Shown here: positions 1-64,000 of the stretch, one piece after another | Layout of the letters: each line of letters opens with the position of its first letter | How positions within the stretch are numbered: the stretch's first letter is position 1 | Origin: Mycobacteriales bacterium | Lineage (GTDB): Bacteria > Actinomycetota > Actinomycetes > Mycobacteriales > QHCE01 | Length of the DNA: 64,000 nt | Direction of reading: 5' to 3' | Assembly (NCBI GenBank): GCA_041743105.1 | Contig: JBGTNI010000010.1 | Coordinates: 13,589 to 77,588, forward strand | Position numbers and translations under genes: made by a program | Notes under the pieces: generated by a model | Seen by the model: the letters and a program-made list of their open reading frames with translations, nothing else | What the model was told of the DNA's origin: nothing | Databases searched by the model: none

Positions 1-1278
1 GTAAATGAATTCGTTGTACTGCCCCACGCGCTTGGCCTGGAAGCGGCAGGACAGGAACAGGCTGTTCACCCAGTCGATCTCGTGAACCGAAACCAGGTGC
101 TCTAGTAGCGCTCGATCGGTGGTGAAGCTGTAGCGACACTTCTCATCCGCGTAGGGCCGCACAGCCCTGGCGGGGAAGTCGACCACGAAGTCCACATCGC
201 CGCGCACGGAGTCGGTGGCCGTGATACGCACTGGCCCGCCAACGCCGTCTGCGATTCGCTCGGATTCACCGAGTATCTGCTCCAGCCATGGCGTGAGTTC
301 GGCCAGCAGGTCCAGATCCGGCTTCGCCCAGCCGGCCTTCTGCGCCTCCAGTGCCGGAAGCTTGCGTTGCTGGTATTCGCTCAGATATCGCGCCTTGTCG
401 GCGAAGATGCGCTCCACCTGCGCCTCGGGCATCGGATGGGTGACCGAGCACTGCGGATCTGACAGGTCGGCGGTCGAGCCCGGAATGAGCACGCGGCAGT
501 TTTCATAGCCGCTGGCGGCCATGAAATCCGCGAATACCTTCTGGTCGGGAAAGATGTTGCCAGGATCATCGAAGATATCGTTGAGGTGCCACAGCTGCGG
601 ATCCAGAAAACATGGCGGCCCGGCGATGGGGAAAACCCAGCTGGCTTTCAGGTCGTCGATGTAGCGCAACGTGCGATCGAGCTGCCTGGCCCGCTTCTGT
701 TCACCGAAGATGCGCTTTGCGTGCTCGGGCAGGTCGTAAACCATGGGATACCAGATCGCGCCGGAGAACTGCAGCAGATGTGCATCGACGTGACCGAGCT
801 CGGCGAACGCACCCAGATCCGTTGGCCTGGCGTCATTCTGATTCAGCAGCGTGGCACGCCCATCGCACAACCACAGCGACGAGTCCCCGATCGGTCCATC
901 GGTCGGGGAAACCAGTGCCTGAATCATCACCTGCAAACCGTCTAGCTCAGTGACTTCGCCGCTCACGGTGTGCACGAACTTGCGCAAGCCCACTGCCTTG
1001 AGCGCGTCGTACAGCTCGTCGGTGGGATAGGCCGGCAGTAGCACGGTGGCGTCCTTGCCGATCCAACGCTTGAGGTGCTCGGGGTCGTAGTGGTCCCGAT
1101 GCAGATGGGAGATGTAGAGGTAGTCGGCTCGACCGTAGCGTTCCCAGTCTAGCTCGCTATTGTCGGGAAACGGATACCAGGAACCGAAGTAGGCCGGCGA
1201 TACCCACGGGTCGCAAAGCACTGAGCCAGCCGCTGTCTCGATGAATGCGCTGGCGTGGCCTAGGCCTGTAACTCGCAC
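1..1278 (-). CDS. MBL-fold metallo-hydrolase (C-terminal end runs off the window)
   Basis: Manual minus-strand translation from GTG at 1278 gives 426 uninterrupted codons down to base 1 (VRVTGLGHASAFIETAAGSVLCDPW...YISHLHRDHYDPEHL...). It carries the HxHxDH metallo-beta-lactamase motif. It is absent from the ORF track because no stop lies in the window. Confidence 0.7.
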   Translation of the reverse strand, partial: MRVTGLGHASAFIETAAGSVLCDPWVSPAYFGSWYPFPDNSELDWERYGRADYLYISHLHRDHYDPEHLKRWIGKDATVLLPAYPTDELYDALKAVGLRKFVHTVSGEVTELDGLQVMIQALVSPTDGPIGDSSLWLCDGRATLLNQNDARPTDLGAFAELGHVDAHLLQFSGAIWYPMVYDLPEHAKRIFGEQKRARQLDRTLRYIDDLKASWVFPIAGPPCFLDPQLWHLNDIFDDPGNIFPDQKVFADFMAASGYENCRVLIPGSTADLSDPQCSVTHPMPEAQVERIFADKARYLSEYQQRKLPALEAQKAGWAKPDLDLLAELTPWLEQILGESERIADGVGGPVRITATDSVRGDVDFVVDFPARAVRPYADEKCRYSFTTDRALLEHLVSVHEIDWVNSLFLSCRFQAKRVGQYNEFIY

Positions 1279-1494
1279 ATTGTGACACTACGGCATGCCG
1301 CCAATCGCTTCCTGCCGGCACTGAATTGTCCGGGGCACCCGTACCCGGGCATGTCGCCTGCGTACCCACTCCGCTGCGCTCCAGCGAAGTTAGGGGCATT
1401 GCGTACGCGGCGGCTCCCACCGCCTTGGCAGAAAGCAATTCACGGACGTTTTCAGGGAATACTCCCGTACCCGGCAGGTCATAGAATACCGTTA

Positions 1495-2136
1495 ATGACA
1501 AACCAGCACTATTTCAGCCAGCAGCCACTCACCCCGAGCTCACCGCGGGAGACCACGTTGGCGCTCGCAGACGGTTTGTTCCGTTTTGTCACCGACACCG
1601 GAGTGTTCTCTTACGGCGCCGTGGATTCCGGAACGCGGCTGCTGCTGCAATACGCGCCACCGCCGCAGGTCCCGGGCAACATACTCGACATCGGATGCGG
1701 CTACGGCCCGATCGCGGTGGTGTGGGCTCGCAGGCGTCCCCAAGCCACAGTCTGGGCCGTTGACGTGAACCAGCGTGCACGCGATCTCACCGGCCGAAAC
1801 GCCACGGCCGCCGGATGCCACAACATCGAGGTCCGGGATCCCGACGAGATGCCTGGGGCGGTCCGATTCGCCGCCATCTACGCCAACCCGCCCATCAAGG
1901 TGGGCAAGGCAGTGCTGCATGACCTCCTACTCACGTGGCTCGCTCGGCTGGTTCCCGAAGGCGTGGCATACCTTGTAGTACATCGCCACTTGGGCGCGGA
2001 TTCACTAGCGGACTGGCTAGGCAGCCACGGGTATGCCGTCGCACGGGAGCGCTCCAGCGGTGGCTACCGGCTACTGAGGGTGCAACCCAGCTCTCACCTC
2101 GATACGACCGTCGGCCACGCCAAGGACCAGGAGTGA
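1495..2136 (+). CDS. class I SAM-dependent methyltransferase (RsmC/MTS-like)
   Basis: Trimmed from ORF 1282..2136 to the in-frame ATG at 1495 (MTNQHYFSQQP...). SAM motif ILDIGCGYGPIAV and an NPPI motif are present. The upstream part of the ORF is Pro/Arg-rich and looks non-coding. Confidence 0.7.
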   Translation: MTNQHYFSQQPLTPSSPRETTLALADGLFRFVTDTGVFSYGAVDSGTRLLLQYAPPPQVPGNILDIGCGYGPIAVVWARRRPQATVWAVDVNQRARDLTGRNATAAGCHNIEVRDPDEMPGAVRFAAIYANPPIKVGKAVLHDLLLTWLARLVPEGVAYLVVHRHLGADSLADWLGSHGYAVARERSSGGYRLLRVQPSSHLDTTVGHAKDQE

Positions 2137-2139
2137 TCA

Positions 2140-2736
2140 GTGACTAAGCTCAGCCGACAGCACAACGCAACACCACCGCAGCTTCGACAGCTGGGCGGCA
2201 CAGACCTCAAGCGGCTCCACCGCGATTGGAAGCGCCGACCGCACCCAAGGCTAGCGCTGTTGCTGGACAACGTGGCCAGCCCGTTCAACGTCGGTAGCAT
2301 CGTGCGTACTGCCGCGGCCTTCGCGGTCGACCGCATGTTCGTGGTGGGGCAGGGCAGCGATGGCAGGGTACTCAGTAACCCCAAGATGCAGAAGGTCGCG
2401 TTAGGTACCGAGCGATTTCTGAGCTGGGACTACTACGCGGATACCGCGCAAGCCCTTATGGCAGCCCGCGCGGAAGAATTCGACTGCGTGGCACTGGAGC
2501 TAACTGCCGATGCGGTACCGCTGCACGAGGTCGACCTCAACCGCGACATCTGCCTTGTCGTAGGCCATGAGGACCGAGGAATCGGGCCGACGACGCTAGC
2601 CGCATGCGATCGGGCAGCATTCATTCCCCAGCTGGGCAAGGTCGGTTCACTCAACGTCGCGAGCGCCACCGCGATCGGCTGCGCCGAGGCACGTCGCCAA
2701 GCATGGCAATCTCAAACCTGGCAACCGCCCGGCTGA
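2140..2736 (+). CDS. TrmH/SpoU family RNA 2'-O-methyltransferase
   Basis: GTG start lies 4 nt after the upstream stop. SpoU motifs NVGSIVRTAAAF and IPQLGKVGSLNVASATAI are present. Confidence 0.75.
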   Translation: MTKLSRQHNATPPQLRQLGGTDLKRLHRDWKRRPHPRLALLLDNVASPFNVGSIVRTAAAFAVDRMFVVGQGSDGRVLSNPKMQKVALGTERFLSWDYYADTAQALMAARAEEFDCVALELTADAVPLHEVDLNRDICLVVGHEDRGIGPTTLAACDRAAFIPQLGKVGSLNVASATAIGCAEARRQAWQSQTWQPPG

Positions 2737-2885
2737 GGTCGACATTCCCCATAGCTGCCCGCTAATGCCAGCCGAACGGACAGACATATCAGGCACGTTG
2801 GCTCAGTATGTTCCGCAGCCGACCGAAGAGCACATATCGTGGAAACACGTGTAAGCATCCCGCGTGCGCTATCTGAGGAATCGCC

Positions 2886-3920
2886 ATGAGAGTCCGTACG
2901 GTATTGGTGAACGTGGCCACCGTCGTGGCTCTGGCCGCTACTCCGGTGGCGGCTACCGTGGTCACGCGGTACGACGTCGAGCCCCGGCACCAGCCCGGTC
3001 CCACGACGGAGCAGGCCTCGCCTGCCGCGCAGCAGGAAGCGTCGCGGTACTGGACCAGCCAGCGTATGGCTGAGGCCACCCCGGTGAGCACCGAGCGCGA
3101 CAAGACGCAAACCCTCCGCGCCACGCGGGAGCTGCTCGGCGACGAGGATTCGTCGCTTCCTTCTTCCCCACGCTCGCGCGCCTCACAGCATCGGGCAGCG
3201 CCCAGCGCCGTGGCGCCCCAGGCGGCGGCCGGCGGTCTTGCCACTACTACTGCCGGAGCAAAATGGAACGGCGGTAACAGCGTCGTCCCCAGCATAGGCC
3301 TGGCCTACTTCACCGATGGTGTCGGCAAAATGTCGTGCAGCGCCGGAGTCGTCAACTCCCAGACCGGCGACCTCGTGGGCACCGCCGGCCACTGTTGCAA
3401 GCTCGGCCGCAGTTTCTATAAGAACTGGACGTTCGTGCCAGGCCACTCTGCGGGCGAGGCGCCCTACGGCAAATGGCCCGCCCGGCAGCTGTTCACCACG
3501 ACCGGATGGGCACACCGTCAGGATGACAACGAGGATGTTTGCTTCGCGGCATTGAGCACCGTCAACGGACAGCACATCTCCCAGGTGGTGGGCGCGAATG
3601 CGATCTCGTTTAACGCGTCTGAAAGCGTCGGCGTCCACTCGTTCGGATATCCTGGGCCGGCGCGGCGGTACAACGGTGTGTACTACTGCGCCGGTATTAC
3701 GTACCCGGACAACTATGCGCATGGCAGCACCGATGTGGCGCTGCCATGCAAAATGGAAGAAGGTTCATCCGGCGGTCTGATGCTGGCAAACTTCAACGGC
3801 ACCACCGGAACGGTGGTCTCGGTGAACAGCAAGGGCTATGAGGAGGCTCCGGGCGTCATGATGGGTCCACGTTTCGACTCCAGCATCAAACGGGTCTACG
3901 ACGTAGCTCAGGTCAGTTAA
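2886..3920 (+). CDS. secreted trypsin-fold (S1) serine peptidase, paralog 1
   Basis: N-terminal signal-like segment MRVRTVLVNVATVVALAATPVAA. Candidate triad contexts are GTAGHC (His), DVCFAAL (Asp) and EGSSGG (Ser). It aligns along its length with the next gene. Confidence 0.7.
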   Translation: MRVRTVLVNVATVVALAATPVAATVVTRYDVEPRHQPGPTTEQASPAAQQEASRYWTSQRMAEATPVSTERDKTQTLRATRELLGDEDSSLPSSPRSRASQHRAAPSAVAPQAAAGGLATTTAGAKWNGGNSVVPSIGLAYFTDGVGKMSCSAGVVNSQTGDLVGTAGHCCKLGRSFYKNWTFVPGHSAGEAPYGKWPARQLFTTTGWAHRQDDNEDVCFAALSTVNGQHISQVVGANAISFNASESVGVHSFGYPGPARRYNGVYYCAGITYPDNYAHGSTDVALPCKMEEGSSGGLMLANFNGTTGTVVSVNSKGYEEAPGVMMGPRFDSSIKRVYDVAQVS

Positions 3921-3943
3921 CAGCGTCGCTATGTATCAAAAGT

Positions 3944-3966
3944 AAACACCGAAAATTTCGGTGTTT
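3944..3966 (+). terminator. hairpin after peptidase 1
   Basis: Sequence aaacaccgaaaatttcggtgttt is self-complementary and lies 24 nt after the stop. Confidence 0.5.
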
Positions 3967-4114
3967 GGGCGGTCCGGGACCGCGAACGCCACGACGTTTC
4001 AGTACTGTGAGAGCGTCGACATCCCCATGCGGGCGCGCAAGCGAAGCCCGCTCGACATACAGACTCCACATGCACCGCTACTCATAACACGAAGTAGAGA
4101 GACAGACTAAAAAC

Positions 4115-5311
4115 ATGCCGAAACGTAGTTTCCGCTTAATCCTGCTCTTAACCGCCGTAGCCGTTGGCCTCGTGGTGGTCCCCGCATCCGCCGAGACGTT
4201 CTTGGGCGACAACAGCGTTCAGGACCAGAAGCTGCCCGACAGCGACAAGGTGGCCCCCAAGGAGATCGTTCCCGACGATGTGGTCACCAAGGATCTGACC
4301 AGCACTCTGCCCCAGCAGCAAGAAGTTCTGGGCTATTGGAATGAAAAGCGGATAAAGGCGGCCAAGCCAACGCCGCTTCCGTTGGCGGCACCCCAAGGCC
4401 CCAAAGCCACGGGCGGAATACTTGAGAAGGCCACTTCCAAGGACACCGATGGAGTACTAGGAAGCGCCCTGCCCGACCAAGGCGGCCTGCCGCAGCTTCC
4501 AGGCACTGTGCAAGGTCCGGCCAACACCGAGACTCGTGATGTCGGCCAGGTCGGTAAGAAGCCGGTCAAGAATCCGGTAGTCACAGATCAAGTGCCCGCC
4601 TCGCCTACGCGGACTACAACCCGTAGCGCCTCTGCTAAGCAGTGGACCAGCGGTGGCGCCGTCGTCAAAACCGCGGGCAAGGTCTTATACACCATGAACG
4701 GCCAAGACTTTCGGGGTTCGGCCACTGTGATCCAATCTCGCAACAAGGACACCCTGATCACCGCCGGTCATGTCATCTATGACGGCGAATACGCCGAAAA
4801 CGTGACATTCGTACCCGGCTACGACAACGGCAACAAGCCGTACGGCACGTGGACCGCTCGGGCACTGCGGGCGCCCAAAGCCTGGATCCAGCGCAGCAAT
4901 TCGAACGACCACAGCCACGATGTGGGTTTTATAGTACTGAACAAGCGCGACGGCAAGCACATATCCGACGTGGTGGGTGCACAGAAGATCGCCTTCAACG
5001 CCGGTAAGGATAGGCCGATCTACGCCTTCGGCTACCCCCAGTACTCGCCGTACAACGGGGAGACGATGCACTTCTGCAGTGACACGGCCAGCGCCGACCG
5101 GCGAACCTCCAGCACCACCGTCCAGGGTATTAGGTGCGATATGACTGAGGGCGCGTCCGGTGGTTGCTGGATTACCGAAATGCGGTCCTCCGGCGTGGGC
5201 ACTGTGGTCTCGGTGAACGCCTTCAGCTATAAAGACGATCTAGACACCATGATGGGTCCGATGTTGGGAAGCGCGGCGAAGGCGGCATACGACCAGGCCC
5301 AGCGCTTGTGA
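4115..5311 (+). CDS. secreted trypsin-fold (S1) serine peptidase, paralog 2
   Basis: Signal-like segment LILLLTAVAVGLVVVPASA. Contexts ITAGHV, DVGFIVL and EGASGG are present. It shares the pro-region motif YWxxxRxxxAxP with paralog 1. Confidence 0.7.
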   Translation: MPKRSFRLILLLTAVAVGLVVVPASAETFLGDNSVQDQKLPDSDKVAPKEIVPDDVVTKDLTSTLPQQQEVLGYWNEKRIKAAKPTPLPLAAPQGPKATGGILEKATSKDTDGVLGSALPDQGGLPQLPGTVQGPANTETRDVGQVGKKPVKNPVVTDQVPASPTRTTTRSASAKQWTSGGAVVKTAGKVLYTMNGQDFRGSATVIQSRNKDTLITAGHVIYDGEYAENVTFVPGYDNGNKPYGTWTARALRAPKAWIQRSNSNDHSHDVGFIVLNKRDGKHISDVVGAQKIAFNAGKDRPIYAFGYPQYSPYNGETMHFCSDTASADRRTSSTTVQGIRCDMTEGASGGCWITEMRSSGVGTVVSVNAFSYKDDLDTMMGPMLGSAAKAAYDQAQRL

Positions 5312-5364
5312 GCTTGTTTGCCCCGCACGGCGTGTGAGGTAAGCGCGGTACGGATGAAGTACGC

Positions 5365-5417
5365 GACAACTTGTGCCATGTTGTCCCTGGTCTTGGGATA
5401 GCATGGCACAAGTTGTC
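5365..5417 (+). terminator. 16-bp perfect inverted repeat after peptidase 2
   Basis: gacaacttgtgccatg (5365-5380) pairs with catggcacaagttgtc (5402-5417), with a 21-nt loop. It could be a terminator or an operator. Confidence 0.4.
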
Positions 5418-5433
5418 CCAAGGCCAATGTAGC

Positions 5434-5600
5434 TAAGAGTGTCTGCCAATAGGTCGTTCGTTGCGAGGTGGTTCCTGGTCGAGGATGGCAAGGCGGAGAA
5501 GGAGACCATGCTGGATGCATGGGCGACGACGACAACGCCGCCAGCCGAAGCGCCAGGGAACACCGCAGTAGAACAGTTACCTATTGGCAGACACCCTTAA
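5434..5600 (-). repeat. MITE/REP-like element, family A copy 1
   Basis: Ends are taagagtgtctgccaataggt (5434-5454) and acctattggcagacacccttaa (5579-5600). Its reverse complement aligns over most of its length with 30938..31120. Confidence 0.8.
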
Positions 5601-5616
5601 CCAGCACGGAGTAATC

Positions 5617-5835
5617 GTGTCAGCAGAAGAGGTCACGTCGGCCGACCAACGTAAACCCGAGAACATCAAAGTCTGGCGGCTCGGGTGGCTTCTGGTCGCC
5701 GCGCTTATCGCCAGCATGCTGTTCGGCAATCACCAAGGACGGATGGCCAACATCTGGCTGCTGTCGCTCGTGGGTCTGATCTTGACCGGTCTCGCCGGTG
5801 ACTACGCGATGCGAAAGCGCGGTATTAAGCAGTAG
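5617..5835 (+). CDS. small two-TM membrane protein (DUF2631-like)
   Basis: Trimmed to GTG at 5617, preceded by ggag. The product VSAEEVTSADQRKPENIKVWRLGWLLVAALIA... has two hydrophobic helices. The ATG at 5584 lies inside repeat A1. Confidence 0.55.
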   Translation: MSAEEVTSADQRKPENIKVWRLGWLLVAALIASMLFGNHQGRMANIWLLSLVGLILTGLAGDYAMRKRGIKQ

Positions 5836-5887
5836 CCGCTGGCCTTCCGACGGCACCAGACGGGCATTCAAGCCCCGTAGCGAACCG

Positions 5888-6066
5888 TCAGGTGGATGAC
5901 TGGCAAGGCCGCAGCGAGCGCCAGCCCTCGGTGGGACGCTGGAATCCAGGTGGATGACTGGCAAGGCCGCAGGAGCCGACGCCTACGCTATGCTCACGGC
6001 CGGCTCGCAAGCTGCGCCGGGCATAGGCGAGGCGACGAGAACGCCGCCAGGCGCCGCCTGGAGCCA
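5888..6066 (+). repeat. REP-like element, family C copy 1 (with internal duplication)
   Basis: It contains the family core ggcaaggccgcaggagcc. The 26-nt segment caggtggatgactggcaaggccgcag occurs twice (5889-5914 and 5947-5972). Confidence 0.65.
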
Positions 6067-6069
6067 GCG

Positions 6070-7140
6070 TCACCCTAGGCGGCGGTGGAAGAGGTCCCTA
6101 AGTTCGCGTAACGCCGCGTCGATCTCCTGCTCGAAGTAGCCACCCTGCACCAGCGTGAACTGGCTGGGGTCGAAATCGGCGTCAGTAACTTGAGCGCTGG
6201 CTTGACCGCCCATGGCAGCAGCAATAGCATCCCACAGCCGCTCCACCTGGGAGGGCTCGTATCCGCTGCCGAAGCGGCGGAGTTTAAACGTATCCTGTAG
6301 CTCGGAGAGTCGATCTTTGTCCGCTTGGATGAATGGGGAGACATCCCCACCGTAGGTGGGCACTTCCACGGTCATTTCGGTCTTGCCGTGTCGCGGCGCG
6401 TAAGGGTCGACGCTGGGCCTGGGGGCCGAACGGGCCACACCATTAGATCGCGCCACGCGTGCGGCGACGCTGGACGGCGCCGCCGGTCCTGGAGACACCG
6501 CTGGGACATCGGCCGCAGTGGAGGGCCATCCGGCGGGCGACACTGCCGGTCCAGGCATTGGGCGTGGCGTGGCGTTGCGTGAACGCGGCCGGGGAGCAAC
6601 GGGGCTGGAACTGGGCGCCGGACGTGAACGCGGTGGCTCAGCGGAGTTTGCCCCCATGCCGCGTGTGGTCACTTGGTCGTCAGGATACGTGCCGGTGACA
6701 CTGGAGGGCACAACACGCGGCGCTGCGCCTAAATCAGCAAAGGACAGGTCGTCATCGGAGGCGCTGGATCGGTAGATCCCAGGGGAGAACTCCACCTCTT
6801 CAGGTGTGCGCTCAGCCGCCACACTCGAGCCAACCGTCAACGCAAGGGACTTGCGTTGACCCAAGGCAGGAAAGCCACTGGAGCCTCGCACCGAGCCGGG
6901 ATCGTCCATGAACTCTTCCAGCTGGCGCTCCAGTCGGTCGAGTTCCATGTCGACATGCCACTCGTCGTAGCCGCCCCATCGGGTCTTGAAGATGACGTCG
7001 CGGACTTCGTCGGGGCCCACGGGGTCGGCGATGGCTTCACCAGCGAGTGTGGCCTCCACGCGGTCAAGAAAGTTATCGACCTCGTCAGCTTTATACCCAC
7101 GACGTAGTGCACGCCGCTTGAACCGCTGGCCCCGCTCCAT
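6070..7140 (-). CDS. DivIVA-domain repeat protein
   Basis: Trimmed to ATG at 7140 (MERGQRFKRRALRRGYKADEVDNFLDRV). A second DivIVA-type motif, FKLRRFGSGYEPSQVERLWD, lies near the C-terminus. A Pro/Ala/Ser-rich linker separates them. Confidence 0.65.
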   Translation of the reverse strand: MERGQRFKRRALRRGYKADEVDNFLDRVEATLAGEAIADPVGPDEVRDVIFKTRWGGYDEWHVDMELDRLERQLEEFMDDPGSVRGSSGFPALGQRKSLALTVGSSVAAERTPEEVEFSPGIYRSSASDDDLSFADLGAAPRVVPSSVTGTYPDDQVTTRGMGANSAEPPRSRPAPSSSPVAPRPRSRNATPRPMPGPAVSPAGWPSTAADVPAVSPGPAAPSSVAARVARSNGVARSAPRPSVDPYAPRHGKTEMTVEVPTYGGDVSPFIQADKDRLSELQDTFKLRRFGSGYEPSQVERLWDAIAAAMGGQASAQVTDADFDPSQFTLVQGGYFEQEIDAALRELRDLFHRRLG

Positions 7141-7233
7141 GCCTGACACACCTCTCAATTTACCTCGCAACGTATCGATGCCCGCTGCCCCCGGTACAGC
7201 AAGACATGAACTACATAACACCATGCCTGCGAC

Positions 7234-8178
7234 CTACGCCACGGGCAGGTACCACGTGAGCAACAGGTAAGCGACGGGCGATGCGACCAAAACGGAATCA
7301 AAACGGTCCATAACACCGCCGTGACCCGGTAACAACTTCCCCATATCTTTCACGCCCACGTCGCGCTTTACCAGCGATTCCGCTAAATCGCCCACGATCG
7401 CGGCTGCCGATACAGTCAGACCGAAGATGACACCATGCCACCACACGTCCTCAAGGCTCCAGACCAGCGCTCCCGCGCCGACCAGGGCGCCCAATAGCAG
7501 CGACCCGGCGGTACCCTCCCATGTCTTACCTGGACTGATGGTGGGGCACATACGATGCCGGCCGATCAGCGAGCCGACGAGATATCCACCGACGTCGCTG
7601 GCAACCGTCACCGCGACCATGGCCAGCACCCGCTTCACGCCGTCGGTCGGTGCCAGCAACAGCACCACGAAACCGGCCAGGAATGGCACATATGAGACCG
7701 TCAGCGTCGCGCCGGCAACATCGCGGGCATACCCGACCGGTCCTTCCGGTAGGCGCCAGAGCATCACCGCTACCACCGTGACCACCCAGCCGATCACCAA
7801 CGCCTGGGGGCCAGTGAGCCAGACCAGTGGAACAATCCCCACGCCACCGACCAGTAACGGCGCCACAGGCGGATGCGCGCCGCTGTGCTCGATAGCCCGA
7901 ATAAGTTCCCAGGTAGCCAAAGCGACGGCCACAGCGATCACAATGAGGAACGCCGGTCGGTATACCAACAACGGCGCCAGCATCAGCGCGGCCATGGCGA
8001 CACCTACACCCAGCCCCATTAACAGGTTTCGTGGTGGCGCGAAGGTAGCAGGGGCGGAGGTGCAGGTTGTTCCGGCGCCAGCCCGATGCCGACCAATATG
8101 GTGCCGGGGTGCGCGCACGACATGCTCCGGCAACATCTGGCCCGGGTCCGGCTGCTGCGGTGAAGCAAGTGCAGGCAC
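7234..8178 (-). CDS. cdsA: phosphatidate cytidylyltransferase
   Basis: Polytopic membrane protein with the C-terminal signature SLVKRDVGVKDMGKLLPGHGGVMDRFDS. The start codon is uncertain. Confidence 0.8.
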   Translation of the reverse strand: MPALASPQQPDPGQMLPEHVVRAPRHHIGRHRAGAGTTCTSAPATFAPPRNLLMGLGVGVAMAALMLAPLLVYRPAFLIVIAVAVALATWELIRAIEHSGAHPPVAPLLVGGVGIVPLVWLTGPQALVIGWVVTVVAVMLWRLPEGPVGYARDVAGATLTVSYVPFLAGFVVLLLAPTDGVKRVLAMVAVTVASDVGGYLVGSLIGRHRMCPTISPGKTWEGTAGSLLLGALVGAGALVWSLEDVWWHGVIFGLTVSAAAIVGDLAESLVKRDVGVKDMGKLLPGHGGVMDRFDSVLVASPVAYLLLTWYLPVA

Positions 8179-8182
8179 TGCT

Positions 8183-8740
8183 TCAGACCTCTAGCAGTTC
8201 TGATTCCTTGTGTTTCATCAGCTCGTCGACCTGGTTAACGTATTCGGTCGTGGTGTCGTCAAGCTCTTTCTCGGCCCGGCGGACCTCATCTTCACCGGCC
8301 TCCCCGTCACGCTGGATGCGGTCAAGCTCTTCCTTGGCTTTGCGGCGAATGTTTCGGATGGAAACCTTGGCGTCTTCACCCTTCGTGCGAGCAACTTTCA
8401 CCAACTCGCGGCGCCGTTCTTGGGTGAGCTGTGGGAAGACGACCCGTAGTATTGAACCGTCGTTGGTGGGGTTTACGCCGAGGTCAGAGGCTCGGATTGC
8501 CTTCTCCATCTCGGCAAGCTGCGAGGCGTCGTACGGTTTGATGACTGCCATTCGCGCCTCCGGGATGTTGACCGACGCCAGCTGCGGCAGCGGCGTGGGA
8601 GCACCGTAGTAGTCCACCACAATCTTCCCGAACATCGCGGGAGCGGCGCGGCCGGTGCGGATTGCACCCAGGTCAGCCTTAGCGACCTCAATCGCCTTGC
8701 TCATCTTTTCTATTGCCTCGAGAAAGGCTTCCTCGATCAT
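8183..8740 (-). CDS. frr: ribosome recycling factor
   Basis: Trimmed to ATG at 8740 ([18 protein letters not shown]...), giving 185 aa that are full-length alignable to Frr. The ORF-track extension to 8926 runs through repeat C2. Confidence 0.9.
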
Positions 8741-8788
8741 GGATGTCCTTAAGTGTGCGGGCGGAATCATTGTAGGTCTGAGCTGAGC

Positions 8789-8942
8789 GGTCATCAGGTG
8801 TTTCCTGCCAAGGCCGCAGGAGCCGCCGTGTACAGCTGTGCATTCTAACTTCCGTCCACGCCAGCGGAATGGTACACAAGGCGAGAGCCCGGGTGCGGGT
8901 GTCCCGCATGAGCACAGCGCCGGCAAGGAGCACCTGATGACC
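8789..8942 (+). repeat. REP-like element, family C copy 2 (pyrH-frr intergenic)
   Basis: Terminal inverted repeats are ggtcatcaggtg (8789-8800) and cacctgatgacc (8931-8942). The core is ccaaggccgcaggagccgccgtgtaca. It aligns with 51416..51565. Confidence 0.75.
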
Positions 8943-8943
8943 G

Positions 8944-9759
<816 letters not shown>

Positions 9760-9789
9760 TCAAGATACAGTCTTCTGACCTAAATTTAG

Positions 9790-9818
9790 GCTAATTTCGG
9801 GCTGACTTAGTAACAATC
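9790..9818 (-). promoter_or_regulatory. conserved ~29-nt motif upstream of pyrH (promoter-like)
   Basis: gctaatttcgggctgacttagtaacaatc is near-identical to 45513..45541. Read on the minus strand it gives TTGTTA-N17-TAGCCT. Confidence 0.4.
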
Positions 9819-9842
9819 GACTCAGCCGGGGCCGTTCGTCAC

Positions 9843-10679
9843 TTAGAGCGTCCGCCCGACCTCGAGCCGGCTGAAGGCGGTCACCGTGACACCGGCGGCC
9901 TCCAATAGAGCATTCACAGTCTTCTTGCTGTCTTGCACCGAAGACTGCTCCAACAGCACCGAGTCCTTGAAGAAGCCATTGAGGCGACCCTCCACAATCT
10001 TCGGTATTGCGCCATCGGGCTTACCTTCCTCGCGGGCAGTCTGCTCGGCGATACGACGCTCGCTTGCGACAACCTCGGAAGGAACCTGATCGCGGGAGAT
10101 GTACCTGGGGCGCATGGCCGCAATCTGCATCGCGGCGTTGCGCGCGGCAGCCGAAGCCGTTGCGGTGTCGCCGTCGGCCTGGTAGGAAACCAGCACACCA
10201 ACCTGCGGCGGTAAATCAGCATTGCGTCGGTGCAGATACACCACCACCGGCGCATCGAGTGCCGCAGCGCGGCTCACCACGATCTTCTCACCGATCACGG
10301 CCGAGGTTTCTTCGATGGCCTGCGCAACGGTCCGCCCATCGGAAAGCGCAGCGGCCAGCAGGTCGGTAGCGTCGTGGATCCGCGTAGCATCGACCGCGGC
10401 CACGATCTGTTCACCCAGCTGCTGGAACTGCTCGTTCTTAGCGACGAAGTCAGTCTCGCAGTTGAGTTCGACCAACGCCGAACCAGCGTGAGCGATCAGG
10501 CCATTGGCCGCGGTGCGGCCAGACCGCTTGCCCACGTCTTTGGCGCCTTTCACCCGTAGCAGCTCCACGGCCTTGTCGAAGTCGCCATCGGATGCTTCCA
10601 GCGCTTTCTTGCAGTCCATCATTCCCGCGGCGGTGAGGTCGCGGAGCTTTTTGACGTCAGCGGCTGAGTAGGTACTCAT
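9843..10679 (-). CDS. tsf: elongation factor Ts
   Basis: N-terminus [45 protein letters not shown] is a UBA-like EF-Ts N-terminus. Confidence 0.9.
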
Positions 10680-10819
10680 GACTCACTTTCTTTCCGATTT
10701 GTCTGCCTAAAGCGACCACCACTAGGTTACTGCCTAGGCCACGGGAGCCACCGCGTGCACATAGTATGGCAAGGCGGCTCAGGATATCGGAACGTCGGCA
10801 GGGGCCTAGTAGACGATGA

Positions 10820-11608
10820 CTATTTGTTGGCGCCCTCGAGCAGCTCGCGCTCCCATTCGGCGAGAGGTTCGCCTGAACCCAGACCAGCCGCCTCCGGTTT
10901 AGCGTCAGCCTCAGCAGCACCCGCGCGTGCAAGCAGACCGTCGGCTACCGCATCGGCGATAACTCGGGTGAGTAGGCCGGCGCTGCGAATCGCGTCGTCA
11001 TTACCCGGAATCGGATAGTCAACCTCATCGGGGTCACAGTTGGTATCGAGCACCGCAATGATGGGAATGCCCAACTTGCGGGCCTCGTCCACCGCTATGT
11101 GCTCTTTCTTGGTGTCGACTATCCAGACGGCACTGGGGAGACGCTGCATGTCACGCAGCCCACCCAGGGTGCGGTCCAGCTTCTCCCGCTCGCGGCGAAG
11201 CACTAGGGCTTCTTTCTTGGTGAGCACGTTCTCTCCACCGGTCTGCTCGATGACCTCAAGCTCCTTGAGGCGCTGCAACCGCTTATACACAGTGGAGAAG
11301 TTGGTGAGCATGCCGCCGAGCCAACGCTGATTCACGTAGGGCATACCGACACGCTGGGCCTGGGAGGCTATAGCCTCTTGTGCCTGCTTCTTGGTTCCGA
11401 TGAACAGAATCGAACCCCCGTGGGCCACCGTCTCGCGAATGTATTCGAAGGCGCGGTCGATGTAGCCCAGGGTCTGCTGCAGGTCAATGATGTAAATGCC
11501 GTTGCGGTCGGTGAAAATGAACCGCTTCATCTTCGGGTTCCACCGGCGCGTTTGATGGCCAAAGTGCACGCCGCTTTCCAGCAGCTGTCGCATAGTTACT
11601 ACAGCCAT
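10820..11608 (-). CDS. rpsB: 30S ribosomal protein S2
   Basis: Trimmed to ATG at 11608 ([27 protein letters not shown]). It has an acidic/Ala-rich C-terminal tail. Confidence 0.9.
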
Positions 11609-11931
11609 GGCGGTGCCATGCCTTTCTCTCACGCGGGCCTGGGCCCGCTCCTCGGTTGTCGCCGGCACATCGATGGTGCCCGCCCTAACGCCTAGAGCTC
11701 GCCGTGGCGGGCCCGAAACCGGGACCGAGGAGGCTTGCCGTTGTCCTAAGTGCGGACGGTCTAAGCGCATGTAGTCGGATCGGTGGTGCCGATCCGCTGA
11801 TGGATAGTGGGCCCAAGTATACGCTGCAGACCCCGCCATGGCGGTAGCAGCATGGGTCCACAGTCGCTTGAGCGATGCACAGGACGCGCGACTGTGGTGT
11901 ATGAGCGGCTACCCGACGTGATCATGAGAAC

Positions 11932-12468
11932 ATGCGTCTCATCGCCCTAGTTTCACTTGCGCTGCTCATCGGTGGTGCAGAGGGCCTGCCATCCGCCACT
12001 CCCGCTTTCAATGTCGCAGCGCTGCCCCCGAAAGCCGATGGCTTCGTACGACCTGTCGATGGCCCGGTGATACGCCCTTTCCAACCGGGGGAACATCGAT
12101 ACGCCGCAGGACACCGAGGGGCGGACTTAGCGGCCTCGGAGTCTAGCATCGTGCGGGCCGCCGGCAGCGGCACTGTAGCCGCCGCCGGCGTCGTCGCCGG
12201 ACGTCCGGTGGTCTCGATCGTCCACACCGGAGGCCTGCGTACCACGTACGAACCGATCGTGCCGCGGGTTCGTACCGGCCAGCACGTGACAACCGGTCAG
12301 CCGATCGGGGTGTTGCTGCCTGGTCACGCCGGATGCGCCCACGAGGCATGCCTGCATTGGGGTCTGCGGCGCAGCGCCCCAGACGGCGAGAAGTACCTCG
12401 ATCCGCTGCTGCTGCTCGGGGCGGGCACGGTCCGCCTCAAGCCGCTCCAGCCCGGCGACGTGCCCTGA
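11932..12468 (+). CDS. M23 family metallopeptidase
   Basis: Signal-like N-terminus, with the HRGADLAA and HWGLRR (HxxxD / HxH-type) contexts. Confidence 0.7.
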   Translation: MRLIALVSLALLIGGAEGLPSATPAFNVAALPPKADGFVRPVDGPVIRPFQPGEHRYAAGHRGADLAASESSIVRAAGSGTVAAAGVVAGRPVVSIVHTGGLRTTYEPIVPRVRTGQHVTTGQPIGVLLPGHAGCAHEACLHWGLRRSAPDGEKYLDPLLLLGAGTVRLKPLQPGDVP

Positions 12469-12514
12469 GCGACCGATTCCTCAGCACAAACCGTCCAGGG
12501 CGGGCTCACCCCAC

Positions 12515-13480
12515 TCAGGCGCGGGGATGGGCCTGCTGGAAGGCGCTGCGTAACCGTTCCGCAGAGACGTGGGTGTAGATCTGGCTCGTAGCCAAGCTTG
12601 CGTGACCCAGCAGCTCCTGCACGCTACGAAGGTCGGCGCCGCCTTCCAACACATGCGTGGCCGCGGAGTGTCGCAGCCCGTGCGGCGCCAGATCGGGTGC
12701 GCCAGGCACCTGCGCCAGCGCGGCGTGCACCACACGACGTACCTCACGCTGGTCGATGCGGCGACCGCGCACCCCTAGCAGCAGCGCCGGAGTCGATGCC
12801 AGTTCGGCATCGCCACGATCTCCAGGCGCGGCAAGTAGCGCCGGACGGCCTTGCTGCAGGTATTGCTGCACGGCTCGCCACGCGGGTAGTCCGAAGGGCA
12901 CGCTGCGCTCCTTGTTGCCCTTACCGATCACTCGCAACAGCAGCCGCTGCCCGTCGATCGATTCCAGGTTGAGCCCACAGAGCTCAGCGACCCGCACCCC
13001 GGTGGCATACAACATCTCCACGATAACCCGATTGCGCAGCCCAACCGGATCGTCGTCATGCGCAACGCTGTCCATCAGCCGAGCCGCTTGGTCGGCTCTT
13101 AGCACGTCCGGGAGATCGTGCGGAAGCTTCGGGCTGCGCAGCAGTAACGCCGGATCGGCGGCTAGTTTCTTCTCTCGGTGAGCCCAGGCGGTAAACGCGC
13201 GGGCACCGGCGATCCGCCTCGCGAGGGTTGTCGGGCTGGCCCCCGTGCCGCGGAGCTTGGCAAGCCAGCTCCGAAGTGCCGGAAGATCACATGCGGCGAT
13301 ATCGCTTGCGCCTCGCGCCACCAGATGCTCGGCCAGGCTCACCGCATCGCCCACATAAGCACGAACAGTGTGTGGGGCCAAGCCTTTCTGCCGCAACAAG
13401 TGGTGCTCAAAACCGGCGATCAGCTTCGCCAGCGGTGCGGGAAACTCGCATCCACGCTGCGGCGATGATCGACCAGTCAC
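12515..13480 (-). CDS. xerC: tyrosine recombinase XerC
   Basis: C-terminal catalytic region HGLRHSAATHVLEGGADLRSVQELLGHASLATSQIYTHV, with the N-terminal core-binding domain. Confidence 0.85.
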   Translation of the reverse strand: MTGRSSPQRGCEFPAPLAKLIAGFEHHLLRQKGLAPHTVRAYVGDAVSLAEHLVARGASDIAACDLPALRSWLAKLRGTGASPTTLARRIAGARAFTAWAHREKKLAADPALLLRSPKLPHDLPDVLRADQAARLMDSVAHDDDPVGLRNRVIVEMLYATGVRVAELCGLNLESIDGQRLLLRVIGKGNKERSVPFGLPAWRAVQQYLQQGRPALLAAPGDRGDAELASTPALLLGVRGRRIDQREVRRVVHAALAQVPGAPDLAPHGLRHSAATHVLEGGADLRSVQELLGHASLATSQIYTHVSAERLRSAFQQAHPRA

Positions 13481-13567
13481 GAGACCCCCTAGCCATAAGA
13501 GCGCAACATTGCGAAACTACTCGTATTGACGATGTTTCTTCTAAACGACAGGCACTGGGGGGAGACG

Positions 13568-14410
13568 ATGGCGCGAGCGATCTGGAGCGGCTCTCTTACG
13601 TTCGGCTTAGTCAACCTGCCGATCGGCTTATTTTCTGCTACGGAGGATCGCGACGTACATTTCCACCAGTTCCAGCGTGGAACCTCTGATCGGGTGCGCT
13701 ATCAACGAGTCAACGAGCGAACCGGCAAAAAAGTTGAGTACGCGGACATCGTGAAAGGCGCTGACGTCGACGGTAGCTACGTTCTGGTCTCCGACGACGA
13801 ACTCGAACAGATCGCGCCGAATAGCTCTCGCGCCTTGGAAATAACCGGATTTGTGGACTTAGAACAAATAGATCCGATCTACTTCCAAAAAACGTACTAC
13901 CTTGCGGCAAGCGCCGAGAACTACAGACGCACATATTCACTGTTAATGGCCGCGTTACGCGACAGCAATCGGGCCGGAATCGCCTCGTTGGTGCTTCGTG
14001 GCAAGGAACATCTCGCAGTCGTTCGGGCATTGGGAGATGTTATGGCACTGCAGACACTGTTCTTTGTCGATGAGATCCGCGATCCCGCCACCGTGCTGGG
14101 TCCAAGCCAGACCAAGGCCGATTTCGACCGCAAGGAGCTCAGCGTGGCCAAACAGTTCATCGACGCGTTAAGCGTCGAGTGGACACCTGAGGACTATCGC
14201 GACACCTACCGTGAGCGAGTGGAAAACCTGTTGCAGAGCAAGCGTAAGGGCGACTCGGTGGTACCGGAGAAGGCGCCGCCGCCCTCGACGAACGTCATCG
14301 ATCTCATGGACGCCCTGCAGCGCAGTGTCAAGGCCGCCGGAGGTAAACGCAGTCGAAGCGGCGCGTCGCGGTCGACACAGGGCACGCGGAGCCGTAAAAA
14401 GGCATCGTGA
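13568..14410 (+). CDS. ku: NHEJ protein Ku
   Basis: Trimmed to ATG at 13568 after ggggag. Product begins MARAIWSGSLTFGLVNLPIGLFSATE and ends in a basic Lys/Arg/Ser tail. Confidence 0.9.
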   Translation: MARAIWSGSLTFGLVNLPIGLFSATEDRDVHFHQFQRGTSDRVRYQRVNERTGKKVEYADIVKGADVDGSYVLVSDDELEQIAPNSSRALEITGFVDLEQIDPIYFQKTYYLAASAENYRRTYSLLMAALRDSNRAGIASLVLRGKEHLAVVRALGDVMALQTLFFVDEIRDPATVLGPSQTKADFDRKELSVAKQFIDALSVEWTPEDYRDTYRERVENLLQSKRKGDSVVPEKAPPPSTNVIDLMDALQRSVKAAGGKRSRSGASRSTQGTRSRKKAS

Positions 14411-14646
14411 CCTATGCCGGAACACTGGTTCGACCTTCCGCGGCCGCACTCGCCGACGCCTCGAGGGATCGGCTCGTCTGCCTGTCGTGCGAGCGCGGCT
14501 GGGAACATTGCCACGACGCGATGGTGGTCCATACCGACGGTGAAGCAGAATGCACCGCTTCCACCGCGTGCTTACTCACCGTGGAGCTACACATCCTCAG
14601 GGTCGGCTGTGCGGATCTACAGCCGCAGTGCCGCTGCGGCGAGTAG
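14407..14646 (+). CDS. hypothetical Cys-rich small protein (79 aa)
   Basis: GTG start overlaps the ku stop (GTGA). It has 8 Cys, including the stretch CLSCERGWEHCH, and mostly G/C third positions. It exactly fills the gap between ku and the ligD polymerase gene. No homolog is recognised. Confidence 0.4.
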   Translation: MTYAGTLVRPSAAALADASRDRLVCLSCERGWEHCHDAMVVHTDGEAECTASTACLLTVELHILRVGCADLQPQCRCGE

Positions 14647-14648
14647 CC

Positions 14649-15572
14649 CTATCGCCGAAAATCGACAGCCGGCAGCTTTGCGCCAGGTGCTTGCAGTGGC
14701 GCCAGGAGATCCCCGAACTTGTCGACCCGCCTTAACACGTCGCGATAATCAAACCGCAGGTCACTCTCGTGGCGGCAGCTTTCTACCTCCTGCCACGTGA
14801 TCGGTGTGGAGACGAGCGCGCCAGGACGAGCTCGTAGCGAGTACGCGACCACAGTGGTCTTGGCCGGGTTGTTTTGGCTCCAGTCCAGCAACACCTTGCC
14901 GGCGCGGCGCGATCGGGTCATGGTGTCGACGACCGTCTCCGGGTGTGACGCGGTCATCTGACGGGCGAGCCTGCGCGCATAGGCCCTGGTCTGCTCGGCT
15001 CGAGTCGTCGCGACCGGAGAGTACAGCTGTAAGCCCTTGGAGCCGCTGGTTTTGACGTAGCTGTCCAGACCATCGGCGGCCAATCGCTGGCGCAGTAACA
15101 ACGCTACTTCACAGCACGCAACGATGCCGGCTGGCGCACCCGGATCGAGGTCGAAGACGAGCAGATCCGGTGAACGGCGACCCCCTCGTGGCCCCACCTT
15201 CCACTGTGGCACATGCAGTTCCAGGGCGGCGAGATTAGCTGCCCACACCAAACCCGCAACATCGTCTAGTACCGCGTAGCCGGGTGGGTCCTGCTGTGTC
15301 TGAGACGACATCGACACGGCGACTGTGCGCAGCCATTTCGGAGCGTGACGTCGCGCGTCTTTGTCAAAGAATCCAGCAGCGTCGATCCCGTCAGGGCAGC
15401 GGAACATTGTGAGGATCCGATCGACGAGATGCGGCAGCAGCACCGGCGCTATCTGCTGGTAGTAGGCGATCACGTCGCGTTTGCTGAGACCGATATCGGG
15501 ATAGAGCTCCTTATCTAAATTGGACAAACGTAATTGGCGTTCGCCCACTCGCACATCCACGACCTCAGACAT
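14649..15572 (-). CDS. ligD: LigD polymerase/primase-domain protein
   Basis: Motifs LSNLDKELYP and VFDLDPG, typical of the LigD polymerase domain. Its start overlaps the upstream stop by 1 nt (TGATG). Confidence 0.8.
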   Translation of the reverse strand: MSEVVDVRVGERQLRLSNLDKELYPDIGLSKRDVIAYYQQIAPVLLPHLVDRILTMFRCPDGIDAAGFFDKDARRHAPKWLRTVAVSMSSQTQQDPPGYAVLDDVAGLVWAANLAALELHVPQWKVGPRGGRRSPDLLVFDLDPGAPAGIVACCEVALLLRQRLAADGLDSYVKTSGSKGLQLYSPVATTRAEQTRAYARRLARQMTASHPETVVDTMTRSRRAGKVLLDWSQNNPAKTTVVAYSLRARPGALVSTPITWQEVESCRHESDLRFDYRDVLRRVDKFGDLLAPLQAPGAKLPAVDFRR

Positions 15573-17050
15573 CAGCGCTCCTCCACAGTCCGGGTTGCAG
15601 GCACGGTGCCGCGGACCTGTGCCGGGTTCTTATCAGACCGCAGCCCCCGCCACGAGGCGTGACGCAATCGACCATCGGCAGTCCAGGATCGAAATTGCAC
15701 TTCCCCTACGAGCGTCGGGTTCACCCATCGGGCGCCACGTGCCCTACCTGTCGGAACCGGCGTAACGAAGGGTGACGTCTTACGTCCTGCGCGCTCCAAG
15801 AAACGAGTTAAATCGGCTCGGACTGCCTCGCTGAACCCCGTTCCTACATCACCAATGTATGTGAGGCTCAGGTTTTCCAACGACTTTCCCGACTTCAGTC
15901 TTCTCGACCCTGGATCGGGCAGACCCAGCAGCAGCGCACCGAGCTGTCCTTTAAGCCGACCGGCTCCTTCTCGCCAACCGCCGATCACCACCTCTTGAGT
16001 GAGAATGTTGGGAACCTTGATCCAATCCGGGGATCGCTTCCCCGGTCGATATGGCGAGTCGAGTCGCTTTGCGATCACTCCCTCGAGTGCCTGCTCGCGG
16101 CTGGCCTGTTGTACGGCCGCGCCGGAATCGGAGTCGGAGAAGCAGGGCGGCACTGACCAATCCGAACCCGGGGGCACTACCGACTCGAGCAGCTTCCGGC
16201 GTTGCCAGTATGGCGTACGCAGCAGCGAGTGGCCGCCGCGGTGGAGCAGATCGAAAATGAGAAAAGACACCGGGACCTCGACGGCCATCCGAGCTATCTC
16301 GGTCTGGTCGCGCAGGTGCATGCGGCGCTGTAGGACAGCAAAGCTTGGCCGACCGGCAGCATCGAACGCCACCAGCTCACCGTCGAGGAGCACCTGCGTA
16401 CTTCCTATCGCGTCAACCAGGTTTTGTAGCTCGGGATAGCGTCCCGTCGTATCCGCTTCGCCCCGTCCCCACGCCTGAAAGCGGCCATCCTGTATCGAGA
16501 CCAGCGCCCGGACACCGTCCCATTTGAACTCGTAGGCCCACCGCGAGCCGGCTCTGGGATTGTCGGGAAGCTCACCCAGGGTCGCTAACATCGGCGCTAG
16601 GTGGCGTGGCAGTGGCTCACTGTGCTTGTCCCCAGGCGGATCTAGCTGGGGGATCGGACGGCTCAGACAACGTAGTAGCCACTGCGATTCATCGGTGCAT
16701 ATGAGTAGATAGCGGCCCTGTAACCGTCGGCCCTGTAGTGACACCTCCACGTGTCGGTCGTCCCACTTGTGGGTTCGATACGTACCTTCGTCCCAAATGC
16801 TGACATGGCCCGCACCGTATTCCCCTCGAGGAATCTCTCCGGCGAAATTGGCGTACTCCAATGGATGATCTTCGGTTCGAATGGCTAGCCGCTGTGGTCC
16901 TGGTTCGTCGGGCACTCCTTTGGGAACTGCCCACGAGACCAACACCCCGGCTCGTTCGAGCCGAAAATCCCAATGCAGCCGTCGCGCGTGATGTTCTTGA
17001 ACCACAAACTTTTGCTCTCCGGAGTCGGCAACGTGAGCCGAGGGGGTCAC
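15572..17050 (-). CDS. ligD: LigD 3'-phosphoesterase + ATP-dependent ligase domains
   Basis: Phosphoesterase motif FVVQEHHARRLHWDFRLE, then the ligase adenylation motif EFKWDGVR. Confidence 0.85.
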   Translation of the reverse strand: MTPSAHVADSGEQKFVVQEHHARRLHWDFRLERAGVLVSWAVPKGVPDEPGPQRLAIRTEDHPLEYANFAGEIPRGEYGAGHVSIWDEGTYRTHKWDDRHVEVSLQGRRLQGRYLLICTDESQWLLRCLSRPIPQLDPPGDKHSEPLPRHLAPMLATLGELPDNPRAGSRWAYEFKWDGVRALVSIQDGRFQAWGRGEADTTGRYPELQNLVDAIGSTQVLLDGELVAFDAAGRPSFAVLQRRMHLRDQTEIARMAVEVPVSFLIFDLLHRGGHSLLRTPYWQRRKLLESVVPPGSDWSVPPCFSDSDSGAAVQQASREQALEGVIAKRLDSPYRPGKRSPDWIKVPNILTQEVVIGGWREGAGRLKGQLGALLLGLPDPGSRRLKSGKSLENLSLTYIGDVGTGFSEAVRADLTRFLERAGRKTSPFVTPVPTGRARGARWVNPTLVGEVQFRSWTADGRLRHASWRGLRSDKNPAQVRGTVPATRTVEER

Positions 17051-17420
17051 GTGATCGGAGTCTGGGATTGGCTCCGGGTCCTACCGCGATTACGGCGCTG
17101 TAGATACTGGCCGAGATCACCGTGCACGTGTTCCCCCTTTTATGTCGGTTAAAGGGCTCAAATCCGGTCTGGAGTTCTTGTTTCCCGCCTGCGGCCTATC
17201 ACACCTGTCCCCACGATTCTGCACTACTGACGAGAATCGCACACTCGACCGGGCTTGGATACTCCAAGAAACCACTAGCAGTGCCGCTTCGATCGCAATA
17301 TCCTTGTAACAGTGCGCAACACGCCAGAATAGGTAGGTTCTCAATGACACATATCTCAGCAGGTTCGACTAGGTCAGCATTGAGCTTTCGGGGCCCGATA
17401 GGGCTCGGAGCATCGCCACG

Positions 17421-17807
17421 TTGGTTGCGGCGGTGTTTATTTTAATTGGTGTGCTCGGTTTCATTCCCGGCATCACCACCAACCTAGACCAGCTAGAATT
17501 CGCTGGCCATGAATCAGGCGCGGAGCTACTGGGACTTTTCCAAGTCTCAGTACTACATAACATCGTGCACCTACTGTTCGGTGTGGTCGGACTGGCGCTT
17601 GCCCGCTCGGTCTCGGGTGCCGTGAGGTTCCTGATCGGTGGTGGAGTCGTTTACTTGGTCCTATGGGTATACGGATTGCTGGTCGATCACGGCGGCGACG
17701 CTAACTTCGTCCCGTTCAACGATGCCGACAACTGGCTGCACCTTGGCCTGGGGGTTGGCATGATTGCATTGGGACTGTTGGCGCGACCGGCGCGCACCAC
17801 CACCTAA
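17421..17807 (+). CDS. DUF4383-like membrane protein
   Basis: VAAVFILIGVLGFIPGITTN...VLHNIVHLLFGVVGLALA. The only canonical in-frame start is TTG at 17421, so the true start is uncertain. Confidence 0.55.
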   Translation: MVAAVFILIGVLGFIPGITTNLDQLEFAGHESGAELLGLFQVSVLHNIVHLLFGVVGLALARSVSGAVRFLIGGGVVYLVLWVYGLLVDHGGDANFVPFNDADNWLHLGLGVGMIALGLLARPARTTT

Positions 17808-17820
17808 TGAGCAAACAACA

Positions 17821-17846
17821 AGGTGGGCCACAGCTGTGGCCCACCT
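17821..17846 (+). terminator. hairpin after the DUF4383 gene
   Basis: aggtgggccaca-gc-tgtggcccacct, a 12-bp stem. Confidence 0.55.
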
Positions 17847-17962
17847 TCACATTCCTACCTTATCTTCGACAGCTCTACCCGGATGCTAAACAGCAACGAA
17901 TAGCATTTAATCCTGACTCCGGCGACGCACCCACGGTTTTCAGCCGGAGACTATGAACAGAC

Positions 17963-17996
17963 ACGGATGGACACCGCTTAGGCGGTGTCCATCCGT
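17963..17996 (-). terminator. hairpin after the His-rich protein gene
   Basis: acggatggacaccgc / gcggtgtccatccgt, a 15-bp stem lying 14 nt past the stop at 18010. Confidence 0.55.
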
Positions 17997-18009
17997 TGTG
18001 CTATGCACT

Positions 18010-18324
18010 TTACAGGTTCAGACTCAGGTCCAGATCCAGATTTAGACCGTCGTCATTGTAGTTATTCCGGTCGTATGAGCGGTGGTGCCGGTCTTTCCAG
18101 TTGTCGTGCGAGCTGTGGTGCCGGTCGCAGTTTTTGTGCCAGCGATCTTTCCAGTTGTCGTGCGAGCTGTGGTGCCCATCGTTCCAGCTGTTGTGCGAGC
18201 TGCGGTGCCGATCGTTGTCGCCTAGGATGTTGAGGCTGGCCGATGCCGGAGCGGAAACGCCCACAGCGATACCGGTGGCCATCACCGTTGCTACGGCAGC
18301 CATGGCAAGTTTGCGATAACGCAT
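18010..18324 (-). CDS. secreted His/Trp-rich repeat protein
   Basis: Trimmed to ATG at 18324 after aaagg. Signal peptide MRYRKLAMAAVATVMATGIAVGVSAPASA. The mature part holds 11 His in repeats HHSSHDNWKDR. Confidence 0.6.
   Translation of the reverse strand: MRYRKLAMAAVATVMATGIAVGVSAPASASLNILGDNDRHRSSHNSWNDGHHSSHDNWKDRWHKNCDRHHSSHDNWKDRHHRSYDRNNYNDDGLNLDLDLSLNL
18092..18209. repeat. 54-nt period tandem repeat inside the His-rich gene
   Basis: tctttccagttgtcgtgcgagctgtggtgcc occurs at 18092-18122 and 18146-18176, with a degenerate third copy at 18180-18209. Confidence 0.75.
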
Positions 18325-18712
18325 ATCTTTACCTTTCAGTTCGGGTGGCGATCCGGCTTCTTCGTCGCTTCCCGCGAAGCTGGACCTTTCGTGCACGAGA
18401 GTGTCCTCTCGACTCTTACATTCGCGGTATTACCCCGATCGGTTGGCTCCGAACCAAAGTATTTCTGGAAACATTTATTACCCACAGCCACTCGCCTGAA
18501 CAAAACCGATCGTGCCGGCGTATTCCGCGCCGAGGTTGACCGGCTTGCCGCGGCCACCAGGACCGCCTTTATTCTGATCACGGGTGGTCGGCTGCTCATT
18601 CGGCGGAACAGCGGCGAAGTGCTGCTGCCATCTGAGGCCTCCCGTCGCACATCGACTGATCGAATATCTGGCACAACGGCGCGATAGGCCCAAAAGTGTA
18701 GAGAGGTGCGCT

Positions 18713-20176
18713 ATGCCGCGATTGCGCTACGAAACCACCGTAGAAGCGCCCATCGACGAGGTCTTCGCGTGGCACGAACGGTCCGGAGCGGTGCAGCGCC
18801 TGCTACCACCCTGGGAGCCCATCCGCGTGACGTCGACAGAGTCGACGCGGTCGGCAGCTGCCGCTCCGCCCGATGGGAAAATCCCCTCACCGCTGGCTGT
18901 GGGCTCGTGCGTGGAGTTCGAGCTGGCAGTCCCGGGACACTTACTAGAGCTCGGTCTGAAAAAACTTGGTCTCCCCCGATGGGTCGCAGAACATACCTAC
19001 TACGATCCGCCACACGAATTCCGCGACACTACGCGCAAAGGACCATTCCGCAGTTGGAAGCACCGACACCGCTTCGAGGCAACGGCCGGGGGTACCACCG
19101 TCATCGACGAGGTGGACTTCCAACTGCCCCTCGGGCGGCTCGGCGCCCTGGCAGCAGACACCTCCCAGACCCGACTTACCCGCATGTTCGCCTACCGTCA
19201 CCGGCAGCTCGCCGACGACCTCGCAGCGCACGCCCGTGCCGCCGCGCGGGGTGCCGGAAAGCTCCGGGTAGTCATCGCCGGTAGCAGCGGTCTGATCGGA
19301 TCGGCACTCAGTGCTTTCCTGCGTACCGGCGGGCACGACGTGCTCACCCTGGTGCGGCGGCCTGCCCGCACGGCGGAGGAGGTCTACTGGAACCCGGAGT
19401 ATGGCGTACTCGACCCGACCGCGCTGATCGGCGTCGACGCAGTGATCAACCTGGCCGGAGCACCGCTGCTCGGGCGATGGAGCAAGAACCACAAGCTTGC
19501 CGTGCTCACCAGTCGCATCTACAGCACCACCCTGCTGTCGCAGACGTTGGCCGCACTCGCTGCCGAAAATGCCGGCGGACCGACAGTGTTGATCAACGGC
19601 TCGGCAATTGGATACTACGGCCCTGACGCAGGCTCGCGGCTGCTAACCGAGGACAGTGCCGCCGGTGTCGGCTTTCTCGCCGAGGTGGTACAGGAATGGG
19701 AGAAGGCCACCGAGGCCGCCCAGGCTGCGGGACTTCGCGTGGTACACGTACGGACCGGAGTGGTGCAGTCGCCTTCCGGTGGCGCGCTGCGAGCCCAACT
19801 TCCGCTGTTCCTGGCCGGCGCCGGGGGACGCCTCGGTAGCGGTGAGCAATGGCTGAGCTGGATCGGCCTCGACGACATCGTGGGGGTCTTTCACCACGCG
19901 CTGACCACGCCGACACTGCACGGGGCGATTAACGCCGTCGCTCCCGAGCCGGTGACTACCGGTGAATACGCGGCGACACTGGCGCGAGTGCTGGGTAGAC
20001 CTGCACTACTTCCGATTCCGGCGTTCGGGCTCACCTTGGTACTGGGTAGTCAGGCCGCACACGAGATGCTGCTAACCAGCCAACGGGTCGTTCCGCAACG
20101 CGCACTCGAGAGCGATTACATATTTCGCAACACCACACTCGACAGTGCACTACGTCACGTGCTGGGGCGTTCTTAG
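18713..20176 (+). CDS. SRPBCC domain + NAD-dependent epimerase/dehydratase (YfcH/DUF1731-type) fusion
   Basis: Trimmed to ATG at 18713 after gagagg. N-terminal region MPRLRYETTVEAPIDEVFAWHERSGA, then VVIAGSSGLIGSAL (Rossmann). Confidence 0.7.
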   Translation: MPRLRYETTVEAPIDEVFAWHERSGAVQRLLPPWEPIRVTSTESTRSAAAAPPDGKIPSPLAVGSCVEFELAVPGHLLELGLKKLGLPRWVAEHTYYDPPHEFRDTTRKGPFRSWKHRHRFEATAGGTTVIDEVDFQLPLGRLGALAADTSQTRLTRMFAYRHRQLADDLAAHARAAARGAGKLRVVIAGSSGLIGSALSAFLRTGGHDVLTLVRRPARTAEEVYWNPEYGVLDPTALIGVDAVINLAGAPLLGRWSKNHKLAVLTSRIYSTTLLSQTLAALAAENAGGPTVLINGSAIGYYGPDAGSRLLTEDSAAGVGFLAEVVQEWEKATEAAQAAGLRVVHVRTGVVQSPSGGALRAQLPLFLAGAGGRLGSGEQWLSWIGLDDIVGVFHHALTTPTLHGAINAVAPEPVTTGEYAATLARVLGRPALLPIPAFGLTLVLGSQAAHEMLLTSQRVVPQRALESDYIFRNTTLDSALRHVLGRS

Positions 20177-20236
20177 TGTCATAGCCAGGCGTGGCGGGAG
20201 ACGGCCACGTGAGCCGCTCTACTAAGCTCGGCGGCA

Positions 20237-21247
20237 ATGAAAGGAGTGCGGATGCAGCCAGGAGTACCGCAGGGACCCCCACCGGGTTATCCTGTCCCAC
20301 CGCCGGGCCAACCCGGACTAACGCATCAGTTGAATCCATACGCGCAGGTACCGGGGCGAATCGTCGTAGCCGGGTTGACCAAGCAGTTCAAGCGGGTTCG
20401 AGCCGTCGACAACTTGTCGTTCACAGTGGAGCCAGGCACTGTCACCGGATTCCTCGGCCCCAACGGTGCCGGGAAGACCACCACCCTGCGCATGCTGTTG
20501 GGCCTGATCTCCACCACGGCCGGCGTCGCAACCATCGGCGGCCGGCACTATCACGATCTTGGCGCCCCGCTGCGCACAGTTGGCGCCGCCTTGGAGGCGT
20601 CCAGTTTCCACTTGGCCCGTACCGGTCGCAACCATCTACGCATCCTCTGTGCCGCCGCGGGAATTCCCGAATACCGGGTGGATCAGGTTCTTCAGCTTGT
20701 GGGGATGATGCCGGCGGCAAACCGCAAGGTAAAGACCTACTCCATGGGTATGAAACAGCGACTCGGACTCGCGGCAGGGCTGCTAGGCGACCCCCAAGTG
20801 CTACTGCTCGACGAGCCAACCAACGGTCTTGACCCCGAGGGCATCCGATGGATGCGCGGATTCCTACGAGGCCTCGCCGCCCAGGGCCGCACCATCCTGG
20901 TTTCCAGCCACCTACTAGCCGAGGTCACCCAGACCGTCGACGACGTGGTGATCATCGCTCACGGCCAAAGTCGTCGCCAGGGCAAAGTCGCCGACCTGAT
21001 CGCCGAGGCCAAGCAGTCGGTCCGGGTGAGCACCGGCAACGCCGATGCTCTGCTGCAGGCACTGGGCAACCAGGCCGCGGTACGGCGGACCAGTGCCACG
21101 GAGCTCTACGTCGACAACATGAACTCCAAGGACGTGGGCAAGGTGGCACATCAGGCCGGCATCGAGCTCGACGAGCTCTCAACCGTGCACGCCGATCTGG
21201 AAGAAGTGTTCTTGCAGTACACGCGAGGAGGGGCGGGAATCCGATGA
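20237..21247 (+). CDS. ABC transporter ATP-binding protein (Pro-rich N-terminal extension)
   Basis: Walker A GPNGAGKTT, signature YSMGMKQR and Walker B LLLDEP. Confidence 0.8.
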   Translation: MKGVRMQPGVPQGPPPGYPVPPPGQPGLTHQLNPYAQVPGRIVVAGLTKQFKRVRAVDNLSFTVEPGTVTGFLGPNGAGKTTTLRMLLGLISTTAGVATIGGRHYHDLGAPLRTVGAALEASSFHLARTGRNHLRILCAAAGIPEYRVDQVLQLVGMMPAANRKVKTYSMGMKQRLGLAAGLLGDPQVLLLDEPTNGLDPEGIRWMRGFLRGLAAQGRTILVSSHLLAEVTQTVDDVVIIAHGQSRRQGKVADLIAEAKQSVRVSTGNADALLQALGNQAAVRRTSATELYVDNMNSKDVGKVAHQAGIELDELSTVHADLEEVFLQYTRGGAGIR

Positions 21248-22038
21248 CAGGCTTACTCCGCAGCGAACATCTCAAAATCACCACCACCAAGGTCTGGTGG
21301 GTCATGCTGCTCGGGCTGCTGGGGATCCTTGCGCTTGCGCTGCTTATCAATGGTGTCATCACCGCCAGCGAACTCGACAATGACTTCAGCGACCAGTCGT
21401 TAAACCAGTTAGCTTCCAGCCTCTACACCTCCGGCCAATATTTCGGAGTACTGTTCGCGGCCATCTTGGGCACACTGCTGATCACCAATGAATTCCGCCA
21501 CCAGACGGCCACATCGACCTTCCTGGCCACACCCAGACGGATAGATGTCGTGGTCGCCAAGTTCGTGGTTGCGGTGGGCTGGGGAGTCCTCTACGGCCTG
21601 ATCTGCACTGTGATCGCTATACCGGTCGGCGCGGCCATTCTCAGTGGTCAAGGCGAGGAATCGGCCCTAGGAGAGGGTGCCGTACTCAAGGCGATTCTGC
21701 TCAACTTGTTGGCATTTGGGGTCTGGGCGATATTGGGAATCGGCATCGGCACTCTGTTACAGAATCAAGTCGGCGCCGTAGTCACACTCATCGTGGCGTA
21801 CTTTGGCACGCAGGTCGTCGGCGCGCTGTTGTCTGGTTTAGGAGAGGCGTGGGATCTGAGTTGGCTCGCTGGGGTGTATTACTACCTGCCCTATGGCGCT
21901 ACCCAGGTGATGACAAGCGCGGACCAGATCGCAGACAACGCTCCGGCCTGGTGGGGCGGCATGCTCATGGTGCTGCTCTACGGCGCGGTAGCCGCGTTCT
22001 TGGGAAGCTGGCTCACCGCCAAACGGGACATCACCTAG
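21244..22038 (+). CDS. ABC-2 type permease
   Basis: ATGA overlap with the ATPase stop. Product MTGLLRSEHLKITTTKVWWVMLLGLLG has six hydrophobic segments. The ORF-track start at 20848 is an over-extension. Confidence 0.7.
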   Translation: MTGLLRSEHLKITTTKVWWVMLLGLLGILALALLINGVITASELDNDFSDQSLNQLASSLYTSGQYFGVLFAAILGTLLITNEFRHQTATSTFLATPRRIDVVVAKFVVAVGWGVLYGLICTVIAIPVGAAILSGQGEESALGEGAVLKAILLNLLAFGVWAILGIGIGTLLQNQVGAVVTLIVAYFGTQVVGALLSGLGEAWDLSWLAGVYYYLPYGATQVMTSADQIADNAPAWWGGMLMVLLYGAVAAFLGSWLTAKRDIT

Positions 22039-22045
22039 GCCACCA

Positions 22046-22138
22046 CCAATAGGTTGCTGCCGTCGTTCCAACGTTTGAGCCGCCTTGCTCTACTCTACGC
22101 ACGCGGCGGCTCCTGCGGCCTAGGCAGCAACCTATTGG
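22046..22138. repeat. short palindromic element with CCAATAGGT termini
   Basis: ccaataggttgctgcc (22046-22061) pairs perfectly with ggcagcaacctattgg (22123-22138). It shares the terminal core with family A. It may double as the ABC operon terminator. Confidence 0.6.
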
Positions 22139-22211
22139 ACGGCGCCCTAACGCCATAACAATCGCCATCACCCGACGCACGGCGTCTGCTACGGCCCAGT
22201 AACCTAGAAGC

Positions 22212-25200
22212 GTGGCTACGACAACCGCTTCTTCGCACGAATCCAACACCACAAGCAACGAAAATGCAGGCCCATCCATCGCCGCAGAATTCGGTGCAAA
22301 TGAGTGGATCGTCGACGAGATGTACCAGCAGTACCGCGAAGATCCAACCAGCGTCAATGCCGCTTGGCACGAGTTTTTCGCTGACTACACCCCTGGCGCC
22401 GAGCTTGCGGCCGCAACGGGGCAGGTCGTACCGGCCGCCCCCGCGATAAACCCAGCTCTAGAGGACACGTCGGCCTACACGCCAGCGACAGCCGCCAATG
22501 CCTCTCAAGCTATTACGATGACCACCGCTGAGCAAAGCTCGCGGACTAATGCCGCGATACAGCAGGCACCGGCGGCTGCTTCCGCACCCAAGGCCAAGCC
22601 ACCGACACCAGCGCCGGCTACAGATGCCAACGTCACCCCATTACGCGGCGCGGCGGCCCGGATCGTGGCCAACATGGATGCCTCGCTAGCGGTACCCACC
22701 GCTACCAGTGTTCGCGCTGTTCCGGCCAAACTGATAGCCGACAACCGCATCGTGATCAACAACCACCTGATGCGGGGGCGAGGCGGCAAGGTGAGCTTCA
22801 CTCACCTCATTGGTTACGCACTGGTGAAGGCACTGGCCGATTACCCCGAGATGAACCAGTCGTTCACCACCGACGATGGAAAACCAGCGCTGTCGACCCC
22901 GGAGCACGTCAACCTCGGGCTTGCCATCGACCTGACCACGTCGAAGTCTCGATCGCTGGTCGTGGTGAGCATCAAAGGCGCCGACACGATGGACTTCGCC
23001 CAGTTCCTGGCCGCCTACGAGGAGCTGGTACGTAAGGCTCGGGCCGGAAAACTGGGCGCCGACGACTTTGCCGGCACCACCATCAGCCTGACCAACCCCG
23101 GAACGCTGGGCACGGTGCACTCTGTACCGCGCTTGATGCAAGGCCAGGGCGCCATCATCGGCGTGGGAGCCATAGAGTATCCCGCCGAGTACTCCGGGAT
23201 GTCGGAAGAGGCCATCAACGATCTAGGGATCAGCAAGACCATCACCCTGACTTCCACGTATGACCATCGGATCATCCAGGGTGCCCAATCGGGTGAATTC
23301 CTTAAGCGGATGCATGAACTACTGCTCGGTGCCGACGGTTTCTACGATGAGGTCTTCGCCGCGCTGCGCGTGCCCTACGAGCCGGTGAAATGGGTACGTG
23401 ACGTTTCGGTCGACAGCGCGAACGGGAGCGTCGACAAGAACGCGCGAATTCTGGAACTGATCAACGCTTACCGCGTCGGTGGTCACTTCATAGCCGACAC
23501 CGACCCACTGGAGTATCGCCAGCGCCGCCACCCAGACCTCGACATCTTGCAGCACGGACTCACGCTCTGGGATTTGGAACGCACTTTCAGCGTCGGCGGT
23601 TTCGCCGGCAAGGATCGCATGAAGCTTCGCGACATCCTGGGAGTGCTCCGTAGCTCCTACTGTCGTCGCATCGGTGTGGAGTACATGCACATCAGCGCAC
23701 CGGAAGAGCGGGAGTGGATCCAGCAACGGGTAGAGGTGGCGCACGACAAACCCGAGCCGGAGAAGCAGAAACAGATTCTGGCCAAACTTAACGCGGCCGA
23801 GGCTTTCGAGACTTTTTTGCAGACCAAATTCGTTGGACAGAAGCGCTTCTCACTCGAAGGCGGCGAGTCGGTGATTCCGCTGCTGGACGAGGTGATTCAA
23901 GCAGCGGCCGCGCAGAACCTCGACGAGGTGGTCATCGGCATGGCGCACCGTGGCCGGCTCAACGTGGCCACCAACGTCCTGAGTAAACCGTATGAGGCGG
24001 TCTTCGGCGAGTTCGAGGGGAACATCGATCCCAGCACCATGCACGGCTCCGGTGATGTCAAATACCACCTGGGCACCGAAGCCAAAGTCGCGACACCGGA
24101 TGGCAAACACACCATCGCGGTGAGCCTGACCAGTAACCCCAGCCACCTGGAGGCCGTGAACCCGGTCGTGGAAGGCATCGTACGCGCCAAGCAAGAGCTG
24201 CTGAAAAAGGGAGAGTTTGCGTACACGGTGCTTTCGCTGCTGGTGCACGGCGACGCGGCCTTCGCAGGGCAGGGTGTGGTCGCGGAGACACTGAACCTGT
24301 CCCAGCTGCGCGGGTATCGCACCGGCGGCACAGTGCACGTGGTGATCAACAACCAAGTCGGTTTCACCACAGCGCCGGAAGACACCCGGTCCTCGCTGTA
24401 TTGCACCGACGTCGCTCGCATGGTGCAGGCCCCGATCTTTCACGTCAACGGCGACGATCCCGAGGCGTGCGTCCGAGTAGCGCAGCTGGCGTTCGACTAC
24501 CGTCAGGCGTTCCACAAAGACGTCGTGATCGACATGGTGTGCTACCGGCTTCGCGGTCATAACGAGGGCGACGACCCCTCTATGACCAACCCGGACATGT
24601 ACGCGATCATCGACACCAAGCGCCGCGTCCGCAAGCTCTACACTGAGGCGCTGATCGGGCGCGGCGACATCACCGTGGAAGAAGCCGAGGCTGCGCTCCG
24701 GGACTTCCAAGAACGACTTGAGCACGCCTTCCGGGCTACCAAAGACACCCGTGCGGTGCCGACTCCCGTTGCTAAGCCCGCATTACCGGCACACGGCGAC
24801 AAGGTGGAAACCGCGGTAAGCGCCGACGTGCTGCGCCGGATCGGCGACTCGCAAGTACAGTGGCCGGCAGGCTTCATGCCGCACCCCCGGCTGGCACCAC
24901 TGATGGAAAAACGCCAGCAGGCGGCCATCGAAGGCCCCATCGACTGGGGCTTGGGAGAAACTCTCGCTTTCGGTTCGCTACTGCTCGAGGGGAGGTCAGT
25001 CCGGCTTTCGGGCCAGGACAGCCGCAGGGGTACTTTCGTGCAGCGACACTGCGTACTAGTCGACCACGCCAACGGCACGGAGTACGTCCCGCTGGCTAAT
25101 CTCGCACCCGATCAAGCTCGTTTCGGCGCGTACGATTCGCTGTTGAGTGAGTTTGCCGCCATGGGCTTCGAGTATGGCTACTCCCTGGCCCATCCCGACG

Positions 25201-25979
25201 CTCTGGTGATGTGGGAGGCGCAGTTCGGCGACTTCGCCAACGGGGCCCAATCGATCGTGGACGAGTTCATATCCGCCGGCGAGGTGAAGTGGGGTCAGCA
25301 GTCTGGCGTGGTACTGCTACTGCCGCACGGTTATGAGGGACAGGGTCCTGACCACTCGTCTGGCCGGATAGAACGCTTCCTGCAACTGTGCGCCCAAGAC
25401 AACATGACGGTGGCAAACTGCACCACGCCCGCTAGTTATTTTCACCTGCTACGCCGGCAGACATTGCGTAGCGAGCACCGTCCGCTGGTGGTGTTCACAC
25501 CGAAGTCACTGTTGCGGCACAAGCAGGCGGTATCGGCCGTGGAGGACTTCACCTCGGGCAGCTTCCAGCCGGTGCTGTCCGACCCCGGAATAGGTGGCTC
25601 GCCGCTGAATCCTGCCGAGGTGAGACGCGTGCTGCTGTGTTCCGGAAAGGTCTACTACGACTTGCTGGCACGACGCCATGAGCAGCAGATCGGCCACACC
25701 GCGATCCTGCGACTGGAGCAGCTCTATCCGGTACCAGTGGAGGAAGTACGAACCGCACTGGCACAGTATCCGAATGCCATCGATCACACCTGGGTGCAAG
25801 AGGAACCGGCAAACCAGGGCGCGTGGAGTTTCATGGCGCTGAACCTGTTGGAGCACCTGGAAGGCGTGCAGCTGCGGCGCATCTCACGTCGCGCCGGCGC
25901 GAGCCCGGCCACCGGATCGTCGAAGGCGCACCAGTTGGAGCAAACCGCACTGGTCGAGGCGGCGCTACCGAAGGGCTAG
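22212..25979 (+). CDS. kgd: multifunctional 2-oxoglutarate decarboxylase/dehydrogenase E1 (Kgd/SucA, actinobacterial long form)
   Basis: 1255 aa. N-terminus [19 protein letters not shown], an acyltransferase-like segment ([12 protein letters not shown]), then the E1 ThDP domain. Confidence 0.9.
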
Positions 25980-26770
25980 GGTAGCTTCTTGGGGCCAGAT
26001 TGATTCCCAGTCCCACCAGTCCCACCGGGACCCTGGATCATTCCAGGTTTGCCGTTCGCCGGATCTTTTCCTCCAGAGGGACGCCGACGCATAAGGCGAC
26101 CAGCTTTGGCGGCAAGCGGAAACGCTACTAGGTCATAAATTCCGCGTAGGTCATTCCCAACACGCCGCGACAACGGTGTACCAATAACTTTCGCTTCAGC
26201 GGTTCGCATGCGCAAAATTTGCCGGATCGCTGAGGTTTCCGGCTCCTGATCGGGAAATAGATCGTCTTGGATTCGGATGATTTCATCAGCCAATTTAAGT
26301 AATTCTTCACCACTTCCTACCACGCTTGGACGGTAGCGCTGCCTATTACCCAAGGATTCATAGTGTAATACCATTACACTATGTTCATTCAAGCCCTCCA
26401 TGCCGCCGTAAAGGTGGCTTTTCAGAAGATCTGGGAACGATGCGGCTTCCAGGAGCTGCGAGTTCTCCAGTATCTGCTCTCCCAGCCCTTATGGACTCAA
26501 TGTAGTCCCGAAAAGCTTCCCTAAGAGGGCCTGGAACAGGGAGCTCTGTTTCTGTCAGGCTATGTGCGGCCGCGAGATATTTTTCTGCTGCATCTTGTTT
26601 AAATGCTCTAATTGCCTGTAATTGAGCTCCTCTACGCGACTTATCCCCATAAAATTTTAACAAGGTAGTCTCACAAACGTAGATTTTAATTACAGGCGCA
26701 ACAAGTTTTCGCTTGAGATGCAAAGCATCTTTAGCAGAGAAAACTCGACTGCGCTGCGTAAATCGAACTT
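25976..26770 (-). pseudogene. AT-rich frameshifted remnant of an unknown gene
   Basis: ORFs 26385..26723 and 25976..26401 join into one sensible reading (..FRDYIESI | GLGEQILENSQLLEAASFPDLLKSHLYGGMEGLNEH..) if a 1-nt frameshift near 26481-26495 is allowed. There is no ATG/GTG start, and a stop lies immediately upstream at the qor end. The region is visibly AT-richer than its flanks. Confidence 0.5.
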
Positions 26771-26777
26771 CTCGATC

Positions 26778-27779
26778 TCACGGTGCGTGGTCGAGCACGA
26801 CCTTGCCGAATGTTTTGCCCGACGCCAGCCGGGCGAAAGCCCGCGCGGCGTCGCCGAACGGATGGATGCTATCGATCAGGGGTCTGACATCGCTACGAGC
26901 CAGCAGATCCAGCAGGCCGCGCAGCTCCTGCCGGGTGCCCATCGTGGAGCCGAGGACCTCTAACTGCCGATAGAAAACCCGACGAAGATCCAGAGTAGGC
27001 AGGTGCCCCGAGGTCGCACCGGAGACGACCAATCGACCACCGGGTACCAGACATTTCAACGAGTGGGCGATGGTCGCCGCTCCGACGGTGTCGACGACCA
27101 CATCGACTCGCTCGGGAGCTCTGTCCCCAGGTTCGAGCGCCACCGCACCCAACTCGATAGCCCGCTGCCGCTTGAGCGGGCTTCGACTGGTGACGTAGAC
27201 CCGGGCGCCCAGCGCACGTCCGATCAGCAGCGCCGCGGTCGCCACCCCTCCCCCAGCTCCTTGAATGAGAACACTGTCGTCGCGACCGAGCCGCCCTTTG
27301 GTGGTGAGCATGCGGTATGCCGTGAGCCACGCCGTCGGCAGGCATGCCGCCTCGACGAAGGACAGTTCGGGAGGCTTGGGGAGCAGATTGCCGGCGGGAA
27401 CCAAGACCCAGTTGGCGAGCGTGCCCGGATACTTCTCTGACAGCAATGAGCGATCAGGAGCAAACAGCGGATCGCAATCTCCGGCAACGCCGTCCGTCGC
27501 GTTCTCGGACACGTCCCCGATCACGGCGTGAACCACGACCTCGTTGCCACGTTCATCCACACCGGCGGCGTCGGTTCCCAACGTCATCGGGAGCTGTTCG
27601 CGGCGAAGCCCCACGCCACGCAGCGACCACAGGTCATGATGGTTGAGCGCGCTGGCGCGTACAAGTACCCGCTCCCAGCCCGGTGGAACCGCCGGTTCGG
27701 CTAGCACACCGACTTGCAGCCCCGCCAGAGGCTCTGTGTCAGATTGGGTAGCTGCGTAAGCCGCGATGTAGTCAGACAT
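26778..27779 (-). CDS. zinc-type alcohol dehydrogenase / quinone oxidoreductase family protein
   Basis: MDR family layout with the Rossmann stretch LIQGAGGGVATAALLIGRALGARV. Confidence 0.75.
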   Translation of the reverse strand: MSDYIAAYAATQSDTEPLAGLQVGVLAEPAVPPGWERVLVRASALNHHDLWSLRGVGLRREQLPMTLGTDAAGVDERGNEVVVHAVIGDVSENATDGVAGDCDPLFAPDRSLLSEKYPGTLANWVLVPAGNLLPKPPELSFVEAACLPTAWLTAYRMLTTKGRLGRDDSVLIQGAGGGVATAALLIGRALGARVYVTSRSPLKRQRAIELGAVALEPGDRAPERVDVVVDTVGAATIAHSLKCLVPGGRLVVSGATSGHLPTLDLRRVFYRQLEVLGSTMGTRQELRGLLDLLARSDVRPLIDSIHPFGDAARAFARLASGKTFGKVVLDHAP

Positions 27780-27800
27780 AGGTGCATCGGGAGAGCATTG

Positions 27801-28352
27801 CTAGGTCACCAGCCGGTCGGGGCAGACTGTAACCGGGAACGGACGCCGCATCTCTACCCGTTGCGCGCCGGTCGCGCCGGCGGCTTCGACATAGCCGCCG
27901 TCCACCAGATCCCACGCCCACAGCTGCGACATAGTGGGATCGAAAATCCAGTAGGAACCGACACCCACATCCTCATACAGTGAGCGTTTCAGCATGAAAT
28001 CCCGACTCCGGCTGCTGGGCGAAAGCACCTCAATGGCCAGCAGCGGCGGCGAGGTAACGTTCTTGGCCGTAGCCGCCGGCCGCGGAATGACCAACACGTC
28101 GGGCTGTACGGAGTTGCGAACGTCGGGCTGAAAGTCCACCGGTGCCACAAACGTTTCCAGCTCCGGCGGACACGCCCGGCGGAGCAGCACTAGAAACTCG
28201 GCTACTGCCCGCTGGTGCAGCAGAGCTGGGGCAGGGCTCACGATGAGTACCCCATCGATGAGTTCATATCGCTGTCCGTCGTCGGGCAGGTCTTCCAGAT
28301 CGGCCACGGTCCAGTCGTGTTTCTCACGCGGCATCACAGTCATAGCTGACAT
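27801..28352 (-). CDS. Uma2 (DUF820) family restriction-endonuclease-like protein
   Basis: Trimmed to ATG at 28352 (MSAMTVMPREKHDWTVADLEDLPDDGQRYELIDGVLIVSPAP...PDVLV...LAIEVLSPSS). This is the typical Uma2 pattern. Confidence 0.7.
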   Translation of the reverse strand: MSAMTVMPREKHDWTVADLEDLPDDGQRYELIDGVLIVSPAPALLHQRAVAEFLVLLRRACPPELETFVAPVDFQPDVRNSVQPDVLVIPRPAATAKNVTSPPLLAIEVLSPSSRSRDFMLKRSLYEDVGVGSYWIFDPTMSQLWAWDLVDGGYVEAAGATGAQRVEMRRPFPVTVCPDRLVT

Positions 28353-28512
28353 CGTGCTCCCTCTCGCGTCCCATGTCACGAGCATGCCGGTACTAAAGAA
28401 TCCGGCTAGTGCCGTCCACAGGCAACCGACTCTGCACCGAGTGTGACCATAGGGCCGATTTCGACGCGGAAACCCCGTTCCTGACGTCACGCTCAGTGCG
28501 CTGGTGGGTCGA

Positions 28513-29727
28513 TCAGACGGTTTTGGCAGCGGCCGCGACCGCGGCAGCCACGGCAGGCACCACTCGGGGGTCGAGAGCACTGGGTAGAATTCGATCCGCC
28601 GCGAGAGAGTCGGCAGCCACACCGGCCAGCGCGGTCGCCGCGGCGAGTTTCATCTCGGGCGTGATCTCACGAGCACCGGCGTCAAGCGCACCTTTGAAAA
28701 CACCTGGGAAAGCCAGCACATTGTTGATCTGGTTGGGATAGTCGCTGCGGCCCGTTGCGACGATCGCCGCGTACCGATGCGCAAGCTCCGGCGCTACTTC
28801 GGGCTCGGGATTAGCCATCGCGAAAATGAAACCGCCCGGCACCATGCCTTCCAACGCGTCGGCGGGGACCTTCCCGCCCGAGACACCGATCAGTACATCC
28901 GCGCCGCGCAGCGCAGCCCCAATGGACCCGGTGGTTCCGGTGGCGTTAATGCGTCCGGCGAGCTCAGCCTTCACCGAGGTAAGGTCGGGCCGCGAGGGAT
29001 GCAGCACGCCGCGTGAGTCCACCACCACGATGTCGCCGACGCCAGCCTCAGCGAGCATGTTCGCGACAGCGATTCCGGCGGCACCGGCACCTGCGATCAC
29101 TACGCGCAGTGAAGCCAGTGTCCGGTCTGTGACTACGCAAGCGTTGCGCAGCGCGGCAAGGGTGACGATGGCGGTGCCGTGCTGGTCGTCGTGAAAAACC
29201 GGAATGTCGATCCGCTTGGACAGCTCGCGCTCGATAGCAAAGCAGCGAGGCGCGCTGATGTCTTCTAGATTGATGCCACCGAACGACGGCGCGAGTCGTG
29301 CGACCGTATCGACGATTTCGTCGGGATCAGTGGTGTCCAAACACACGGGCACCGCGTCGATGTTGGCAAACCGTTTAAACAGGATGGCTTTGCCTTCCAT
29401 CACCGGCATGGCGGCGCGGGGACCGATATTGCCAAGGCCGAGCACGGCACTGCCGTCAGTAACAACAGCCACGGTGCGCGCCGCCCAGGTGTAGTGGTCG
29501 AACGCCGAACGATTCTGGGCGATCGCGGTGCAGACGCGCGCCACGCCCGGGGTGTACGCGCGTGAGAGGTCTGCCATGGTCTCCATGGGGACTGTCGGGA
29601 CAATCGCCATCTTGCCGGCGACGTGGGCGTCGAATACCTCTGCGTCGGTGAGTCGGGGGGCAGGCAGGCCGCGCTCGGGCGCCGGAGAATCTACTGGGCT
29701 GGTAGTCGGAGAAGTTAATGACGACAT
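28513..29727 (-). CDS. NAD(P)-dependent malic enzyme (short form)
   Basis: Trimmed to ATG at 29727. Motifs [13 protein letters not shown] and [17 protein letters not shown] are present. Confidence 0.8.
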
Positions 29728-29784
29728 TCGTCGAGCGTACCCCGGCGTGAACTCAAAGCATCCTGAGCGTCGTAGAGTGCCCAT

Positions 29785-30192
29785 ATGAGCTCGCCACCGG
29801 GTGTCGATGCCGCCCAGACTGCCTCCCAGACCCGCGCCGAGACCGTGATCTTGACGCTGCCGGGCAGCGGTGCGTATCTGGCCATCCTGCGCACCACCAC
29901 GGCCGGATTGGCCGCCCGTCTTGGCTTCGACCTCGACGCAATCGAGGACCTTCGCATTGCGGTCGATGAGGCGTGCACCCTGCTCCTGGACCAACCCGCG
30001 GCCGAGATCACGTGTCGCTTCTATCCAGACACCGACGGGATCGCGATCGAACTAGAGGCACCAAACACCGGCGGCCGGCAACGTTGGGCCGATACATTCG
30101 CCTGGCAGCTGCTTAGCTCCCTGGCGCAAGACGTCGCCGTGGTCGAGACATCTGACACGGTGGCCATCACACTACGCAAAAACTTTCAGTAG
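29785..30192 (+). CDS. RsbW-like anti-sigma regulatory factor / ATP-binding-fold protein
   Basis: LPGSGAYLAILRTTTAGLAARLGFDLDAIEDLRIAVDEACTLLL resembles the N-terminal helices of HATPase-type anti-sigma kinases. The assignment is tentative. Confidence 0.4.
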   Translation: MSSPPGVDAAQTASQTRAETVILTLPGSGAYLAILRTTTAGLAARLGFDLDAIEDLRIAVDEACTLLLDQPAAEITCRFYPDTDGIAIELEAPNTGGRQRWADTFAWQLLSSLAQDVAVVETSDTVAITLRKNFQ

Positions 30193-30346
30193 TCGGTAGC
30201 GCATATCGCGGTTGGCGCGGCGATCCGCGGCGTTCTCGTCGTCGCGCATAGCCCACTATGCGTCTCCTCCTCGGCCTTGCGGCTCATCCACCCCATCCCG
30301 CGCTTCGCTCCCACTCCAGGGGTAATGCTTCAACCCTTCTAGGCAA

Positions 30347-30742
30347 CTACAACCGGGAGCTGGGAGCTAGGAGCAACACGGCACATGTCAGGCAGTACAC
30401 CCCCACAGTGACGCCCGCGACTGTCACGACGGTTCCACCCTCACCCGTAACCATAAAAAACGCCACCGGCAGCGCCATGAGCTGTAGCACAATGGCGGCA
30501 CCGCGTGGCCAGGAACGGCGCAGCGTCAACAGCACGCCGAGTCGGTACAGCACGATGGCCAGCCCCCCCGCAGCCAGGCTTAACAATACGGCCACCCCGG
30601 GGTTAGCAGAGTCCGCAGTGAGCACCTTTACCAGCACAAACATCGCTAGACCGGCGGCAAACACCGCCTCGACCCATAGGCCTAGCACCGCTAGCCGCAG
30701 CGGGAAAGGACCGTCGGGGGGCTCGGCGTTCACAGCGTTCAT
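30347..30742 (-). CDS. hypothetical four-TM membrane protein
   Basis: 131 aa of hydrophobic helices. No motif is recognised. Confidence 0.5.
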   Translation of the reverse strand: MNAVNAEPPDGPFPLRLAVLGLWVEAVFAAGLAMFVLVKVLTADSANPGVAVLLSLAAGGLAIVLYRLGVLLTLRRSWPRGAAIVLQLMALPVAFFMVTGEGGTVVTVAGVTVGVYCLTCAVLLLAPSSRL

Positions 30743-30745
30743 GCA

Positions 30746-30937
30746 GGGACTCCCAGCTGTAGGGCGTTGGATCAGGGAGGTGGCGGAAGTTAGCTAGTTG
30801 CGAAGTTAGCTAGTACCGTCCAGTCGAGTATCGCAAGGCAGACGACGACCGCGTGCCGGGGCACGCGGGAGGAGGACAACACCGCGAGACGAAGCGCTGG
30901 GGGACACCGAGCCCAACAGTCCTATAGCTGGGAGCCC
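30746..30937 (+). repeat. MITE-like element, family B copy 1
   Basis: Ends are gggactcccagctgtagg and cctatagctgggagccc. It aligns with 34194..34355 and carries an internal duplication of gaagttagctagt. Confidence 0.8.
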
Positions 30938-31120
30938 TTAGTGGTCGCGCGGATAGGTAACTGTTCTACTGCGGCGCTCCCTGGCGCTTCGGCTGGCTGC
31001 GTTGTCGTCGTCGCCCATGCATCCAGCATGGACTCCTTCTCCGCCTTGCCATCCTCGACCAGACCAGCGCACCCTAACTTCGGCACCTCGCAACAAACGA
31101 CCTATTGGCGCGACCACTAA
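30938..31120 (+). repeat. MITE/REP-like element, family A copy 2 (abuts B1)
   Basis: Ends are ttagtggtcgcgcggataggt and acctattggcgcgaccactaa. It aligns with the reverse complement of 5434..5600. Confidence 0.8.
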
Positions 31121-31188
31121 ACCTACGGCGACGCAACCTCGATGGCGGCGTGAGGCCTCACCGACGCGCTCGAGTACAGTCGCTCCTC

Positions 31189-32163
31189 GTGCGCGCGGTA
31201 CTGATCGTCAACCCTGCGGCCACCACGGCCAGCCCTCGGCGACGCGATGTACTTGCCAGCGCTTTGGCCGCAGAAGCCGATCTCACTGTTAGGCACACCA
31301 CCGGTCGTGGCCACGCCACGGCCCTGGCACACGACGCCGCTGGTGACGGTGTGGAACTAGTGGTCTGTCTCAGCGGAGATGGCACCATCAACGAGGTGGT
31401 CAACGGCATCCTCACAGCCACCCATTCATCCCAGGCTTCCGGACCGGTGCCCCTGCTGGGAATCGTGCCAGGCGGTTACACCAATGTCTTCTGCCGAGCC
31501 CTGGGGCTGCCACGCGATCCGGTGGAAGCTACCGGCGCGCTACTAGAGGCGATACGACATCGGCAGTCTCGGACGGTCGGGCTGGGTAAGCTCAATGATC
31601 GCTGGTTCACCTTCTGCGCCGGAGTGGGGTTCGACGCCGATGTGATGCGCCACGTCGAGAATCGCCGTCGCAGCGGAAGCCGCTGCACAACCGCGCTGTA
31701 CGCCGGCGCCGCCGTCGCCGAATACACTCGGCGCGTCCGCTCCGCCTCACCGGCGTTCACAATCACCGACCACACCGGCAGCCGACACCAGCTTGCGATG
31801 GCGGTTGTGCAGAACACGTCACCCTGGACCTATCTGGGCAGTCGACCGATCCACGGGTCGCGCACCGCATCCTTCGAGACCGGTCTCGACCTCATGGGAC
31901 TGACGTCGCTCACGCCGCGCGTATTGCTCCGCAGTGTGATCCAACTATTGAGTACCGGGGCGCAGGCTGGACATGGCATCCTGACCCTGCACGATGCTTG
32001 CACACTCACCATTCGCGCCGAGCGCCCCGTCGCGGTGCACGTGGACGGCGACTTTGTAGGAGAGCGCGAGCTCGCGGTATTCAGTGCCGCTCCTGCTGCG
32101 CTACGCGTCGCTGTCCCGCAGCCGCGAGGGGCAGACGTTGTAGCACATTCTGAACTACACTAG
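31189..32163 (+). CDS. diacylglycerol kinase catalytic-domain family lipid kinase
   Basis: AVLIVNPAAT and the GDGTINEV motif. The start is set to GTG 31189 because the ATG at 31105 lies inside repeat A2. The start is uncertain. Confidence 0.7.
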   Translation: MRAVLIVNPAATTASPRRRDVLASALAAEADLTVRHTTGRGHATALAHDAAGDGVELVVCLSGDGTINEVVNGILTATHSSQASGPVPLLGIVPGGYTNVFCRALGLPRDPVEATGALLEAIRHRQSRTVGLGKLNDRWFTFCAGVGFDADVMRHVENRRRSGSRCTTALYAGAAVAEYTRRVRSASPAFTITDHTGSRHQLAMAVVQNTSPWTYLGSRPIHGSRTASFETGLDLMGLTSLTPRVLLRSVIQLLSTGAQAGHGILTLHDACTLTIRAERPVAVHVDGDFVGERELAVFSAAPAALRVAVPQPRGADVVAHSELH

Positions 32164-32368
32164 TAGCATCGGTGGTGGCATATCGGCTAAGCTCGACATT
32201 GCTTCATGTCGGCTTTGACGTAGAGTTCCCTGCAATATCGAGTTCAGCTGCTGGGCCGTCTCCGATCCGCAATGGTAACAACCTCGTAGAACCCGAATAA
32301 TGCCTACGGTGAGGCTGCTCACGGATCGGTATCGATAAGCCGAAACAGGCTTGACAGCTACAGATCTC

Positions 32369-32382
32369 GTGAAAGTATTCAC
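32369..32382. promoter_or_regulatory. CRP/FNR-type palindrome GTGA-N6-TCAC upstream of whiB1
   Basis: cGTGAaagtatTCACa lies about 185 nt upstream of the whiB1 ATG. A ttgaca hexamer sits at 32351. Confidence 0.45.
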
Positions 32383-32566
32383 AAGCGAGTTCGAATTCGT
32401 ATCGCGGTGCGTTCCCGCCCCAATGACTTAGTCTGAGGAACGACTCAGTATCGCACCCGTCACGTCGCCGGACCACTCGGCCTACTCGGCACCGACCAAC
32501 GCCGAGCTATGTCGTTGTCACTGAGAACCTCTTGCTCGATTTCGATGCGCAACAAGGAGTAACACC

Positions 32567-32818
32567 ATGGATTGGCGCCATAGCGCCCTCTGCCGTGACG
32601 AAGACCCGGAGCTTTTCTTCCCGATTGGAAACTCCGGGCCGGCGTTGCTGCAGGTAGATCGTGCTAAGGCAGTGTGCCAACGCTGCCCAGTTACGGATGC
32701 CTGCTTGCAATGGGCGCTCGACTCAGGTCAGGACGCCGGCGTGTGGGGTGGCATGAGTGAAGATGAACGCCGTGCACTCAAACGGCATAGCATCCGCACT
32801 CCGCTACACACCGCCTAA
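32567..32818 (+). CDS. whiB1: WhiB-family Fe-S transcription factor, WhiB1-like
   Basis: MDWRHSALCRDEDPELFFPIGNSGPALLQ...CQRCPVTDAC...GVWGGMSEDERRALKR closely matches my recollection of mycobacterial WhiB1. Confidence 0.85.
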   Translation: MDWRHSALCRDEDPELFFPIGNSGPALLQVDRAKAVCQRCPVTDACLQWALDSGQDAGVWGGMSEDERRALKRHSIRTPLHTA

Positions 32819-32841
32819 GCGCGAGCGAAAAGCTACTAACT

Positions 32842-32885
32842 ATGGCGTAGGGTCAGGTCGACTTTTCGACCTGACCCTACGCCAT
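32842..32885. terminator. 20-bp perfect-stem bidirectional hairpin (whiB1 / dgt)
   Basis: atggcgtagggtcaggtcga-cttt-tcgacctgaccctacgccat. Confidence 0.7.
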
Positions 32886-32940
32886 TCATAACGATTTCGG
32901 CGCTATCGAGCCCGACTGGACTCGGTTACGAGTTCAGCAT

Positions 32941-34188
32941 CTATCCGCGCGTGCTCTGAGGGCCGAGTCGGGCACACCACGTCGGTACGGAACGGTCGGT
33001 CAAGCTGGCCACCTGGTCGATGAGCACTCGTAGCCGCGCGGCGTCGTCACCGGCCTGTTCCCACCACGGTCGAAATACCGCGTCCAAACATTCCGGCGTC
33101 TGCTGCTGCACCAGCTCCATCAGATGCGCTAACTGCGCCTGCTGCCTCCGGTAACGCGCTTGACTGCCTGGCCGGCTCATCACGTAGCGCAACGCGATCC
33201 CCTTGAGCAACGCACACTCGGCGCGAAGTCGCGCCGGTATCGACAGATCGGCCTCATAGCGCGATACCGACGATCCGTAGCGCTGCACCGTAGCGGTCAC
33301 GACACCGCGTACCAACCGGCCGACGAGCGAACTGGTGGCCTGTTTCATGACCGCCTGGGATCGGTGGCTGCCGTCGTAATCGGCTAGAGCACGCAGCGCG
33401 GGCAGCGCTATAAGCTCGGTAAGAACATCGGCATACCGATCCGCGCTGCCGACCTCACTGGAGGCCGCTACCTGCTCGCACAGCGCCTCCCGTTCGGCGG
33501 GATCATTTAGCTCACCCAGCCGAATGTGCCCGGCTTGAACGCCATCTTCTACATCGTGCACCGAGTAGGCTACGTCGTCTGCCCAGTCCATCACCTGCGC
33601 TTCAAGGCATCGATGGCCGACAGGTGCATCGTCGCGCAGCCAGGCAAAGATCTCGACGTCATCGGCGTAGACGCCGAACTTCCGACCTCGCTGCGGCGAA
33701 TACGGCCAGGGGTACTTAGTGGCGGCGTCGAGTACGGCGCGCGTGAGATTGAGCCCGGCGCTGCGCCCATTCTGGTGGAGCACCTTAGGCTCGAGGCGAG
33801 TGAGTACCCGCAGCGTCTGAGCATTGCCTTCGAAGCCACCGCAGGGCTGCGCGAGCTCGTGCAACGTTTCTTCACCATTGTGTCCGAACGGCGGATGGCC
33901 TAGATCGTGAGCTAGCCCAGCGGCGTCGACCACGTCCGGATCGCAACCCAGCGCTGCCCCGAGTTCTCGACCGATCTGCGCCACTTCTAATGAGTGCGTC
34001 AGGCGGGTGCGAGGAAAGTCTTCTTCGCCTGCGGTCTCGACCTGCGTCTTGGCTGCCAGGCGGCGCAGCGCCGCGGAGTGCAGCACACGTGCCCGATCCC
34101 GAGAGAACTCCGAACGGCCCGGTTGCGCATCGGACGAGGGGTGTTCAGGGACATATCGGGCTATCGCGGATGCGTCGTAACCACGCAT
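32941..34188 (-). CDS. dgt: dGTP triphosphohydrolase-like HD-domain protein
   Basis: Trimmed to ATG at 34188 (MRGYDASAIARY...). HD motifs HSLEVAQIGR and HDLGHPPFGH. The ORF-track extension runs through repeat B2. Confidence 0.85.
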   Translation of the reverse strand: MRGYDASAIARYVPEHPSSDAQPGRSEFSRDRARVLHSAALRRLAAKTQVETAGEEDFPRTRLTHSLEVAQIGRELGAALGCDPDVVDAAGLAHDLGHPPFGHNGEETLHELAQPCGGFEGNAQTLRVLTRLEPKVLHQNGRSAGLNLTRAVLDAATKYPWPYSPQRGRKFGVYADDVEIFAWLRDDAPVGHRCLEAQVMDWADDVAYSVHDVEDGVQAGHIRLGELNDPAEREALCEQVAASSEVGSADRYADVLTELIALPALRALADYDGSHRSQAVMKQATSSLVGRLVRGVVTATVQRYGSSVSRYEADLSIPARLRAECALLKGIALRYVMSRPGSQARYRRQQAQLAHLMELVQQQTPECLDAVFRPWWEQAGDDAARLRVLIDQVASLTDRSVPTWCARLGPQSTRG

Positions 34189-34193
34189 GGCAC

Positions 34194-34355
34194 TAGGGCT
34201 CTCGGCAGTAGGGCGTTGGATCAGGGAGGTGGCTCCCGGTCGAGTATCGCAAGGCGGACGACGACCGCGTGCCGGGGCACGCGGGAGGAGGACAACACCG
34301 CGAGACGAAGTGCTGGGGGACACCGAGCCCAACAGTCCTACTGCCGAGAGCCCTA
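34194..34355 (+). repeat. MITE-like element, family B copy 2
   Basis: Perfect 19-bp terminal inverted repeat, tagggctctcggcagtagg / cctactgccgagagcccta. Its last bases supply the stop codon of the 34353..35120 gene. Confidence 0.85.
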
Positions 34356-35120
34356 AGGGCACGGCCGCAGATCGTCGCCGTCGGTGACCACGGGGATACG
34401 CTCAGTACGGCTGGTCCCATTGTCGAGCTCTTGCCGGACCTTCACCGTGAAATCCGCGTCATTTCCACCCGACAGCGCCACGCCCTGTACGTCATAGTTG
34501 CGCAGCTTCGGCGATGCCTGCTGCTCGGCGATGAATTCCTGCTCCGTTTGACCGTCCCTATTCTTATTGCGGTCGCACATCAGATCGTATGCCTTATCGA
34601 AGCGCTGTTCGCGCAGCGCATCCAGGTACTCCTGCGTGCTCTCACTTGCCCGATCGCGCTCAAATTCGAGGCTGCGATAGACCAGATAGGAAATGCCAGC
34701 ACCACAGCCGCAGCACAACACCAGGATCACGGCGGCGACGGAAAGCCAGATAATCCAGCTCTTTCTGCGCTTGCGGGAAGCATCTGGCGGCATCATGCCG
34801 TAGCCTCCAGATCCCGGGAACTGACCAGGCACCGGCGCTGGATAGGGGGGCTGACCGTAACCGGGCTGAGCACCATAGCCATACGGGGGCTGACCGTAAC
34901 CAGCAGGGGGCGGAGGCGATGCCTCTCCACTAGCCGGCGCTCCCGACGTCAGCGGCTCCGCCGGCGATGCCTGGGCGCCTGCACCCGCCGAACTATCCTC
35001 GGGCTTTCCCGACTGTGACGCCACGGCAGGATCGGCGGTGGAATCGTTCCCCCGGTGCGAAGTGGCAGGTTGCTGCGAGTCCCCGGCCGGGGATTGCGGG
35101 AAGTTGGATGACTCGGTCAT
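34353..35120 (-). CDS. hypothetical single-pass membrane protein (Pro/Gly/Tyr-rich N-terminus)
   Basis: PPYGYGAQPGYGQPPYPAP low-complexity region, a TM segment (WIIWLSVAAVILVLCCGCGAGI), then a ~110-aa C-terminal domain. Confidence 0.55.
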   Translation of the reverse strand: MTESSNFPQSPAGDSQQPATSHRGNDSTADPAVASQSGKPEDSSAGAGAQASPAEPLTSGAPASGEASPPPPAGYGQPPYGYGAQPGYGQPPYPAPVPGQFPGSGGYGMMPPDASRKRRKSWIIWLSVAAVILVLCCGCGAGISYLVYRSLEFERDRASESTQEYLDALREQRFDKAYDLMCDRNKNRDGQTEQEFIAEQQASPKLRNYDVQGVALSGGNDADFTVKVRQELDNGTSRTERIPVVTDGDDLRPCP

Positions 35121-35138
35121 GGCGGTGAGTGTATTAAA

Positions 35139-35344
35139 GAGCTCTCAACCTAGGACTGCTGGGCTCGGTGTCCTTCAGAGCTTCGTCTCGCGATGCTGTG
35201 CTTCCCGCGTGCACAGCACCCGATGGCAGGCTCGCAAGCTCACCCGGGCCGCACGCGCCTCATAGTCGGTCTTACGATACTCGACTGACCACGCCAACGT
35301 AACTTCGCGCCTCTCTTATGCAACGCCTTACTGTTGGGGAGCCC
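35139..35344 (-). repeat. MITE-like element, family B copy 3 (inverted, diverged)
   Basis: Its reverse complement aligns with B1/B2 (..gtcgagtatcg..gcacgcggga..cgcgagacgaag..ggacaccgagccca). Ends are gagctctcaacctagg and ccttactgttggggagccc. Confidence 0.7.
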
Positions 35345-35436
35345 TACTCGGCGCGGGTGCTGCCTCTCGCGGGAGACTGACTCTTAAGCACACATGCACA
35401 CATGCGTCTTTGACAATGTGAGGAACTTTATCGAGA

Positions 35437-36363
35437 GTGAATTTCATGTGCAAAAAAACCCCCTCCCTCATGGTGCTTATCGGATTAGCGATCGGCCTAA
35501 CTGCCTGCGGTGCCGGCAAGGACAGCGACTCCCGGCTCGACATCGTAGCCGGCTTCTACCCACTGGCGTACATCTCAGAGCAGGTTGGCGGAGAGTTTGT
35601 CGAGGTAACCACCCTGGCGGCATCCAACACCGAGCCACACGACCTCGAACTCACCCCCAAGCAACGGACGCGAGTCGCCGACGCAGACTTGGTTGTGTAC
35701 CTCAAGGGATTCCAGCCTGCTTTCGACGATGCGGTCTCCGACCACAATAGAGATCGCGGATTCGACGCCGCCGGGGTAGAACCACTCCTAGACGGCTACA
35801 CACCCATTGATGGCGAACAGGAACACGAGACGCTGGAAGAAGACGGTAAAGGCAAGGATCCGCACGTCTGGCTCAACCCGATCCGGCTCGCCAACCTAGT
35901 ACAGGGTTTGGCGAAGCGCTTCACCGAAATACAACCCAGTCACGGCGAGGCTTTCAACATTGCCGCGGCGAAGCTAAGAGGCCGGCTCCAAGCGCTCGAC
36001 ACCGAGATCGACGCGGCGCTGGCCAACTGCCAGTCACGCACCATCGTGGTGAGCCACAACGCCTTCGGCTACTTCGCCGAGCGCTACGATCTGCGGCAGG
36101 TCGCGATATCGGGTCTAAGCCCCGAACAAGAACCCTCGCCGGAACGGCTTGCCGAGGTAAGCCGCATCGCTGAGCGCAACCACGTCGACACGGTGTTCTT
36201 CGAGTCAGTCGTGAGCCCTAAGGTTGCAGAGACCATCGCTGCCGAGATCGGCGCTAAGACCGCGAAGCTAGATCCGATCGAGACCAAGCCCAACTCCGGC
36301 GACTACTTCGATCAGATGCGGGCAAACACCCAAGCGCTGCGTACCGCCCTCAAATGCAGTTAG
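35437..36363 (+). CDS. metal (Zn/Mn) ABC transporter substrate-binding lipoprotein (ZnuA/TroA family)
   Basis: Lipobox LTAC; DPHVWLNP motif; acidic loop EQEHETLEEDGKGKD. Confidence 0.75.
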   Translation: MNFMCKKTPSLMVLIGLAIGLTACGAGKDSDSRLDIVAGFYPLAYISEQVGGEFVEVTTLAASNTEPHDLELTPKQRTRVADADLVVYLKGFQPAFDDAVSDHNRDRGFDAAGVEPLLDGYTPIDGEQEHETLEEDGKGKDPHVWLNPIRLANLVQGLAKRFTEIQPSHGEAFNIAAAKLRGRLQALDTEIDAALANCQSRTIVVSHNAFGYFAERYDLRQVAISGLSPEQEPSPERLAEVSRIAERNHVDTVFFESVVSPKVAETIAAEIGAKTAKLDPIETKPNSGDYFDQMRANTQALRTALKCS

Positions 36364-36412
36364 AACCCGATAAGCGAGCGCCGACCTCTAAGAGCGTGTC
36401 TAAGGTCAACTC

Positions 36413-37198
36413 ATGACCTTGAGCGAACCCGCATTGGAATGCCAACAGGTCGAGGTGGGTTTCGCGAGGCAGTCGGTACTCGAAGATCTCACGTTTCGGA
36501 TCCACCAGGGTGAGGTGGTAGCGCTGCTGGGAGCCAACGGAGCCGGTAAGTCCACGTTGGTCAAAGCCGCGCTGGGTCTCGTTCCGCTACGACGCGGCCA
36601 GATCCATCTCCTGGGAACTCCGTTGTCGCGATTTCGGGCATCCAGGCGCGTGGGGTACGTACCGCAGCGGCTCGGCGCCGAAAGCGGCGTTCCCGCAACA
36701 GTGCGCGAGGTGGTCTACTCCGGTCGGCTTGCCCGCCGCGGCATGCTGCGATGGCCTCACAAGGCTGACCGCAACGCCGTCATCACCGCTATGGATACGG
36801 TAGACATCGGCGACCTAGCGCGACGCAGCGTGGGCACGCTCTCGGGCGGACAGCAGCAACGTGTACTCATCGCACGCGCACTGGCCGGCGAACCCGAGCT
36901 GCTACTGCTCGACGAGCCGACTGCGGGCATCGACGCCAGCAGTCAGCGGGCGTTTCACGAGGCACTCGCCACGCTCAAGCAGCGTGGTGTCACCATCGTG
37001 CTCGTCGCTCATGAGCTCGGGCTGCTGGCACCTCTCATCACCCGGGTTCTAGTGCTCGCCGGCGGTGGCATCGCCTTCGATGGTCCGGCTACGGCGGCGG
37101 CAGCCGACCAGATCGCGTGCAACGACATTGCCCATCGGCTAGCTCACGTCGCGGACCATCCGCACGCTACCGCGACAACCAACCTCTGGGGAAGTTAG
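36413..37198 (+). CDS. metal ABC transporter ATP-binding protein (ZnuC-like)
   Basis: Walker A GANGAGKST, signature LSGGQQQR and Walker B LLLDEP. Confidence 0.8.
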   Translation: MTLSEPALECQQVEVGFARQSVLEDLTFRIHQGEVVALLGANGAGKSTLVKAALGLVPLRRGQIHLLGTPLSRFRASRRVGYVPQRLGAESGVPATVREVVYSGRLARRGMLRWPHKADRNAVITAMDTVDIGDLARRSVGTLSGGQQQRVLIARALAGEPELLLLDEPTAGIDASSQRAFHEALATLKQRGVTIVLVAHELGLLAPLITRVLVLAGGGIAFDGPATAAAADQIACNDIAHRLAHVADHPHATATTNLWGS

Positions 37199-37202
37199 TA
37201 CC

Positions 37203-38036
37203 GTGGAACTTCTGAGCTACGACTTCATGGTGCGGGCGCTGCTCGCAGCACTTCTGGTAGGGGTGACCGCACCCGCCGTCGGGGTGTATCTGGTACAGAG
37301 ACGCATGTCACTGCTGGGCGACGGCATGGGACACATTGCGCTCACCGGCGTCGCAATGGGTTTTCTGCTCGGTACCGCGCCTGTGCTAACGGCGGTGATC
37401 GTCACCGCGATCGGCGCCATTGCTTTGGAACTGATTCGTTCCCTGGGCCGCACCTCGGGTGATGTAGCGCTTGCGATCATGTTCTACGGCGGCATCGCCG
37501 GTGGGGTGCTGCTCATCGGCTTGTCAGACGGCTCGAGCACCAACCTGAGTTCGTACCTGTTTGGCTCGCTACTGACGACCTCATCCGAGGACCTTGTACT
37601 CATCACCGGACTTGCCGTGGGCGTGCTCGCCGTAACGCTGCTACTGCGCCCGTGGCTGTTTGCGGTCTGTCACGATGAGGAGTTCGCGATCGTTTCCGGG
37701 CTTCCGGTCCGGCTACTCAACCTCTTACTCGCCGTAACAGCGGCGGTCACGGTCACTGTTGCGATGCGCGCGGTAGGGCTGCTGTTGGTGAGCGCGCTCA
37801 TGGTGATCCCGGTGGCCACGGTGCAACAACTCGCCGGTGGCTTCCTGACAACCGTGCTGGCGGCGATCGGGCTGGGAGCCGTCGTAGCGCTCACCGGAGC
37901 GGTAGGTTCGTACTATCTAGACACTGCGTCCGGCGCAGCTATCGTGGTGTTGGCGATCATAGTGTTTATGCTGGTGAGCGCCGGAACAGGGCTCCATCGT
38001 CTGTTGCTCCGGCGGCGTACACACAGCACCGGCTAG
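37203..38036 (+). CDS. metal ABC transporter permease (ZnuB-like)
   Basis: Polytopic ABC-3 family layout with a GTG start. Confidence 0.75.
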   Translation: MELLSYDFMVRALLAALLVGVTAPAVGVYLVQRRMSLLGDGMGHIALTGVAMGFLLGTAPVLTAVIVTAIGAIALELIRSLGRTSGDVALAIMFYGGIAGGVLLIGLSDGSSTNLSSYLFGSLLTTSSEDLVLITGLAVGVLAVTLLLRPWLFAVCHDEEFAIVSGLPVRLLNLLLAVTAAVTVTVAMRAVGLLLVSALMVIPVATVQQLAGGFLTTVLAAIGLGAVVALTGAVGSYYLDTASGAAIVVLAIIVFMLVSAGTGLHRLLLRRRTHSTG

Positions 38037-38087
38037 TGCTAGCCATTTACTCATCAGCACGGGCTACCCATCATCAGCAGGAGCAGT

Positions 38088-38381
38088 ATGAGCAGAACTG
38101 GGCAGTACGGAGCTACGGCTGAACTGTTCAAAGCGCTCACGGCACCGGTGCGCGTGGCGATCGTGATAGAGCTGATAGAGCAACCACGCCGCGTACACGA
38201 ATTGGTAGATACCCTCGATGCGCCGCAACCGCTGATCTCCCAGCACCTGCGGATTCTTCGCGGGGCTGGCCTGGTGCGCGGCGAGCGTCACGGACGCGAA
38301 GTAGCATATGCGCTGGTGGACTCCCATGTTGCCCGGATCGTGACTGACGCGGTGCAACACGCGGCTGAACGGCACACCTAG
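38088..38381 (+). CDS. smtB: ArsR/SmtB family metalloregulator
   Basis: Winged HTH ELFKALTAPVRVAIVIELIEQPRRVHELVDTLDAPQPLISQHLRILRGAGLV, followed by a Fur-family gene as in the mycobacterial smtB-zur pair. Confidence 0.7.
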   Translation: MSRTGQYGATAELFKALTAPVRVAIVIELIEQPRRVHELVDTLDAPQPLISQHLRILRGAGLVRGERHGREVAYALVDSHVARIVTDAVQHAAERHT

Positions 38382-38500
38382 CTGCGCTTCGTCGGGCCCC
38401 ATGCAGCCGCCCGTGGATCCCGCCAGCGCTTTTCCCCCGACCAGACACACTCGACGCCTCACTACGAACCCCGACTGCCAGAGACTCAAGGAATCAAGAG

Positions 38501-38911
38501 ATGAATACTGCGGTACGAAATACCCGGCAGCGATCTGCTGTGGCCGCGTTGCTGAGCGAAACGGACGAGTTTCGCAGCGCCCAAGATATTCACGATCTGT
38601 TACGACAGCGAGGCACGCCCGTCGGATTGACGACGGTGTACCGCACGCTGCAATCGCTCGCCGACGCCGACGAAGTCGACGTAATGCGCCCACCCGGCGG
38701 CGACCACCTCTACCGACAATGCACCACCGAACATCACCATCACCTGGTCTGCCGAAGCTGCGGCTCCACGGTGGAAGTCACCGGTCCCACAGTCGAGCGA
38801 TGGGCACAGCGTGTCGCCGAAGAGAACAGGTTCACCGAGATCTCGCACACGTTGGAGCTATTCGGCACCTGCCACACCTGCGCGGCCAGACAGCGGCACT
38901 ACTCCTCGTAG
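38501..38911 (+). CDS. zur: Fur-family zinc uptake regulator
   Basis: HHHHLVCRSCG and C-terminal CHTC motifs in a Fur-family DNA-binding fold. Confidence 0.8.
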   Translation: MNTAVRNTRQRSAVAALLSETDEFRSAQDIHDLLRQRGTPVGLTTVYRTLQSLADADEVDVMRPPGGDHLYRQCTTEHHHHLVCRSCGSTVEVTGPTVERWAQRVAEENRFTEISHTLELFGTCHTCAARQRHYSS

Positions 38912-39702
38912 GGATCGGCTGGCTTCTCGATCTCGCGCAGTGAGCTCACCCGCAAGTAGGGGATCTTCTCGCCATTGGCGGGATCGGAGTCAGTACGCTG
39001 GTCATAGCGACCTTCGACCTCCACCCAGGTATCGAGAGGAAGTCTAGGAGGCAGGTCCCCCACCATCGTGATCTTCACCGGACGACCGTCTGCGGCGCAG
39101 CAGGACAGGATGATCCGGGTGAGCCTTACCCCACCCCCATCGCGGGGGGAGATGAATCCGCTGAGCTTCACTGTCCTGTCCCGAAGCGAAGCATCGCCTT
39201 CGAACACCGCGCGCGTGGCGTAGTCGAGCACAGTGAGCGGGACGGGATCGCCCGGCGGCAGAGGTGGATAGTCGGTGCTTGCCGGTGCAGCGACCGATGT
39301 GCCGGTGCGGACGGCGGCGTAGGAGCCCAGGGAGGGGGGTGCGATCAAGAAGATCGCAAACACTGGAAGCACCAGCAACCATGCGACCCACGGACCGGAG
39401 TGGCCATGCCCGGAATCAGCAGAGCCGGAGCCCACGCAGCCGCCCTCGGCCCGGTGTTTACCATCGTAACGGGATGCTGGTGCGGCAGCCGGTCCCGCGC
39501 TTCGCGCCCGATCGGCGCGTACCCGCTCGGCGATCTCGCGCCATAGCGTGACCGCACCGATAACGAGCAGTATCGCCGCAGAGACGATCAGAAACGGCCT
39601 AAGACCTTCTTTGACGTACCGCAAGTACACATCGGTGAGGCTGATACGCAGCGCCGCGCCGCCAACCAACAGCATCAGCAGGCTCTGGGTTTCACGGTTC
39701 AT
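38899..39702 (-). CDS. DUF1980/TIGR03943-type membrane protein (permease partner subunit)
   Basis: Trimmed to the ATG at 39702, which forms an ATGA overlap with the permease stop. It has two N-terminal TM segments, the loop stretch GSADSGHGHSGPW, and a C-terminal domain with SCCAADG. Confidence 0.65.
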   Translation of the reverse strand: MNRETQSLLMLLVGGAALRISLTDVYLRYVKEGLRPFLIVSAAILLVIGAVTLWREIAERVRADRARSAGPAAAPASRYDGKHRAEGGCVGSGSADSGHGHSGPWVAWLLVLPVFAIFLIAPPSLGSYAAVRTGTSVAAPASTDYPPLPPGDPVPLTVLDYATRAVFEGDASLRDRTVKLSGFISPRDGGGVRLTRIILSCCAADGRPVKITMVGDLPPRLPLDTWVEVEGRYDQRTDSDPANGEKIPYLRVSSLREIEKPADPYEE

Positions 39703-40847
39703 AGCAGTACCCACCCCACCAGCGCACTCGCGCCGATCGCCGCGATCAGCGTGGCCGGAGCAAATCGCAGTGCAAAGCTCTTCCCGAACGTACCCAGCTG
39801 CATCGCGAACAGCTTCAAGTCGATCATGGGACCCACGACCAGGAAGGTCAGTCGCGCCGAGAGCGAGAACTGGGTAAGCGAAGCAGCCACGAACGCGTCG
39901 GCCTCTGAGCAGATCGACAGCACCACGGCCAAGGCAGCCAGCGCCAGGATCGCAAGGACCGGCTGCTCAGCGAGCGCGGTGAGCCACTCTGCCGGGATCC
40001 AGACCTTCAGGGCGGCGGCGGTGATGCCTCCCACCACCAGAAAGCCCCCGGCGTGAATGAAGTCATGACGGGCAGTGGCGGCCAGCGCAACCGGCCTGGA
40101 CATGCCGGACATGTTGGGGCGAGCCGGGAGTTTGATCCACTCCGAGCGTCCAAGCCACAGCCACAGCCAGCCCATAGCTATGGCTGCCAGGGCAGAGGCG
40201 ACGAAGCGGGCCAGCACCATCTCCGGATTACCCGGAAACGCCACCGCGGTGGCCACCAGCACGATGGGGTTGATCGCCGGAGCCGACAGCAAGAAAGCGA
40301 AAGCAGCACCGGGCGTAACACCCCGGCGCACCAGCGCTCCCGCGATAGGGACGGAACTGCACTCGCAGCCGGGCAACGCCGCACCGCCCATCCCGGCAAC
40401 GGGTACCGCGAGAGCCGGATTTTTGGGCAGCGCCTTGTCGAAGAAGGACTGCGGGACGTAGACGGCGATGATCGCGCTTATCACAACACCGATCACCAGG
40501 AATGGCATGGCCTGCACCACAATGGCAACGAAGATAGTTGCCCAGGTCTGCATGGCTGGAGTTGCGAAAAGTCCGACGAGCTGGCTGCGAAACATCATGA
40601 CCAGCAGCAGAACCAGCGTGAAAACCTCGAGGGAGCCTACCTGCCACCGCCGTACCGGCCGGCGCTGTCGCATCTGTCGGCTCTGTCGCCCTACCTGGCC
40701 ACGCCGGGGGCGAGCGGCTCGTCGCCGATCGGTCGCGTCGGAAGTGACCGATCCCGGCGTCTCGGGAGTGCGCCGTGGCGAAACCTTGGCGGGACGAGTC
40801 ATCGGCCCACTGTAGTAAACGACCGTTTGCCGGCGGCTAGCGAGCAT
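39699..40847 (-). CDS. UPF0718/DUF318-type permease
   Basis: Polytopic protein with the family-typical LPGCECSSVPIAGALVRRG motif. The start codon is uncertain (Arg-rich N-terminus). Confidence 0.7.
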   Translation of the reverse strand: MLASRRQTVVYYSGPMTRPAKVSPRRTPETPGSVTSDATDRRRAARPRRGQVGRQSRQMRQRRPVRRWQVGSLEVFTLVLLLVMMFRSQLVGLFATPAMQTWATIFVAIVVQAMPFLVIGVVISAIIAVYVPQSFFDKALPKNPALAVPVAGMGGAALPGCECSSVPIAGALVRRGVTPGAAFAFLLSAPAINPIVLVATAVAFPGNPEMVLARFVASALAAIAMGWLWLWLGRSEWIKLPARPNMSGMSRPVALAATARHDFIHAGGFLVVGGITAAALKVWIPAEWLTALAEQPVLAILALAALAVVLSICSEADAFVAASLTQFSLSARLTFLVVGPMIDLKLFAMQLGTFGKSFALRFAPATLIAAIGASALVGWVLL

Positions 40848-40866
40848 GCTTCGGCGGATCCATAAG

Positions 40867-40928
40867 GACGTTTGCCCTGAAAACGCCGTCTTCAGGGCCG
40901 CTTACGGGACGGTTTCAGGGAAACGTCC
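40867..40928. promoter_or_regulatory. nested inverted repeats with three CCCTGAAA/TTTCAGGG half-sites
   Basis: ggacgtttgccctgaaaacg...acggtttcagggaaacgtcc, with an inner palindrome ccctgaaaacgccgtcttcaggg (40875-40897). It lies between the uppS stop and the permease start. Confidence 0.4.
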
Positions 40929-40942
40929 AAGTGATGTCCTAC

Positions 40943-41692
40943 CTACGCTGTGCCGAAGCGTCGAGCACGTCGGGCGTACCTCTCAAGCGCCTGCCAGAGC
41001 GCCACCCGATCGAAGTCGGGGAACAATGTCTCGACAAAGAGCAGCTCGGCATAGGCCGACTGCCACAGCAAGAAGTTCGATAACCGCTGCTCGCCGGAGG
41101 TCCGCAGAAACAAGTCCACATCTGGTAGGGCCGGCTGATACAGCTCGCGTGCCACGCAGGCTTCGTCAATAGCTTCGGCCGACAACTCACCGGAGGCCAC
41201 CTGACGTGCGATGGCTCGCACCGCGTCGGTGAGCTCGGCGCGTGCGCCGTAATTGACACACAGCGTCAGCGTCATAGCCGTGTTGTGCTGGGTCAGCTCG
41301 GCGGCGGCATCGAGTTCGCGCGCCACACTGCGCCACAACCGTTCGCGGCGCCCCGCCCACTGGACACGCACGCCACGTTCATGCCACTCATCCCGGCGTC
41401 GTCGCAGCGAGGTGCGACTGTATCCCAGCAGGAACCGCACCTCTGCCGGGGCGCGCCGCCAGTTCTCGGTGGAGAAGGCATAGGCGGACAGATACTCGAT
41501 GCCGACCGCCAGACAGCCCTCGATCACCTCGGATAGCGCCGTTTCACCGTGACGGTGTCCCTCAGTGCGGGACAAGTCTCTCTGCTGGGCCCAACGTCCG
41601 TTACCGTCCATCACCAGCCCCACATGCCGTGGTAGCTGCCGCGGGGTGAACGCCGGCGGTCGGGGTGGTGCGATACCGCGCCGCTGCGCCAC
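40943..41692 (-). CDS. uppS: isoprenyl (decaprenyl/undecaprenyl) diphosphate synthase
   Basis: [13 protein letters not shown] and the [13 protein letters not shown] motif. Confidence 0.9.
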
Positions 41693-41715
41693 TACGATTC
41701 ACTCCCCTCTTGCTG

Positions 41716-42459
41716 TTAACTCCGATGCACCAACGGCAAGGATCGCAGACCGCGCTCGGTATGCCACTGCAGGTGTGCCGCGATGAGCCCGCTGGCCTCC
41801 CGTTGCGCGCTGGGGTGGCTGGCATCGGCGCTTGCCCAGTCTCCACTCCGCAACGCCACCATCAGGGCGTATGTCTCCGCTGAGGGCGAGACGGAACCGG
41901 CGGGCCGACAGCCCGAGCAGACCGACCCACCGGCATGCACCGAGAACGCCGGGTGGGGGCCGTCGCTGCCACAGACGGCACACTCGACCAACGCCGGAGC
42001 CCACCCGGCTATCGTCATCGCGCGCAGCAGGTACGCGTCGAGCACCAAGCTCGGCGTGTGCTCGGCGCCGCTCATGGCGCGCAGCGCGCCGGCGGTGAGG
42101 CTAAACAACTGCGGCACAGGTTCGCCTTCGTCACCGCTGAGTCGTTCGGCGGTCTCGGAGATCGCGCACGCCGCGGTGTAACGGGAGTAGTTGTCCGTCA
42201 GGTGCTTTCCGTACGGCGCAATGGTCTCGGTTTGCCGCACCGAGCGCAATGAGCTGCGGGGTGCGTTGGGTGCGTACCACTGCACATCGATATGGCTGAA
42301 CGGCTCGAGTCGGGCGCCGATACGGCTGGTGGTCTTGGCGACACCTCGCGCTACCGCCCGCAGCTTGCCGTGATGGTGGCTGAGCATGGTGACAATGCGG
42401 TCGGCTTCGCCCAGCTTGTGTAGGCGCAGCACCAATGCGTCATCTCGATACAGCGCCAC
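41716..42459 (-). CDS. recO: DNA repair protein RecO
   Basis: MALYRDDALVLRLHKLGEADRIVTMLS and a C-terminal Cys cluster, CAVCGS...CSGC. Confidence 0.9.
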   Translation of the reverse strand: MALYRDDALVLRLHKLGEADRIVTMLSHHHGKLRAVARGVAKTTSRIGARLEPFSHIDVQWYAPNAPRSSLRSVRQTETIAPYGKHLTDNYSRYTAACAISETAERLSGDEGEPVPQLFSLTAGALRAMSGAEHTPSLVLDAYLLRAMTIAGWAPALVECAVCGSDGPHPAFSVHAGGSVCSGCRPAGSVSPSAETYALMVALRSGDWASADASHPSAQREASGLIAAHLQWHTERGLRSLPLVHRS

Positions 42460-42474
42460 GACAGCATTGTCGCA

Positions 42475-45327
42475 CTAGCAGGGCGGCAGCTTCCCCCGCT
42501 CTATACCACTGGTCCACGCGTACGGAATGAAGGCGCCGTTGTCCAGGCGAAACCATTCCGTGCCTTCTTTGTTGCCGTTGTACATCCAGGATGTGATGTG
42601 CTGACCCTGGGCTTGGCAGGTGGCGGTGATGGGTGTGCCGTGGGGGAGAGGGCCGAGCATCCGGCTCTGCTGGCTGGACTCTTCGAAGGTGCGAATTCCG
42701 CCGTTGCAGTAGTCCGGGTTCGCGGTGCCCGCACTCACGCACGCCACCGTACCGCTGCCCCCGGCCGGCGGCGGCGGTGCAGGTGCGGGTGCCGGTGGCT
42801 GTGTCGGTTGGGGTTGCGGTTGGGGTTGGGGTTGCGGTTGGGGTTGCGGCTGCGGTTGGGGTTGCGGTTGGGGTTGCGGCTGCGGTTGGGGTTGGGGTTG
42901 CGGCTGCGGCTGCGGTTGGGGCTGTGGCTGCTCGCCGGGCACCAGCACCATGACAGACCGACCGGGTCCAGTTCCGGCCTCGTTGACGGCGGCAACCGTG
43001 ACCGTGATGGTCTGCCCCGCCGGCAGCCCGGTCAGCTGCTCGCTCATAGCGTTCCTACCATCGGCATTGGAAACCGGAACAGTGCGCCGCAATCCGGTGT
43101 CGGTGCTGACGGTATAGCCGGTGATAGGTTTGCCGTTGGTGATCGGCGGTGTCCACGAAACGTTCACCGCGCCCGGGCCGGCACCTTCGGCGCTCACTAT
43201 CGGCGCACCGGGGCTGCTGAACGCGTCGACCGGGTCACTGGGCTGCGACGCATCGCTCGACGCGTTGTTAGTCAGCGTGACCACCACGGTGAAGGTGTAG
43301 CTCGCGCCCATCGTCAATGACTCGGCCTTCACCGTGTAGCCGATAGGGCCCGTAGCGCTCGCAGAGTCAGGAGGGTCGATGTTGTCGATCACCACTTGGC
43401 CACCGGCGGTGCTGGTCTGGCCGGTGAGCTGATAGGAGCGCACGGTGCCGCCGTTGGTCTCCGGTGGCTGCCAGCTCACCGAGATACTGCCGTCGGGTTG
43501 GCCGCGACGGTTGGCCTCTGCGGTTACCGAAGTGGGAGGATCGGGCACTACTGACGTGGGGGTGACCGGGTTGGCCTTGGCGGCCTCGCCCTCACCCTTG
43601 GCATTCACCGCACGCACCGAGAACTCGTACGCCTTGCCGTTAGTCAGCCCGGTGACGTTCACCGAACATGGCTTGCCGGCCGCACAGGTATTTCCGGCTA
43701 CCTCTACTGGTCGGAGACCGCCGGTGACGATGTATTTGGTGATCGTGCTACCACGTGGGTCGGCGGGGCGCCACGAAATGATCGCGGATTCGTCACCGGC
43801 CTGCGCCCCGACGTTAGTCGGCGCGGTCGGCGGCAAGGAGTTCTCGGCCTGTTCGTCGGGGTCGGGAGCTGGTGAGCCGGTGTCGCCCGGCTCCGGACGC
43901 TCCGGTGTCCGATCCGTGCCGGGAACCCGCGGCAAATCGGGGAGTCGCGGCTTAGAGATCTGCGCACCGTCCCCCTGGCCGGCTTCCTCGCCTTGGCCGT
44001 TCCCATCCCCCTGCCGACCGTCGCGATCTTGACCCGGCTGGGTGTCGTTCCCACCGTTGTCGCCGTTGCCGTCTTGACCGTCAGTTGCCCTGGGGTCCAC
44101 GCGCCGGTTCGGGCCTTCGCCATTGACGATGTCTTTGGGTGCTTTCGCCAGCTCGGTGACCTTGTGCTTCTCATCGATCACCCAGGCCTTGTTGGTCCCC
44201 ACCGAGTTGATGACCAGGTGGTCTTCCCGGTTCTCCAACTCGACCTTGCCGCCGGGGTCGTCGATGTCTTCCAGGCTGTTGCCCCGCAAGTCGAAGACCC
44301 GCACTCGGTTGGCTTGCTCGTCGGGCACATACAAGCGTTCGGAGAACGCAATGGCCGGGCCGATCTTGTCGCCGACACCGGGAATAGACACCGCCCGTGC
44401 GTCATCGTTATCTACCAGCACCACTTTACGATCGTCGGGGTTGGTGATGGCCACGGTATCTCCGCGCACACGACTGAGCATCACGGCCTCGCCGACGTCG
44501 GGGAGCTCCATGGATGACACCGAGCCATCGGCCTTAGCCTTGATTAAGGTGTTCTCAGCGCGGTCGACCACGGCGGCACCGTGATCGAGCACGCCCATCG
44601 ACCACTTGTGACCGGCACCACCGACGGAGACTTCACGCTCTACCGACGGGCTCTTGCCGCCGCTACCAGGTCTGATCGCTACGGCTTTTCCAGCCTTGGG
44701 TGAACCGACCCAGAGCAGGCCGTCGTCGTCGAACTCCCCGCCCACCAAGTTCGATCCCTCGCCCACTAAGTCCGACGAGAGCTTAAACGCGCGACCCCGG
44801 GGTTCCATCTTGCCGGCCTCGAGCTGGCGGAACAGACCATTAGCGGTATCGACGAGCATTACGTTCGAACCGAAGAGTGCCACGCTCATGTCGGCAGGCG
44901 AGGAGGTGGAAGCGACCCCGGAGACATTGAGCGTGCTCAGCTCCACGGAGGTTATGGTCCCGGTTTCGAGATCGTGCAGCAGCAGGTGTTCGTCGGTCTG
45001 TATCACCCTGACCCGATGGCCACGGGCATCCGACAGCGAGCGACGCATATCTACCTGACCCGCTGACGCGTTGATCCTCACCGCCTCGCTTCGATTGCCG
45101 TCCCACAACCAGATCGCACCGTCGGTTAGCGACAATGCTCGGCTGACAGCCCCGGCGCCGAAGAGAGTGATTACCATTGCCGCAACAGTGGCGATAATTA
45201 CACCAACTGAGACAAATCCCCCGGCGCCTCGACGCGAAGAAGTTGGCAGGCGTCGACGAAGACTCCTCGCCAAGCGCCCACGCTGCCGAATGGCACGGTC
45301 GTCGGCACCGACCACGGAGGTAGCCAT
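42475..45327 (-). CDS. single-pass membrane protein: ~350-aa ectodomain, 3 FN3 domains, (PQ)20 spacer, Cys-containing C-terminal domain
   Basis: Arg-rich cytoplasmic tail and a TM segment (FVSVGVIIATVAAMVITLF). Three FN3-like units are recognisable (..ISWRPADPRGSTITKYIV.., ..VSWQPPETNGGTVRSYQL.., ..VSWTPPITNGKPITGYTV..). The C-terminal ~95 aa carry 4 Cys. Confidence 0.7.
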   Translation of the reverse strand: MATSVVGADDRAIRQRGRLARSLRRRLPTSSRRGAGGFVSVGVIIATVAAMVITLFGAGAVSRALSLTDGAIWLWDGNRSEAVRINASAGQVDMRRSLSDARGHRVRVIQTDEHLLLHDLETGTITSVELSTLNVSGVASTSSPADMSVALFGSNVMLVDTANGLFRQLEAGKMEPRGRAFKLSSDLVGEGSNLVGGEFDDDGLLWVGSPKAGKAVAIRPGSGGKSPSVEREVSVGGAGHKWSMGVLDHGAAVVDRAENTLIKAKADGSVSSMELPDVGEAVMLSRVRGDTVAITNPDDRKVVLVDNDDARAVSIPGVGDKIGPAIAFSERLYVPDEQANRVRVFDLRGNSLEDIDDPGGKVELENREDHLVINSVGTNKAWVIDEKHKVTELAKAPKDIVNGEGPNRRVDPRATDGQDGNGDNGGNDTQPGQDRDGRQGDGNGQGEEAGQGDGAQISKPRLPDLPRVPGTDRTPERPEPGDTGSPAPDPDEQAENSLPPTAPTNVGAQAGDESAIISWRPADPRGSTITKYIVTGGLRPVEVAGNTCAAGKPCSVNVTGLTNGKAYEFSVRAVNAKGEGEAAKANPVTPTSVVPDPPTSVTAEANRRGQPDGSISVSWQPPETNGGTVRSYQLTGQTSTAGGQVVIDNIDPPDSASATGPIGYTVKAESLTMGASYTFTVVVTLTNNASSDASQPSDPVDAFSSPGAPIVSAEGAGPGAVNVSWTPPITNGKPITGYTVSTDTGLRRTVPVSNADGRNAMSEQLTGLPAGQTITVTVAAVNEAGTGPGRSVMVLVPGEQPQPQPQPQPQPQPQPQPQPQPQPQPQPQPQPQPQPQPQPQPTQPPAPAPAPPPPAGGSGTVACVSAGTANPDYCNGGIRTFEESSQQSRMLGPLPHGTPITATCQAQGQHITSWMYNGNKEGTEWFRLDNGAFIPYAWTSGIERGKLPPC
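42808..42927. repeat. hexanucleotide tandem repeat encoding (Pro-Gln)x20
   Basis: 20 consecutive CCN-CAR units counted codon by codon on the minus strand. Confidence 0.9.
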
Positions 45328-45420
45328 TGTCTATGTCTCCCGGCATTCTCCCGGCGTCCGCAAATGGGGCTGTCTATAAGCTTATCCTGAGCGACACGGC
45401 TTACGGCAGGTTAAGACAGC

Positions 45421-45469
45421 GAACATGGGCCGAACGTGGGAGGCTCATAGCCACGAACGGCCCATGTTC
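45421..45469. promoter_or_regulatory. 12-bp perfect inverted repeat in the divergent FN3-gene / kinase intergenic region
   Basis: gaacatgggccg (45421-45432) pairs with cggcccatgttc (45458-45469). Confidence 0.35.
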
Positions 45470-45512
45470 CCAATTGACCCGATGTAGCACAATGCGGGCG
45501 CCTGCCCGGTAA

Positions 45513-45541
45513 GCTACTTTCGGGCTGACTTGGTAACGAAC
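45513..45541 (-). promoter_or_regulatory. second copy of the ~29-nt motif seen upstream of pyrH
   Basis: gctactttcgggctgacttggtaacgaac. Read on the minus strand it gives TCGTTA-N17-TAGCTT, about 190 nt upstream of the FN3-protein start. Confidence 0.4.
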
Positions 45542-45618
45542 AGCTCTGTACGCAGCGACAAACTGCCCTCATCAGAGGCACAATGGAGTCGTAACTACTG
45601 CGGTGGGGAGGGTAGGCA

Positions 45619-47799
45619 ATGAACGCTGAGGCCGACACGACCACCTATCTCCCCCGCGAGACACCGGTCACGCCACCACGACCTGTCACCTCCGGCATTC
45701 CCGACACCGTGGTGCCACTGTCAGCGGGCTCTATCATCCCCGGCCTGATGGGATACAGCGGGCTGGAGCTGATAGCCCATGGCAGCAGCGCGATCGTGTT
45801 TCGTGCCACTCAGAACAGGCTCAACCGCAAGGTAGCCATCAAGGTGTTACTGATCGACGATGTGATGACCACCGACGTTACGGTGCGTCGTGAACTGGAG
45901 ACGCTAGTTCAGCTCTCGAGTTCTCCCCACATCGTGAGCATCATCGACACCGGCGTCACCGATGCGGGCCAGCCCTACATTGTAATGGAGTACTGCGAGG
46001 GCGGTTCTTACGCGCAGATCCTCAAAGAACGTGGCCCGTTGCCGGCCGAGGAAGTCATCGAGGTCGGCATCAAGATCGGCGAAGCGCTGCACGCCGCACA
46101 TGAGGCCGGAATCATTCACCGCGACGTCAAGCCGCCGAATATTCTCCGCTCGCGGTTTGGCCCCGCCCTCACCGACTTCGGTATCGCCTACGCCGCCGAT
46201 GAGCTGGCCAGCACCGACACGTTCTATAAGCTCACACCGCACCATGCTTCCCCGGAGACGTTGCAGCAGGAGCACCAGACCGGGCAGTCCGACCTCTACA
46301 GTCTTGCCTCCACCATGTGGAATCTGCTGGCAGGGCGCCCCCCGTTCGCAAACCCCGGTCAAGATCCCGACGCGTTCCGACAGCGCGTGCTCAGCCAACC
46401 GGTTTCGCGGGTACCCCGCGACGACGTCCCCGACTGGTTACAGTCCGAGCTAGAGCGCGCCATGGCCAAGCGGGCGACCGAGCGCCATCCCACAGCACTG
46501 GCTTTCGCCGAAACGTTACGTCTGAACATGGCACGCACCTCGATGTCGGCGCCATGGCAGCCACGCAGCTCACCGCCGGGCGAAAGCCTCTCCTCCCCGG
46601 AACCCACCAGCAGCTATACCCAAGCGGCCACTCAAACGCAACGCACCCGTCCGAACGCGGTGCCGCCGGTATCGCCGGGTGGGTCGCCAGTGGTGATGCT
46701 GCCGGGTGCGATCCCGCAGCCCACCCCGTCCGCTGCGCCCACGAGCGGCGCGACGGTGCAGACACCGCCGGTGATCATCCCATCTTCGGCGCCCACCAGC
46801 GGTAGCACCGTCACGGTGGGTCGAACCGCCCATCCGCCGAACTCTGCCGCACTGCCCGTGGTCCTTCCGGGCGGGATCCAGGCGTCTGCTCCCACACAGC
46901 AGCGACCTTCCTCGGCGCAGCCGGTGGTCCAGCCGAAGTCAGTACCGGCGCAACAGACCGAACAAACGCAGCAGGTCGAGCAGTCGCAGCCTGAATCGGC
47001 GGCACCCCAACCCGCGTCAGCGCCGCGAACCTACAAGTCGCGGCCATCGCATGTGCCGCTGCCGCTGGACCAGCGAGAAGAAAGCGCGGGTACGGCCGAG
47101 CTGACCACGGGCGGCGGCACGGCGTCTACCCTGCCGGGGCGCACATGGTTCGAGCCGGCAAGCTCGCCTGGCGGCTCGTCCCCGGCAATCTCGCCGTACC
47201 AGCACGATTACACACCGCAGGCCGGCCTCCCACAAACCAGTATTCCGCAAGCCGGCATGGCCCGCACCGAGACCACGTCGGCTCCGCAGCCACACGAAAG
47301 TCCCTACAGCCGCGCCTACGAGGATTTAGACGAAGAGGACGACGAACGGTTCTCCTGGCGGCGGCCGCTAGTCACCGCCGGCGTCATCGGCGTGATTCTG
47401 GGCCTGATCACCACTGTCGGAATCATCGTGGCCGGCGGTGCCGAGTCGGACAAGGAAGCAGACTCCAGCCCCACTGCCTCGGCTTCCATCGTCGCCGAGG
47501 GGAAACCCACGAACGTCACTCTGGCTGACAACGGCAGCGCGGTAACCTTGCAGTGGAAAGACAACACGGGAGATCAAGCCGGGGTTTTCATCACCGCCCG
47601 GCCTGCCAGTGCGGCCCTAGGCCGTGTCGTCGCAACACCGGCCAAGGGCCAGACCAGTTATACGGTCTCGTCGATCGATGGCAAGCCACTGGACGCAAAA
47701 ATTGACTACTGCTTCCAGATTACGGCAGTGCCCTCTACCGATCATCTCGCTTTATCCGAAGTGGTGTGCACCGAACGCAGCGGCGCCCAAACCAACTGA
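45619..47799 (+). CDS. receptor-type Ser/Thr protein kinase (Hanks type) with FN3-like ectodomain
   Basis: A good SD (ggggaggg) precedes the start. Motifs VAIKVL, HRDVKPPNIL and DFG are present. A long Pro/Ser/Ala/Gln linker leads to a TM segment (VIGVILGLITTVGIIVAGG), then a ~140-aa beta-rich C-terminal domain. Confidence 0.85.
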   Translation: MNAEADTTTYLPRETPVTPPRPVTSGIPDTVVPLSAGSIIPGLMGYSGLELIAHGSSAIVFRATQNRLNRKVAIKVLLIDDVMTTDVTVRRELETLVQLSSSPHIVSIIDTGVTDAGQPYIVMEYCEGGSYAQILKERGPLPAEEVIEVGIKIGEALHAAHEAGIIHRDVKPPNILRSRFGPALTDFGIAYAADELASTDTFYKLTPHHASPETLQQEHQTGQSDLYSLASTMWNLLAGRPPFANPGQDPDAFRQRVLSQPVSRVPRDDVPDWLQSELERAMAKRATERHPTALAFAETLRLNMARTSMSAPWQPRSSPPGESLSSPEPTSSYTQAATQTQRTRPNAVPPVSPGGSPVVMLPGAIPQPTPSAAPTSGATVQTPPVIIPSSAPTSGSTVTVGRTAHPPNSAALPVVLPGGIQASAPTQQRPSSAQPVVQPKSVPAQQTEQTQQVEQSQPESAAPQPASAPRTYKSRPSHVPLPLDQREESAGTAELTTGGGTASTLPGRTWFEPASSPGGSSPAISPYQHDYTPQAGLPQTSIPQAGMARTETTSAPQPHESPYSRAYEDLDEEDDERFSWRRPLVTAGVIGVILGLITTVGIIVAGGAESDKEADSSPTASASIVAEGKPTNVTLADNGSAVTLQWKDNTGDQAGVFITARPASAALGRVVATPAKGQTSYTVSSIDGKPLDAKIDYCFQITAVPSTDHLALSEVVCTERSGAQTN

Positions 47800-50228
47800 G
47801 CATTCAGTACCTCCTGAGGTGACGGAGTGGGCCACGACGGCGGCCGCTGGACGGTAACGGCACGCTCTCGCTCCAGCCGGTGGCTACGCGCCCACAACAG
47901 CGGACCGGGCCGCAACGGCCACAACGCCCGGCGAAACCACCGCTGCCGCCTTTGCAGCTCGCGCACGTACTCGCTTGCGTCGGCGACTGCCTGATCGACG
48001 TGTGGTCGGAAGATCAGTCCCGGTGCGAACTCCACCGCGTTCACTACGGAGGCGAGTTCTTGTAAGGACGGTAGCGGTTGCCGATGCCCCGGTGTGAGCG
48101 TCGCGGCCATGTCGGCCACGTCGTGCGCGGCCAGATGGGGTGGCGGGCGATGTCGCGCCAAACGCATAGCATCGGCCACGTGCGCCCAAGCGCCGATCAC
48201 GCGCTGCGCAGGGTCAGCGGCACCTAACCGGCGTCGGCACAATAGGACACGTCCGAAGACCACCGCTAGTATGCCTAACACCAGCAGCGCCACAAGACCG
48301 ATCCCCACCAGCATGCCAATGTTAAGGATCTTCTCCCCGGTAGCTTGACTACGAGTGCCCGTGGACGGACCATCCGGCGATGGCTCGGGATTAGGGTTCT
48401 CGAGCTCCCGCAGCTGATCCTGCTTAGCACGGTTCTGCTGCTGTGCCTCCGGCGTGGCTTGATCCGGCGGGATAGAGGTGTCGTCGTTCGGCCGGGGGGA
48501 AGGGTCGAAAGGCACCCAGCCGTAACCGGCGAAATACACCTCCGGCCACGCGAAAGCGTCGCCAGCGGTGACCATGAAGCGGCCATCGCTTTGCGGAGTG
48601 CCGGCGTGGAAGCCGACTGAGACACGGCTAGGCAGCCCAGCGATGCGAGCCAGGAGCGCAAACGCGGTGGCAAACTGCTCCGAGGTCCCACGCTGCCCTC
48701 CTTGCTCCTTGGCGACAGTGAGGAAGAAGTCCAAGTTGGCCAAGCCATGACCAGACGAGGCCTCCGGGGTGAACGTGAAGTTACGCAGCAAGAACTGCTC
48801 AATCAGCAGCGCCCGGTTATACGGAGTCGCCGCCGGTGCGATCACGCTCGTTGCCAGCGAGACGATGCCGTCGGGCAGATTGGACGGCACATCGGCATAG
48901 CGCCGGATGTCCGGAGAGTCCGACAGGGCGGCATCGGAGAGCTTGCCGACATTGAAATCCGGGCGCCTCGACCGCACGTCATACTGCAACCCGGTGCGCA
49001 AACCCTCGGCCGTGACCAGCGATCCCGTGGTCGGGTCATAGGAGACCCGCACATCGGTGACTTGGCGCGGCTGCTCCACTGCCGGCAGCCACACTCCATC
49101 GAGGGTCAGCATCGTGTATTCCTGATTCACCGCGGTGCTGTTTGGGGACTGGTCACTGACAGGAAGCACCGATCCAGCCGAGCGATACTCGCTGCCGGGC
49201 AACCAGGACAGGCCGTTGTAATCGGTGAGCGTCACCCAACGAATCCGGCTAGGCACGTTGGTCTCCACCGTAAACAGCTGCTGCTGCGGAGCCCGGGCCC
49301 AGCCCGACAGCCGGCCGAGCGGATTAGATTCGGGAAGCTGCTGCTCTGGTGGCGGGATACGCGTTCGGGGATCGCGGGGCTTCACATCGGACAGACCCAC
49401 CACGGTGGGAGCCAGAACCAGTGTGGCAAGCATCAGTGCCACCAGACCCAGTCCACCGATCGCGGCACGCCGGATGCGGAACGCCTTGCGGGAGGCTGCT
49501 CCCAGCTGCCGCAGTACGTGACTGATGGTGGGGTCCCCGCTGAACGCCAGTCCCAGCGCCGCCACTCCCGCGAAGGCAACCGCCAGGGGTAGCGACGCGG
49601 CAGCGTTGGGCCCTACGAGCACAAGCGCGATCACATACGCCATCGCCGGCGCTACGAACCCGGCGAGCACCGTGCGGGTCCGTAGCGTCAGCTCAGCACC
49701 GGTCAGACCAGCGATCCAGACCACTACCAGCGGGAGCACAACGGTCTGCGGCGTCGGCATCACCGGGATCGTGCTCGTGAGGATCTGCGCACCAGAGTTA
49801 CGGATCGATTCGAGGAACAGCGCCCCTACACTGCCGGTGCCCGGTTGCCGAGTCCAGGCAACTGCCGCGACAAGGTAACCGACCATCACCACGATCGAGA
49901 CCGTGATGGACGCCAGCAGCGATGTCCGCAGTCCCCGCAACGATGCGCTGGCCGCCACCGACAACACTGCCGCCCCGGCCAGCAAGAACAACAGGAAGGA
50001 GCCGGAATAAATCCGGGTGAAGGCCGAGCCAGCGATGATCAACAAACCAGCAAGAGCTGCCGCGCTGAGTACATCGCGTCCGGTGAGAGCATCGGTCATT
50101 GTAGGCAAAGGAGCGGTGTCATGCCGGTCGACTTTGGCCTCCGTGGCCGGTCCATGCTGGGACGACTCCTGCCGGGATGGCAGCTGATGAGGCACGGTAT
50201 CGGCTACCACGAGCGCACCTCGTCCCAC
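47742..50228 (-). CDS. polytopic transglutaminase-like (TgpA-type) protein with non-canonical triad
   Basis: N-terminal TM bundle. The core region reads RGTSEQFATAFALLARIAGLPSRV...DAFAWPEVYFAGYGWVPFDPSP, followed by a second TM segment. Its GTG start overlaps the DUF58 stop. Confidence 0.7.
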   Translation of the reverse strand: MGRGALVVADTVPHQLPSRQESSQHGPATEAKVDRHDTAPLPTMTDALTGRDVLSAAALAGLLIIAGSAFTRIYSGSFLLFLLAGAAVLSVAASASLRGLRTSLLASITVSIVVMVGYLVAAVAWTRQPGTGSVGALFLESIRNSGAQILTSTIPVMPTPQTVVLPLVVVWIAGLTGAELTLRTRTVLAGFVAPAMAYVIALVLVGPNAAASLPLAVAFAGVAALGLAFSGDPTISHVLRQLGAASRKAFRIRRAAIGGLGLVALMLATLVLAPTVVGLSDVKPRDPRTRIPPPEQQLPESNPLGRLSGWARAPQQQLFTVETNVPSRIRWVTLTDYNGLSWLPGSEYRSAGSVLPVSDQSPNSTAVNQEYTMLTLDGVWLPAVEQPRQVTDVRVSYDPTTGSLVTAEGLRTGLQYDVRSRRPDFNVGKLSDAALSDSPDIRRYADVPSNLPDGIVSLATSVIAPAATPYNRALLIEQFLLRNFTFTPEASSGHGLANLDFFLTVAKEQGGQRGTSEQFATAFALLARIAGLPSRVSVGFHAGTPQSDGRFMVTAGDAFAWPEVYFAGYGWVPFDPSPRPNDDTSIPPDQATPEAQQQNRAKQDQLRELENPNPEPSPDGPSTGTRSQATGEKILNIGMLVGIGLVALLVLGILAVVFGRVLLCRRRLGAADPAQRVIGAWAHVADAMRLARHRPPPHLAAHDVADMAATLTPGHRQPLPSLQELASVVNAVEFAPGLIFRPHVDQAVADASEYVRELQRRQRWFRRALWPLRPGPLLWARSHRLERERAVTVQRPPSWPTPSPQEVLNAQLVWAPLRSVHTTSDKAR

Positions 50229-51367
50229 ACAGAGGAGAATTCGTCGGCATCCTTCGCACCGATCACCAACATTCCGGCGTCGCTGCTTGTTCTAGAAACT
50301 TCGCCGCCGATCACGGCCACCAGAATCGAGGGATACATCCCCCGCAACGATGCGATCGGCGCGATATCGTTCTCGCCGTGCACTCCGGTGAGCACGACGA
50401 GCGTGTCGCCGAGCCGACGAGCGTGAAGCCGGTCGATGGCGAACGCCATCGACGTCTCACCGGTGAGCTCGGACTCACCGGTGAGCTCGGCCTCCGCGAT
50501 GGTGTCCATAAACGTTTGCGTTCCCAAGCTGCCCTCACTACCACCGATTGCGGCGCCACCAACGATCTGCAGGTTCACGTGCAGACCGGCGCGAAGTGCG
50601 GCGACTACCACCGACGCAGCTGCATCGGCCGCCGACTCGAAGGCCTCTGGATCGTGATACGCCGCGCGGCGGTTATCCAGCAGCACCACCAGGCGCGGCA
50701 ACGAAGTGTCCACGTGCTCGCGCACCATGAGCTGACCCACCCGCGCCGCGGTACGCCAATGCACATGCCGCAGGTCGTCGCCTGGAACGTACTCACGGAG
50801 CGCGTGGAAAGTGATCGAGCCATGCTCGACTTGGTCCACCGCACCGTCGAGGCTACGAGCCCGACCGACTGGGACGCTGTGCAGCTGTCTAGGCGCCGGG
50901 TGTACCCAGACTTGCCGAGTTCCGCCGTACTCCCGGCTGATGCGGATGATGTCCAGCGGATCCCGGCGTTCGATGCGTAACGGTCCTACCGTGACCACTC
51001 CACGTCGTCGGGTGGGTAGCGGATACTGAACCGCGGTGACCTTGGCCGGACCGAGCCGCACCACCGGCACCGTCACGGTGCTTTGGCCACAGCGGTCGAA
51101 CGCGATGAGGTCCACGCCTCGCCACCGGGCGTGATTGCGCACGCTGACCAGGCCGAGGCATTCTTCACCGCGCACCACCCGGTCGGGCTCCACGTCGCGG
51201 TGCACATCCAGCGTCCAACGACGCAGCGCGAAGATAAACGCCCCGCAGAAAGCCAGCACGGCGGCAACACCGATCACGGTCAGCTCGTCATAACCAAAAA
51301 TCAGCCCACCCGTGATCAACGCAATACCCGCCAGCAGCAGCCCAACGCCCCGGCGAGTCACCCGCAT
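50204..51367 (-). CDS. DUF58 (vWA-like) protein
   Basis: SD aggagg. Two N-terminal TM segments and the DUF58 signature DDLRHVHWRTAARVGQLMVREH. Confidence 0.75.
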   Translation of the reverse strand: MRVTRRGVGLLLAGIALITGGLIFGYDELTVIGVAAVLAFCGAFIFALRRWTLDVHRDVEPDRVVRGEECLGLVSVRNHARWRGVDLIAFDRCGQSTVTVPVVRLGPAKVTAVQYPLPTRRRGVVTVGPLRIERRDPLDIIRISREYGGTRQVWVHPAPRQLHSVPVGRARSLDGAVDQVEHGSITFHALREYVPGDDLRHVHWRTAARVGQLMVREHVDTSLPRLVVLLDNRRAAYHDPEAFESAADAAASVVVAALRAGLHVNLQIVGGAAIGGSEGSLGTQTFMDTIAEAELTGESELTGETSMAFAIDRLHARRLGDTLVVLTGVHGENDIAPIASLRGMYPSILVAVIGGEVSRTSSDAGMLVIGAKDADEFSSVWDEVRSW

Positions 51368-51415
51368 AGCTGGCCTCCTTTCCTAGTCATCATAGGCTCA
51401 CTCTCCTACGGGTTT

Positions 51416-51565
51416 GGGCCGCTCCAGGTGTCGGCTGGCAAGGCCGCAGGAGCCGCCGCGTACACGGCCGGAGCGCAGCGGGGGAAGTACGCAAGGCGAA
51501 CGCCCGGGTGGCGGGTGTGTCCAGCACGAGCATTGGGCCGCCGGCGGGCAACTGGTGGGGCCCTG
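51416..51565 (+). repeat. REP-like element, family C copy 3 (MoxR-DUF58 intergenic)
   Basis: ccaggtgtcggctggcaaggccgcaggagccgccgcgtaca...gcaaggcgaacgcccgggtggcgggtgt aligns with 8789..8942. Confidence 0.7.
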
Positions 51566-51576
51566 AGAACCCTCCG

Positions 51577-52698
51577 CTATCGTTGCCCGGCGCTTTGTGG
51601 ATATGGCTGAGACGGCGCAGGGGGGCCCGAGTACATGGTCGGAGTGAGGCGGGAACCGCGTCCCGTCTCCGCGCCTGTCGGAGGCGTGGAAGTCACCGGC
51701 GCGGTGGGGGGCTGCTGAGCACCTGGGCGTGGCACCGAGACCGATTCCACGACGTCCCGCAGCGCCGCTACAGCGCTGCGACCGCGCAACGCGGCGTCCG
51801 GTGACATCACCAAACGGTGTGCGTACACCGGTTCTACAAGGGCCTTGATGTCTTCGGGCACTACGTATCCGCGCCCCTGAGAGAGCGCATAAACCTGCGA
51901 AGCTCGGGTGAGGGCAATCGCGCCGCGTGGGCTCACGCCCACCCGGACATCGGGCACTTCGCGTGTCGCGGCAGCCAGACTGACCATGTAGGAATACAAC
52001 GGTGGCGCGATGTATACCCGCTGCGCCAGACTGATCAACCGCGTGACGGTCTCGGTGTCGGTCACCGGACGCAGGGCATCCACCGAACGACCACCGACAG
52101 CACCGCGGACCACATCGATTTCCACGGCTTCGGTGGGATAGCCCACCGAGATGCGCATGATGAATCGGTCGAGCTGCGCCTCCGGGAGACGGTAGGTCCC
52201 GTCCATCTCGATCGGGTTCTGGGTGGCAACTACCAGGAACGGCCGCGGCACACCGTGGGCGACCCCGTCGATGGTGACATTGTGCTCCTCCATGACCTCC
52301 AGCAACGCTGACTGGGTCTTGGGCGAGGCCCGGTTGATCTCATCGGCGATGACGACGTTGGCGAAGACGGGACCGGGATGGAACTCGAAGGTCCGGCTTG
52401 CCTGGTTGAAGATGGTTACGCCGGAGACGTCGGAGGGCAGCAGGTCCGGTGTGAACTGGATTCGTCGCCACTGGCCTTGCACGCTGGCGGCGATCGCCCG
52501 AGCAATCGTGGTCTTACCGACGCCAGGCACATCCTCGATCAGCAGGTGTCCTTCGGCGAACATCGCGGTGAGCGCCAACCGGACAACGTCGGCTTTGCCG
52601 AGTAGTACCGCCTCCACATTCATCGCGATGCGACCGAACGCATTGCCGAACGTCGATACTTCAACCGGGCTCAATTGATCGGTGTAATTGCCGGTCAC
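51577..52698 (-). CDS. MoxR-family AAA+ ATPase (Pro-rich C-terminal tail)
   Basis: Walker A DVPGVGKT and Walker B VIADEINRA, with the typical MoxR length plus a ~60-aa tail. Confidence 0.85.
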   Translation of the reverse strand: MTGNYTDQLSPVEVSTFGNAFGRIAMNVEAVLLGKADVVRLALTAMFAEGHLLIEDVPGVGKTTIARAIAASVQGQWRRIQFTPDLLPSDVSGVTIFNQASRTFEFHPGPVFANVVIADEINRASPKTQSALLEVMEEHNVTIDGVAHGVPRPFLVVATQNPIEMDGTYRLPEAQLDRFIMRISVGYPTEAVEIDVVRGAVGGRSVDALRPVTDTETVTRLISLAQRVYIAPPLYSYMVSLAAATREVPDVRVGVSPRGAIALTRASQVYALSQGRGYVVPEDIKALVEPVYAHRLVMSPDAALRGRSAVAALRDVVESVSVPRPGAQQPPTAPVTSTPPTGAETGRGSRLTPTMYSGPPAPSQPYPQSAGQR

Positions 52699-52959
52699 CG
52701 CTGATCTCCATCCTGCGTGGGGCTGGTAGTGATCACAGTATGACGTCTAGGCCACACTCGGCCACAGTAGAGGCACGGTACTCGCACCGGACGTCCGATA
52801 CTCACCGATCGTCGCTATCGTTACCTCACGAAGCAACCAAAACATCTAGATGCATCGAATGTTTCTCGGCGGTATTCGCAGCTGCCGCCCACGGCTCCGC
52901 CGGATGACGTGCTGACGGCAACAGAGTAGAACGGCATTTAATGGATAACCAGCACGCTG

Positions 52960-54627
52960 GTGGCCAAAGAGTCATCCGCAGCTAAAGGGGAGACCGTGCA
53001 GAAGATCCGATTTTTCCGGCGAGGCATCCTCGCTCCGTTGTGTGGAGTAATAGCCACCGCGGTAGCACTCGGCGTCGCCGAGCTGGTCGCGGCGCTACTT
53101 CGCCCGCAGGCGTCGCCGCTGGTCACTGTCGGTCAGACAGTGATCGACGCGACGCCTACCTCAATGGAGCAGTGGGCGATCCGCACCTTCGGTAGCAACG
53201 ATAAGGCCGTGCTCTTAGGTGGCATCCTGGCGATGCTGACCATCTTCGCCGCCGTCGTCGGATACCTGGCGAGCCGGTACCTGCCGATCGGCGTGGCCGG
53301 GGTGATTTTCTTCGGTGTCGTCGGGGTGATAGCCGCGCAGACCAGACCCTCATCGGAGACAACTGACATCGTGCCCGCCATCGCGGCGGTCATCGCCGGG
53401 GCGCTGGCGCTGATCTTCCTGATCCGCGCACTACCACCTCGCGAACCTGCCTCACTTCCGGCGGCCGATGACTCCGAGAAGGCGGAAGCACCCGAGGCCT
53501 CCCACGGCGGCACAGACACCACGGGCGCCGAGCCGGCCACAATTTCGGCGAAGTCCGAGTACTCACGTCGCGGCTTGCTGATTCTAGGATCGGCCCTGGG
53601 TGCCAGCGCTATAGCCACTGCTTCAGTTGGCCGCTGGCTACAAGGAGTGCTCTACAACGCAACCGCGTCCCGCGATGCGGTGAAGCTTCCCGTGCCGGTG
53701 AGTGCCGCGCCACCGATCCCGGCCGGCGCCACGCTGGATATCGGCGGCATCAGCAGCTTTGTGACACCCAATTCCAAATTCTACAAAGTGGACACCGCGC
53801 TCGTGGTACCTCAGATACGAACTCAGGATTGGCAGCTGCGCATCCACGGCATGGTGAAAAAGCCGATCACGCTCACCTTCGACGAGCTACTGGAACTACC
53901 CATGATCGAACGAATGATCACCATGACGTGCGTCTCTAACCAAGTCGGCGGAGACCTGGTCGGCAACGCGACCTGGCTTGGGGTGGCACTGGGACCGTTC
54001 CTCTCCGAACGTGGTGTCTCGGCAAAGGCGGATCAACTGGTCTGCCGCTCGGTAGATGGTATGACCATCGGAGCGCCGCTGAAGCAGATCCTCGACGGAC
54101 GCGACGCACTGTTGGCGATCGGAATGAATGGCGAACCACTGCCGTTTAACAATGGTTTCCCGGCACGGGTGATCGTGCCGGGTCTGTATGGCTACTGCTC
54201 GGCGTGCAAATGGGTAGTGGACATGGAGGCAACCACGTTCGATGCCTTCGACACCTACTGGGTGAAGCGCGACTGGGCACAGGTCGCACCGGTCAAGATC
54301 TCTGCCCGCATCGATACTCCCGAGCCGCTCAGCAGTCCTCAAGCGGGGCAGATCGACATCGCCGGTGTGGCGTGGGCGCAGGATCGCGGCATCTCCAAGG
54401 TTGAGGTCAACGTGGACGACGGCCCGTGGCGGGAGGCGGATCTTGCCGAGCAGATATCGGAAGATGTCTGGCGGCAATGGGTTTACCGGTGGGACGCCTC
54501 GCCTGGCCGGCACAAGCTCACCGCGCGTGCCACCGATGGCAATGGACAGGTCCAGGTGCAGCAGCGCGTAAAGCCGTTTCCTGACGGTTCCAGTGGCTGG
54601 CACAGCAATGTCGTAACGGTTAAGTAA
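52960..54627 (+). CDS. membrane-anchored molybdopterin-dependent oxidoreductase (sulfite-oxidase fold)
   Basis: N-terminal TM region, then the molybdopterin-binding-domain pattern ITMTCVSNQVGGDLVGNATWLGV and a C-terminal Ig-like dimerisation-type domain. The start is uncertain. Confidence 0.7.
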   Translation: MAKESSAAKGETVQKIRFFRRGILAPLCGVIATAVALGVAELVAALLRPQASPLVTVGQTVIDATPTSMEQWAIRTFGSNDKAVLLGGILAMLTIFAAVVGYLASRYLPIGVAGVIFFGVVGVIAAQTRPSSETTDIVPAIAAVIAGALALIFLIRALPPREPASLPAADDSEKAEAPEASHGGTDTTGAEPATISAKSEYSRRGLLILGSALGASAIATASVGRWLQGVLYNATASRDAVKLPVPVSAAPPIPAGATLDIGGISSFVTPNSKFYKVDTALVVPQIRTQDWQLRIHGMVKKPITLTFDELLELPMIERMITMTCVSNQVGGDLVGNATWLGVALGPFLSERGVSAKADQLVCRSVDGMTIGAPLKQILDGRDALLAIGMNGEPLPFNNGFPARVIVPGLYGYCSACKWVVDMEATTFDAFDTYWVKRDWAQVAPVKISARIDTPEPLSSPQAGQIDIAGVAWAQDRGISKVEVNVDDGPWREADLAEQISEDVWRQWVYRWDASPGRHKLTARATDGNGQVQVQQRVKPFPDGSSGWHSNVVTVK

Positions 54628-54736
54628 CGGAAACATCCACTATGAGAGGCTGAACCGAAGGCTATGCGATTGCAGTGACTACATTGCAAGCGCATAGCAC
54701 GACTAGTCACAGCTACGTGCAGAAAGAGAGTCTTTA

Positions 54737-55372
54737 ATGTTGAAACGTAAGATCGCTACATTGCTAGCGGTCGGAGCACTCACCATCTCGCTCGCCGCGT
54801 GTGGTGACGACTCCAAGGATGACAGTTCCAGTGACAACAAGGCCGAGCCTTCGGCGTCCGCACCCGCCGCTGGCCCCTTCGGCGCGGGATGCGCAGGCGT
54901 GCCGACAGAGGGCGAGGGCAGCGTCGAGGGCATGACCGATGACCCGGTAGCTACCGCTGCCAGTAACAATCCTCTACTGTCCACTTTGGTCACAGCTGTT
55001 AAGGCAGCGGACTTGGTCGACACGCTCAACGGCGCAGAGGCCCTCACCGTCTTCGCCCCGGCCAACACTGCCTTCGCGAAGATTCCTGAGGCCGACTTGA
55101 AGGCGCTACTGGCCGACAAGGAACAGCTGACCAAGGTTCTGAGCTATCACGTGGTCGCAGGCAAGCTCTCTCCTGAGCAGCTCGCCGGCACCCACAAGAC
55201 CTTGGTGGAAGGCACGGAGCTGACCGTGACAGGCAGCGGCGAGAACTTCACCGTTAACGGCGGCTCCAAGGTGGTCTGTGGCAACGTGCAGACCGCTAAC
55301 GCCACCGTGTATGTCGTCGACACCGTGCTCGATGTTTCGACCAAGAGCGTCATGGGAGCGAAGCAAAGCTAA
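54737..55372 (+). CDS. fasciclin (FAS1) domain lipoprotein
   Basis: Lipobox LAACGDD; FAS1 motifs TVFAPANTAF and LSYHVVAGKL. Confidence 0.8.
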   Translation: MLKRKIATLLAVGALTISLAACGDDSKDDSSSDNKAEPSASAPAAGPFGAGCAGVPTEGEGSVEGMTDDPVATAASNNPLLSTLVTAVKAADLVDTLNGAEALTVFAPANTAFAKIPEADLKALLADKEQLTKVLSYHVVAGKLSPEQLAGTHKTLVEGTELTVTGSGENFTVNGGSKVVCGNVQTANATVYVVDTVLDVSTKSVMGAKQS

Positions 55373-55386
55373 GCCTCTCGGAAGCT

Positions 55387-55433
55387 CTGACACACTGGGG
55401 CCCCGCCGTCATGGCGGGGCCCCAGTGTGTCAG
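55387..55433. terminator. 21-bp perfect-stem bidirectional hairpin (fasciclin / era)
   Basis: ctgacacactggggccccgcc-gtcat-ggcggggccccagtgtgtcag. Confidence 0.7.
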
Positions 55434-55527
55434 CTCGTCTGTTGTCGACGAACTCGACAGTTTTGCTATTTTCGGCCCAAGGCTCACATCTCTGTCGAAT
55501 GCGTAAACAAAATCGCGGTAGAAGGAG

Positions 55528-56532
55528 TCAGAAACCTAGCCGGCGGAGCTGGCGAGGATCCCGCTGCCATTCCTTGGCGATCTTGACGTGTAGATCCAGG
55601 TACACCCGCATCCCCAGTAGGGCCTCGATGTGCTTACGGGACGTCATGCCGATCTGCTTCATCCGGGCACCGCGTGCGCCAAGGACGATAGCCTTCTGAC
55701 TGGAGCGCTCTACGTAGACGTTGGCATAGATATCCAGCAGATCGTCCCGACCGGCACGAGGAATCATCTCCTCCACGACCACCGCAACCGAGTGCGGCAG
55801 CTCGTCGCGCACCCCCTCCAACGCGGCCTCGCGAATCAACTCGGCGATCATCACCTGCTCGGGTTCATCGGTGAGCTCACCCGCTGGATACAGCGGCGGC
55901 GAGATCGGCAGTGCGGCAACCAACAGATCGGCGAGTAGGTCCACCTGGTCCCCCGCGGTGGCCGAGACTGGCACGATCTCGGCGAACTCTCCCAGCTCGG
56001 AGACGGCGATCAGTTGACCGGCTAGCTTATCCCGATCGACCAGATCGGTCTTGGTGACCACAACGAAGATGTTGCGACGGTCCAGGCGTGCCAGTTCGGC
56101 GGCGATGAACCGGTCACCCGGTCCCACTGGCTGATCGGCCGGTATACACAGCGCGACAACATCTACCTCAGACCAGGTGGTGCGCACGATGTCATTGAGT
56201 CGCGCTCCCAGCACGGTGCGGGGCCGATGCAGCCCCGGGGTGTCCACCAGTACCAGCTGGGCATCCTCCCGGTGGACGATGCCGCGCACCGCGTGGCGGG
56301 TGGTCTGCGGCCGGTTACTGGTGATCGCGATTTTGCTACCCACCAGGGCGTTGGTCAGCGTGGACTTTCCCACGTTAGGCCTGCCCACAAAACATGCGAA
56401 ACCAGCCCGATGATCTGCCGGGTAACTGGTTGTGAACCCCGAATCGGCTGTGTCTTTTCCGGCCGTGATTTCTTTGGTCACAGACTCTCTGGTCACAGAC
56501 TCTCTGGCTGGAGTGTGTTCCGCTGTACTCAT
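55528..56532 (-). CDS. era: GTPase Era
   Basis: G1 motif GRPNVGKST, DTPG, TKTD and a C-terminal KH domain. The N-terminal extension contains a duplicated RESVT. Confidence 0.9.
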   Translation of the reverse strand: MSTAEHTPARESVTRESVTKEITAGKDTADSGFTTSYPADHRAGFACFVGRPNVGKSTLTNALVGSKIAITSNRPQTTRHAVRGIVHREDAQLVLVDTPGLHRPRTVLGARLNDIVRTTWSEVDVVALCIPADQPVGPGDRFIAAELARLDRRNIFVVVTKTDLVDRDKLAGQLIAVSELGEFAEIVPVSATAGDQVDLLADLLVAALPISPPLYPAGELTDEPEQVMIAELIREAALEGVRDELPHSVAVVVEEMIPRAGRDDLLDIYANVYVERSSQKAIVLGARGARMKQIGMTSRKHIEALLGMRVYLDLHVKIAKEWQRDPRQLRRLGF

Positions 56533-56534
56533 GG

Positions 56535-57872
56535 CTAGCTCTCCGCCGGGCTTGGGTTGTAAGGAGAACTAGTCATGCCCGCTGTGTTTGTTACGTCGGC
56601 CGCCACTTGACGCGAGATCACCACTGTATCCACCCGGTTTCGCCGTCCTCCGGCAGATTCCGCGGTGAGTCGCAGCTCACCGACCTGCGCCGTCGCGCCG
56701 GGGATCGGCACTTTTCCCAACGCGTGCGCGAGTAGGCCGCCGACCGTTTCGGCATCGTCCGTGGGCAACTGCACACCGAACAGCTCCGCGAGATCGTCCA
56801 CCGGCAGGCGCGCGATCACACGGACGGCACCGGAGTCGAGCTGCTCGACGTGGGCGCGCTCATCGTCATACTCGTCGGCGATCTCCCCCACAATCTCTTC
56901 CACAATGTCTTCGATGGTGACCAGGCCCGCCGTACCGCCATATTCATCCACCACGATGGCAATGTGGATTCGGCGAGCTTGCATCTCCCGAAGCAGATCG
57001 TCGATCGGTTTGAACTCAGGAATGAACTCCGCCGGGCGCATCGCCGTGCGCACCAGAGCATTACTGGTGGCCGAGTGATCATGAAGAGCCCGCGCTGCGT
57101 CCTTGAGGTATACCACTCCGACGATGTCGTCGACGTCGGCACCAACGACCGGAATTCGCGAGAAACCGCTGCGCAGTGCCAGGGTCAGCGCTTGCGAGAC
57201 AGTCTTGTCCGCTTCGATCCACACCACGTCGGTACGAGGGACCATCACCTCGCGCACCATGGTGTCGCCCAGTTCGAACACCGAGTGGATCATGTCGCGC
57301 TCGTCGTGCTCAACATCGCCCCGCTGCTCGGCGAGATCCAACAGTTCTCGTAGCTCGAGCTCAGTGGCGAAGGGACCTTCGCGATAGCCCTTTCCCGGTG
57401 TCACCGCGTTGCCGATCAAGATCAGCAACCGCGCTAGCGGCCCCAGCACAAGTCCCAACCGGCGAATGACCCCGGCAAGCGCCAACGCCACTGGGTAGGG
57501 ATGCTGCCGGCCTACCGTGCGAGGGCCCACTCCCACCAACACGAAACTGACTACCGTCATCGCGGCCGCCGTTGCCGCCAACGCGAGCGGACCTAGTCCC
57601 CAGCTTCCAATCGCCACCCATGCCACCAGCAGTGTGGCGGTGAGTTCACATGCCAGCCGCAGCAAAAGCAGCAGACTCACATGCGCGGGTAGCGATCGGA
57701 CCACAGCACCTAGAGCCAGCGCGCCCGGGACGCGGTCGGCCACAAGCTGCGCTACCCGGGTCGGAGCGACTCTAGCGAGGGCCGCGTCGGCCATCGCACA
57801 GCAACCTGCCGCTACGACCAGCGGCACAGTGGCGGCGATCAGCACTGGATCGCTCATGGTTGAGAGTGCCAT
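56535..57872 (-). CDS. CNNM/DUF21-CBS-CorC_HlyC family transporter-like protein
   Basis: N-terminal TM domain, a CBS pair, and the C-terminal CorC region ([19 protein letters not shown]). Confidence 0.8.
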
Positions 57873-58315
57873 GTGCGCAACAGCCGGTTCTGTAACGCGA
57901 ACATCTCGCGCTCTTCCTCCGGATCGGCATGGTCGTAGCCAAGTAGGTGCAGCACCCCATGCACGGTGAGCAGGTGCAGCTCGTCGGCCATGCTGTGACC
58001 TGCTTGCCGGGCTTGCTGCTTGGCAACGGCCGGACAGAGCACCACATCGCCGAGTAGCGCGAATGTGTCGCCTGGCACATGGCCGGGACCACGCTCGGAG
58101 TCGAACTCATCCATCGGGAATGCCAGTACATCGGTGGGACCGGAAGAGTCCATCCACCGCTGGTTCAACTCACTCATGTGCTCGGTATCGATCAGCAGCA
58201 TCGACAGTTCGGCCATCGGGCTCACGCCCATCTCCTCGAGGGCATGTCGGGCGACCGCGACGAGCATGGATTCATCCAGTACGACACCCGATTCGTTGGC
58301 TATCTCGATCGACAT
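57854..58315 (-). CDS. ybeY: rRNA maturation endoribonuclease YbeY
   Basis: [11 protein letters not shown] zinc motif. Confidence 0.9.
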
Positions 58316-58321
58316 CGCGGG

Positions 58322-60535
58322 TCAACCCCTCAAGTCCCGTGCGGCGCGACCACGTTGCGCGCTGAGCCGTCGCGGCAAACGTGCCCGCTCCGCCGTGGTG
58401 TCATCGTCTGCCGCCGAGCGAGCGTCCCACACGGCGTACGCGTCGACGATCTCACCCACCAAACGGTGACGCACGACATCTTCGCTGGTCAGCGATGAGA
58501 AATGCACGTCATCGACATCGCCGAGAATCTCGCGGACAAGTTTGAGACCGCTGTGGGTGTTGCCGGGTAGATCCACCTGCGTAATGTCGCCGGTTACCAC
58601 GATCTTGGACCCGAAACCTAGCCGGGTTAGGAACATCTTCATCTGCGCCGGTGTGGTGTTCTGCGCCTCGTCGAGGAGTATGAAAGCGTCGTTGAGCGTG
58701 TTATGCGTCAACAGGTAATCCTCGGTGACATAGAGTGCATCAGCTGCCGCCACCTGGATGCATACCGTCTCCGCCCGCCCTGCGGGTTCGATGCTGTCGA
58801 TGAAACGTAGCGGCCGGCCGCCACCTTCGGCGGCGTGGTACTTCTTCCGCTTACGGGTGAGACGGAAAGGTTCAACGCCGGCGGGAAGACGGATGTCGAT
58901 GATGTACGCATCATGGCGATAGCCAATCTCACGGCCGCGCACCTGGCCCGATTTCCTTCCCTGCACTGCCCGGCGGCGGACATACGCCACACCACCCAGC
59001 GATCGGACCAGACGGATCACGCCGTCCCTAAGCATTGGCGATGTGGTGGTGTACTGGACGCGGCAGGTCCGGTCGACCTGGATGACCGGTCCACCATCGG
59101 CGTCCAGCAACCCATTGAGGACAGCGAGACGGACCGCAGCGCTGTTGTAGAGGTAAGCATCCGGAATGAACTTCGAGTGTGAACGAGTGCCCAGCAAGTT
59201 CAACGAGCGCAGTGCTCCGGTCACCGGGTTCTCCAGTGTGACGACATCACCAGATGCCCTCACACGGTTGAGGGTGTAGTTCACTCGGTCCTTCCACCGC
59301 ACCTTGACCCCTGGGAGGAGCAGCTCTAGCGCGGAGACGAGTTCCGGATCCTCGGTGGCGAAGGCGGGAGTGGTCGAACCCGTCAGGCAGCCGTCACCAA
59401 GTAGCAGGCCGAGGGCATACGGTTCCATGGGGATCTTTAGTTCGGGGTGGCACACTGGTGCGGTAAGCAGCGGTAGTTCGTATCGACGGGCATGGGCGGC
59501 ACGAAGGTTACCGATCATTTCCTTGGTTTCGAGGACGCGCCAGGGCTTGCCGCGACGGCGATCAGACGCCGTCGCGACCGTCCAGAGGTGATCGCCGCAG
59601 CACAACGTTGAGGCGTCGTCCTGAGCTGTGACGCGGTACACGTCCTTCTCGCCTTGCGGAAACACACCAAGAACCGGGGTCGGTTCCCCGTTAGAGCCGA
59701 TGACGAGATCACCTATTTCCAAGCCACCGATCGGGCAGAAACCGTTTGGAGTCAGTACTTTAGTGAAGATAGGTTGGGCACGTCCCCGCATGTACGCCAG
59801 CGGCGCGACCTCGATGGTTCCGGCTTGCATTAGCCGCGGGATCGAGTCGGCGTCGAGCATGTCGTGCAACGCATCGTAGAGCGGTCGCAGATAGGGGTCG
59901 ATTTTCTCGTACAGCGTCCCCGGCAAATACCCCAGCCGCTCCCCAGCTTCGACAGCGGGGCGCGTGAGAATGATGCGGTTCACCGTCTTGGCTTGCAGTG
60001 CCTGCACCGCCTTGGCCATCGCCAGGTAGGTCTTGCCGGTTCCCGCCGGCCCGATGCCGAAGACAACCGTGTGAGCATCGATCGCGTCCACATAGCGCTT
60101 CTGGTTCAGGGTTTTAGGACGAATAGTGCGACCACGACTCGACAGTACGTTCAGCGTGAGCACATCAGCGGGACGTTGACCGTCGGTGAGTGGGGTAGCA
60201 AGCATGTCGATGGCGCGACGGGCAGCGTCCGGCGTCAGAGGCTGATCGCGCTCGATCAACGCAAGTAACTCGCGAAAGATACGTTCGGCTAAGGCATTCT
60301 GTGCCGGCGTACCGGTGAGGGTAATTTCGTTTCCCCGAACCAGAATGTCGGACGCGACAGCACCCTCGACCACTTTAAGGATCTCGTCACCGGAACCGAG
60401 CAGGCTCATCATGTCGGCCGGGCCTACCACCATACGGCTCTGCTGTGTGGTCCCGATATCTGGAACATGCGGGTGTGCTGCGGCATGGTCGGTAGGGGGT
60501 CGTGCGACAGGTTCTGACATATGGTTGCCGCTCAT
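58322..60535 (-). CDS. phoH: PhoH-like ATPase interrupted by an intein
   Basis: Walker A GPAGTGKT. The sequence ...APLAYMRGR | intein | [15 protein letters not shown]... is interrupted. The ORF is 737 aa, and removing the 360-aa insert leaves 377 aa. Confidence 0.85.
58700..59779 (-). mobile_element. intein (Ala1, ...THN/T junction) with LAGLIDADG homing-endonuclease domain
   Basis: Residues 253-612 of the ORF. It starts AQPIFTKVL and ends YLLTHN, followed by Thr+1. LAGLIDADG-type motifs [10 protein letters not shown] and [10 protein letters not shown] are present. Junction codons were checked base by base. Confidence 0.75.
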
Positions 60536-60585
60536 ACTGCTTTCAGCTGGTAGAGAACTGGTAGCGAATGGGACGTCTGTCCATC

Positions 60586-60948
60586 CTACCTGGAGGTCGG
60601 TGCCAGCATGGGCCCCAACGGCCTGCCACCGAGTACGTGCGCGTGGACATGAAACACCTCTTGACCGCCGTGGCGTCCGGTGTTGAACAACACCCGGTAG
60701 CCATCGTCGGCAAGATCCTGCGATGCCGCGACTTCCCCGGCGGCGTGCAGCACCGCTCCGGCAAGCTCAGGGTCAGCAGTGGCCAGCTCGGCGACAGTGG
60801 CATGGTGCCGCTTGGGAATCACCAGTACGTGCACCGGAGCTTTGGGCGCAATATCTGCAAACGCAAGCACCCGATCGGTGTCGTACAGGATCTGTGCCGG
60901 GATTTCCCCGGCCACGATGCGACAGAACAAGCATTCGGCTTCCGACAT
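60586..60948 (-). CDS. HIT family nucleotide hydrolase
   Basis: CLFCRIVAGEIPA and the histidine triad HVHAHVLGG. Confidence 0.85.
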   Translation of the reverse strand: MSEAECLFCRIVAGEIPAQILYDTDRVLAFADIAPKAPVHVLVIPKRHHATVAELATADPELAGAVLHAAGEVAASQDLADDGYRVLFNTGRHGGQEVFHVHAHVLGGRPLGPMLAPTSR

Positions 60949-60998
60949 GCTGCGATGATAGCGGCTGGGGTAATTAGCTTTGAGTTCAACATGCTAAT

Positions 60999-61268
60999 AT
61001 GATGCTTATGAAAAAAGCTGTGACACTTTCTATTGATGAAGATGTGGCTGCGCTTATCCGTGACCGAGCCGCGGCCGCAGGTATATCGGTGTCAGCCTTC
61101 GCGGAAAAGGCCCTCTACGATGCGGGGCGCGCGGCGATGTTCGCCGAACACGCCGCGGGACTAGCGGCAATCGGCATCGACCTGAAAGCTGAACACGCCG
61201 CAAACGAACGTGCACGCCGATTATGGGCCAAGAGCGCCAGCTCTAAGGAAAATCATGCTACGTGGTGA
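60999..61268 (+). CDS. ribbon-helix-helix type II antitoxin
   Basis: KKAVTLSIDEDVAALIRDRAAAAGISVSAFAEKAL fits the RHH pattern. Its stop overlaps the toxin start region. The start may be the ATG at 61008. Confidence 0.6.
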   Translation: MMLMKKAVTLSIDEDVAALIRDRAAAAGISVSAFAEKALYDAGRAAMFAEHAAGLAAIGIDLKAEHAANERARRLWAKSASSKENHATW

Positions 61269-61542
61269 ACTGTGGGCGCGCGGCGACCGGTCGGACACCA
61301 TCGTTTTGATCCTCAGCAACGACATGCTTCACACAACAAGTCCATACGTCGTAGCGTGCACTGTCACACCCGCCGATCCCGGTGAACATTTCCCCGGCAT
61401 CATCCGGCATGAACAGTGGTGCATCCTGCCGTCTATGGTGCTGTGGCTGCCCCAGGCGGCGCTCGCCCGGAAAGTGGGTATCGTCTCGGACGATACAATG
61501 TACGCCGCTCACCGTTTTCTTACCGCCGTACTCGCCCCGTAA
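61255..61542 (+). CDS. MazF/PemK-like type II toxin
   Basis: Trimmed to ATG at 61255. Product: MLRGELWARGDRSDTIVLILSNDMLHTTSPYVVACTVTP...LARKVGIVSDDTMYAAHRFLTAVL. The order of conserved segments matches MazF/PemK. Confidence 0.55.
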   Translation: MLRGELWARGDRSDTIVLILSNDMLHTTSPYVVACTVTPADPGEHFPGIIRHEQWCILPSMVLWLPQAALARKVGIVSDDTMYAAHRFLTAVLAP

Positions 61543-61572
61543 GAGCGTCGCCAACCGCATTAGGATAACCCG

Positions 61573-62184
61573 ATGTTGTGGTGGCGGGGTTTTGGAACAG
61601 GCCCGACGCGGGAAGCGTGTCTGCAGCAGCGGCTTGCCCAGCTCTATGCAACGCTGGACAAGCAACAGCTCAGCTACGGCGAGCCGGGCATGACACACCG
61701 CGAAGACGTGCGTCGCGGTTTCCGTCGGACAGTGGTACGTGAGCGAGTCGGCAACGGTGAAGCTACCTTTCGACGAGCTTACGACGCACTGTTGGGCGGT
61801 CAGATGCACCGGCGTGCCGGCCTGGGTCTTTTCCCGACGGACCTGCGCCTATCTGCCGGGACCGATTTTGTGAGCTTCATTTCATCTGGTCCGATTACCG
61901 TAGCTAATCCATGTCGCGTGATCGCCGTACTGGACGAGCCGCTGCGCGCCAGCGTCAGCTACGGCACCCTGCCAGGACACCCGCTTTGCGGGGAAGAGGA
62001 GTTCTTGGTGGAGCTGGAGTCCGGCGGCACGGTCTGGTTCGTCATCACCGCCGTCAGTAAACCCGGCGCGCTCTATGCCCATCTCGGTGCGCCGCTGACG
62101 CGGCGGGCGCAGTCCTTTGCCGCGCACCGCTTCATGCGGGCCCTACGCAGCCTGGCCAACCAATCTCCACAGAACACGCCATAA
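61573..62184 (+). CDS. DUF1990 domain protein
   Basis: SYGTLPGHPLCGEEEFLVE is the central motif typical of DUF1990. Confidence 0.6.
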   Translation: MLWWRGFGTGPTREACLQQRLAQLYATLDKQQLSYGEPGMTHREDVRRGFRRTVVRERVGNGEATFRRAYDALLGGQMHRRAGLGLFPTDLRLSAGTDFVSFISSGPITVANPCRVIAVLDEPLRASVSYGTLPGHPLCGEEEFLVELESGGTVWFVITAVSKPGALYAHLGAPLTRRAQSFAAHRFMRALRSLANQSPQNTP

Positions 62185-62221
62185 GCGGGAGCACACCATA
62201 AACAGCGCTACGAGCTTTGAT

Positions 62222-63454
62222 GTGATCGTCATCGGCGCCGGACCTGCGGGTTCGGTTGCGGCCTACGCGGCAGCCGCTCGGGGACTACGGGTGGCCCTAG
62301 TGGACCAACGACGCTTCCCTCGCGATAAATCGTGCGGTGACGGTATCGGCCCGGGAGGGTCACGACTACTGCAACGATTGCGGCTGGGGCATGTCCTCGC
62401 AGATGCCACAGCGATCAGCCGCCTCTGTATCGCGGGTCCAGACGGGACGCAGGCACGCAGCGAAATACCGACGGTGGATGGTGAGTCGCAACACGGCTAC
62501 GTGATGGCACGCACGACCTTCGACGATCGTCTCTTCCGGGCGGCTTGCCAGGCAGGAGCGGAAGACTACTCCGGCTACAAACTGCACCTGCCTGATGGCG
62601 GCGACACCCGCGGCGATGCCTGCCGTATCGTCACCGTCCGCCGCACCGATGCCGGTGATGGGTCAGGCGAGATCAAGCTTTCCTGCCGCTTGCTGATCGG
62701 GGCAGACGGCGCGTATTCGGCGGTTCGGCGACTACTGCGGGTACCTGCTCACCCCGAGCACGCCACGCTGCTGGCCATGCGCGCTTACGCCGATGTTCCC
62801 GCCGACTTCGAGCCTCGGTTGATGTTCGAGTTCAGTAGAGACCTGCTTCCCGGATACGGCTGGATCTTTCCCAACGGCTCGGGCTCGGTTAACGTCGGCG
62901 TCGGGCTGCCGCTGGCTTCGATGCGCTCAGCGTCGATAGGTTCTAAGTCGGTGGACATCCGAGATCGCCTGGCGCGTTTCGTCGACGGCGCCCGAAGCCT
63001 TGGACTCAAGATCGGCGAGCTACGAGGGCATCGATCTCATCACCTGCCGACGGCATCGAACATCCCCCGTCTGAGCTATCCCCGTGCCGCACTCGTAGGC
63101 GACAGCGCGGCCATGATCAACCCGTTGAGCGGTGAAGGCATCGTGTACGCGATGACGGCAGCGGCAGCACTCGTCGAACGGCTCCCCAACGAGCTGGGCG
63201 ATAACGATGCGCTCGACGACGCGTTGCGCAGCTACGAACTGTGGTATCGCGACACCTACGGCAGGCATATGCGCGCCAATCATTGGGCAACTCGCATCAT
63301 GACCCGGCCCGGTGGGGCAAGCTGGGCGGTGCGAGCAGCCCATCGCAGTCCCGAGGTAATGGCCGCGGCGGTGAAGCTGCTATTTGGTCTGGGCCACATC
63401 CCGCGTCGCGCCCTCGCCAAAGGATTGGTCCACGCCGCGCTGCGACGGTGGTAG
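62222..63454 (+). CDS. FAD-dependent geranylgeranyl-reductase-family oxidoreductase
   Basis: Start set to GTG 62222, just before the dinucleotide fold VIVIGAGPAGSVAAYAAAARGLRVALVDQ. The CGDGI motif is present. The ORF-track ATG at 62117 overlaps the previous gene. Confidence 0.7.
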   Translation: MIVIGAGPAGSVAAYAAAARGLRVALVDQRRFPRDKSCGDGIGPGGSRLLQRLRLGHVLADATAISRLCIAGPDGTQARSEIPTVDGESQHGYVMARTTFDDRLFRAACQAGAEDYSGYKLHLPDGGDTRGDACRIVTVRRTDAGDGSGEIKLSCRLLIGADGAYSAVRRLLRVPAHPEHATLLAMRAYADVPADFEPRLMFEFSRDLLPGYGWIFPNGSGSVNVGVGLPLASMRSASIGSKSVDIRDRLARFVDGARSLGLKIGELRGHRSHHLPTASNIPRLSYPRAALVGDSAAMINPLSGEGIVYAMTAAAALVERLPNELGDNDALDDALRSYELWYRDTYGRHMRANHWATRIMTRPGGASWAVRAAHRSPEVMAAAVKLLFGLGHIPRRALAKGLVHAALRRW

Positions 63455-63474
63455 GCATCTCACCCACGAACTCG

Positions 63475-64000
63475 TTAGTACCAGCCGACGCTTCGGGAGT
63501 GCGACCACGCTCCGCACGGGGTCTGGTAGCGGCCCTTGATGTAATTCAGGCCCCACTTGATCTGCGTTACCGGATTGGTTCGCCAATCCGAGCCGTAGGA
63601 AGCCATCTTCTTCCCCGGTAGTGCCTGAGCGATGCCGTAGGCGCCGGATGAATGGTTCTCAGCACGCGGATTCCAGCGGCTTTCTTTCATCCACAGTTTG
63701 TCCAAGCAACTCATCTGCTGCACCTCGAAGCCCGCGAGGACCAGCAGCGAACAACCGATCTGCTTAACCCCGGAGTAACTCACGCAGTCAGCGGGGGCGT
63801 CCGGTGGCGGCCCGCCGCCGGGACCCAGCGCCGCTTCGATGCGCTCTTTTGCGTCCTTCACGGCGGCCTCGGCGCGCTCGGCAATCGACGAGCTCACCTG
63901 CTGGGCGCGCTGCGCCGCCTGGGATCGCGCTTGCTGGGCACGCGAACTCTCCTGCCGCGCGCGTTTGAGCTCGGCGCCAGGCGGGCGATGCTGCGCGATC
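63475..64000 (-). CDS. secreted lytic-transglycosylase-like domain protein (N-terminus outside the window)
   Basis: C-terminal domain LWMKESRWNPRAENHSSGAYGIAQALPGKKM...IKWGLNYIKGRY. The frame stays open upstream of the GTG at 63897 through to base 64000 (coiled-coil QAAQRAQQ...). Confidence 0.65.
   Translation of the reverse strand, partial: IAQHRPPGAELKRARQESSRAQQARSQAAQRAQQVSSSIAERAEAAVKDAKERIEAALGPGGGPPPDAPADCVSYSGVKQIGCSLLVLAGFEVQQMSCLDKLWMKESRWNPRAENHSSGAYGIAQALPGKKMASYGSDWRTNPVTQIKWGLNYIKGRYQTPCGAWSHSRSVGWY

Follow-up and report, generated by a model that had tools for sequence, protein, structure and literature searches.

The 64-kb window analysed here (the whole stretch of DNA under study, 64,000 nucleotides) contains a short open reading frame on its minus strand that is rich in His/Trp repeats, raising the question of whether this frame is a gene and, if so, what its product does and how much of that depends on the repeats. 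The frame starts with ATG at 18324 and stops with TAA at 18010-18012 (minus strand; sequence and open reading frame list), and three features make up the gene model:

18010..18324, minus strand: coding sequence of a 104-aa precursor (open reading frame list, codon-position GC and pN/pS against orthologues)
18332..18337, minus strand: Shine-Dalgarno sequence GAAAGG, 7 nt 5' of the ATG and conserved in all orthologues
17963..17996, minus strand: terminator-like hairpin with a 15-bp perfect stem and a 4-nt loop, 14 nt past the stop codon

Two orthologues were found at the syntenic position, one by sequence search and the second via synteny (orthologous loci L049 and L055). Codon-position GC in the frame is 0.58/0.41/0.73, and the pattern of the neighbouring genes is matched in this frame only. 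Differences from the two orthologues are mostly synonymous in the conserved blocks, over which pN/pS is 0.22-0.59, and both orthologous genes are followed by counterpart hairpins of different sequence (-33 to -37 kcal/mol). We conclude that 18010-18324 (minus strand) is a real, translated gene. It has a promoter region, a Shine-Dalgarno sequence and a terminator hairpin of its own and appears to be separately transcribed and monocistronic. The many overlapping open reading frames of this GC-rich region, the low-complexity composition and the near absence of database homology could instead point to a non-coding tandem repeat lying in a chance open frame. We find that reading barely credible, given the frame-specific GC3, the synonymous-biased divergence, the conserved protein ends, the conservation of Shine-Dalgarno sequence, start codon and terminator, and the fact that every repeat unit has a length divisible by 3 and orthologues keep the frame.

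Two longer or additional reading frames were considered and rejected. An NCBI-derived 128-aa model (P0001), starting at GTG 18396, begins too far upstream, since the added stretch is no open reading frame in the orthologue (stop codons in L049); exact database look-up of the 128-aa model gave no record. A conserved upstream open reading frame fares no better: the 'ATGTAA' within the -10-like block of the upstream region reads AACGTAA in L055, and the extension from GTG 18396 is closed by stops in L049.

The precursor begins with a signal peptide, and both ends of the mature protein are conserved:

18238..18324, minus strand: Sec-type signal peptide, 29 codons (sequence reading; conserved in 3/3 orthologues)
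18211..18237, minus strand: mature N-terminus SLNILGDND ([SD]L[NG]ILGDN[DN] in 3/3 orthologues)
18013..18048, minus strand: C-terminus GLNLDLDLSLNL-COOH, with strict Leu/polar alternation conserved in 3/3 orthologues

As read from the sequence, the signal peptide consists of MRYRK, then LAMAAVATVMATGIAVGV, then SAPASA followed by S, with a hydrophobic core of 17-18 residues and a predicted cleavage site between ASA and S; the charged n-region, the h-region and the AxA at -3/-1 are those of a Sec/signal peptidase I substrate. Differences in signal-peptide DNA among orthologues fall mostly at third codon positions (5/3/11 at positions 1/2/3), and the AlphaFold model places a helix at residues 3-23. 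There is no lipobox, as no Cys lies near the predicted cleavage site (the sole Cys is residue 66, within a repeat unit), and no twin-arginine motif, the n-region reading R-Y-R-K with no RR pair. The product is thus predicted to be a Sec-exported small protein, with a precursor of 104 aa made up of a 29-aa signal peptide and a 75-aa mature protein. The mature protein has 11 His and 4 Trp in its 75 residues, a net charge of -3 and a GRAVY of -1.9. Re-reading the sequence bore out the open reading frame, signal peptide, His/Trp composition and both termini as described in the initial annotation, and corrected its mature length from 73 aa to 75 aa, counted after the ASA-S junction.

Homologues of this protein are exceedingly rare. 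Across protein databases of 5.8 billion and 1.84 billion sequences, one homologue was found in all: a word-indexed search with the protein and a two-sequence profile matched the query protein and P0003 alone, and an exhaustive HMMER search of 1.84e9 representatives returned P0003 (E=6e-12) as the one real homologue. Another match, P0002 (3587 aa, 24 stretches), is a giant FN3-repeat protein and a composition-driven false match. A metagenome scan with the three-sequence alignment gave nothing beyond the JGI contig already found, and tblastn detected no paralogues in the 48 loci found through the epimerase or in the window. The initial annotation had recognised no family, and this held: the window protein matches 0 families in Pfam-A (E<=0.1) and NCBIfam (E<=1), and no PDB entry, phmmer against all chains at E<=10 returning C-type lectin-like chains, an aggrecan chain and SAHS1, with E>1. 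The orthologues match nothing in Pfam, or DUF4321 alone at E=0.067 over the signal peptide. The known members come from three related uncultured actinobacteria, and their three proteins seem to constitute a tiny, previously undescribed family.

Four modules are common to 3/3 members: the signal peptide, LNILGDN, one HHSSxNxWNxxH motif and a C-terminal (Leu-Asp/Asn/Ser)5-Leu. Within HHSSxNxWNxxH, the His, Trp and Asn positions are invariant across the three species, and between this motif and the C-terminal module lies a variable, low-complexity hydrophilic middle. The two orthologues are acidic (net charge -34 vs -3 in the window protein) and carry one copy of HHSSxNxWNxxH each. Among the orthologous genes, the window gene included, the middle shows no similarity, with about 53% DNA identity vs 73-79% in the ends, yet the frame is intact despite wholly different middles. 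Six independent contigs carry the acidic orthologue with no difference in length or protein sequence.

In the window protein, the conserved His/Trp motif and the middle together form the His/Trp repeats, which fall into two parts:

18175..18210, minus strand: unit 1, the ancestral single-copy His/Trp motif, RHRSSHNSWNDG, which aligns with the orthologue motif
18049..18174, minus strand: amplified units 2-5, lineage-specific (TRF, direct repeats and orthologue comparison)

In the alignment, the counterparts of unit 1 are SHHSSSNSWNDNH in L055 and SHHSSNDWNHGH in P0003. Units 2-5, all in frame, read HHSSHDNWKDR, WHKNCDR (truncated), HHSSHDNWKDR and HHRSYDRNNYNDD. TRF reports a period of 33 (11 codons) with 4.7 copies and one truncated unit of 21 nt, the direct-repeat family has spacings of 54 and 33 nt, and every unit is a multiple of 3 nt; units 2 and 4 are identical at 31/33 nt, the longest exact repeat being 31 nt. 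The HHSSHDNWKDR repeats of the initial annotation are present, but the 54-nt DNA unit that it assigned to them is a higher-order duplication of a 33-nt basic unit. The repeats arose by recent in-frame tandem amplification of a single conserved motif, by 33-nt units and a recent 54-nt duplication. His repeats are not family-wide, as an acidic Asp/Glu/Gly/Leu middle stands at this position in 2/3 orthologues. An origin of the His-rich middle by frameshift from the acidic one was rejected, the acidic region of L055, hand-translated in the other two frames, being Thr/Ala-rich or interrupted by stops.

The conserved C-terminus reads LNLDLDLSLNL, LDLDLDLDLSL and LNLDLDLDLNL in the three proteins. 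Against L049, 8/11 of the DNA differences here are at codon position 3 (pN/pS 0.17-0.31), and in six-frame translation of 744 kb the alternating motif is unique to these genes and always exactly C-terminal. Such an alternating segment would form an amphipathic beta-strand. AlphaFold gives disorder (pLDDT 52 and 54 in two predictions) with the signal peptide as the sole helix and no beta-strands at the termini, in a prediction made for the monomer from an alignment of two sequences; the protein is predicted to be intrinsically disordered, and because the models are disordered, a fold search would be meaningless. Chaplins are small secreted surface-active proteins of actinobacteria for which beta-strand-driven surface assembly has been proposed. 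The window protein resembles them in being small, Sec-exported and actinobacterial; unlike the hydrophobic chaplins, it is hydrophilic (GRAVY -1.9), and no chaplin domain was matched by Pfam in it or in the orthologues. Designed peptides such as LDLD12 and (LDLK)3 share the strict Leu/Asp alternation over 10-12 residues. LDLD-type alternating peptides self-assemble into beta-sheets and are self-repulsive until their charge is compensated (PMC9008438), whereupon LDLD12 and (LDLK)3 form beta-sheet nanofibres (PMC9008438, PMC6097002). These peptides are synthetic and isolated, whereas the motif described here ends a natural protein of 75 aa and has Asn or Ser partly in place of Asp.

Does the repeat region bind metals? 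Its His residues are arranged in HHxxH clusters, and metal binding by the window protein is plausible on this composition. As His repeats are missing in 2/3 orthologues, multi-site transition-metal binding is not the ancestral function; at most, transition-metal binding would belong to one conserved site of which the window lineage made further copies. Two known systems invite comparison. SmbP is a folded helical protein, His-rich and with short internal repeats. It is small and Sec-exported, like the window protein, and its ligands are Ni(II), Cu(II), Zn(II) and Fe(III) (PMC7137794). No homology to SmbP was found (phmmer against all PDB chains, E<=10), and SmbP is proteobacterial and has no alternating Leu/Asp C-terminus, whereas the window protein is actinobacterial, carries this C-terminus and is predicted to be disordered. 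The prion octarepeat (PHGGGWGQ)n, a disordered tandem repeat containing His and Trp that serves as the principal Cu(II)/Zn(II) site in PrP (PMC10249355), is likewise a disordered array with His and Trp in each unit and in-frame changes in repeat number; it is eukaryotic and unrelated in sequence, with 8 aa and 1 His per unit vs 11 aa and 3 His here, and the parallel is one of mechanism by analogy only.

These comparisons have to be weighed against an explanation without any metal role, in which the conserved ends do all the work, as they might in a secreted polypeptide that is surface-active or builds a matrix, the middle serves as a near-neutral, fast-evolving hydrophilic spacer, and the repeats are products of replication slippage. 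The dissimilar middles, with about 53% identity vs 73-79% in the ends and net charges from -3 to -34, the recency of the repeats (31/33 nt between units 2 and 4), and the similarity of the Leu/acid alternating C-terminus to designed self-assembling peptides all fit this account, as does the lack of metal-related genes or operators nearby; no metal-homeostasis genes lie within about 10 kb. What weakens it is that the amplified unit is itself conserved in three species with invariant His, Trp and Asn, and therefore arguably functional, and that 11 His in 75 residues are expected to bind metals chemically irrespective of selection. We regard the spacer explanation as unlikely, although a serious contender.

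The region upstream of the gene had been described as an unusually long shared intergenic sequence of 388 bp that might hold a metal-responsive operator or leader RNA. Measured to the epimerase ATG at 18716, its length is 391 nt, and it contains the following features:

18325..18459, minus strand: conserved promoter and 5' leader, about 135 nt (78% identity to L049; three-species alignment)
18420..18446, minus strand: candidate ECF-type promoter CCAACC-N15-GCGAAT, 10/12 against the SigK consensus
18396..18411, minus strand: predicted hairpin 1, CGAGAG-GACA-CTCTCG, with a stem invariant in three species
18351..18385, minus strand: predicted hairpin 2, GTCCAGCTTC...GAAGCCGGAT, with a perfect 9-bp stem in L049
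18530..18715, no strand assigned: window-specific intergenic DNA, about 190 nt, adjoining the epimerase start (boundaries approximate)

The region is indeed long, but only its proximal 135 nt or so are conserved: identity of the leader to L049 is about equal to that of coding DNA, and BLAST homology ends at 18459. The segment of about 190 nt is missing from L055, the intergenic region there measuring about 202 nt, and much of the length is accounted for by this DNA, which the nearest orthologue lacks. No second copy of the segment, as expected of a repeat or mobile element, occurs in the window or the fetched loci.

Neither form of regulation proposed for the leader gained support. An Rfam 15 cmscan of 17000-19500 (E<=10), the covariance scan suggested in the initial annotation, gave no match in the leader at 18325-18715; two chance-level matches lie outside it, SgrS at 17481-17578 (E=0.74) and sR32 at 18223-18283, within the coding sequence (E=6.1). 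Leader folding is not exceptional compared with shuffled sequence (z = -1.28). Hairpin 1 is a candidate, its GAGAG/CTCTC stem being invariant and its loops variable, with no compensatory changes in the three species; it would lie at the mRNA 5' end if the candidate promoter is used. Hairpin 2 shows one compensatory pair in L055 (C-G to U-A), the sole covariation, together with mismatches, and 126/500 shuffles are as good. Boxes of the IdeR, Zur, Nur, Fur, RicR/CsoR and ArsR types match no better than in shuffled sequence, in what is a weak test; the closest, RicR-type with 2 mismatches, is equalled in 52/300 shuffles and is not conserved in L049.

The conserved leader does contain two promoter-like blocks separated by a variable spacer in the three-species alignment. 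No sigma-70 promoter was found by scanning. Compared with the M. tuberculosis SigK consensus CCATCC-N15-CCGAAT (PMC4821874 Suppl. Table 2), the blocks at the same aligned position read CCATCC-N15-ACGAAC in L055 and CCAACC-N16-GCGAAT in L049, with 10/12 matches in all three leaders. Within the window, SigK-type matches with <=2 mismatches occur at the chance rate (6 found vs 5.3 expected), and a SigF-like reading, GGTT-N15/16-GGGTAA, fits the same conserved blocks. The blocks, CCA(A/T)CC-N15/16-(G/A)CGAA(T/C), are similar to the SigK promoters of mpt70/mpt83 at this 10/12, chance-level match; the MPT70/83 protein is unrelated to the window protein.

An ECF pathway could be involved in another way, with the protein serving as an envelope-stress effector or ligand of a SigK-like pathway and its exposed, hydrophobic and acidic C-terminus recognised by a protease that binds C-termini or by an anti-sigma factor. 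There is precedent in the C-termini of outer membrane proteins, which activate DegS. The C-terminal residues here are the most constrained and always terminal, and each of the three species has 10/12 agreement with the SigK consensus in its promoter-like blocks; known SigK targets include exported proteins, and SigK sites are reported to be conserved across Actinobacteria (PMC7509140). The DegS parallel is nevertheless an analogy only, the promoter match alone is at chance level, and no ECF sigma gene or sigK-rskA was seen in the 64-kb window by a crude region-2 motif search, leaving this pathway reading highly improbable.

The syntenic order is Ku-LigD-DUF4383-[gene]-(epimerase)-ABC, with an ABC ATPase and an ABC2_membrane_4 permease as constant upstream-side neighbours in the three lineages, and the whole block belongs to a conserved chromosomal synteny (rpsB-tsf-pyrH ... 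Kgd). The DUF4383 homologues P0008, P0012 and P0038 of other genomes were rejected as family loci: their neighbourhoods differ and the small gene is absent, and they therefore represent paralogous contexts. For DUF4383 itself, a literature search gave one incidental mention. The constant ABC-2 pair could suggest that the gene encodes a Sec-exported signalling or antimicrobial peptide with the divergent ABC-2 exporter as its immunity or export partner. However, the epimerase gene intervenes in two lineages, the genes are divergent and not co-transcribed, and the adjacency carries little information because the whole block is conserved synteny; moreover, the orthologues are extremely anionic and no processing, modification or regulator genes were found. 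We judge the peptide explanation very unlikely.

The explanation that we tentatively favour is of an exported, disordered family with a rebuilt middle, acting as a self-associating or surface-binding cation binder expressed from a SigK-like promoter. In the window genome, in-frame amplification of the conserved His/Trp motif rebuilt the middle. After export, the alternating C-terminal strand, possibly together with an N-terminal LNIL strand, would form an amphipathic beta-strand that makes the protein associate with itself or fastens it to a hydrophobic surface of the envelope, and charge screening by cations may control strand association, as in designed (LD)n peptides. The role of the exposed middle would be to bind cations: those of Ca/Mg type where it is acidic, as in the orthologues, and transition metals (Ni/Cu/Zn) in the window protein, which would offer about five His clusters for them. 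Transcription would probably be driven by the conserved ECF-type promoter of SigK-like form, which lies about 100 nt 5' of the gene. A bolder version of this explanation, in our view improbable, is that these proteins represent a new exported 'strap' class, combining a (Leu-Asp)n tag for cation-triggered beta-sheet assembly or envelope attachment, a natural equivalent of the designed LDLD peptides, with an exchangeable, ion-specific middle under control of a SigK-like envelope ECF sigma factor; motif amplification would then have converted the middle from a Ca/Mg-type polyanion to a transition-metal buffer of His/Trp repeats resembling the prion octarepeat.

If the proposed mechanism is false, the gene would be a lineage-restricted orphan encoding a secreted protein, and the analysis would mainly have corrected the gene model and rejected the riboswitch/operator proposal. 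A 75-residue exported peptide with His clusters could find use as a metal-affinity tag compatible with secretion. If the mechanism is true, the self-assembly motif of alternating Leu and Asp that peptide engineers use would have a natural counterpart in this family, a SigK-type ECF sigma factor may have gained a previously unlisted target, and in one lineage the in-frame amplification of an 11-codon motif would have turned the ion-binding character of a protein from polyanionic to His/Trp-rich.

The small gene is read from the reverse strand and has the following features:

18324 to 18010, reverse strand: coding sequence from ATG 18324 to TAA 18012-18010, a 104-codon frame
18332-18337, reverse strand: Shine-Dalgarno sequence GAAAGG, 7 nt 5' of the ATG
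17963-17996, reverse strand: perfect 15-bp hairpin found by the repeat finder, beginning 14 nt past the stop codon

The precursor opens with MRYRK-LAMAAVATVMATGIAVGV-SAPASA, a classic Sec signal peptide whose cleavage site is of the AxA type; a lipobox and a twin-arginine motif are both absent from it. The mature protein (pI 6.4, GRAVY -1.9) contains 13 Asp, 12 Asn, 11 His, 10 Ser, 8 Leu, 7 Arg and 4 Trp. The open reading frame of a secreted His/Trp-rich protein described in the initial annotation was thus confirmed, but the mature length given there, 73 aa, is corrected to 75 aa. AlphaFold2 returned no fold for either the window-type or the acidic-type protein (mean pLDDT 52 and 54), with helix in the signal peptide only, and no relatives were found in Pfam, NCBIfam or the PDB.

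GC content by codon position in the small-gene frame (0.58/0.41/0.73) follows the pattern of neighbouring genes (e.g. Kgd, 0.66/0.45/0.75), which is seen in no other frame. Searching 1.84 billion representatives exhaustively with HMMER gave a full-length match of 112 aa (P0003, E = 6e-12), whose gene was found on at least six independent metagenomic contigs (L049-L054) in the gene order of the window: ABC permease and ABC ATPase, the small gene divergent from them, and, convergent with it, DUF4383, LigD ligase, LigD polymerase and Ku. A third orthologue of 100 aa, reached via the closest DUF4383 homologue, lies at 7780-8082 (-) of locus L055, divergent from an SRPBCC-epimerase gene. Within aligned blocks, differences by codon position number 5/3/11 in the signal peptide and 1/2/8 in the C-terminus, where the amino acids are unchanged; they are mostly synonymous, with uncorrected pN/pS values of 0.22-0.59 overall and, in the C-terminus, 0.17-0.31. 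The Shine-Dalgarno sequence and ATG are common to all three genes, and each has a strong 3' hairpin (-33 to -37 kcal/mol) of different sequence. The two orthologues settle that the small gene is real; its reading as a non-coding repeat is effectively excluded. Further searches yielded no additional members, and the family currently comprises three species-level members. Since every homology test failed, we place the protein outside any described family.

The NCBI-derived 128-aa model of this gene (P0001) starts at GTG 18396 and is over-extended, the counterpart stretch in L049 being broken by stop codons; it is probably 24 codons too long (extension 18396-18324), with the conserved Shine-Dalgarno sequence and ATG at 18337-18322. 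A 3587-aa metagenomic protein with about 30 near-identical FN3-like repeats (P0002), matching at E = 1e-19 over 24 stretches, is a composition and repeat artefact with no homology.

All three orthologues share the signal peptide, the mature N-terminus [SD]L[NG]ILGDN[DN], a single [SR]H[HR]SS(x)N[SD]WN[DH][GN]H motif, and a C-terminal DDGL / (L-[DNS])5-L that closes the protein. This alternating C-terminal motif always ends at the stop codon and has no other occurrence in 744 kb of six-frame translations. The middle is not conserved, reading NLLDDLLGDDDGGDDEGLLEELLGDDD... in P0003 and NLEELLDDLLGDDNGSNGDDGLLGLGDG... in L055, and mature P0003 carries a net charge of -34 with 4 His, against -3 and 11 His in the window protein. 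In the window, Tandem Repeats Finder reported a 33-nt period with 4.7 copies, and the repeat finder gave three in-register copies, spaced 54 and 33 nt apart. Translated, the units read:

Unit 1, reverse strand: RHRSSHNSWNDG
Units 2 and 4, reverse strand: HHSSHDNWKDR each
Unit 3, reverse strand, truncated: WHKNCDR
Unit 5, reverse strand: HHRSYDRNNYNDD

Units 2 and 4 are identical at 31/33 nt, the longest exact repeat being 31 nt at the 54-nt spacing, and because all units are multiples of three, changes in copy number stay in frame. Unit 1 aligns with the conserved motif that the orthologues have in one copy, and units 2-5 have no counterpart. As only unit 1 has one, the His/Trp repeats are, judged by this comparison, a recent, lineage-specific, in-frame amplification of an ancestral motif, replacing an acidic Leu-rich stretch. 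A second, independent assembly of this organism from short reads (L058, Logan SRR28170472) is 100% identical to window 14433-18121, and its contig stops inside the repeat at unit 3/4, suggesting that such assemblies break at the repeat; the number of units given here is that of the window assembly.

The locus is ordinary core chromosome, running pyrH, tsf, rpsB, a Xer-type recombinase, Ku, LigD, DUF4383 and the small gene, and onward through a yfcH-type SRPBCC-epimerase, an ABC-2 exporter, actinobacterial Kgd/OdhA and an alcohol dehydrogenase; a Uma2-family protein, malic enzyme and a diacylglycerol-kinase-family protein also occur there. No metal transporter, chaperone or regulator lies within ~10 kb of the small gene. 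The window and L055 both have the epimerase gene with its flanks, which L049-L054 cleanly lack; there, the small gene directly faces the ABC ATPase gene. A rival reading, in which the protein is a peptide signal or toxin with the ABC exporter as its partner, is considered unlikely. In L055, the gap between DUF4383 and the small gene (6300-7715) holds two extra genes, one FMN-reductase/flavodoxin-like and one a 214-aa P-loop NTPase-like ORF whose Pfam hits are weak. Across the three lineages, no neighbour is both invariant and co-oriented. The shared gene order looks inherited as synteny and not like an operon.

LigD architecture also differs among the three relatives: the window (14649-17050) encodes a 492-aa phosphoesterase-ligase and a separate 307-aa primase-polymerase that have base 15572 in common, L049 (3095-5157) a 384-aa ligase without the phosphoesterase domain and a separate polymerase, and L055 (3088-5544) one fused 818-aa LigD. 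A second long intergenic region (17051-17420, 370 nt) separates LigD from DUF4383 and gave nothing in Rfam. Its DUF4383-proximal portion, 17198-17420, falls inside a BLAST alignment to L049 (window 17198-17802, 78.7% identity overall); aligned alone and globally, it reaches only 49% because the L049 counterpart is shorter. A 12-bp GC-rich hairpin (17820-17847) directly follows the DUF4383 stop codon; it and the hairpin at 17963-17996 are separate terminators, 115 nt apart, for two convergent genes.

Upstream, ATG 18716 is taken as the epimerase start, since alignments with its homologues begin at residue 2-3 and the L055 protein likewise opens with MPxLRYE; the intergenic region is therefore 391 nt. 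BLAST and alignment limit homology with the orthologues to the proximal ~135 nt (18325-18459), at 78% identity, the level of coding DNA. The P0003 lineage is without the whole 18460-20148 segment, comprising the distal intergenic DNA and the epimerase gene; the stretch compared with it in L049 is 1941-1967. The L055 intergenic region is only ~202 nt. The ~190 nt adjoining the epimerase start (~18530-18715) have no L055 counterpart, occur only once in the window and loci, and match nothing in Rfam. The unusual length noted in the initial annotation is therefore due mostly to lineage-specific DNA and not to an extensive conserved leader. In the three-species alignment, the conserved 135 nt contain two conserved blocks with a 15-16-nt variable spacer, GAGCCA(A/T)CC ... 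(G/A)CGAA(T/C)GTAAG, resembling the M. tuberculosis SigK consensus CCATCC-N15-CCGAAT (PMC4821874, Supplementary Table 2):

Window 18446-18420, reverse strand: candidate SigK-type promoter, CCAACC-N15-GCGAAT, 10/12 match
L055: candidate SigK-type promoter, CCATCC-N15-ACGAAC, 10/12 match
L049: candidate SigK-type promoter, CCAACC-N16-GCGAAT, 10/12 match
Window 18396-18411 and 18351-18385, reverse strand: predicted hairpins, downstream of the promoter-like blocks

According to PMC7509140, conserved SigK sites occur across Actinobacteria, and exported proteins are among the known targets. As matches with <=2 mismatches occur at about chance frequency (6 in the window, 5.3 expected), any weight that the candidate has comes only from position, orientation and conservation. 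The region also allows an alternative SigF-like reading, GGTT-N15/16-GGGTAA, although in L049 its second element has decayed to GGGTGC; a scan for a sigma-70 consensus promoter found none. A further rival, considered unlikely, makes the small protein an ECF-pathway ligand. A crude motif search located no ECF sigma gene in the 64-kb window. The proposed metal-responsive operator or leader RNA proved unsupported: the two leader hairpins are 92-95% paired across species with a single compensatory pair, equalled by 126/500 shuffles, folding energy is unremarkable (z = -1.28), Rfam gave no match in the leader (17000-19500 scanned, E <= 10), and IdeR, Zur, Nur, Fur, RicR/CsoR and ArsR-type boxes scored, in a weak test, no better than shuffled sequence. 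No conserved upstream ORF was found.

Taken together, these results establish a monocistronic gene whose product carries a Sec-type export signal, is predicted to be disordered, and combines conserved ends with a middle that can be replaced. As a beta-strand, the C-terminal L-x-L-x-L-x-L-x-L-x-L would turn its six Leu to one face and Asp/Asn/Ser to the other. Synthetic LDLD peptides of equal length form beta-sheets and are mutually repulsive until charge is compensated (PMC9008438, PMC6097002). We therefore favour, by analogy, a model in which the ends would let the protein self-associate under the control of cations or pH, or would attach it to a hydrophobic surface of the envelope, and the hydrated middle would bind cations. 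A rival model treats that middle as a neutral spacer with function wholly in the ends. The conserved H-H...W...H motif could plausibly form one transition-metal site. Multiplied about five-fold in the window protein, this motif may be likened in arrangement to the PrP His/Trp octarepeats, which bind Cu(II) and Zn(II) (PMC10249355), and the proposed role would resemble that of SmbP, a Sec-exported metal-binding protein (PMC7137794). The metal binding suggested initially is plausible, but weakened by acidic orthologues without His repeats; these show that the ancestral role was not high-capacity His-based binding. The protein resembles known small secreted low-complexity cation-binding or self-assembling proteins through analogy only. 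In a tiny family, with a protein predicted to be disordered and of putative function, the points of interest are the evolutionary story and a natural (LD)n tail.

Follow-up and report, generated by a model that had tools for sequence, protein, structure and literature searches.

Related TA-flanked MITE-like elements with covarying ends and a conserved core in an uncultured Mycobacteriales-like actinobacterium

Results

The DNA analyzed here (the window, 64,000 nucleotides in all) comes from an uncultured Mycobacteriales-like actinobacterium. Pfam searches of approximately 50 ORFs indicated that the window is ordinary actinobacterial chromosome. It contains rpsB-tsf-pyrH-frr-cdsA, xerC, ku, ligD, kgd, a malic enzyme gene, whiB and znuABC, along with uppS, recO, era, ybeY and phoH. 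An initial annotation of the window had noted that it contains no transposase, and the Pfam searches of the ~50 ORFs bear this out. The same searches detected no gene for a reverse transcriptase, an HUH/Y1 enzyme or a RAYT. All of the repeated elements that we describe in the window are intergenic.

Five copies of two repeats, A and B, had been recognized in the window. We found all five where the initial annotation had placed them, and we set their exact limits after separating the flanking TA dinucleotides from the elements. The copies, with the strand on which each folds (the forward strand) and the score of each against a covariance model, are as follows.

5436 to 5597, + strand: A1 (181 bits)
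30746 to 30937, + strand: B1 (150 bits)
30939 to 30940, no strand: TA dinucleotide between B1 and A2, common to the abutting ends
30941 to 31117, - strand: A2 (175 bits)
34196 to 34353, + strand: B2 (157 bits), with an empty site in the related locus L109
35137 to 35344, - strand: B3 (89 bits)

A and B elements are approximately 160-210 nt long, with measured lengths of 158-208 nt. In nearly every copy, the two ends complement each other over 19-25 bp. No ORF frame common to the copies was found, and the elements are non-coding. In A1, the closing stem is the terminal inverted repeat, AGAGTGTCTGCCAATAGGT / ACCTATTGGCAGACACCCT, and TA lies on both sides of the element (5434-5435 and 5598-5599). 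A2 is likewise flanked by TA, at 30939-30940 on its 30941 side and at 31118-31119, as is B3 (35135-35136 and 35345-35346). B2 has a clean TA duplication (34194-34195 and 34354-34355), and its right TA is part of a TAG stop codon (upstream minus-strand gene). B1 is flanked by CA on the left and by T plus TA on the right.

We found that the end sequences quoted in the initial annotation were exact and that, as it had described, ends are complementary within a copy and different between copies (B1 compared with B2, and A1 compared with A2). The outer stems of B1 and B2 differ by 3 fully compensated pair changes in 14 bp. The ends of A1 and A2 are clearly different, and each pair is self-complementary. 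The internal sequences had been called highly similar. This is true of B1 and B2, which are 93% identical across their shared 122-nt 3' part, and of the cores of A1 and A2, which are 96% identical over 110 nt. It is not true of B3, an old, decayed copy that is far more diverged and has an enlarged internal hairpin. The optional module GAAGTTAG... is carried by A2 and occurs at the same position in B1 and B3; in B1, the optional GAAGTTAGCTAG module is present as a tandem duplication. A 21-nt degenerate core motif, RGTCGAGKATSGYAAGRCNGA, occurs 5 times in the window, compared to an expected 0.07.

We also confirmed that B1 and A2 are directly adjacent. Only T plus TA (30938-30940) lies between them, and A2 is inverted relative to B1.

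A and B had been described as unrelated. We found that they are homologous along the whole core. A1, read on the + strand, and A2, read on the - strand, aligned with B over the whole core. The core-only global alignment of A with B had a score of 102, compared to 12.4 +/- 4.8 for shuffled sequences (z = 18.6). In the other orientation, the score was no different from that of shuffles. Motifs common to A and B include TAGG.CGTT, GAGGTGG, GGTCGAG.AT.GCAAGGCGGA, GACAAC.CCGC, CGAAG.GC, ACACCG and AACAG. Because A aligns with B over the core and the optional module is at the same position in both, the abutting pair does not consist of unrelated elements. B1 and A2 are two diverged relatives of one superfamily, lying tail to tail in inverted orientation.

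A single covariance model finds all of the copies. Built from 17 copies, it recovered all 17 and also two families, D and E, that have the same core motif and other ends.

L055, 5996 to 6175: family D, same core motif, different ends
L003, 1242 to 1415: family E, same core motif, different ends

The window contains additional related elements. Family C is a second, related repeat family with six copies in the window, and there are also a short hairpin element and a fragment of the superfamily core.

1303 to 1441, - strand: C1, long family C member
5363 to 5417, no strand: short hairpin element GCGACAACTTGTGCCATG...CATGGCACAAGTTGTC
5947 to 6074, + strand: C2, family C-like, a weak covariance match (14 bits)
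8786 to 8945, + strand: C3, long family C member, in the pyrH-frr spacer
10719 to 10812, + strand: C4, short family C member, in the rpsB-tsf spacer
22038 to 22147, - strand: C5, short family C member, upstream of kgd
30213 to 30290, - strand: core-only superfamily fragment (45 bits, model positions 60-139)
51417 to 51562, + strand: C6, long family C member, in the spacer between moxR and DUF58 genes

A duplicated fragment of the 5' end of C2 lies at 5889-5916. The closing stem of C3 is 24 bp long and has G.U pairs on the + strand. That of C5, CCAATAGGTTGCTGCC, resembles the closing stem of family A, and C5 has TA on both sides. The fragment at 30213-30290 consists of GGATGAGCCGCAAGGCCGAGGAGGAG, a hairpin and GACGACGAGAACGCCGC, with no clear ends visible. 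The short hairpin at 5363-5417 is ~18 nt from A1 and ~16 nt from the TA that flanks A1, and its stem also closes a C-like element upstream of kgd in a related genome, QHCE01 (L111, 3772-3862). In all, there are at least 12 elements in 64 kb (five A/B copies and at least seven related elements), or approximately 1 per 5 kb. The 12 window copies are divided between the strands, with 7 on the + strand and 5 on the - strand.

Among the genome-collection matches listed, true homologues were found in two metagenome-assembled genomes (MAGs), JBBSOC01 ('Mycobacteriales bacterium LS6_sbin.2') and QHCE01 (an Antarctic 'Acidimicrobiales' MAG). Both are uncultured. Together, the two MAGs contain at least 13 copies. 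In a syntenic block, the identity between the two is ~91%, and the window is syntenic with JBBSOC01 at ~76%. The other 94 loci among the matches listed were chance matches in coding DNA (VEDGK codons). A metagenome scan gave a single chance match and no relative, a viral scan and a plasmid BLAST gave no match, and looking through the literature by sequence motif gave matches only to unrelated primers. Among the matches listed, the family is restricted to a small uncultured lineage, and by these searches it appears to have no sequence similarity to any curated or deposited element searched. We found no autonomous partner, that is, a transposase gene with the same ends, in the window or in the related loci examined. 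The examined loci also had no long-range inverted repeats with these ends and no multi-copy ORF.

We found that the elements are mobile, as copies are present in one genome and absent from the corresponding site in a relative. The filled site of copy L055b reads CCGGT-TA-[GAGTG...GCGCTCT]-TA-AATGG, and the same site in L001 is empty and reads CCACT-TA-AATGG. The reciprocal case was also found: L055 has an empty site where L001 has a copy, and the two differ by one TAA to TGA transition in the duplicated TA, within a stop codon. The filled site of B2 reads CAC-TA-(GGGCTCTC...GAGAGCCC)-TA-AGGGCACGG, and the empty site in L109 reads CGC-TA-CGGGCACGG. The B1/A2 site is free of elements in L056, L108, L109 and L111, where the spacer is 36-92 nt. 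The three clean empty sites (in L001, L055 and L109) have a single TA and no palindrome resembling the stems. Therefore, the variable ends are the element's own terminal inverted repeats, and insertion duplicates TA.

These empty sites bear directly on one of two readings offered in the initial annotation, in which the invariant cores are the true elements and insert into the loops of existing host palindromes, such as terminators. Stems do differ between copies with similar cores, and there is a parallel in IS1111/IS110-type elements, which target REP or attC hairpins. In addition, a weak 9-bp hairpin (CTTTAGGGG..CCTCTAAGG) can form in the empty B1/A2 spacer of L056, a distant relative, and the stem GCGACAACTTGTGCC closes two different interiors, one in the window and one in L111. 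However, in L108 and L109, which are closer relatives, the B1/A2 site is only 36-59 nt long and has no such hairpin, and the full stem belongs to the inserted DNA. Furthermore, identical stems with identical cores were found at 4 and 6 unrelated loci in two genomes: in the MAGs, the end stem AGAGGTCGCGCGGGTTGG.. recurs at four unrelated loci and AGAGTGTTCGGTAGTTGAT.. at six. Because identical end stems recur at several unrelated loci, we conclude that stems travel with the element. Insertion of a core into a pre-existing palindrome is rejected on the three single-TA sites, by the very test that the initial annotation had named, and we find it scarcely credible. The absence of a palindrome at the empty sites (L001, L055 and L109) also sets the elements apart from those of the IS1111/IS110 type that target hairpins.

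TA was found on both sides of 10/17 copies and on one side only of 6/17, with CA, GA or TC on the other side of the one-sided copies. Overall, TA made up 26 of 34 flanks, compared to 2.6% of the dinucleotides in the window (p about 1e-26). The first base after the TA differs between copies (AGAG.. or GAG..). We considered a 3-bp TNA/TWA duplication of the IS1031/Harbinger-like type, and this fits only 5/17 copies. TA is preferred because it fits 10/17 copies on both sides and all three empty sites. B2, the L001 copy, L055b and L015 are inserted on the TA of a stop codon and regenerate the stop. Separately, an abutting end similar to that of B1 and A2 was seen after L055a.

The small size, the lack of coding capacity, the terminal inverted repeats, the TA on both sides and the presence or absence of copies in related genomes all support the earlier description of these elements as MITE-like.

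In every copy, the terminal repeats close a rod-like fold (z-scores of -4 to -8). The rod contains several helices and, in addition, an internal helix that is purine-rich and conserved, an apical hairpin that varies and modules that are optional. In the purine-rich helix, 5' GCAAGGCGGAGGAGGAG is opposite GACGACGACAACGCCGC, and G-C pairs alternate with G.A/A.G mismatches. The strands of this helix are exchanged between A (GGAGGAGGAG / GACGACGAC) and B, with a G-C to C-G swap at three positions. The forward strand was more stable than its complement in 5/5 window copies. For example, the predicted fold of B2 was -99.5 kcal/mol for the forward strand compared to -87.2 kcal/mol for the complement (z about -8).

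We found that the paired positions covary. RNAalifold, run on the alignment of 17 copies, predicts 51 pairs. Across these pairs, 96.8% of cells were paired, compared to 83.6% in column shuffles (0/500 shuffles reached the observed value) and 31-47% when partners were slid by 1-3 columns. Double changes occurred in 26/51 pairs, internal helices included, compared to 15.9 expected, in a sample of ~20 copies that are related by descent. Among near-identical copies, the apical hairpin switches between CATGC/GCATG, CATACC/GGTATG and CATACT/AGTATG; CATGC/GCATG versus CATAC/GTATG is one of the double changes in internal helices. The covariation in the closing stem and in the internal helices, together with the strand specificity of the wobble pairs described below, supports the other reading in the initial annotation, that compensatory changes keep a long stem.

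In addition to the internal covariation, the unpaired motifs are invariant between A and B. Thus, the core is more constrained than the terminal repeats, and this conserved core is common to families with quite different ends. MITEs usually show the opposite, with terminal repeats better conserved than the core, and the strength of the interior conservation relative to the ends is unusual.

We found that the tolerance of mismatches is strand-specific. A transition in either arm of a stem is equally likely to give G.T or A.C, and so a difference between G.U and A.C is informative. In all predicted pairs, there were 88 G.U cells, in 24 columns, compared to 11 A.C cells, every one of which was a singleton. 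In the closing stem, the register of which is independent of the fold prediction, 7 G.U columns were common to at least 2 copies and there were no such A.C columns. The ends of family E provide three more G.U pairs. Since G.U pairs are shared and A.C pairs are singletons, one particular strand must fold. This pattern means that, in the lineages that multiplied, a mismatch is tolerated only if it leaves the forward single strand (RNA or single-stranded DNA) able to pair. The covariation is best accounted for by selection that requires one strand to fold, whether it acts on propagation or on persistence.

Complementarity could also be kept by mutation alone. Correction of imperfect inverted repeats by template switching is an established mutational pathway. 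If template switching during replication ('quasipalindrome correction', or arm-to-arm conversion) keeps the arms complementary, then the fold need have no function. Double changes between near-identical copies, which affect the closing stem as well as the small apical hairpin, are consistent with this, as are modules and arms that look reassorted (L055b has an L015-like left arm and an L084-like right arm). However, template switching predicts perfect pairs and no asymmetry, yet G.U persists in multiplied lineages and A.C never does. The invariant unpaired motifs and the conserved non-Watson-Crick, purine-rich helix of A and B are also left unexplained. Based on these results, we regard a purely mutational origin of the pairing as quite improbable.

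A fold of this kind might instead belong to a non-mobile, multi-copy family of host RNA genes (6S-, Y- or sRNA-like), with stems that covary like P1-type helices. The strong covariation, the conserved loops, the G.U pairs and the rod-like fold of 160-200 nt (z of -4 to -8) are all as expected for such an RNA. The distribution of the copies is not: insertions are present or absent between 91%-identical genomes, copies are flanked by the TA duplication, there are ~12 per 64 kb, and they lie in operon spacers and on stop codons in mixed orientation. Furthermore, a transcript that includes both arms has to be initiated outside the element, in unrelated DNA, and no promoter or intrinsic terminator consensus was found in the elements. 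Rfam searches of the whole window at the gathering threshold gave 0 matches, and in E-value mode all element types gave only chance hairpin matches (plant miRNA precursors and VA RNA). No relation to tRNA or tmRNA was found. A host RNA family therefore seems very improbable to us. Relative to neighboring genes, the window copies look mostly antisense and the copies in the MAGs are mixed. The mixed orientation of copies in the related genomes therefore gives no support to an RNA that acts in cis for the host.

Two more specific candidates were considered and rejected. A bacterial Y RNA beside Ro/Rsr was considered, and the neighboring 473-aa protein proved to be an HD-domain phosphohydrolase and does not belong to the TROVE proteins. 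A small encoded peptide was considered, as A-type copies have GGAGGAGGAG followed by ATG, but no frame is conserved across copies or families.

Discussion

We think that A1, A2, B1, B2 and B3 probably constitute one superfamily of small, non-coding, non-autonomous, TA-duplicating MITE-like elements that are moved in trans and whose ends and interior are kept as a folded rod. This is a new family of a known kind of mobile element, not a new kind of system.

A transposase encoded elsewhere would move these elements in trans. Given the TA duplication and the GAG/GGG ends, the enzyme is presumably IS630/Tc1-mariner-like or IS5/IS427-like. Propagation or persistence would be limited to copies that can fold as the forward single strand (RNA or single-stranded DNA), and this requirement would keep the ends complementary while the sequence of the ends drifts. 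B1 and A2 would abut because a second element landed in the TA next to the first, and the TA at 30939-30940 is likely the target of that second insertion.

A DDE transposase that binds double-stranded DNA, on its own, leaves two observations unaccounted for: the covariation of end positions that it does not contact, and the tolerance of G.T and not A.C. These observations might indicate that mobilization depends on structure and uses no classical DDE enzyme. The elements would then move as RNA or as folded single-stranded DNA, the latter through an HUH/Y1-type enzyme like those of IS200/IS605, PATEs and REPIN/RAYT. What is recognized would be the structure formed by the conserved core and the paired ends. 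The two TAs would not be a true duplication: one would be the site cleaved in the target and the other a cleavage site carried by the element. Several findings are consistent with such a route: the tolerance of G.U/G.T on one strand only in copies that have multiplied, the covariation through the whole element, the conserved unpaired motifs common to families with different ends, and a core more conserved than the ends. In addition, the identity of elements between genera (85-93%) is greater than that of syntenic housekeeping DNA (~76%). REPINs have the same compensatory pattern; their hairpin is kept by frequent compensatory changes, a single-stranded intermediate has been proposed, and they are thought to move as single-stranded hairpins (PMC3116915). 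Other findings point away from a single-stranded route. IS200/IS605 elements have no terminal inverted repeats and form two local end hairpins without end-to-end pairing. No HUH, RAYT or reverse transcriptase gene is in the window, and the elements have no GTAG/REP doublet. The 12 window copies have no strand bias, unlike the lagging-strand-dependent IS608-type elements. Finally, the symmetric TA-[inverted repeats]-TA arrangement is the classical signature of cut-and-paste. We judge mobilization without a classical DDE enzyme to be possible but, on balance, unlikely.

More specifically, the folded core (the GCAAGGCGGAGGAGGAG / GACGACGACAACGCCGC helix and the invariant loops), combined with end pairing on one strand, could mark propagation through a folded single-stranded intermediate (RNA or single-stranded DNA) and a putative enzyme that recognizes it. 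Such a structure-guided transposition system would differ in type from classical TA-duplicating DDE elements, IS200/IS605 and REPIN/RAYT. We hold this to be a rather doubtful proposition.

The elements form a clearly delimited new family of bacterial miniature mobile elements, in an actinobacterial lineage about which little is known (MAGs from Antarctic and other soils). Their density is high, and copies lie inside core operons (rpsB-tsf and pyrH-frr) and on stop codons. They are also a clean natural case of a MITE interior that is more constrained than the terminal repeats, with the terminal repeats evolving by compensated, strand-specific changes. This makes it testable, for MITEs, bcr repeats and REPINs, whether the hairpin is needed for transposition (a single-stranded stage) or has an RNA role at the level of the host. 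Repeats of this kind will break assemblies and will mislead searches for non-coding RNAs or terminators in these genomes.

TA-duplicating MITEs linked to IS630/Tc1-mariner-type transposases include RUP of Streptococcus pneumoniae, Correia/NEMIS of Neisseria and Stowaway of plants. These are 100-250 bp long with terminal inverted repeats, form one long hairpin, and are intergenic and inserted beside genes. The elements described here are alike in these respects, and they have the TA target duplication characteristic of MITEs derived from IS630/Tc1-mariner. They differ from RUP, Correia and Stowaway in three ways. Conservation is higher in the core than in the terminal repeats, which covary with strand-specific wobble. 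Instead of a simple spacer, the interior has several helices and conserved loops. No partner transposase was found in the window or in the related loci examined.

IS5-family elements (the IS427 and IS1031 groups) and PIF/Harbinger-Tourist elements have GAG/GGG ends, 2-4 bp duplications that contain TA, and YTAR-like targets such as CTAG and TTAA (ISfinder family table). The elements here may be similar. In contrast to IS5 and PIF/Harbinger, the 3-bp TNA/TWA duplication fits few of our copies (5/17), whereas TA is on both sides of 10/17.

General features of MITEs have been described (PMC10969869, PMC3184786). Bacterial MITEs generally form long hairpins; folding of MITE transcripts and gradual decay of the direct repeats have also been described (PMC10969869). 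The bcr1 element of Bacillus is a mobile intergenic repeat whose structure is maintained by compensatory changes (PMC3184786). The bcr1/bcr repeats of the Bacillus cereus group resemble the elements described here in that they are ~155 bp long, intergenic and non-coding, have a non-conserved genomic distribution and are flanked by direct repeats (PMC3184786). Unlike the elements here, bcr1 has a 5-bp direct repeat instead of TA, is found in Firmicutes and has been shown to be transcribed; there is no sequence similarity between the two.

REPINs, which depend on RAYT (Y1/HUH), are also non-autonomous and multi-copy. However, they are near-perfect REP doublets with highly conserved ends and no TA duplication, and known REP/RAYT systems have a 5' GTAG-type motif. 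The asymmetric core, the variable ends, the TA duplication and the absence of a Y1/HUH gene from the window place the elements outside the REPIN/RAYT group. Similarly, their ends pair over 20-25 bp with TA on both sides, which is not the arrangement of PATEs derived from IS200/IS605.

The attC sites of integrons are a further point of comparison. Like the elements described here, they have a structure that is conserved over sequence, with arms that are complementary within a site and different between sites, and they are folded, strand-specific substrates for recombination. The elements here have no RYYYAAC/GTTRRRY boxes, cassette arrays or integron integrase. Conservation in attC sites is at the outer ends, whereas in these elements it is the interior that is conserved.

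Repeats related to families A and B

We found six copies of a further repeat family, family C, in the window:

1303-1441, family C copy
5947-6074, family C copy
8786-8945, family C copy
10719-10812, family C copy
22038-22147, family C copy
51417-51562, family C copy

The family C core is CTGCCAAGGCCGCAGGAGCCGCCG...GCAAGGCG, and the long closing stem, with its G.U pairs, differs copy by copy among the six. Copies are present in the core-operon spacers rpsB-tsf and pyrH-frr and upstream of kgd. In 5/6 of the copies, the strand rich in G.U pairs runs antisense to the neighbouring genes. Long C copies contain CTAACTTC, which is the GAAGTTAG module of the A and B elements read on the opposite strand.

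The spacer upstream of kgd contains a C-like element both in the window (22038-22147) and in the related genome QHCE01 (locus L111, 3772-3862). These two elements are in opposite orientation and their closing stems differ. The difference reflects either repeated insertion at a hot spot or inversion of the core between inverted ends.

Locus L055, from a related genome, contains a fourth family (D) and a solo element end:

L055 6001-6170, family D element, TA-GTGTTGTGTAATCGAT...ATCGATTACACAACAC-TA
L055 6461-6475, solo element end TAAGAGTGTCC, 5 nt past the end of element copy L055a

The family D core, GCAAGGCGGAG / GACAACGCCGC, is the same as in families A and B. Because the solo end is so close to L055a, elements abut in L055 as well.

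A-type copies from the window genome were 85-93% identical to those of two uncultured genomes, JBBSOC01 and QHCE01 (L066, L079, L106). In contrast, syntenic housekeeping DNA was only ~76% identical between the window and related locus L056. This greater identity in elements than in genes implies that the whole element is strongly constrained or that the family has recently spread by horizontal transfer.

Other features of the window

Two repeats lie inside coding sequences, and two other genes were of note:

18056-18214, direct repeat CGGTCTTTCCAGTTGTCGTGCGAGCTGTGGTGCCGGTCG (33-39 nt, 4-5 copies), inside ORF 18010-18396 (minus strand)
26778-27779, minus strand, zinc-dependent alcohol dehydrogenase-like gene
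42756-42935, degenerate tandem array GGTTGGGGTTGCGGT... (6/12/18-nt periodicity), inside ORF 42475-45327 (minus strand)
58322-60535, minus strand, PhoH-like ATPase gene, approximately twice the usual length

The tandem array encodes a Pro/Thr/Ala-rich linker of a 950-aa fibronectin-type-III protein. The 128-aa product of ORF 18010-18396 had no Pfam match.

The alcohol dehydrogenase-like gene is part of a ~1.7-kb segment (~26000-27800) separating kgd from the next conserved gene. This segment is an indel: the syntenic regions of L056 lack it, and L109 (another related locus) lacks most of it.

The PhoH-like ATPase has a LAGLIDADG_3 domain at residues 468-530, flanked on both sides by PhoH stretches, and its gene is most likely an intein-containing phoH.

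Follow-up and report, generated by a model that had tools for sequence, protein, structure and literature searches.

The window, a 64,000-nucleotide stretch of DNA from an uncultured, soil-type Mycobacteriales bacterium, contains a cluster of five adjacent genes. These encode a 950-aa surface protein with FN3 domains (referred to here as the sensor), a receptor Ser/Thr kinase, a transglutaminase-like (TG-like) protein, a DUF58 protein and a MoxR-family AAA+ ATPase (Table 1). ORF calling and Pfam searches recovered the ORF positions and domains given in an earlier reading made from the DNA letters and their translations (the sequence-only reading), and the gap of ~290 bp that it placed between the FN3 protein and kinase genes measured 291 nt. 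The genes fall into three transcriptional blocks, with the sensor on the minus strand, the kinase on the plus strand, and the TG-like, DUF58 and MoxR genes together on the minus strand; this gene order is unlike that of either published cluster (PFNA and Esr) discussed below. The start codons of the sensor and kinase genes are backed by N-termini conserved in an alignment with the closest relative. Conservation of the intergenic region between them with loci L001 and L007, both from Mycobacteriales MAGs, is limited to the stretches beside both starts, and a search of this region for promoters and terminators gave no convincing match. The 3' end of the sensor gene lies 15 nt from recO, in recO-uppS, with which it may be co-transcribed. 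The cluster sits in the core chromosome, with era on one side and recO-uppS on the other, and its base composition is not atypical.

Table 1. Positions of the genes and features of the cluster within the window.
Feature	Position	Strand	Extent	Evidence
FN3 sensor ORF	42475..45327	-	950 aa	
C-terminal 4-Cys SH3b-like domain	42478..42771	-	aa ~853-950	profile, AF2, Foldseek
(PQ)~20 spacer	42805..42931	-	6-nt repeat, 19-20 copies, 30-nt super-period	TRF
Three FN3 domains	42943..43836	-	aa ~498-795	Pfam PF00041, 3 stretches, E 1.1e-30
Predicted beta-propeller N-terminal ectodomain	44128..45132	-	aa ~66-400	AF2, Foldseek, profile search
Single hydrophobic helix	45145..45216	-	aa 38-61, after 37-aa Arg-rich tail	AF2 helix
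Divergent intergenic region, sensor gene/kinase gene	45328..45618	.	291 nt	
Receptor Ser/Thr kinase ORF	45619..47799	+	726 aa	Pfam Pkinase, E 4.5e-38
Kinase ectodomain, FN3/Ig-like beta-sandwich (predicted)	47503..47787	+	aa ~629-723	tblastn, alignment, hhalign
Kinase/TG-like convergent 3' overlap	47742..47799	.	58 nt	
Transglutaminase-like ORF	47742..50228	-	828 aa	Pfam TgpA_N + Transglut_core
DUF58 ORF	50204..51367	-	387 aa	Pfam PF01882, E 1.3e-10
MoxR-family AAA+ ATPase ORF	51577..52698	-	373 aa	Pfam AAA_3, E 2.6e-62; AAA_lid_2

From its N-terminus the sensor comprises an Arg-rich cytoplasmic tail, a TM helix, a predicted beta-propeller, a linker, three FN3 domains, the (PQ)20 spacer and an SH3b-like domain. 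Within the helix, G57 and G59 are invariant and A50 and T54 near-invariant in the family alignment, a pattern more in keeping with a working membrane anchor than with a signal peptide alone. Pfam and NCBIfam scans of the ~350-aa N-terminal ectodomain gave no match. Its AF2 model (pLDDT 85, pTM 0.81) has ~28 strands and probably seven blades, the best Foldseek matches in the PDB were the NirF, BamB, YVTN and Vgb lyase propellers (E ~1e-11), and the profile search found 220 cluster representatives with E<1e-30, a number that rose to 1040 with the limit set to E<1e-10. On the strength of the model we assign the ectodomain as a beta-propeller belonging to a large unnamed family, of which this predicted fold is the hallmark. 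At the other end of the protein the last 98 aa contain four Cys, as had been claimed for a C-terminal domain of ~95 aa, and the alignment shows two Cys and one Trp to be unchanged throughout the family. The profile of this domain matched SH3-like cell-wall-binding domains in the PDB (8b2f, E 6.6e-8; 8b2s, E 8.6e-7), its AF2 model (pLDDT 93) had 8b2s, 8b2g and 8b2f as best Foldseek matches (rmsd 1.6-2.2 Å), and Pfam SH3_3 matched it below threshold in two homologs; we read it as an SH3b-like, predicted cell-wall-binding domain. Structure prediction, which the sequence-only reading had proposed for both regions, thus returned a beta-propeller for the ectodomain and an SH3b-like fold for the Cys domain. 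That reading had recognized neither of these, nor the loss of the transglutaminase catalytic Cys and His described below.

The kinase domain (aa ~38-305) has the VAIK, HRD and DFG motifs and a degenerate Gly loop, and is followed by a Pro/Gln/Ser linker of ~275 aa, a TM segment (aa 584-606) and an ectodomain of ~95 aa with two conserved Cys. Analysis by tblastn and alignment showed this ectodomain to be conserved in the TG-convergent kinases of L001, L007, L010-L012 and L014. The suggestion that it is FN3-like gained moderate support from hhalign comparison with the FN3-repeat profile (54% probability, E 1.2e-4, with 66 columns aligned in register), but Pfam returned weak Ig-like matches only.

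The 58-nt overlap of the convergent kinase and TG-like genes was confirmed from both stop codons (kinase TGA, 47797..47799; TG-like TGA, 47742..47744 on the minus strand). The overlap is 94 nt in L001. In L007, a close relative, the two genes are instead separated by 48 nt; they are 19-97 nt apart in Actinocatenispora and Nocardioides and 2.1 kb apart in one Actinocatenispora. Elsewhere the TG-like protein ends in the conserved motif W..LDPRPLFWR-stop, whose counterpart in the window is LWPLRPGPLLWAR (aa 769-781), and the overlap arises because the window ORF continues 47 aa beyond this motif. The extension is lineage-specific and non-conserved, and the overlap is incidental and no functional tie. 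The idea that it physically links the genes was not borne out, since a gap is found in L007 and all other lineages examined.

The TG-like protein consists of a TgpA_N TM bundle, a predicted extracytoplasmic core, a TM segment (aa ~638-660) and a predicted cytoplasmic tail. Its Ser516, Phe559 and Asp575 align with the Cys, His and Asp of Pseudomonas aeruginosa TgpA (6g49). The motifs G[TG]SEQFA and GDA[FVM]AW occur in 10/10 ortholog loci aligned, and Bifidobacterium adolescentis Tgm has GDSEQYA at the nucleophile position. The catalytic Cys and His were missing from every ortholog examined (the 10 loci and Bifidobacterium); the His position carries Phe, Val, Met, Thr or Glu and Bifidobacterium has lost the Asp, so that no conserved triad is left. 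These substitutions suggest a non-catalytic role, and they bear on a published proposal for covalent anchoring of the surface protein. In the epibiont sensing and response (Esr) pathway of Schaalia odontolytica, deletion of esrD (esrD1) releases the surface protein EsrA (EsrA1), and the authors hypothesize that the transglutaminase attaches EsrA covalently (Wang et al., Sept 2026; bioRxiv 10.64898/2026.09.08.750141). This release would also be expected if the TG-like protein were still an enzyme, using Ser516 as nucleophile along with other residues or acting as a protease or transamidase, that anchors the sensor covalently to the wall, with the module serving mainly in sorting or attachment. 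The Ser-Glu-Gln at the nucleophile position is strictly kept from Mycobacteriales to Bifidobacterium, which argues for selection on the site. We nevertheless regard an active enzyme as unlikely given the replaced His and lost Asp, and given that a membrane helix and an SH3b-like wall-binding domain are already part of the sensor itself. A more novel reading, to which we give somewhat less than even odds, is a family-wide pseudo-transglutaminase (Ser-Glu-Gln, no His) combined with a non-covalently held sensor and MoxR-DUF58 remodeling that gates the kinase. If the protein is such a pseudo-enzyme, the sensor would be held by its membrane helix, its SH3b-like end and the pseudo-transglutaminase as co-receptor, and the MoxR-DUF58 pair would remodel this co-receptor from the cytoplasmic side, thereby gating the kinase. 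Of that pair, the DUF58 protein has two N-terminal TM helices and a vWA-like cytoplasmic domain, in which alignment revealed no DxSxS MIDAS motif, and the MoxR ATPase has both Walker motifs (A and B) and ends in a tail rich in Pro, Ser and Thr.

Homologs of the sensor N-domain adjoin (MoxR-)DUF58-transglutaminase genes in every full-length case with enough flanking DNA, and a receptor Ser/Thr kinase is adjacent in most such loci. The gene set recurs in Mycobacteriales MAGs, Actinocatenispora, Streptomonospora, Nocardioides and Hamadaea, and partly in Actinomadura. The layout of L001 and L007 is that of the window. Three Actinocatenispora loci (L010-L012) have the FN3 protein, MoxR, DUF58 and TG genes in one direction and the kinase convergent to them, with recO-uppS next after the cluster in L011 and L012; the sequence of a further Actinocatenispora locus (L013) stops inside MoxR. 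All genes are co-directional in Streptomonospora (L002, L009), with the kinase last. The Nocardioides locus (L014) runs from an FHA-FtsK/SpoIIIE gene through sensor, MoxR, DUF58 and TG to a convergent kinase, L015 shares the layout of the window and lies beside fhaA-fhaB-PP2C-rodA-pbpA, and in Hamadaea (L017) sensor-DUF58-TG lies beside EccD and a WXG100 giant. Esx/type VII genes repeatedly adjoin the related loci. The sensor homologs of Actinomadura are entirely without FN3, and it is the propeller rather than the FN3 repeats that is conserved as a partner of the MoxR module. This recurrence around sensor homologs lends good support to the earlier suggestion that all five genes make up a single envelope system. 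The accompanying view that the system has no obvious assigned function is outdated, as the set corresponds to the bifidobacterial PFNA cluster (PMC8430577, PMC6803598) and agrees with the Esr pathway, which was described in oral Actinobacteria (Schaalia).

We interpret the five genes as an Esr/PFNA-type module for cell-surface sensing and phospho-signaling, with a probability of roughly 0.7. The architecture, folds, conserved neighborhood and Bifidobacterium homology were computed here; the topology of the module, the order of events, the non-catalytic role of the TG-like protein and the signal that this organism would sense are inferred. The sensor would be held in the membrane by its N-terminal helix, with the propeller proximal to the membrane, the FN3 domains and a (PQ)20 rod forming a stalk and the SH3b-like end binding the wall. 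The polytopic TG-like protein, having lost the Cys-His pair, would most likely act as a co-receptor that keeps or places the sensor in position without cross-linking it covalently, and the MoxR ATPase and membrane-anchored DUF58 protein would couple to the sensor complex at the cytoplasmic face. As output, the receptor kinase with its small FN3-like ectodomain would respond to a change in the complex outside the cell by phosphorylating Ser/Thr residues. Neither tblastn with FhaA, FhaB, PP2C and EccC-FHA queries nor Pfam scans of 60 ORFs detected an FHA or PP2C gene in the 64-kb window, and tblastn and the same scans found no Esx gene anywhere in it, so that the output step is locally unaccounted for. 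The FHA and PP2C output partners of the module must be encoded elsewhere, or be the general FhaA/FhaB/PstP set.

The chromosomal setting of the cluster also suits a housekeeping monitor of wall integrity or growth, in which the SH3b end and propeller report wall thickness or damage and the kinase tunes envelope synthesis, rather than a sensor of biotic threat. The cluster lies in the core chromosome between era and recO-uppS, an adjacency to recO-uppS seen also in Actinocatenispora, and the neighboring uppS product makes the wall-precursor carrier. L015 lies beside rodA-pbpA, the window lacks Esx genes and the base composition is unremarkable. However, the only genetic data for the family, from Schaalia, describe a response specific to one epibiont strain (bioRxiv 10.64898/2026.09.08.750141), Esx/type VII genes are recurrent neighbors of related loci, and the sensor domain is highly divergent across lineages (mean column identity 35%), as expected of a conflict receptor. 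We consider a pure wall monitor improbable, and retain the Esr/PFNA-type module as the preferred reading.

Parts of the module resemble other known systems. P. aeruginosa TgpA (PDB 6G49) likewise combines TgpA_N with an extracytoplasmic Transglut_core and is encoded after MoxR and DUF58 genes. It differs in having the Cys-His-Asp triad where the window protein has Ser, Phe and Asp. We know of no propeller protein or kinase associated with TgpA. The MoxR-vWA-beta-propeller ternary conflict systems (Kaur, Burroughs, Iyer, Aravind 2020; PMC7159879) also combine MoxR with a vWA-type partner and a propeller sensor, and the window MoxR scores above the cut-off for Pfam bpMoxR (30.6 vs 27 bits), although its AAA_3 score is far stronger (208.9 bits). 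The window propeller, in contrast, is predicted to be extracytoplasmic and is fused to FN3 and SH3b-like domains, and none of the effector/toxin domains of ternary conflict systems was seen in the window cluster. Esr-type clusters are reported not to have been picked up by Kaur et al. 2020 (bioRxiv 10.64898/2026.09.08.750141). The sensor C-terminus shows fold and profile likeness to the SH3b domains of muramidases and endolysins (GH24 muramidase 8B2S/8B2F, lysostaphin, ALE-1), but sits on a predicted signaling sensor rather than a lytic enzyme and has conserved Cys pairs.

The PFNA cluster of Bifidobacterium comprises pkb2, fn3, aaa-atp (MoxR), duf58 and tgm (Nezametdinova et al. 2018; PMC8430577, PMC6803598), and the window has the same five core gene products, adjacent to one another. 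Homology extends beyond the FN3 repeats. The window-family N-domain profile matched the N-terminus of the B. adolescentis FN3 protein at 41.4 bits (best domain 40.7) and that of a second species at 32.0 bits, against a maximum of 6.9 bits among 600 shuffles, so the Bifidobacterium protein carries a propeller-family N-terminal domain like that of the window sensor. Tgm is an ortholog of the TG-like protein, sharing its Transglut_core and, at the position of the catalytic Cys, the derived SEQ[FY]A motif. The window kinase domain is 34% identical to that of B. adolescentis Pkb2, which has the same layout of kinase, one TM segment and a two-Cys ectodomain of ~95 aa; the window ectodomain profile scored 1.8-5.4 bits against Pkb2, a level at which ectodomain homology is not demonstrable by sequence. 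The PFNA genes run in one direction, and in B. longum they are co-transcribed and Pkb2 phosphorylates the MoxR ATPase (PMC8430577, PMC6803598). The window has three blocks instead, and Streptomonospora a co-directional version. The Bifidobacterium FN3 protein is also far longer (~210 kDa, with many extra repeats), and prpC and fha, often present in PFNA, have no FHA or PP2C counterpart in the window. PFNA has been read as a host-cytokine sensor unique to bifidobacteria (PMC8430577, PMC6803598), and a B. longum FN3 fragment binds TNF-alpha in vitro (PMC8430577). Given their homology to the PFNA proteins, the window proteins might likewise be a host-cytokine receptor whose FN3 domains bind TNF-alpha and whose kinase relays host immune signals. 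Yet Actinocatenispora, Streptomonospora, Nocardioides, Hamadaea and environmental MAGs, free-living Actinomycetota of soil, saline and environmental origin, have the cluster too, so the claim of uniqueness to bifidobacteria is wrong, and FN3 is absent in Actinomadura while the propeller is the part that stays with the MoxR module. A cytokine receptor here is thus very improbable, and host-cytokine binding is implausible and disfavored as a general function of the family.

The Esr pathway was compared with the window by its published description rather than by the S. odontolytica F0309 sequences. Esr comprises a surface protein that has a beta-propeller at its N-terminus, together with MoxR, vWA, transglutaminase and S/T kinase proteins and an Esx link, with EsrG-EccC fusions also seen in the family, and is reported to be confined to the class Actinomycetes, with a patchy distribution in Mycobacteriales. 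It is tied to Patescibacteria epibionts through induction and defense, and both the epibiont-induced response and EsrG phosphorylation depend on EsrA (all bioRxiv 10.64898/2026.09.08.750141). On this description, the window shares a sensor with propeller and repeat stalk (here FN3 domains), an adjacent MoxR and vWA-type (DUF58) pair, a membrane transglutaminase-family protein corresponding to EsrD (TgpA_N and Transglut_core) and a Pkinase protein with catalytic motifs corresponding to EsrE, and window-related loci independently show Esx linkage and FHA-EccC fusions. It differs in that the EsrF phosphatase, the EsrG FHA output protein and an Esx gene are absent from the 64-kb window, the stalk has three FN3 domains and (PQ)20 rather than 14 Ig-like repeats, the sensor ends in an SH3b-like predicted wall-binding domain, the kinase and transglutaminase genes converge, and the sensor gene has recO as a neighbor. 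The Ser and Phe at the catalytic positions of the window TG-like protein fit poorly with covalent cross-linking of the kind hypothesized for EsrD, which would need a Cys-His-Asp triad.

The cluster in the window represents a known pathway in a version reduced to a core of five genes, and is nothing fundamentally new; the new details are the predicted propeller ectodomain and SH3b-like C-terminus, the weakly FN3-like kinase ectodomain and a transglutaminase without catalytic Cys and His. The sensor now has a testable description, in which a membrane helix is followed by the propeller, a stalk of FN3 and (PQ) units, and an SH3b end for wall binding. Should the TG-like protein prove a pseudo-enzyme, PFNA and Esr, from literatures that do not cite each other, would be one ancient chromosomal module of Actinomycetota, and the window core without FHA, phosphatase or Esx its minimal form. 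The PFNA operon and the Esr pathway appear to be the same system, reaching free-living uncultured Mycobacteriales, which undercuts a host-cytokine function as its general role.

We found that the window carries a cluster of five genes, encoding a 950-aa fibronectin type III (FN3) protein (here the sensor), a receptor kinase, a transglutaminase-like protein (TG), a DUF58 protein and a MoxR ATPase. The best-supported reading is that the cluster encodes, in an uncultured Mycobacteriales lineage, a surface sensor of the type known as PFNA in Bifidobacterium and as Esr in Schaalia odontolytica. The ORFs, their domains and a 58-nt overlap between two of them, as first noted from sequence, were all confirmed by the ORF list, translations, Pfam and stop codons. 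Pfam matches on the cluster comprised three fn3 stretches, Pkinase, TgpA_N with Transglut_core, DUF58, and AAA_3/AAA_lid_2. The divergent sensor and kinase genes are separated by 291 nt in the ORF list; when this region was aligned with those of the two closest loci (L001 and L007), conservation was confined to the gene starts, and a promoter/terminator scan of 42300..48100 gave no signal exceeding shuffles.

Coordinates of the cluster genes and flanking features in the window
Feature	Coordinates	Strand	Detail	Basis
Sensor gene	42475..45327	-	950 aa	ORF list, translation
(PQ) run of sensor	42805..42931		6-nt repeat, 19-20 copies	tandem-repeat analysis
Kinase gene	45619..47799	+	726 aa	ORF list, translation
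Transglutaminase-like gene	47742..50228	-	828 aa	ORF list, translation
DUF58 gene	50204..51367	-		ORF list, Pfam
MoxR gene	51577..52698	-		ORF list, Pfam
recO-uppS	40943..42459
Molybdopterin oxidoreductase	52960..54627
Fasciclin protein	54737..55372
era-CNNM-ybeY-phoH	55528..60535

The N-terminal ectodomain of the sensor (N-domain, residues ~66-400) matched no Pfam or NCBIfam model. Its profile, searched against 1.84 billion cluster representatives, returned 1040 proteins at E<1e-10, 220 of which also passed E<1e-30. Almost all are 600-950 aa long and have the N-domain directly after an N-terminal hydrophobic helix; those with names are called 'fibronectin type III domain-containing' or 'hypothetical', and the organisms named are Hamadaea, Actinomadura, Nocardioides and Litorihabitans. 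An AlphaFold2 model of the N-domain has a helix followed by ~28 strands (pLDDT 85, pTM 0.81), and Foldseek matched it to the beta-propellers NirF, BamB, an archaeal YVTN propeller and Vgb lyase (E ~1e-11). In the hydrophobic helix Gly57 and Gly59 are invariant across the family alignment and Ala50 and Thr54 nearly so, and we infer that the helix functions in the membrane and is not cleaved off as a signal peptide. The propeller domain also contains a 21-nt in-frame tandem duplication (44735..44775, two copies, 85% match), which lengthens one loop by 7 residues compared with all homologues (…DLVGEGSN LVGGEF…).

Many family members end in a sequence that aligns with the C-terminal four-Cys domain of the sensor; two Cys and one Trp do not vary in this alignment. 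Searched against the PDB, the profile of the domain matched SH3-like cell-wall-binding domains (8b2f, E 6.6e-8; 8b2s, 8b2g and 2kq8), its AlphaFold2 model (pLDDT 93) superposed on such domains at 1.6-2.2 A, and Pfam SH3_3 gave a sub-threshold match in two sensor homologues. Profile and model thus point to an SH3b-like domain, an assignment that goes beyond the literature consulted. With a predicted wall-binding end of this kind, the cluster might instead serve as a housekeeping monitor of wall integrity, a possibility to which we give low to moderate weight.

When TG is aligned to Pseudomonas aeruginosa TgpA (PDB 6g49), the catalytic Cys, His and Asp correspond to Ser516, Phe559 and Asp575. 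All ten actinomycete orthologues carry G[TG]SEQFA and GDA[FVM]AW at the catalytic sites, Tgm of B. adolescentis has GDSEQYA, NDVTAW and AFYPTP, and a second Bifidobacterium Tgm likewise has SEQYA, its remaining two sites being Glu and His. It follows from these motifs that the nucleophilic Cys has become a conserved Ser, that the His is lost and that the Asp is not universal. The predicted loss of both the catalytic Cys and His across the family is beyond the literature consulted, and a thiol transglutaminase or protease mechanism for TG is excluded. The conserved Ser-Glu-Gln nevertheless suggests that the site still matters. TG could then remain catalytic as a Ser-based anchoring enzyme; deletion of esrD1, its Schaalia counterpart, releases the filament protein EsrA1 into the supernatant (bioRxiv 10.64898/2026.09.08.750141), and we place the weight of this explanation between low and moderate. 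The DxSxS MIDAS motif was absent from the vWA-like domain of DUF58 in all aligned members. The DUF58 gene of the window also shows a small in-frame duplication ('ELTGES ELTGET') that is single-copy in L001.

The kinase ectodomain is conserved among the kinases encoded convergently to the transglutaminase gene. The suggestion that it is FN3-like was upheld in part, in that it aligned in register with the FN3 repeats of the sensor but with only modest significance (hhalign 54%, E 1.2e-4).

We used the window proteins as tblastn queries to survey the fetched loci. In L001, a metagenome contig with a sensor 66% identical to that of the window, MoxR-DUF58-TG converge on the kinase gene, followed by the FN3 protein; L007, from a 'Mycobacteriales bacterium' MAG, is arranged like the window, and these two are the closest relatives of the cluster. 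Another metagenome contig (L015), whose sensor is a more distant family member, has exactly the window layout. In three Actinocatenispora loci (L010-L012) the FN3 protein, MoxR, DUF58 and TG genes run in that order towards a convergent kinase gene, with recO-uppS after the cluster in L011 and L012; the sequence of a fourth, L013, stops inside MoxR. The Streptomonospora genes lie on a single strand (FN3 protein, two small genes, MoxR-DUF58-TG-kinase), and directly upstream of MoxR-DUF58-TG in Actinomadura is a 624-aa protein having only the N-terminal domain in common with the sensor. More distant sensor-family loci with cluster genes occur in Nocardioides (L014) and Hamadaea flava (L017), and the contig of L016 stops right past the sensor gene and so is uninformative. 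Since the gene set is kept in at least four orders, the earlier proposal that the five genes form one system is supported.

A genome scan by a narrow peptide pattern yielded seven loci, and a word-indexed search returned few full-length homologues of the sensor. Word-indexed searches with the N-domain alone or a 33-sequence profile added almost no new members and did not reach Bifidobacterium or Schaalia. The sole unlinked relative is a short paralogue of 553-565 aa (L003, L004 and L008), which consists of a propeller and one FN3-like region and adjoins AhpC/CMD genes without linkage to MoxR; the L008 paralogue and the linked copy L007 belong to the same MAG. P0001, the closest sensor homologue, encoded in L001, continues past its third FN3 domain into a tail resembling an acyl-CoA synthetase C-terminus (…IPRDIQIVAELPRSPTGKVLKREL…, L001 11100..11253); the contig ends here, and the join is probably an assembly chimera.

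The kinase and TG stop codons, read directly, give the 58-nt convergent overlap, and a mis-called stop was rejected as its source since neither ORF has an earlier in-frame stop. In the window the TG end motif LWPLRPGPLLWAR (residues 769-781) is followed by 47 non-conserved residues, the final part being a reverse reading of the kinase C-terminus. TG ends 0-3 residues past the conserved motif (…LDPRPLFWR) in other lineages and 8 residues further in Actinomadura; the L001 protein extends still further, with a 94-nt overlap. The sequence-only reading took the overlap as a physical link, which was not borne out: in the close relative L007 TG stops earlier, leaving a 48-nt gap, and the gap is 19-97 nt in other lineages and 2.1 kb in one Actinocatenispora. 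No terminator-like hairpin was found between the two genes in the scan of 42300..48100. Tight convergent packing is kept across relatives but the overlap is not, and the overlap is a side effect of drifting stop codons in GC-rich DNA rather than a physical tie.

Core genes surround the cluster (rpsB-tsf-pyrH-frr-cdsA, Ku/LigD, sucA and znuABC), and next in order come uppS-recO, the cluster, the molybdopterin oxidoreductase, the fasciclin protein and era-CNNM-ybeY-phoH. A 15-nt gap separates the end of the sensor gene from recO. The recO-uppS and era-CNNM-ybeY-phoH groups are adjacent in Mycobacterium tuberculosis. In Actinocatenispora recO-uppS directly adjoin the kinase gene, and therefore the chromosomal position of the cluster may be old. 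We dropped a horizontally acquired island as an explanation, given this shared adjacency and a base composition that is ordinary relative to the rest of the window. Within the era-phoH group, the 737-aa PhoH-like ATPase (58322..60535, minus strand) has its PhoH domain split in two by a LAGLIDADG_3 region at residues ~468-530, apparently an intein that carries a homing endonuclease and has inserted into phoH. Near rpsB-tsf-pyrH-frr, an NHEJ locus (12515..17050) contains a XerC-type tyrosine recombinase gene, Ku and a LigD split into primase-polymerase and phosphoesterase-ligase ORFs. Tblastn and Pfam scans of 60 ORFs revealed no FHA, PP2C, EccC or EccD genes in the 64 kb, so the window holds, as in PFNA, a five-gene core, here without a local output module.

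In a sensor of Esr/PFNA type, the propeller, the FN3/(PQ) stalk with its SH3b-like end, the pseudo-transglutaminase domain and the kinase FN3-like domain would lie outside the membrane, and the kinase domain, MoxR, the DUF58 vWA-like domain and the TG tail inside. The kinase would respond to changes in the extracellular assembly, and MoxR and DUF58 would modulate this relay in an ATP-driven manner. Published support comes from other organisms: in B. longum the PFNA genes are co-transcribed and the MoxR ATPase is phosphorylated in vitro by Pkb2 (PMC8430577, PMC6803598), and in S. odontolytica an FHA protein is phosphorylated in a sensor-dependent way (bioRxiv 10.64898/2026.09.08.750141). For this organism we infer the order of events, a non-catalytic role of TG and the nature of the signal.

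The Esr pathway was described in S. odontolytica in a September 2026 preprint. The surface filament EsrA combines an N-terminal beta-propeller with Ig-like repeats, and the further parts are MoxR, vWA, the EsrD transglutaminase, the EsrE kinase, the EsrF phosphatase and the EsrG FHA output. The response to a Saccharibacteria epibiont, in transcriptome and proteome alike, depends on EsrA1, as does phosphorylation of EsrG1 Thr152. Distribution in Mycobacteriales is reported as patchy, esx genes adjoin 40% of 3502 Esr loci and EsrG-EccC fusions are occasional (bioRxiv 10.64898/2026.09.08.750141). FHA-FtsK/SpoIIIE proteins of ~1400 aa adjoin the cluster in L014 (5685..10004) and L015 (1..1068), and in L017 (6304..7320 and 14219..18703) its neighbours include EccD and a 4937-aa WXG100_2 protein. 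These loci independently reproduce the Esx linkage and the FHA fusions, whereas the window has no such type VII/Esx-like genes.

At its core PFNA comprises the five genes pkb2, fn3, aaa-atp (MoxR), duf58 and tgm; the cluster was read as a host-cytokine sensor, said to be unique to bifidobacteria (PMC8430577, PMC6803598). Host-cytokine sensing as the function of the window cluster receives very low weight from us. Using FN3, Pkb2 and Tgm sequences from the supplementary gene alignments of PMC6803598, we found that the FN3 N-termini of B. adolescentis, directly after the TM helix, and of a second Bifidobacterium species scored 41.4 and 32.0 bits against the N-domain profile (best of 600 shuffled controls, 6.9 bits). 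Pkb2 is 34% identical to the window kinase in the kinase domain and shares its layout of a TM segment plus a ~95-aa two-Cys ectodomain; the match of the actinomycete kinase-ectodomain profile to the Pkb2 ectodomains was not significant. In its main text the Esr preprint makes no mention of PFNA, Bifidobacterium or DUF58 (bioRxiv 10.64898/2026.09.08.750141), and the two literatures seem to concern one gene set without cross-reference. Given both sets of papers, the earlier view that these genes have no obvious assigned function is outdated. The window and PFNA share the same five-gene core and the SEQ motif of TG and Tgm, and PFNA and Esr, going beyond the literature consulted, appear to be the same system.
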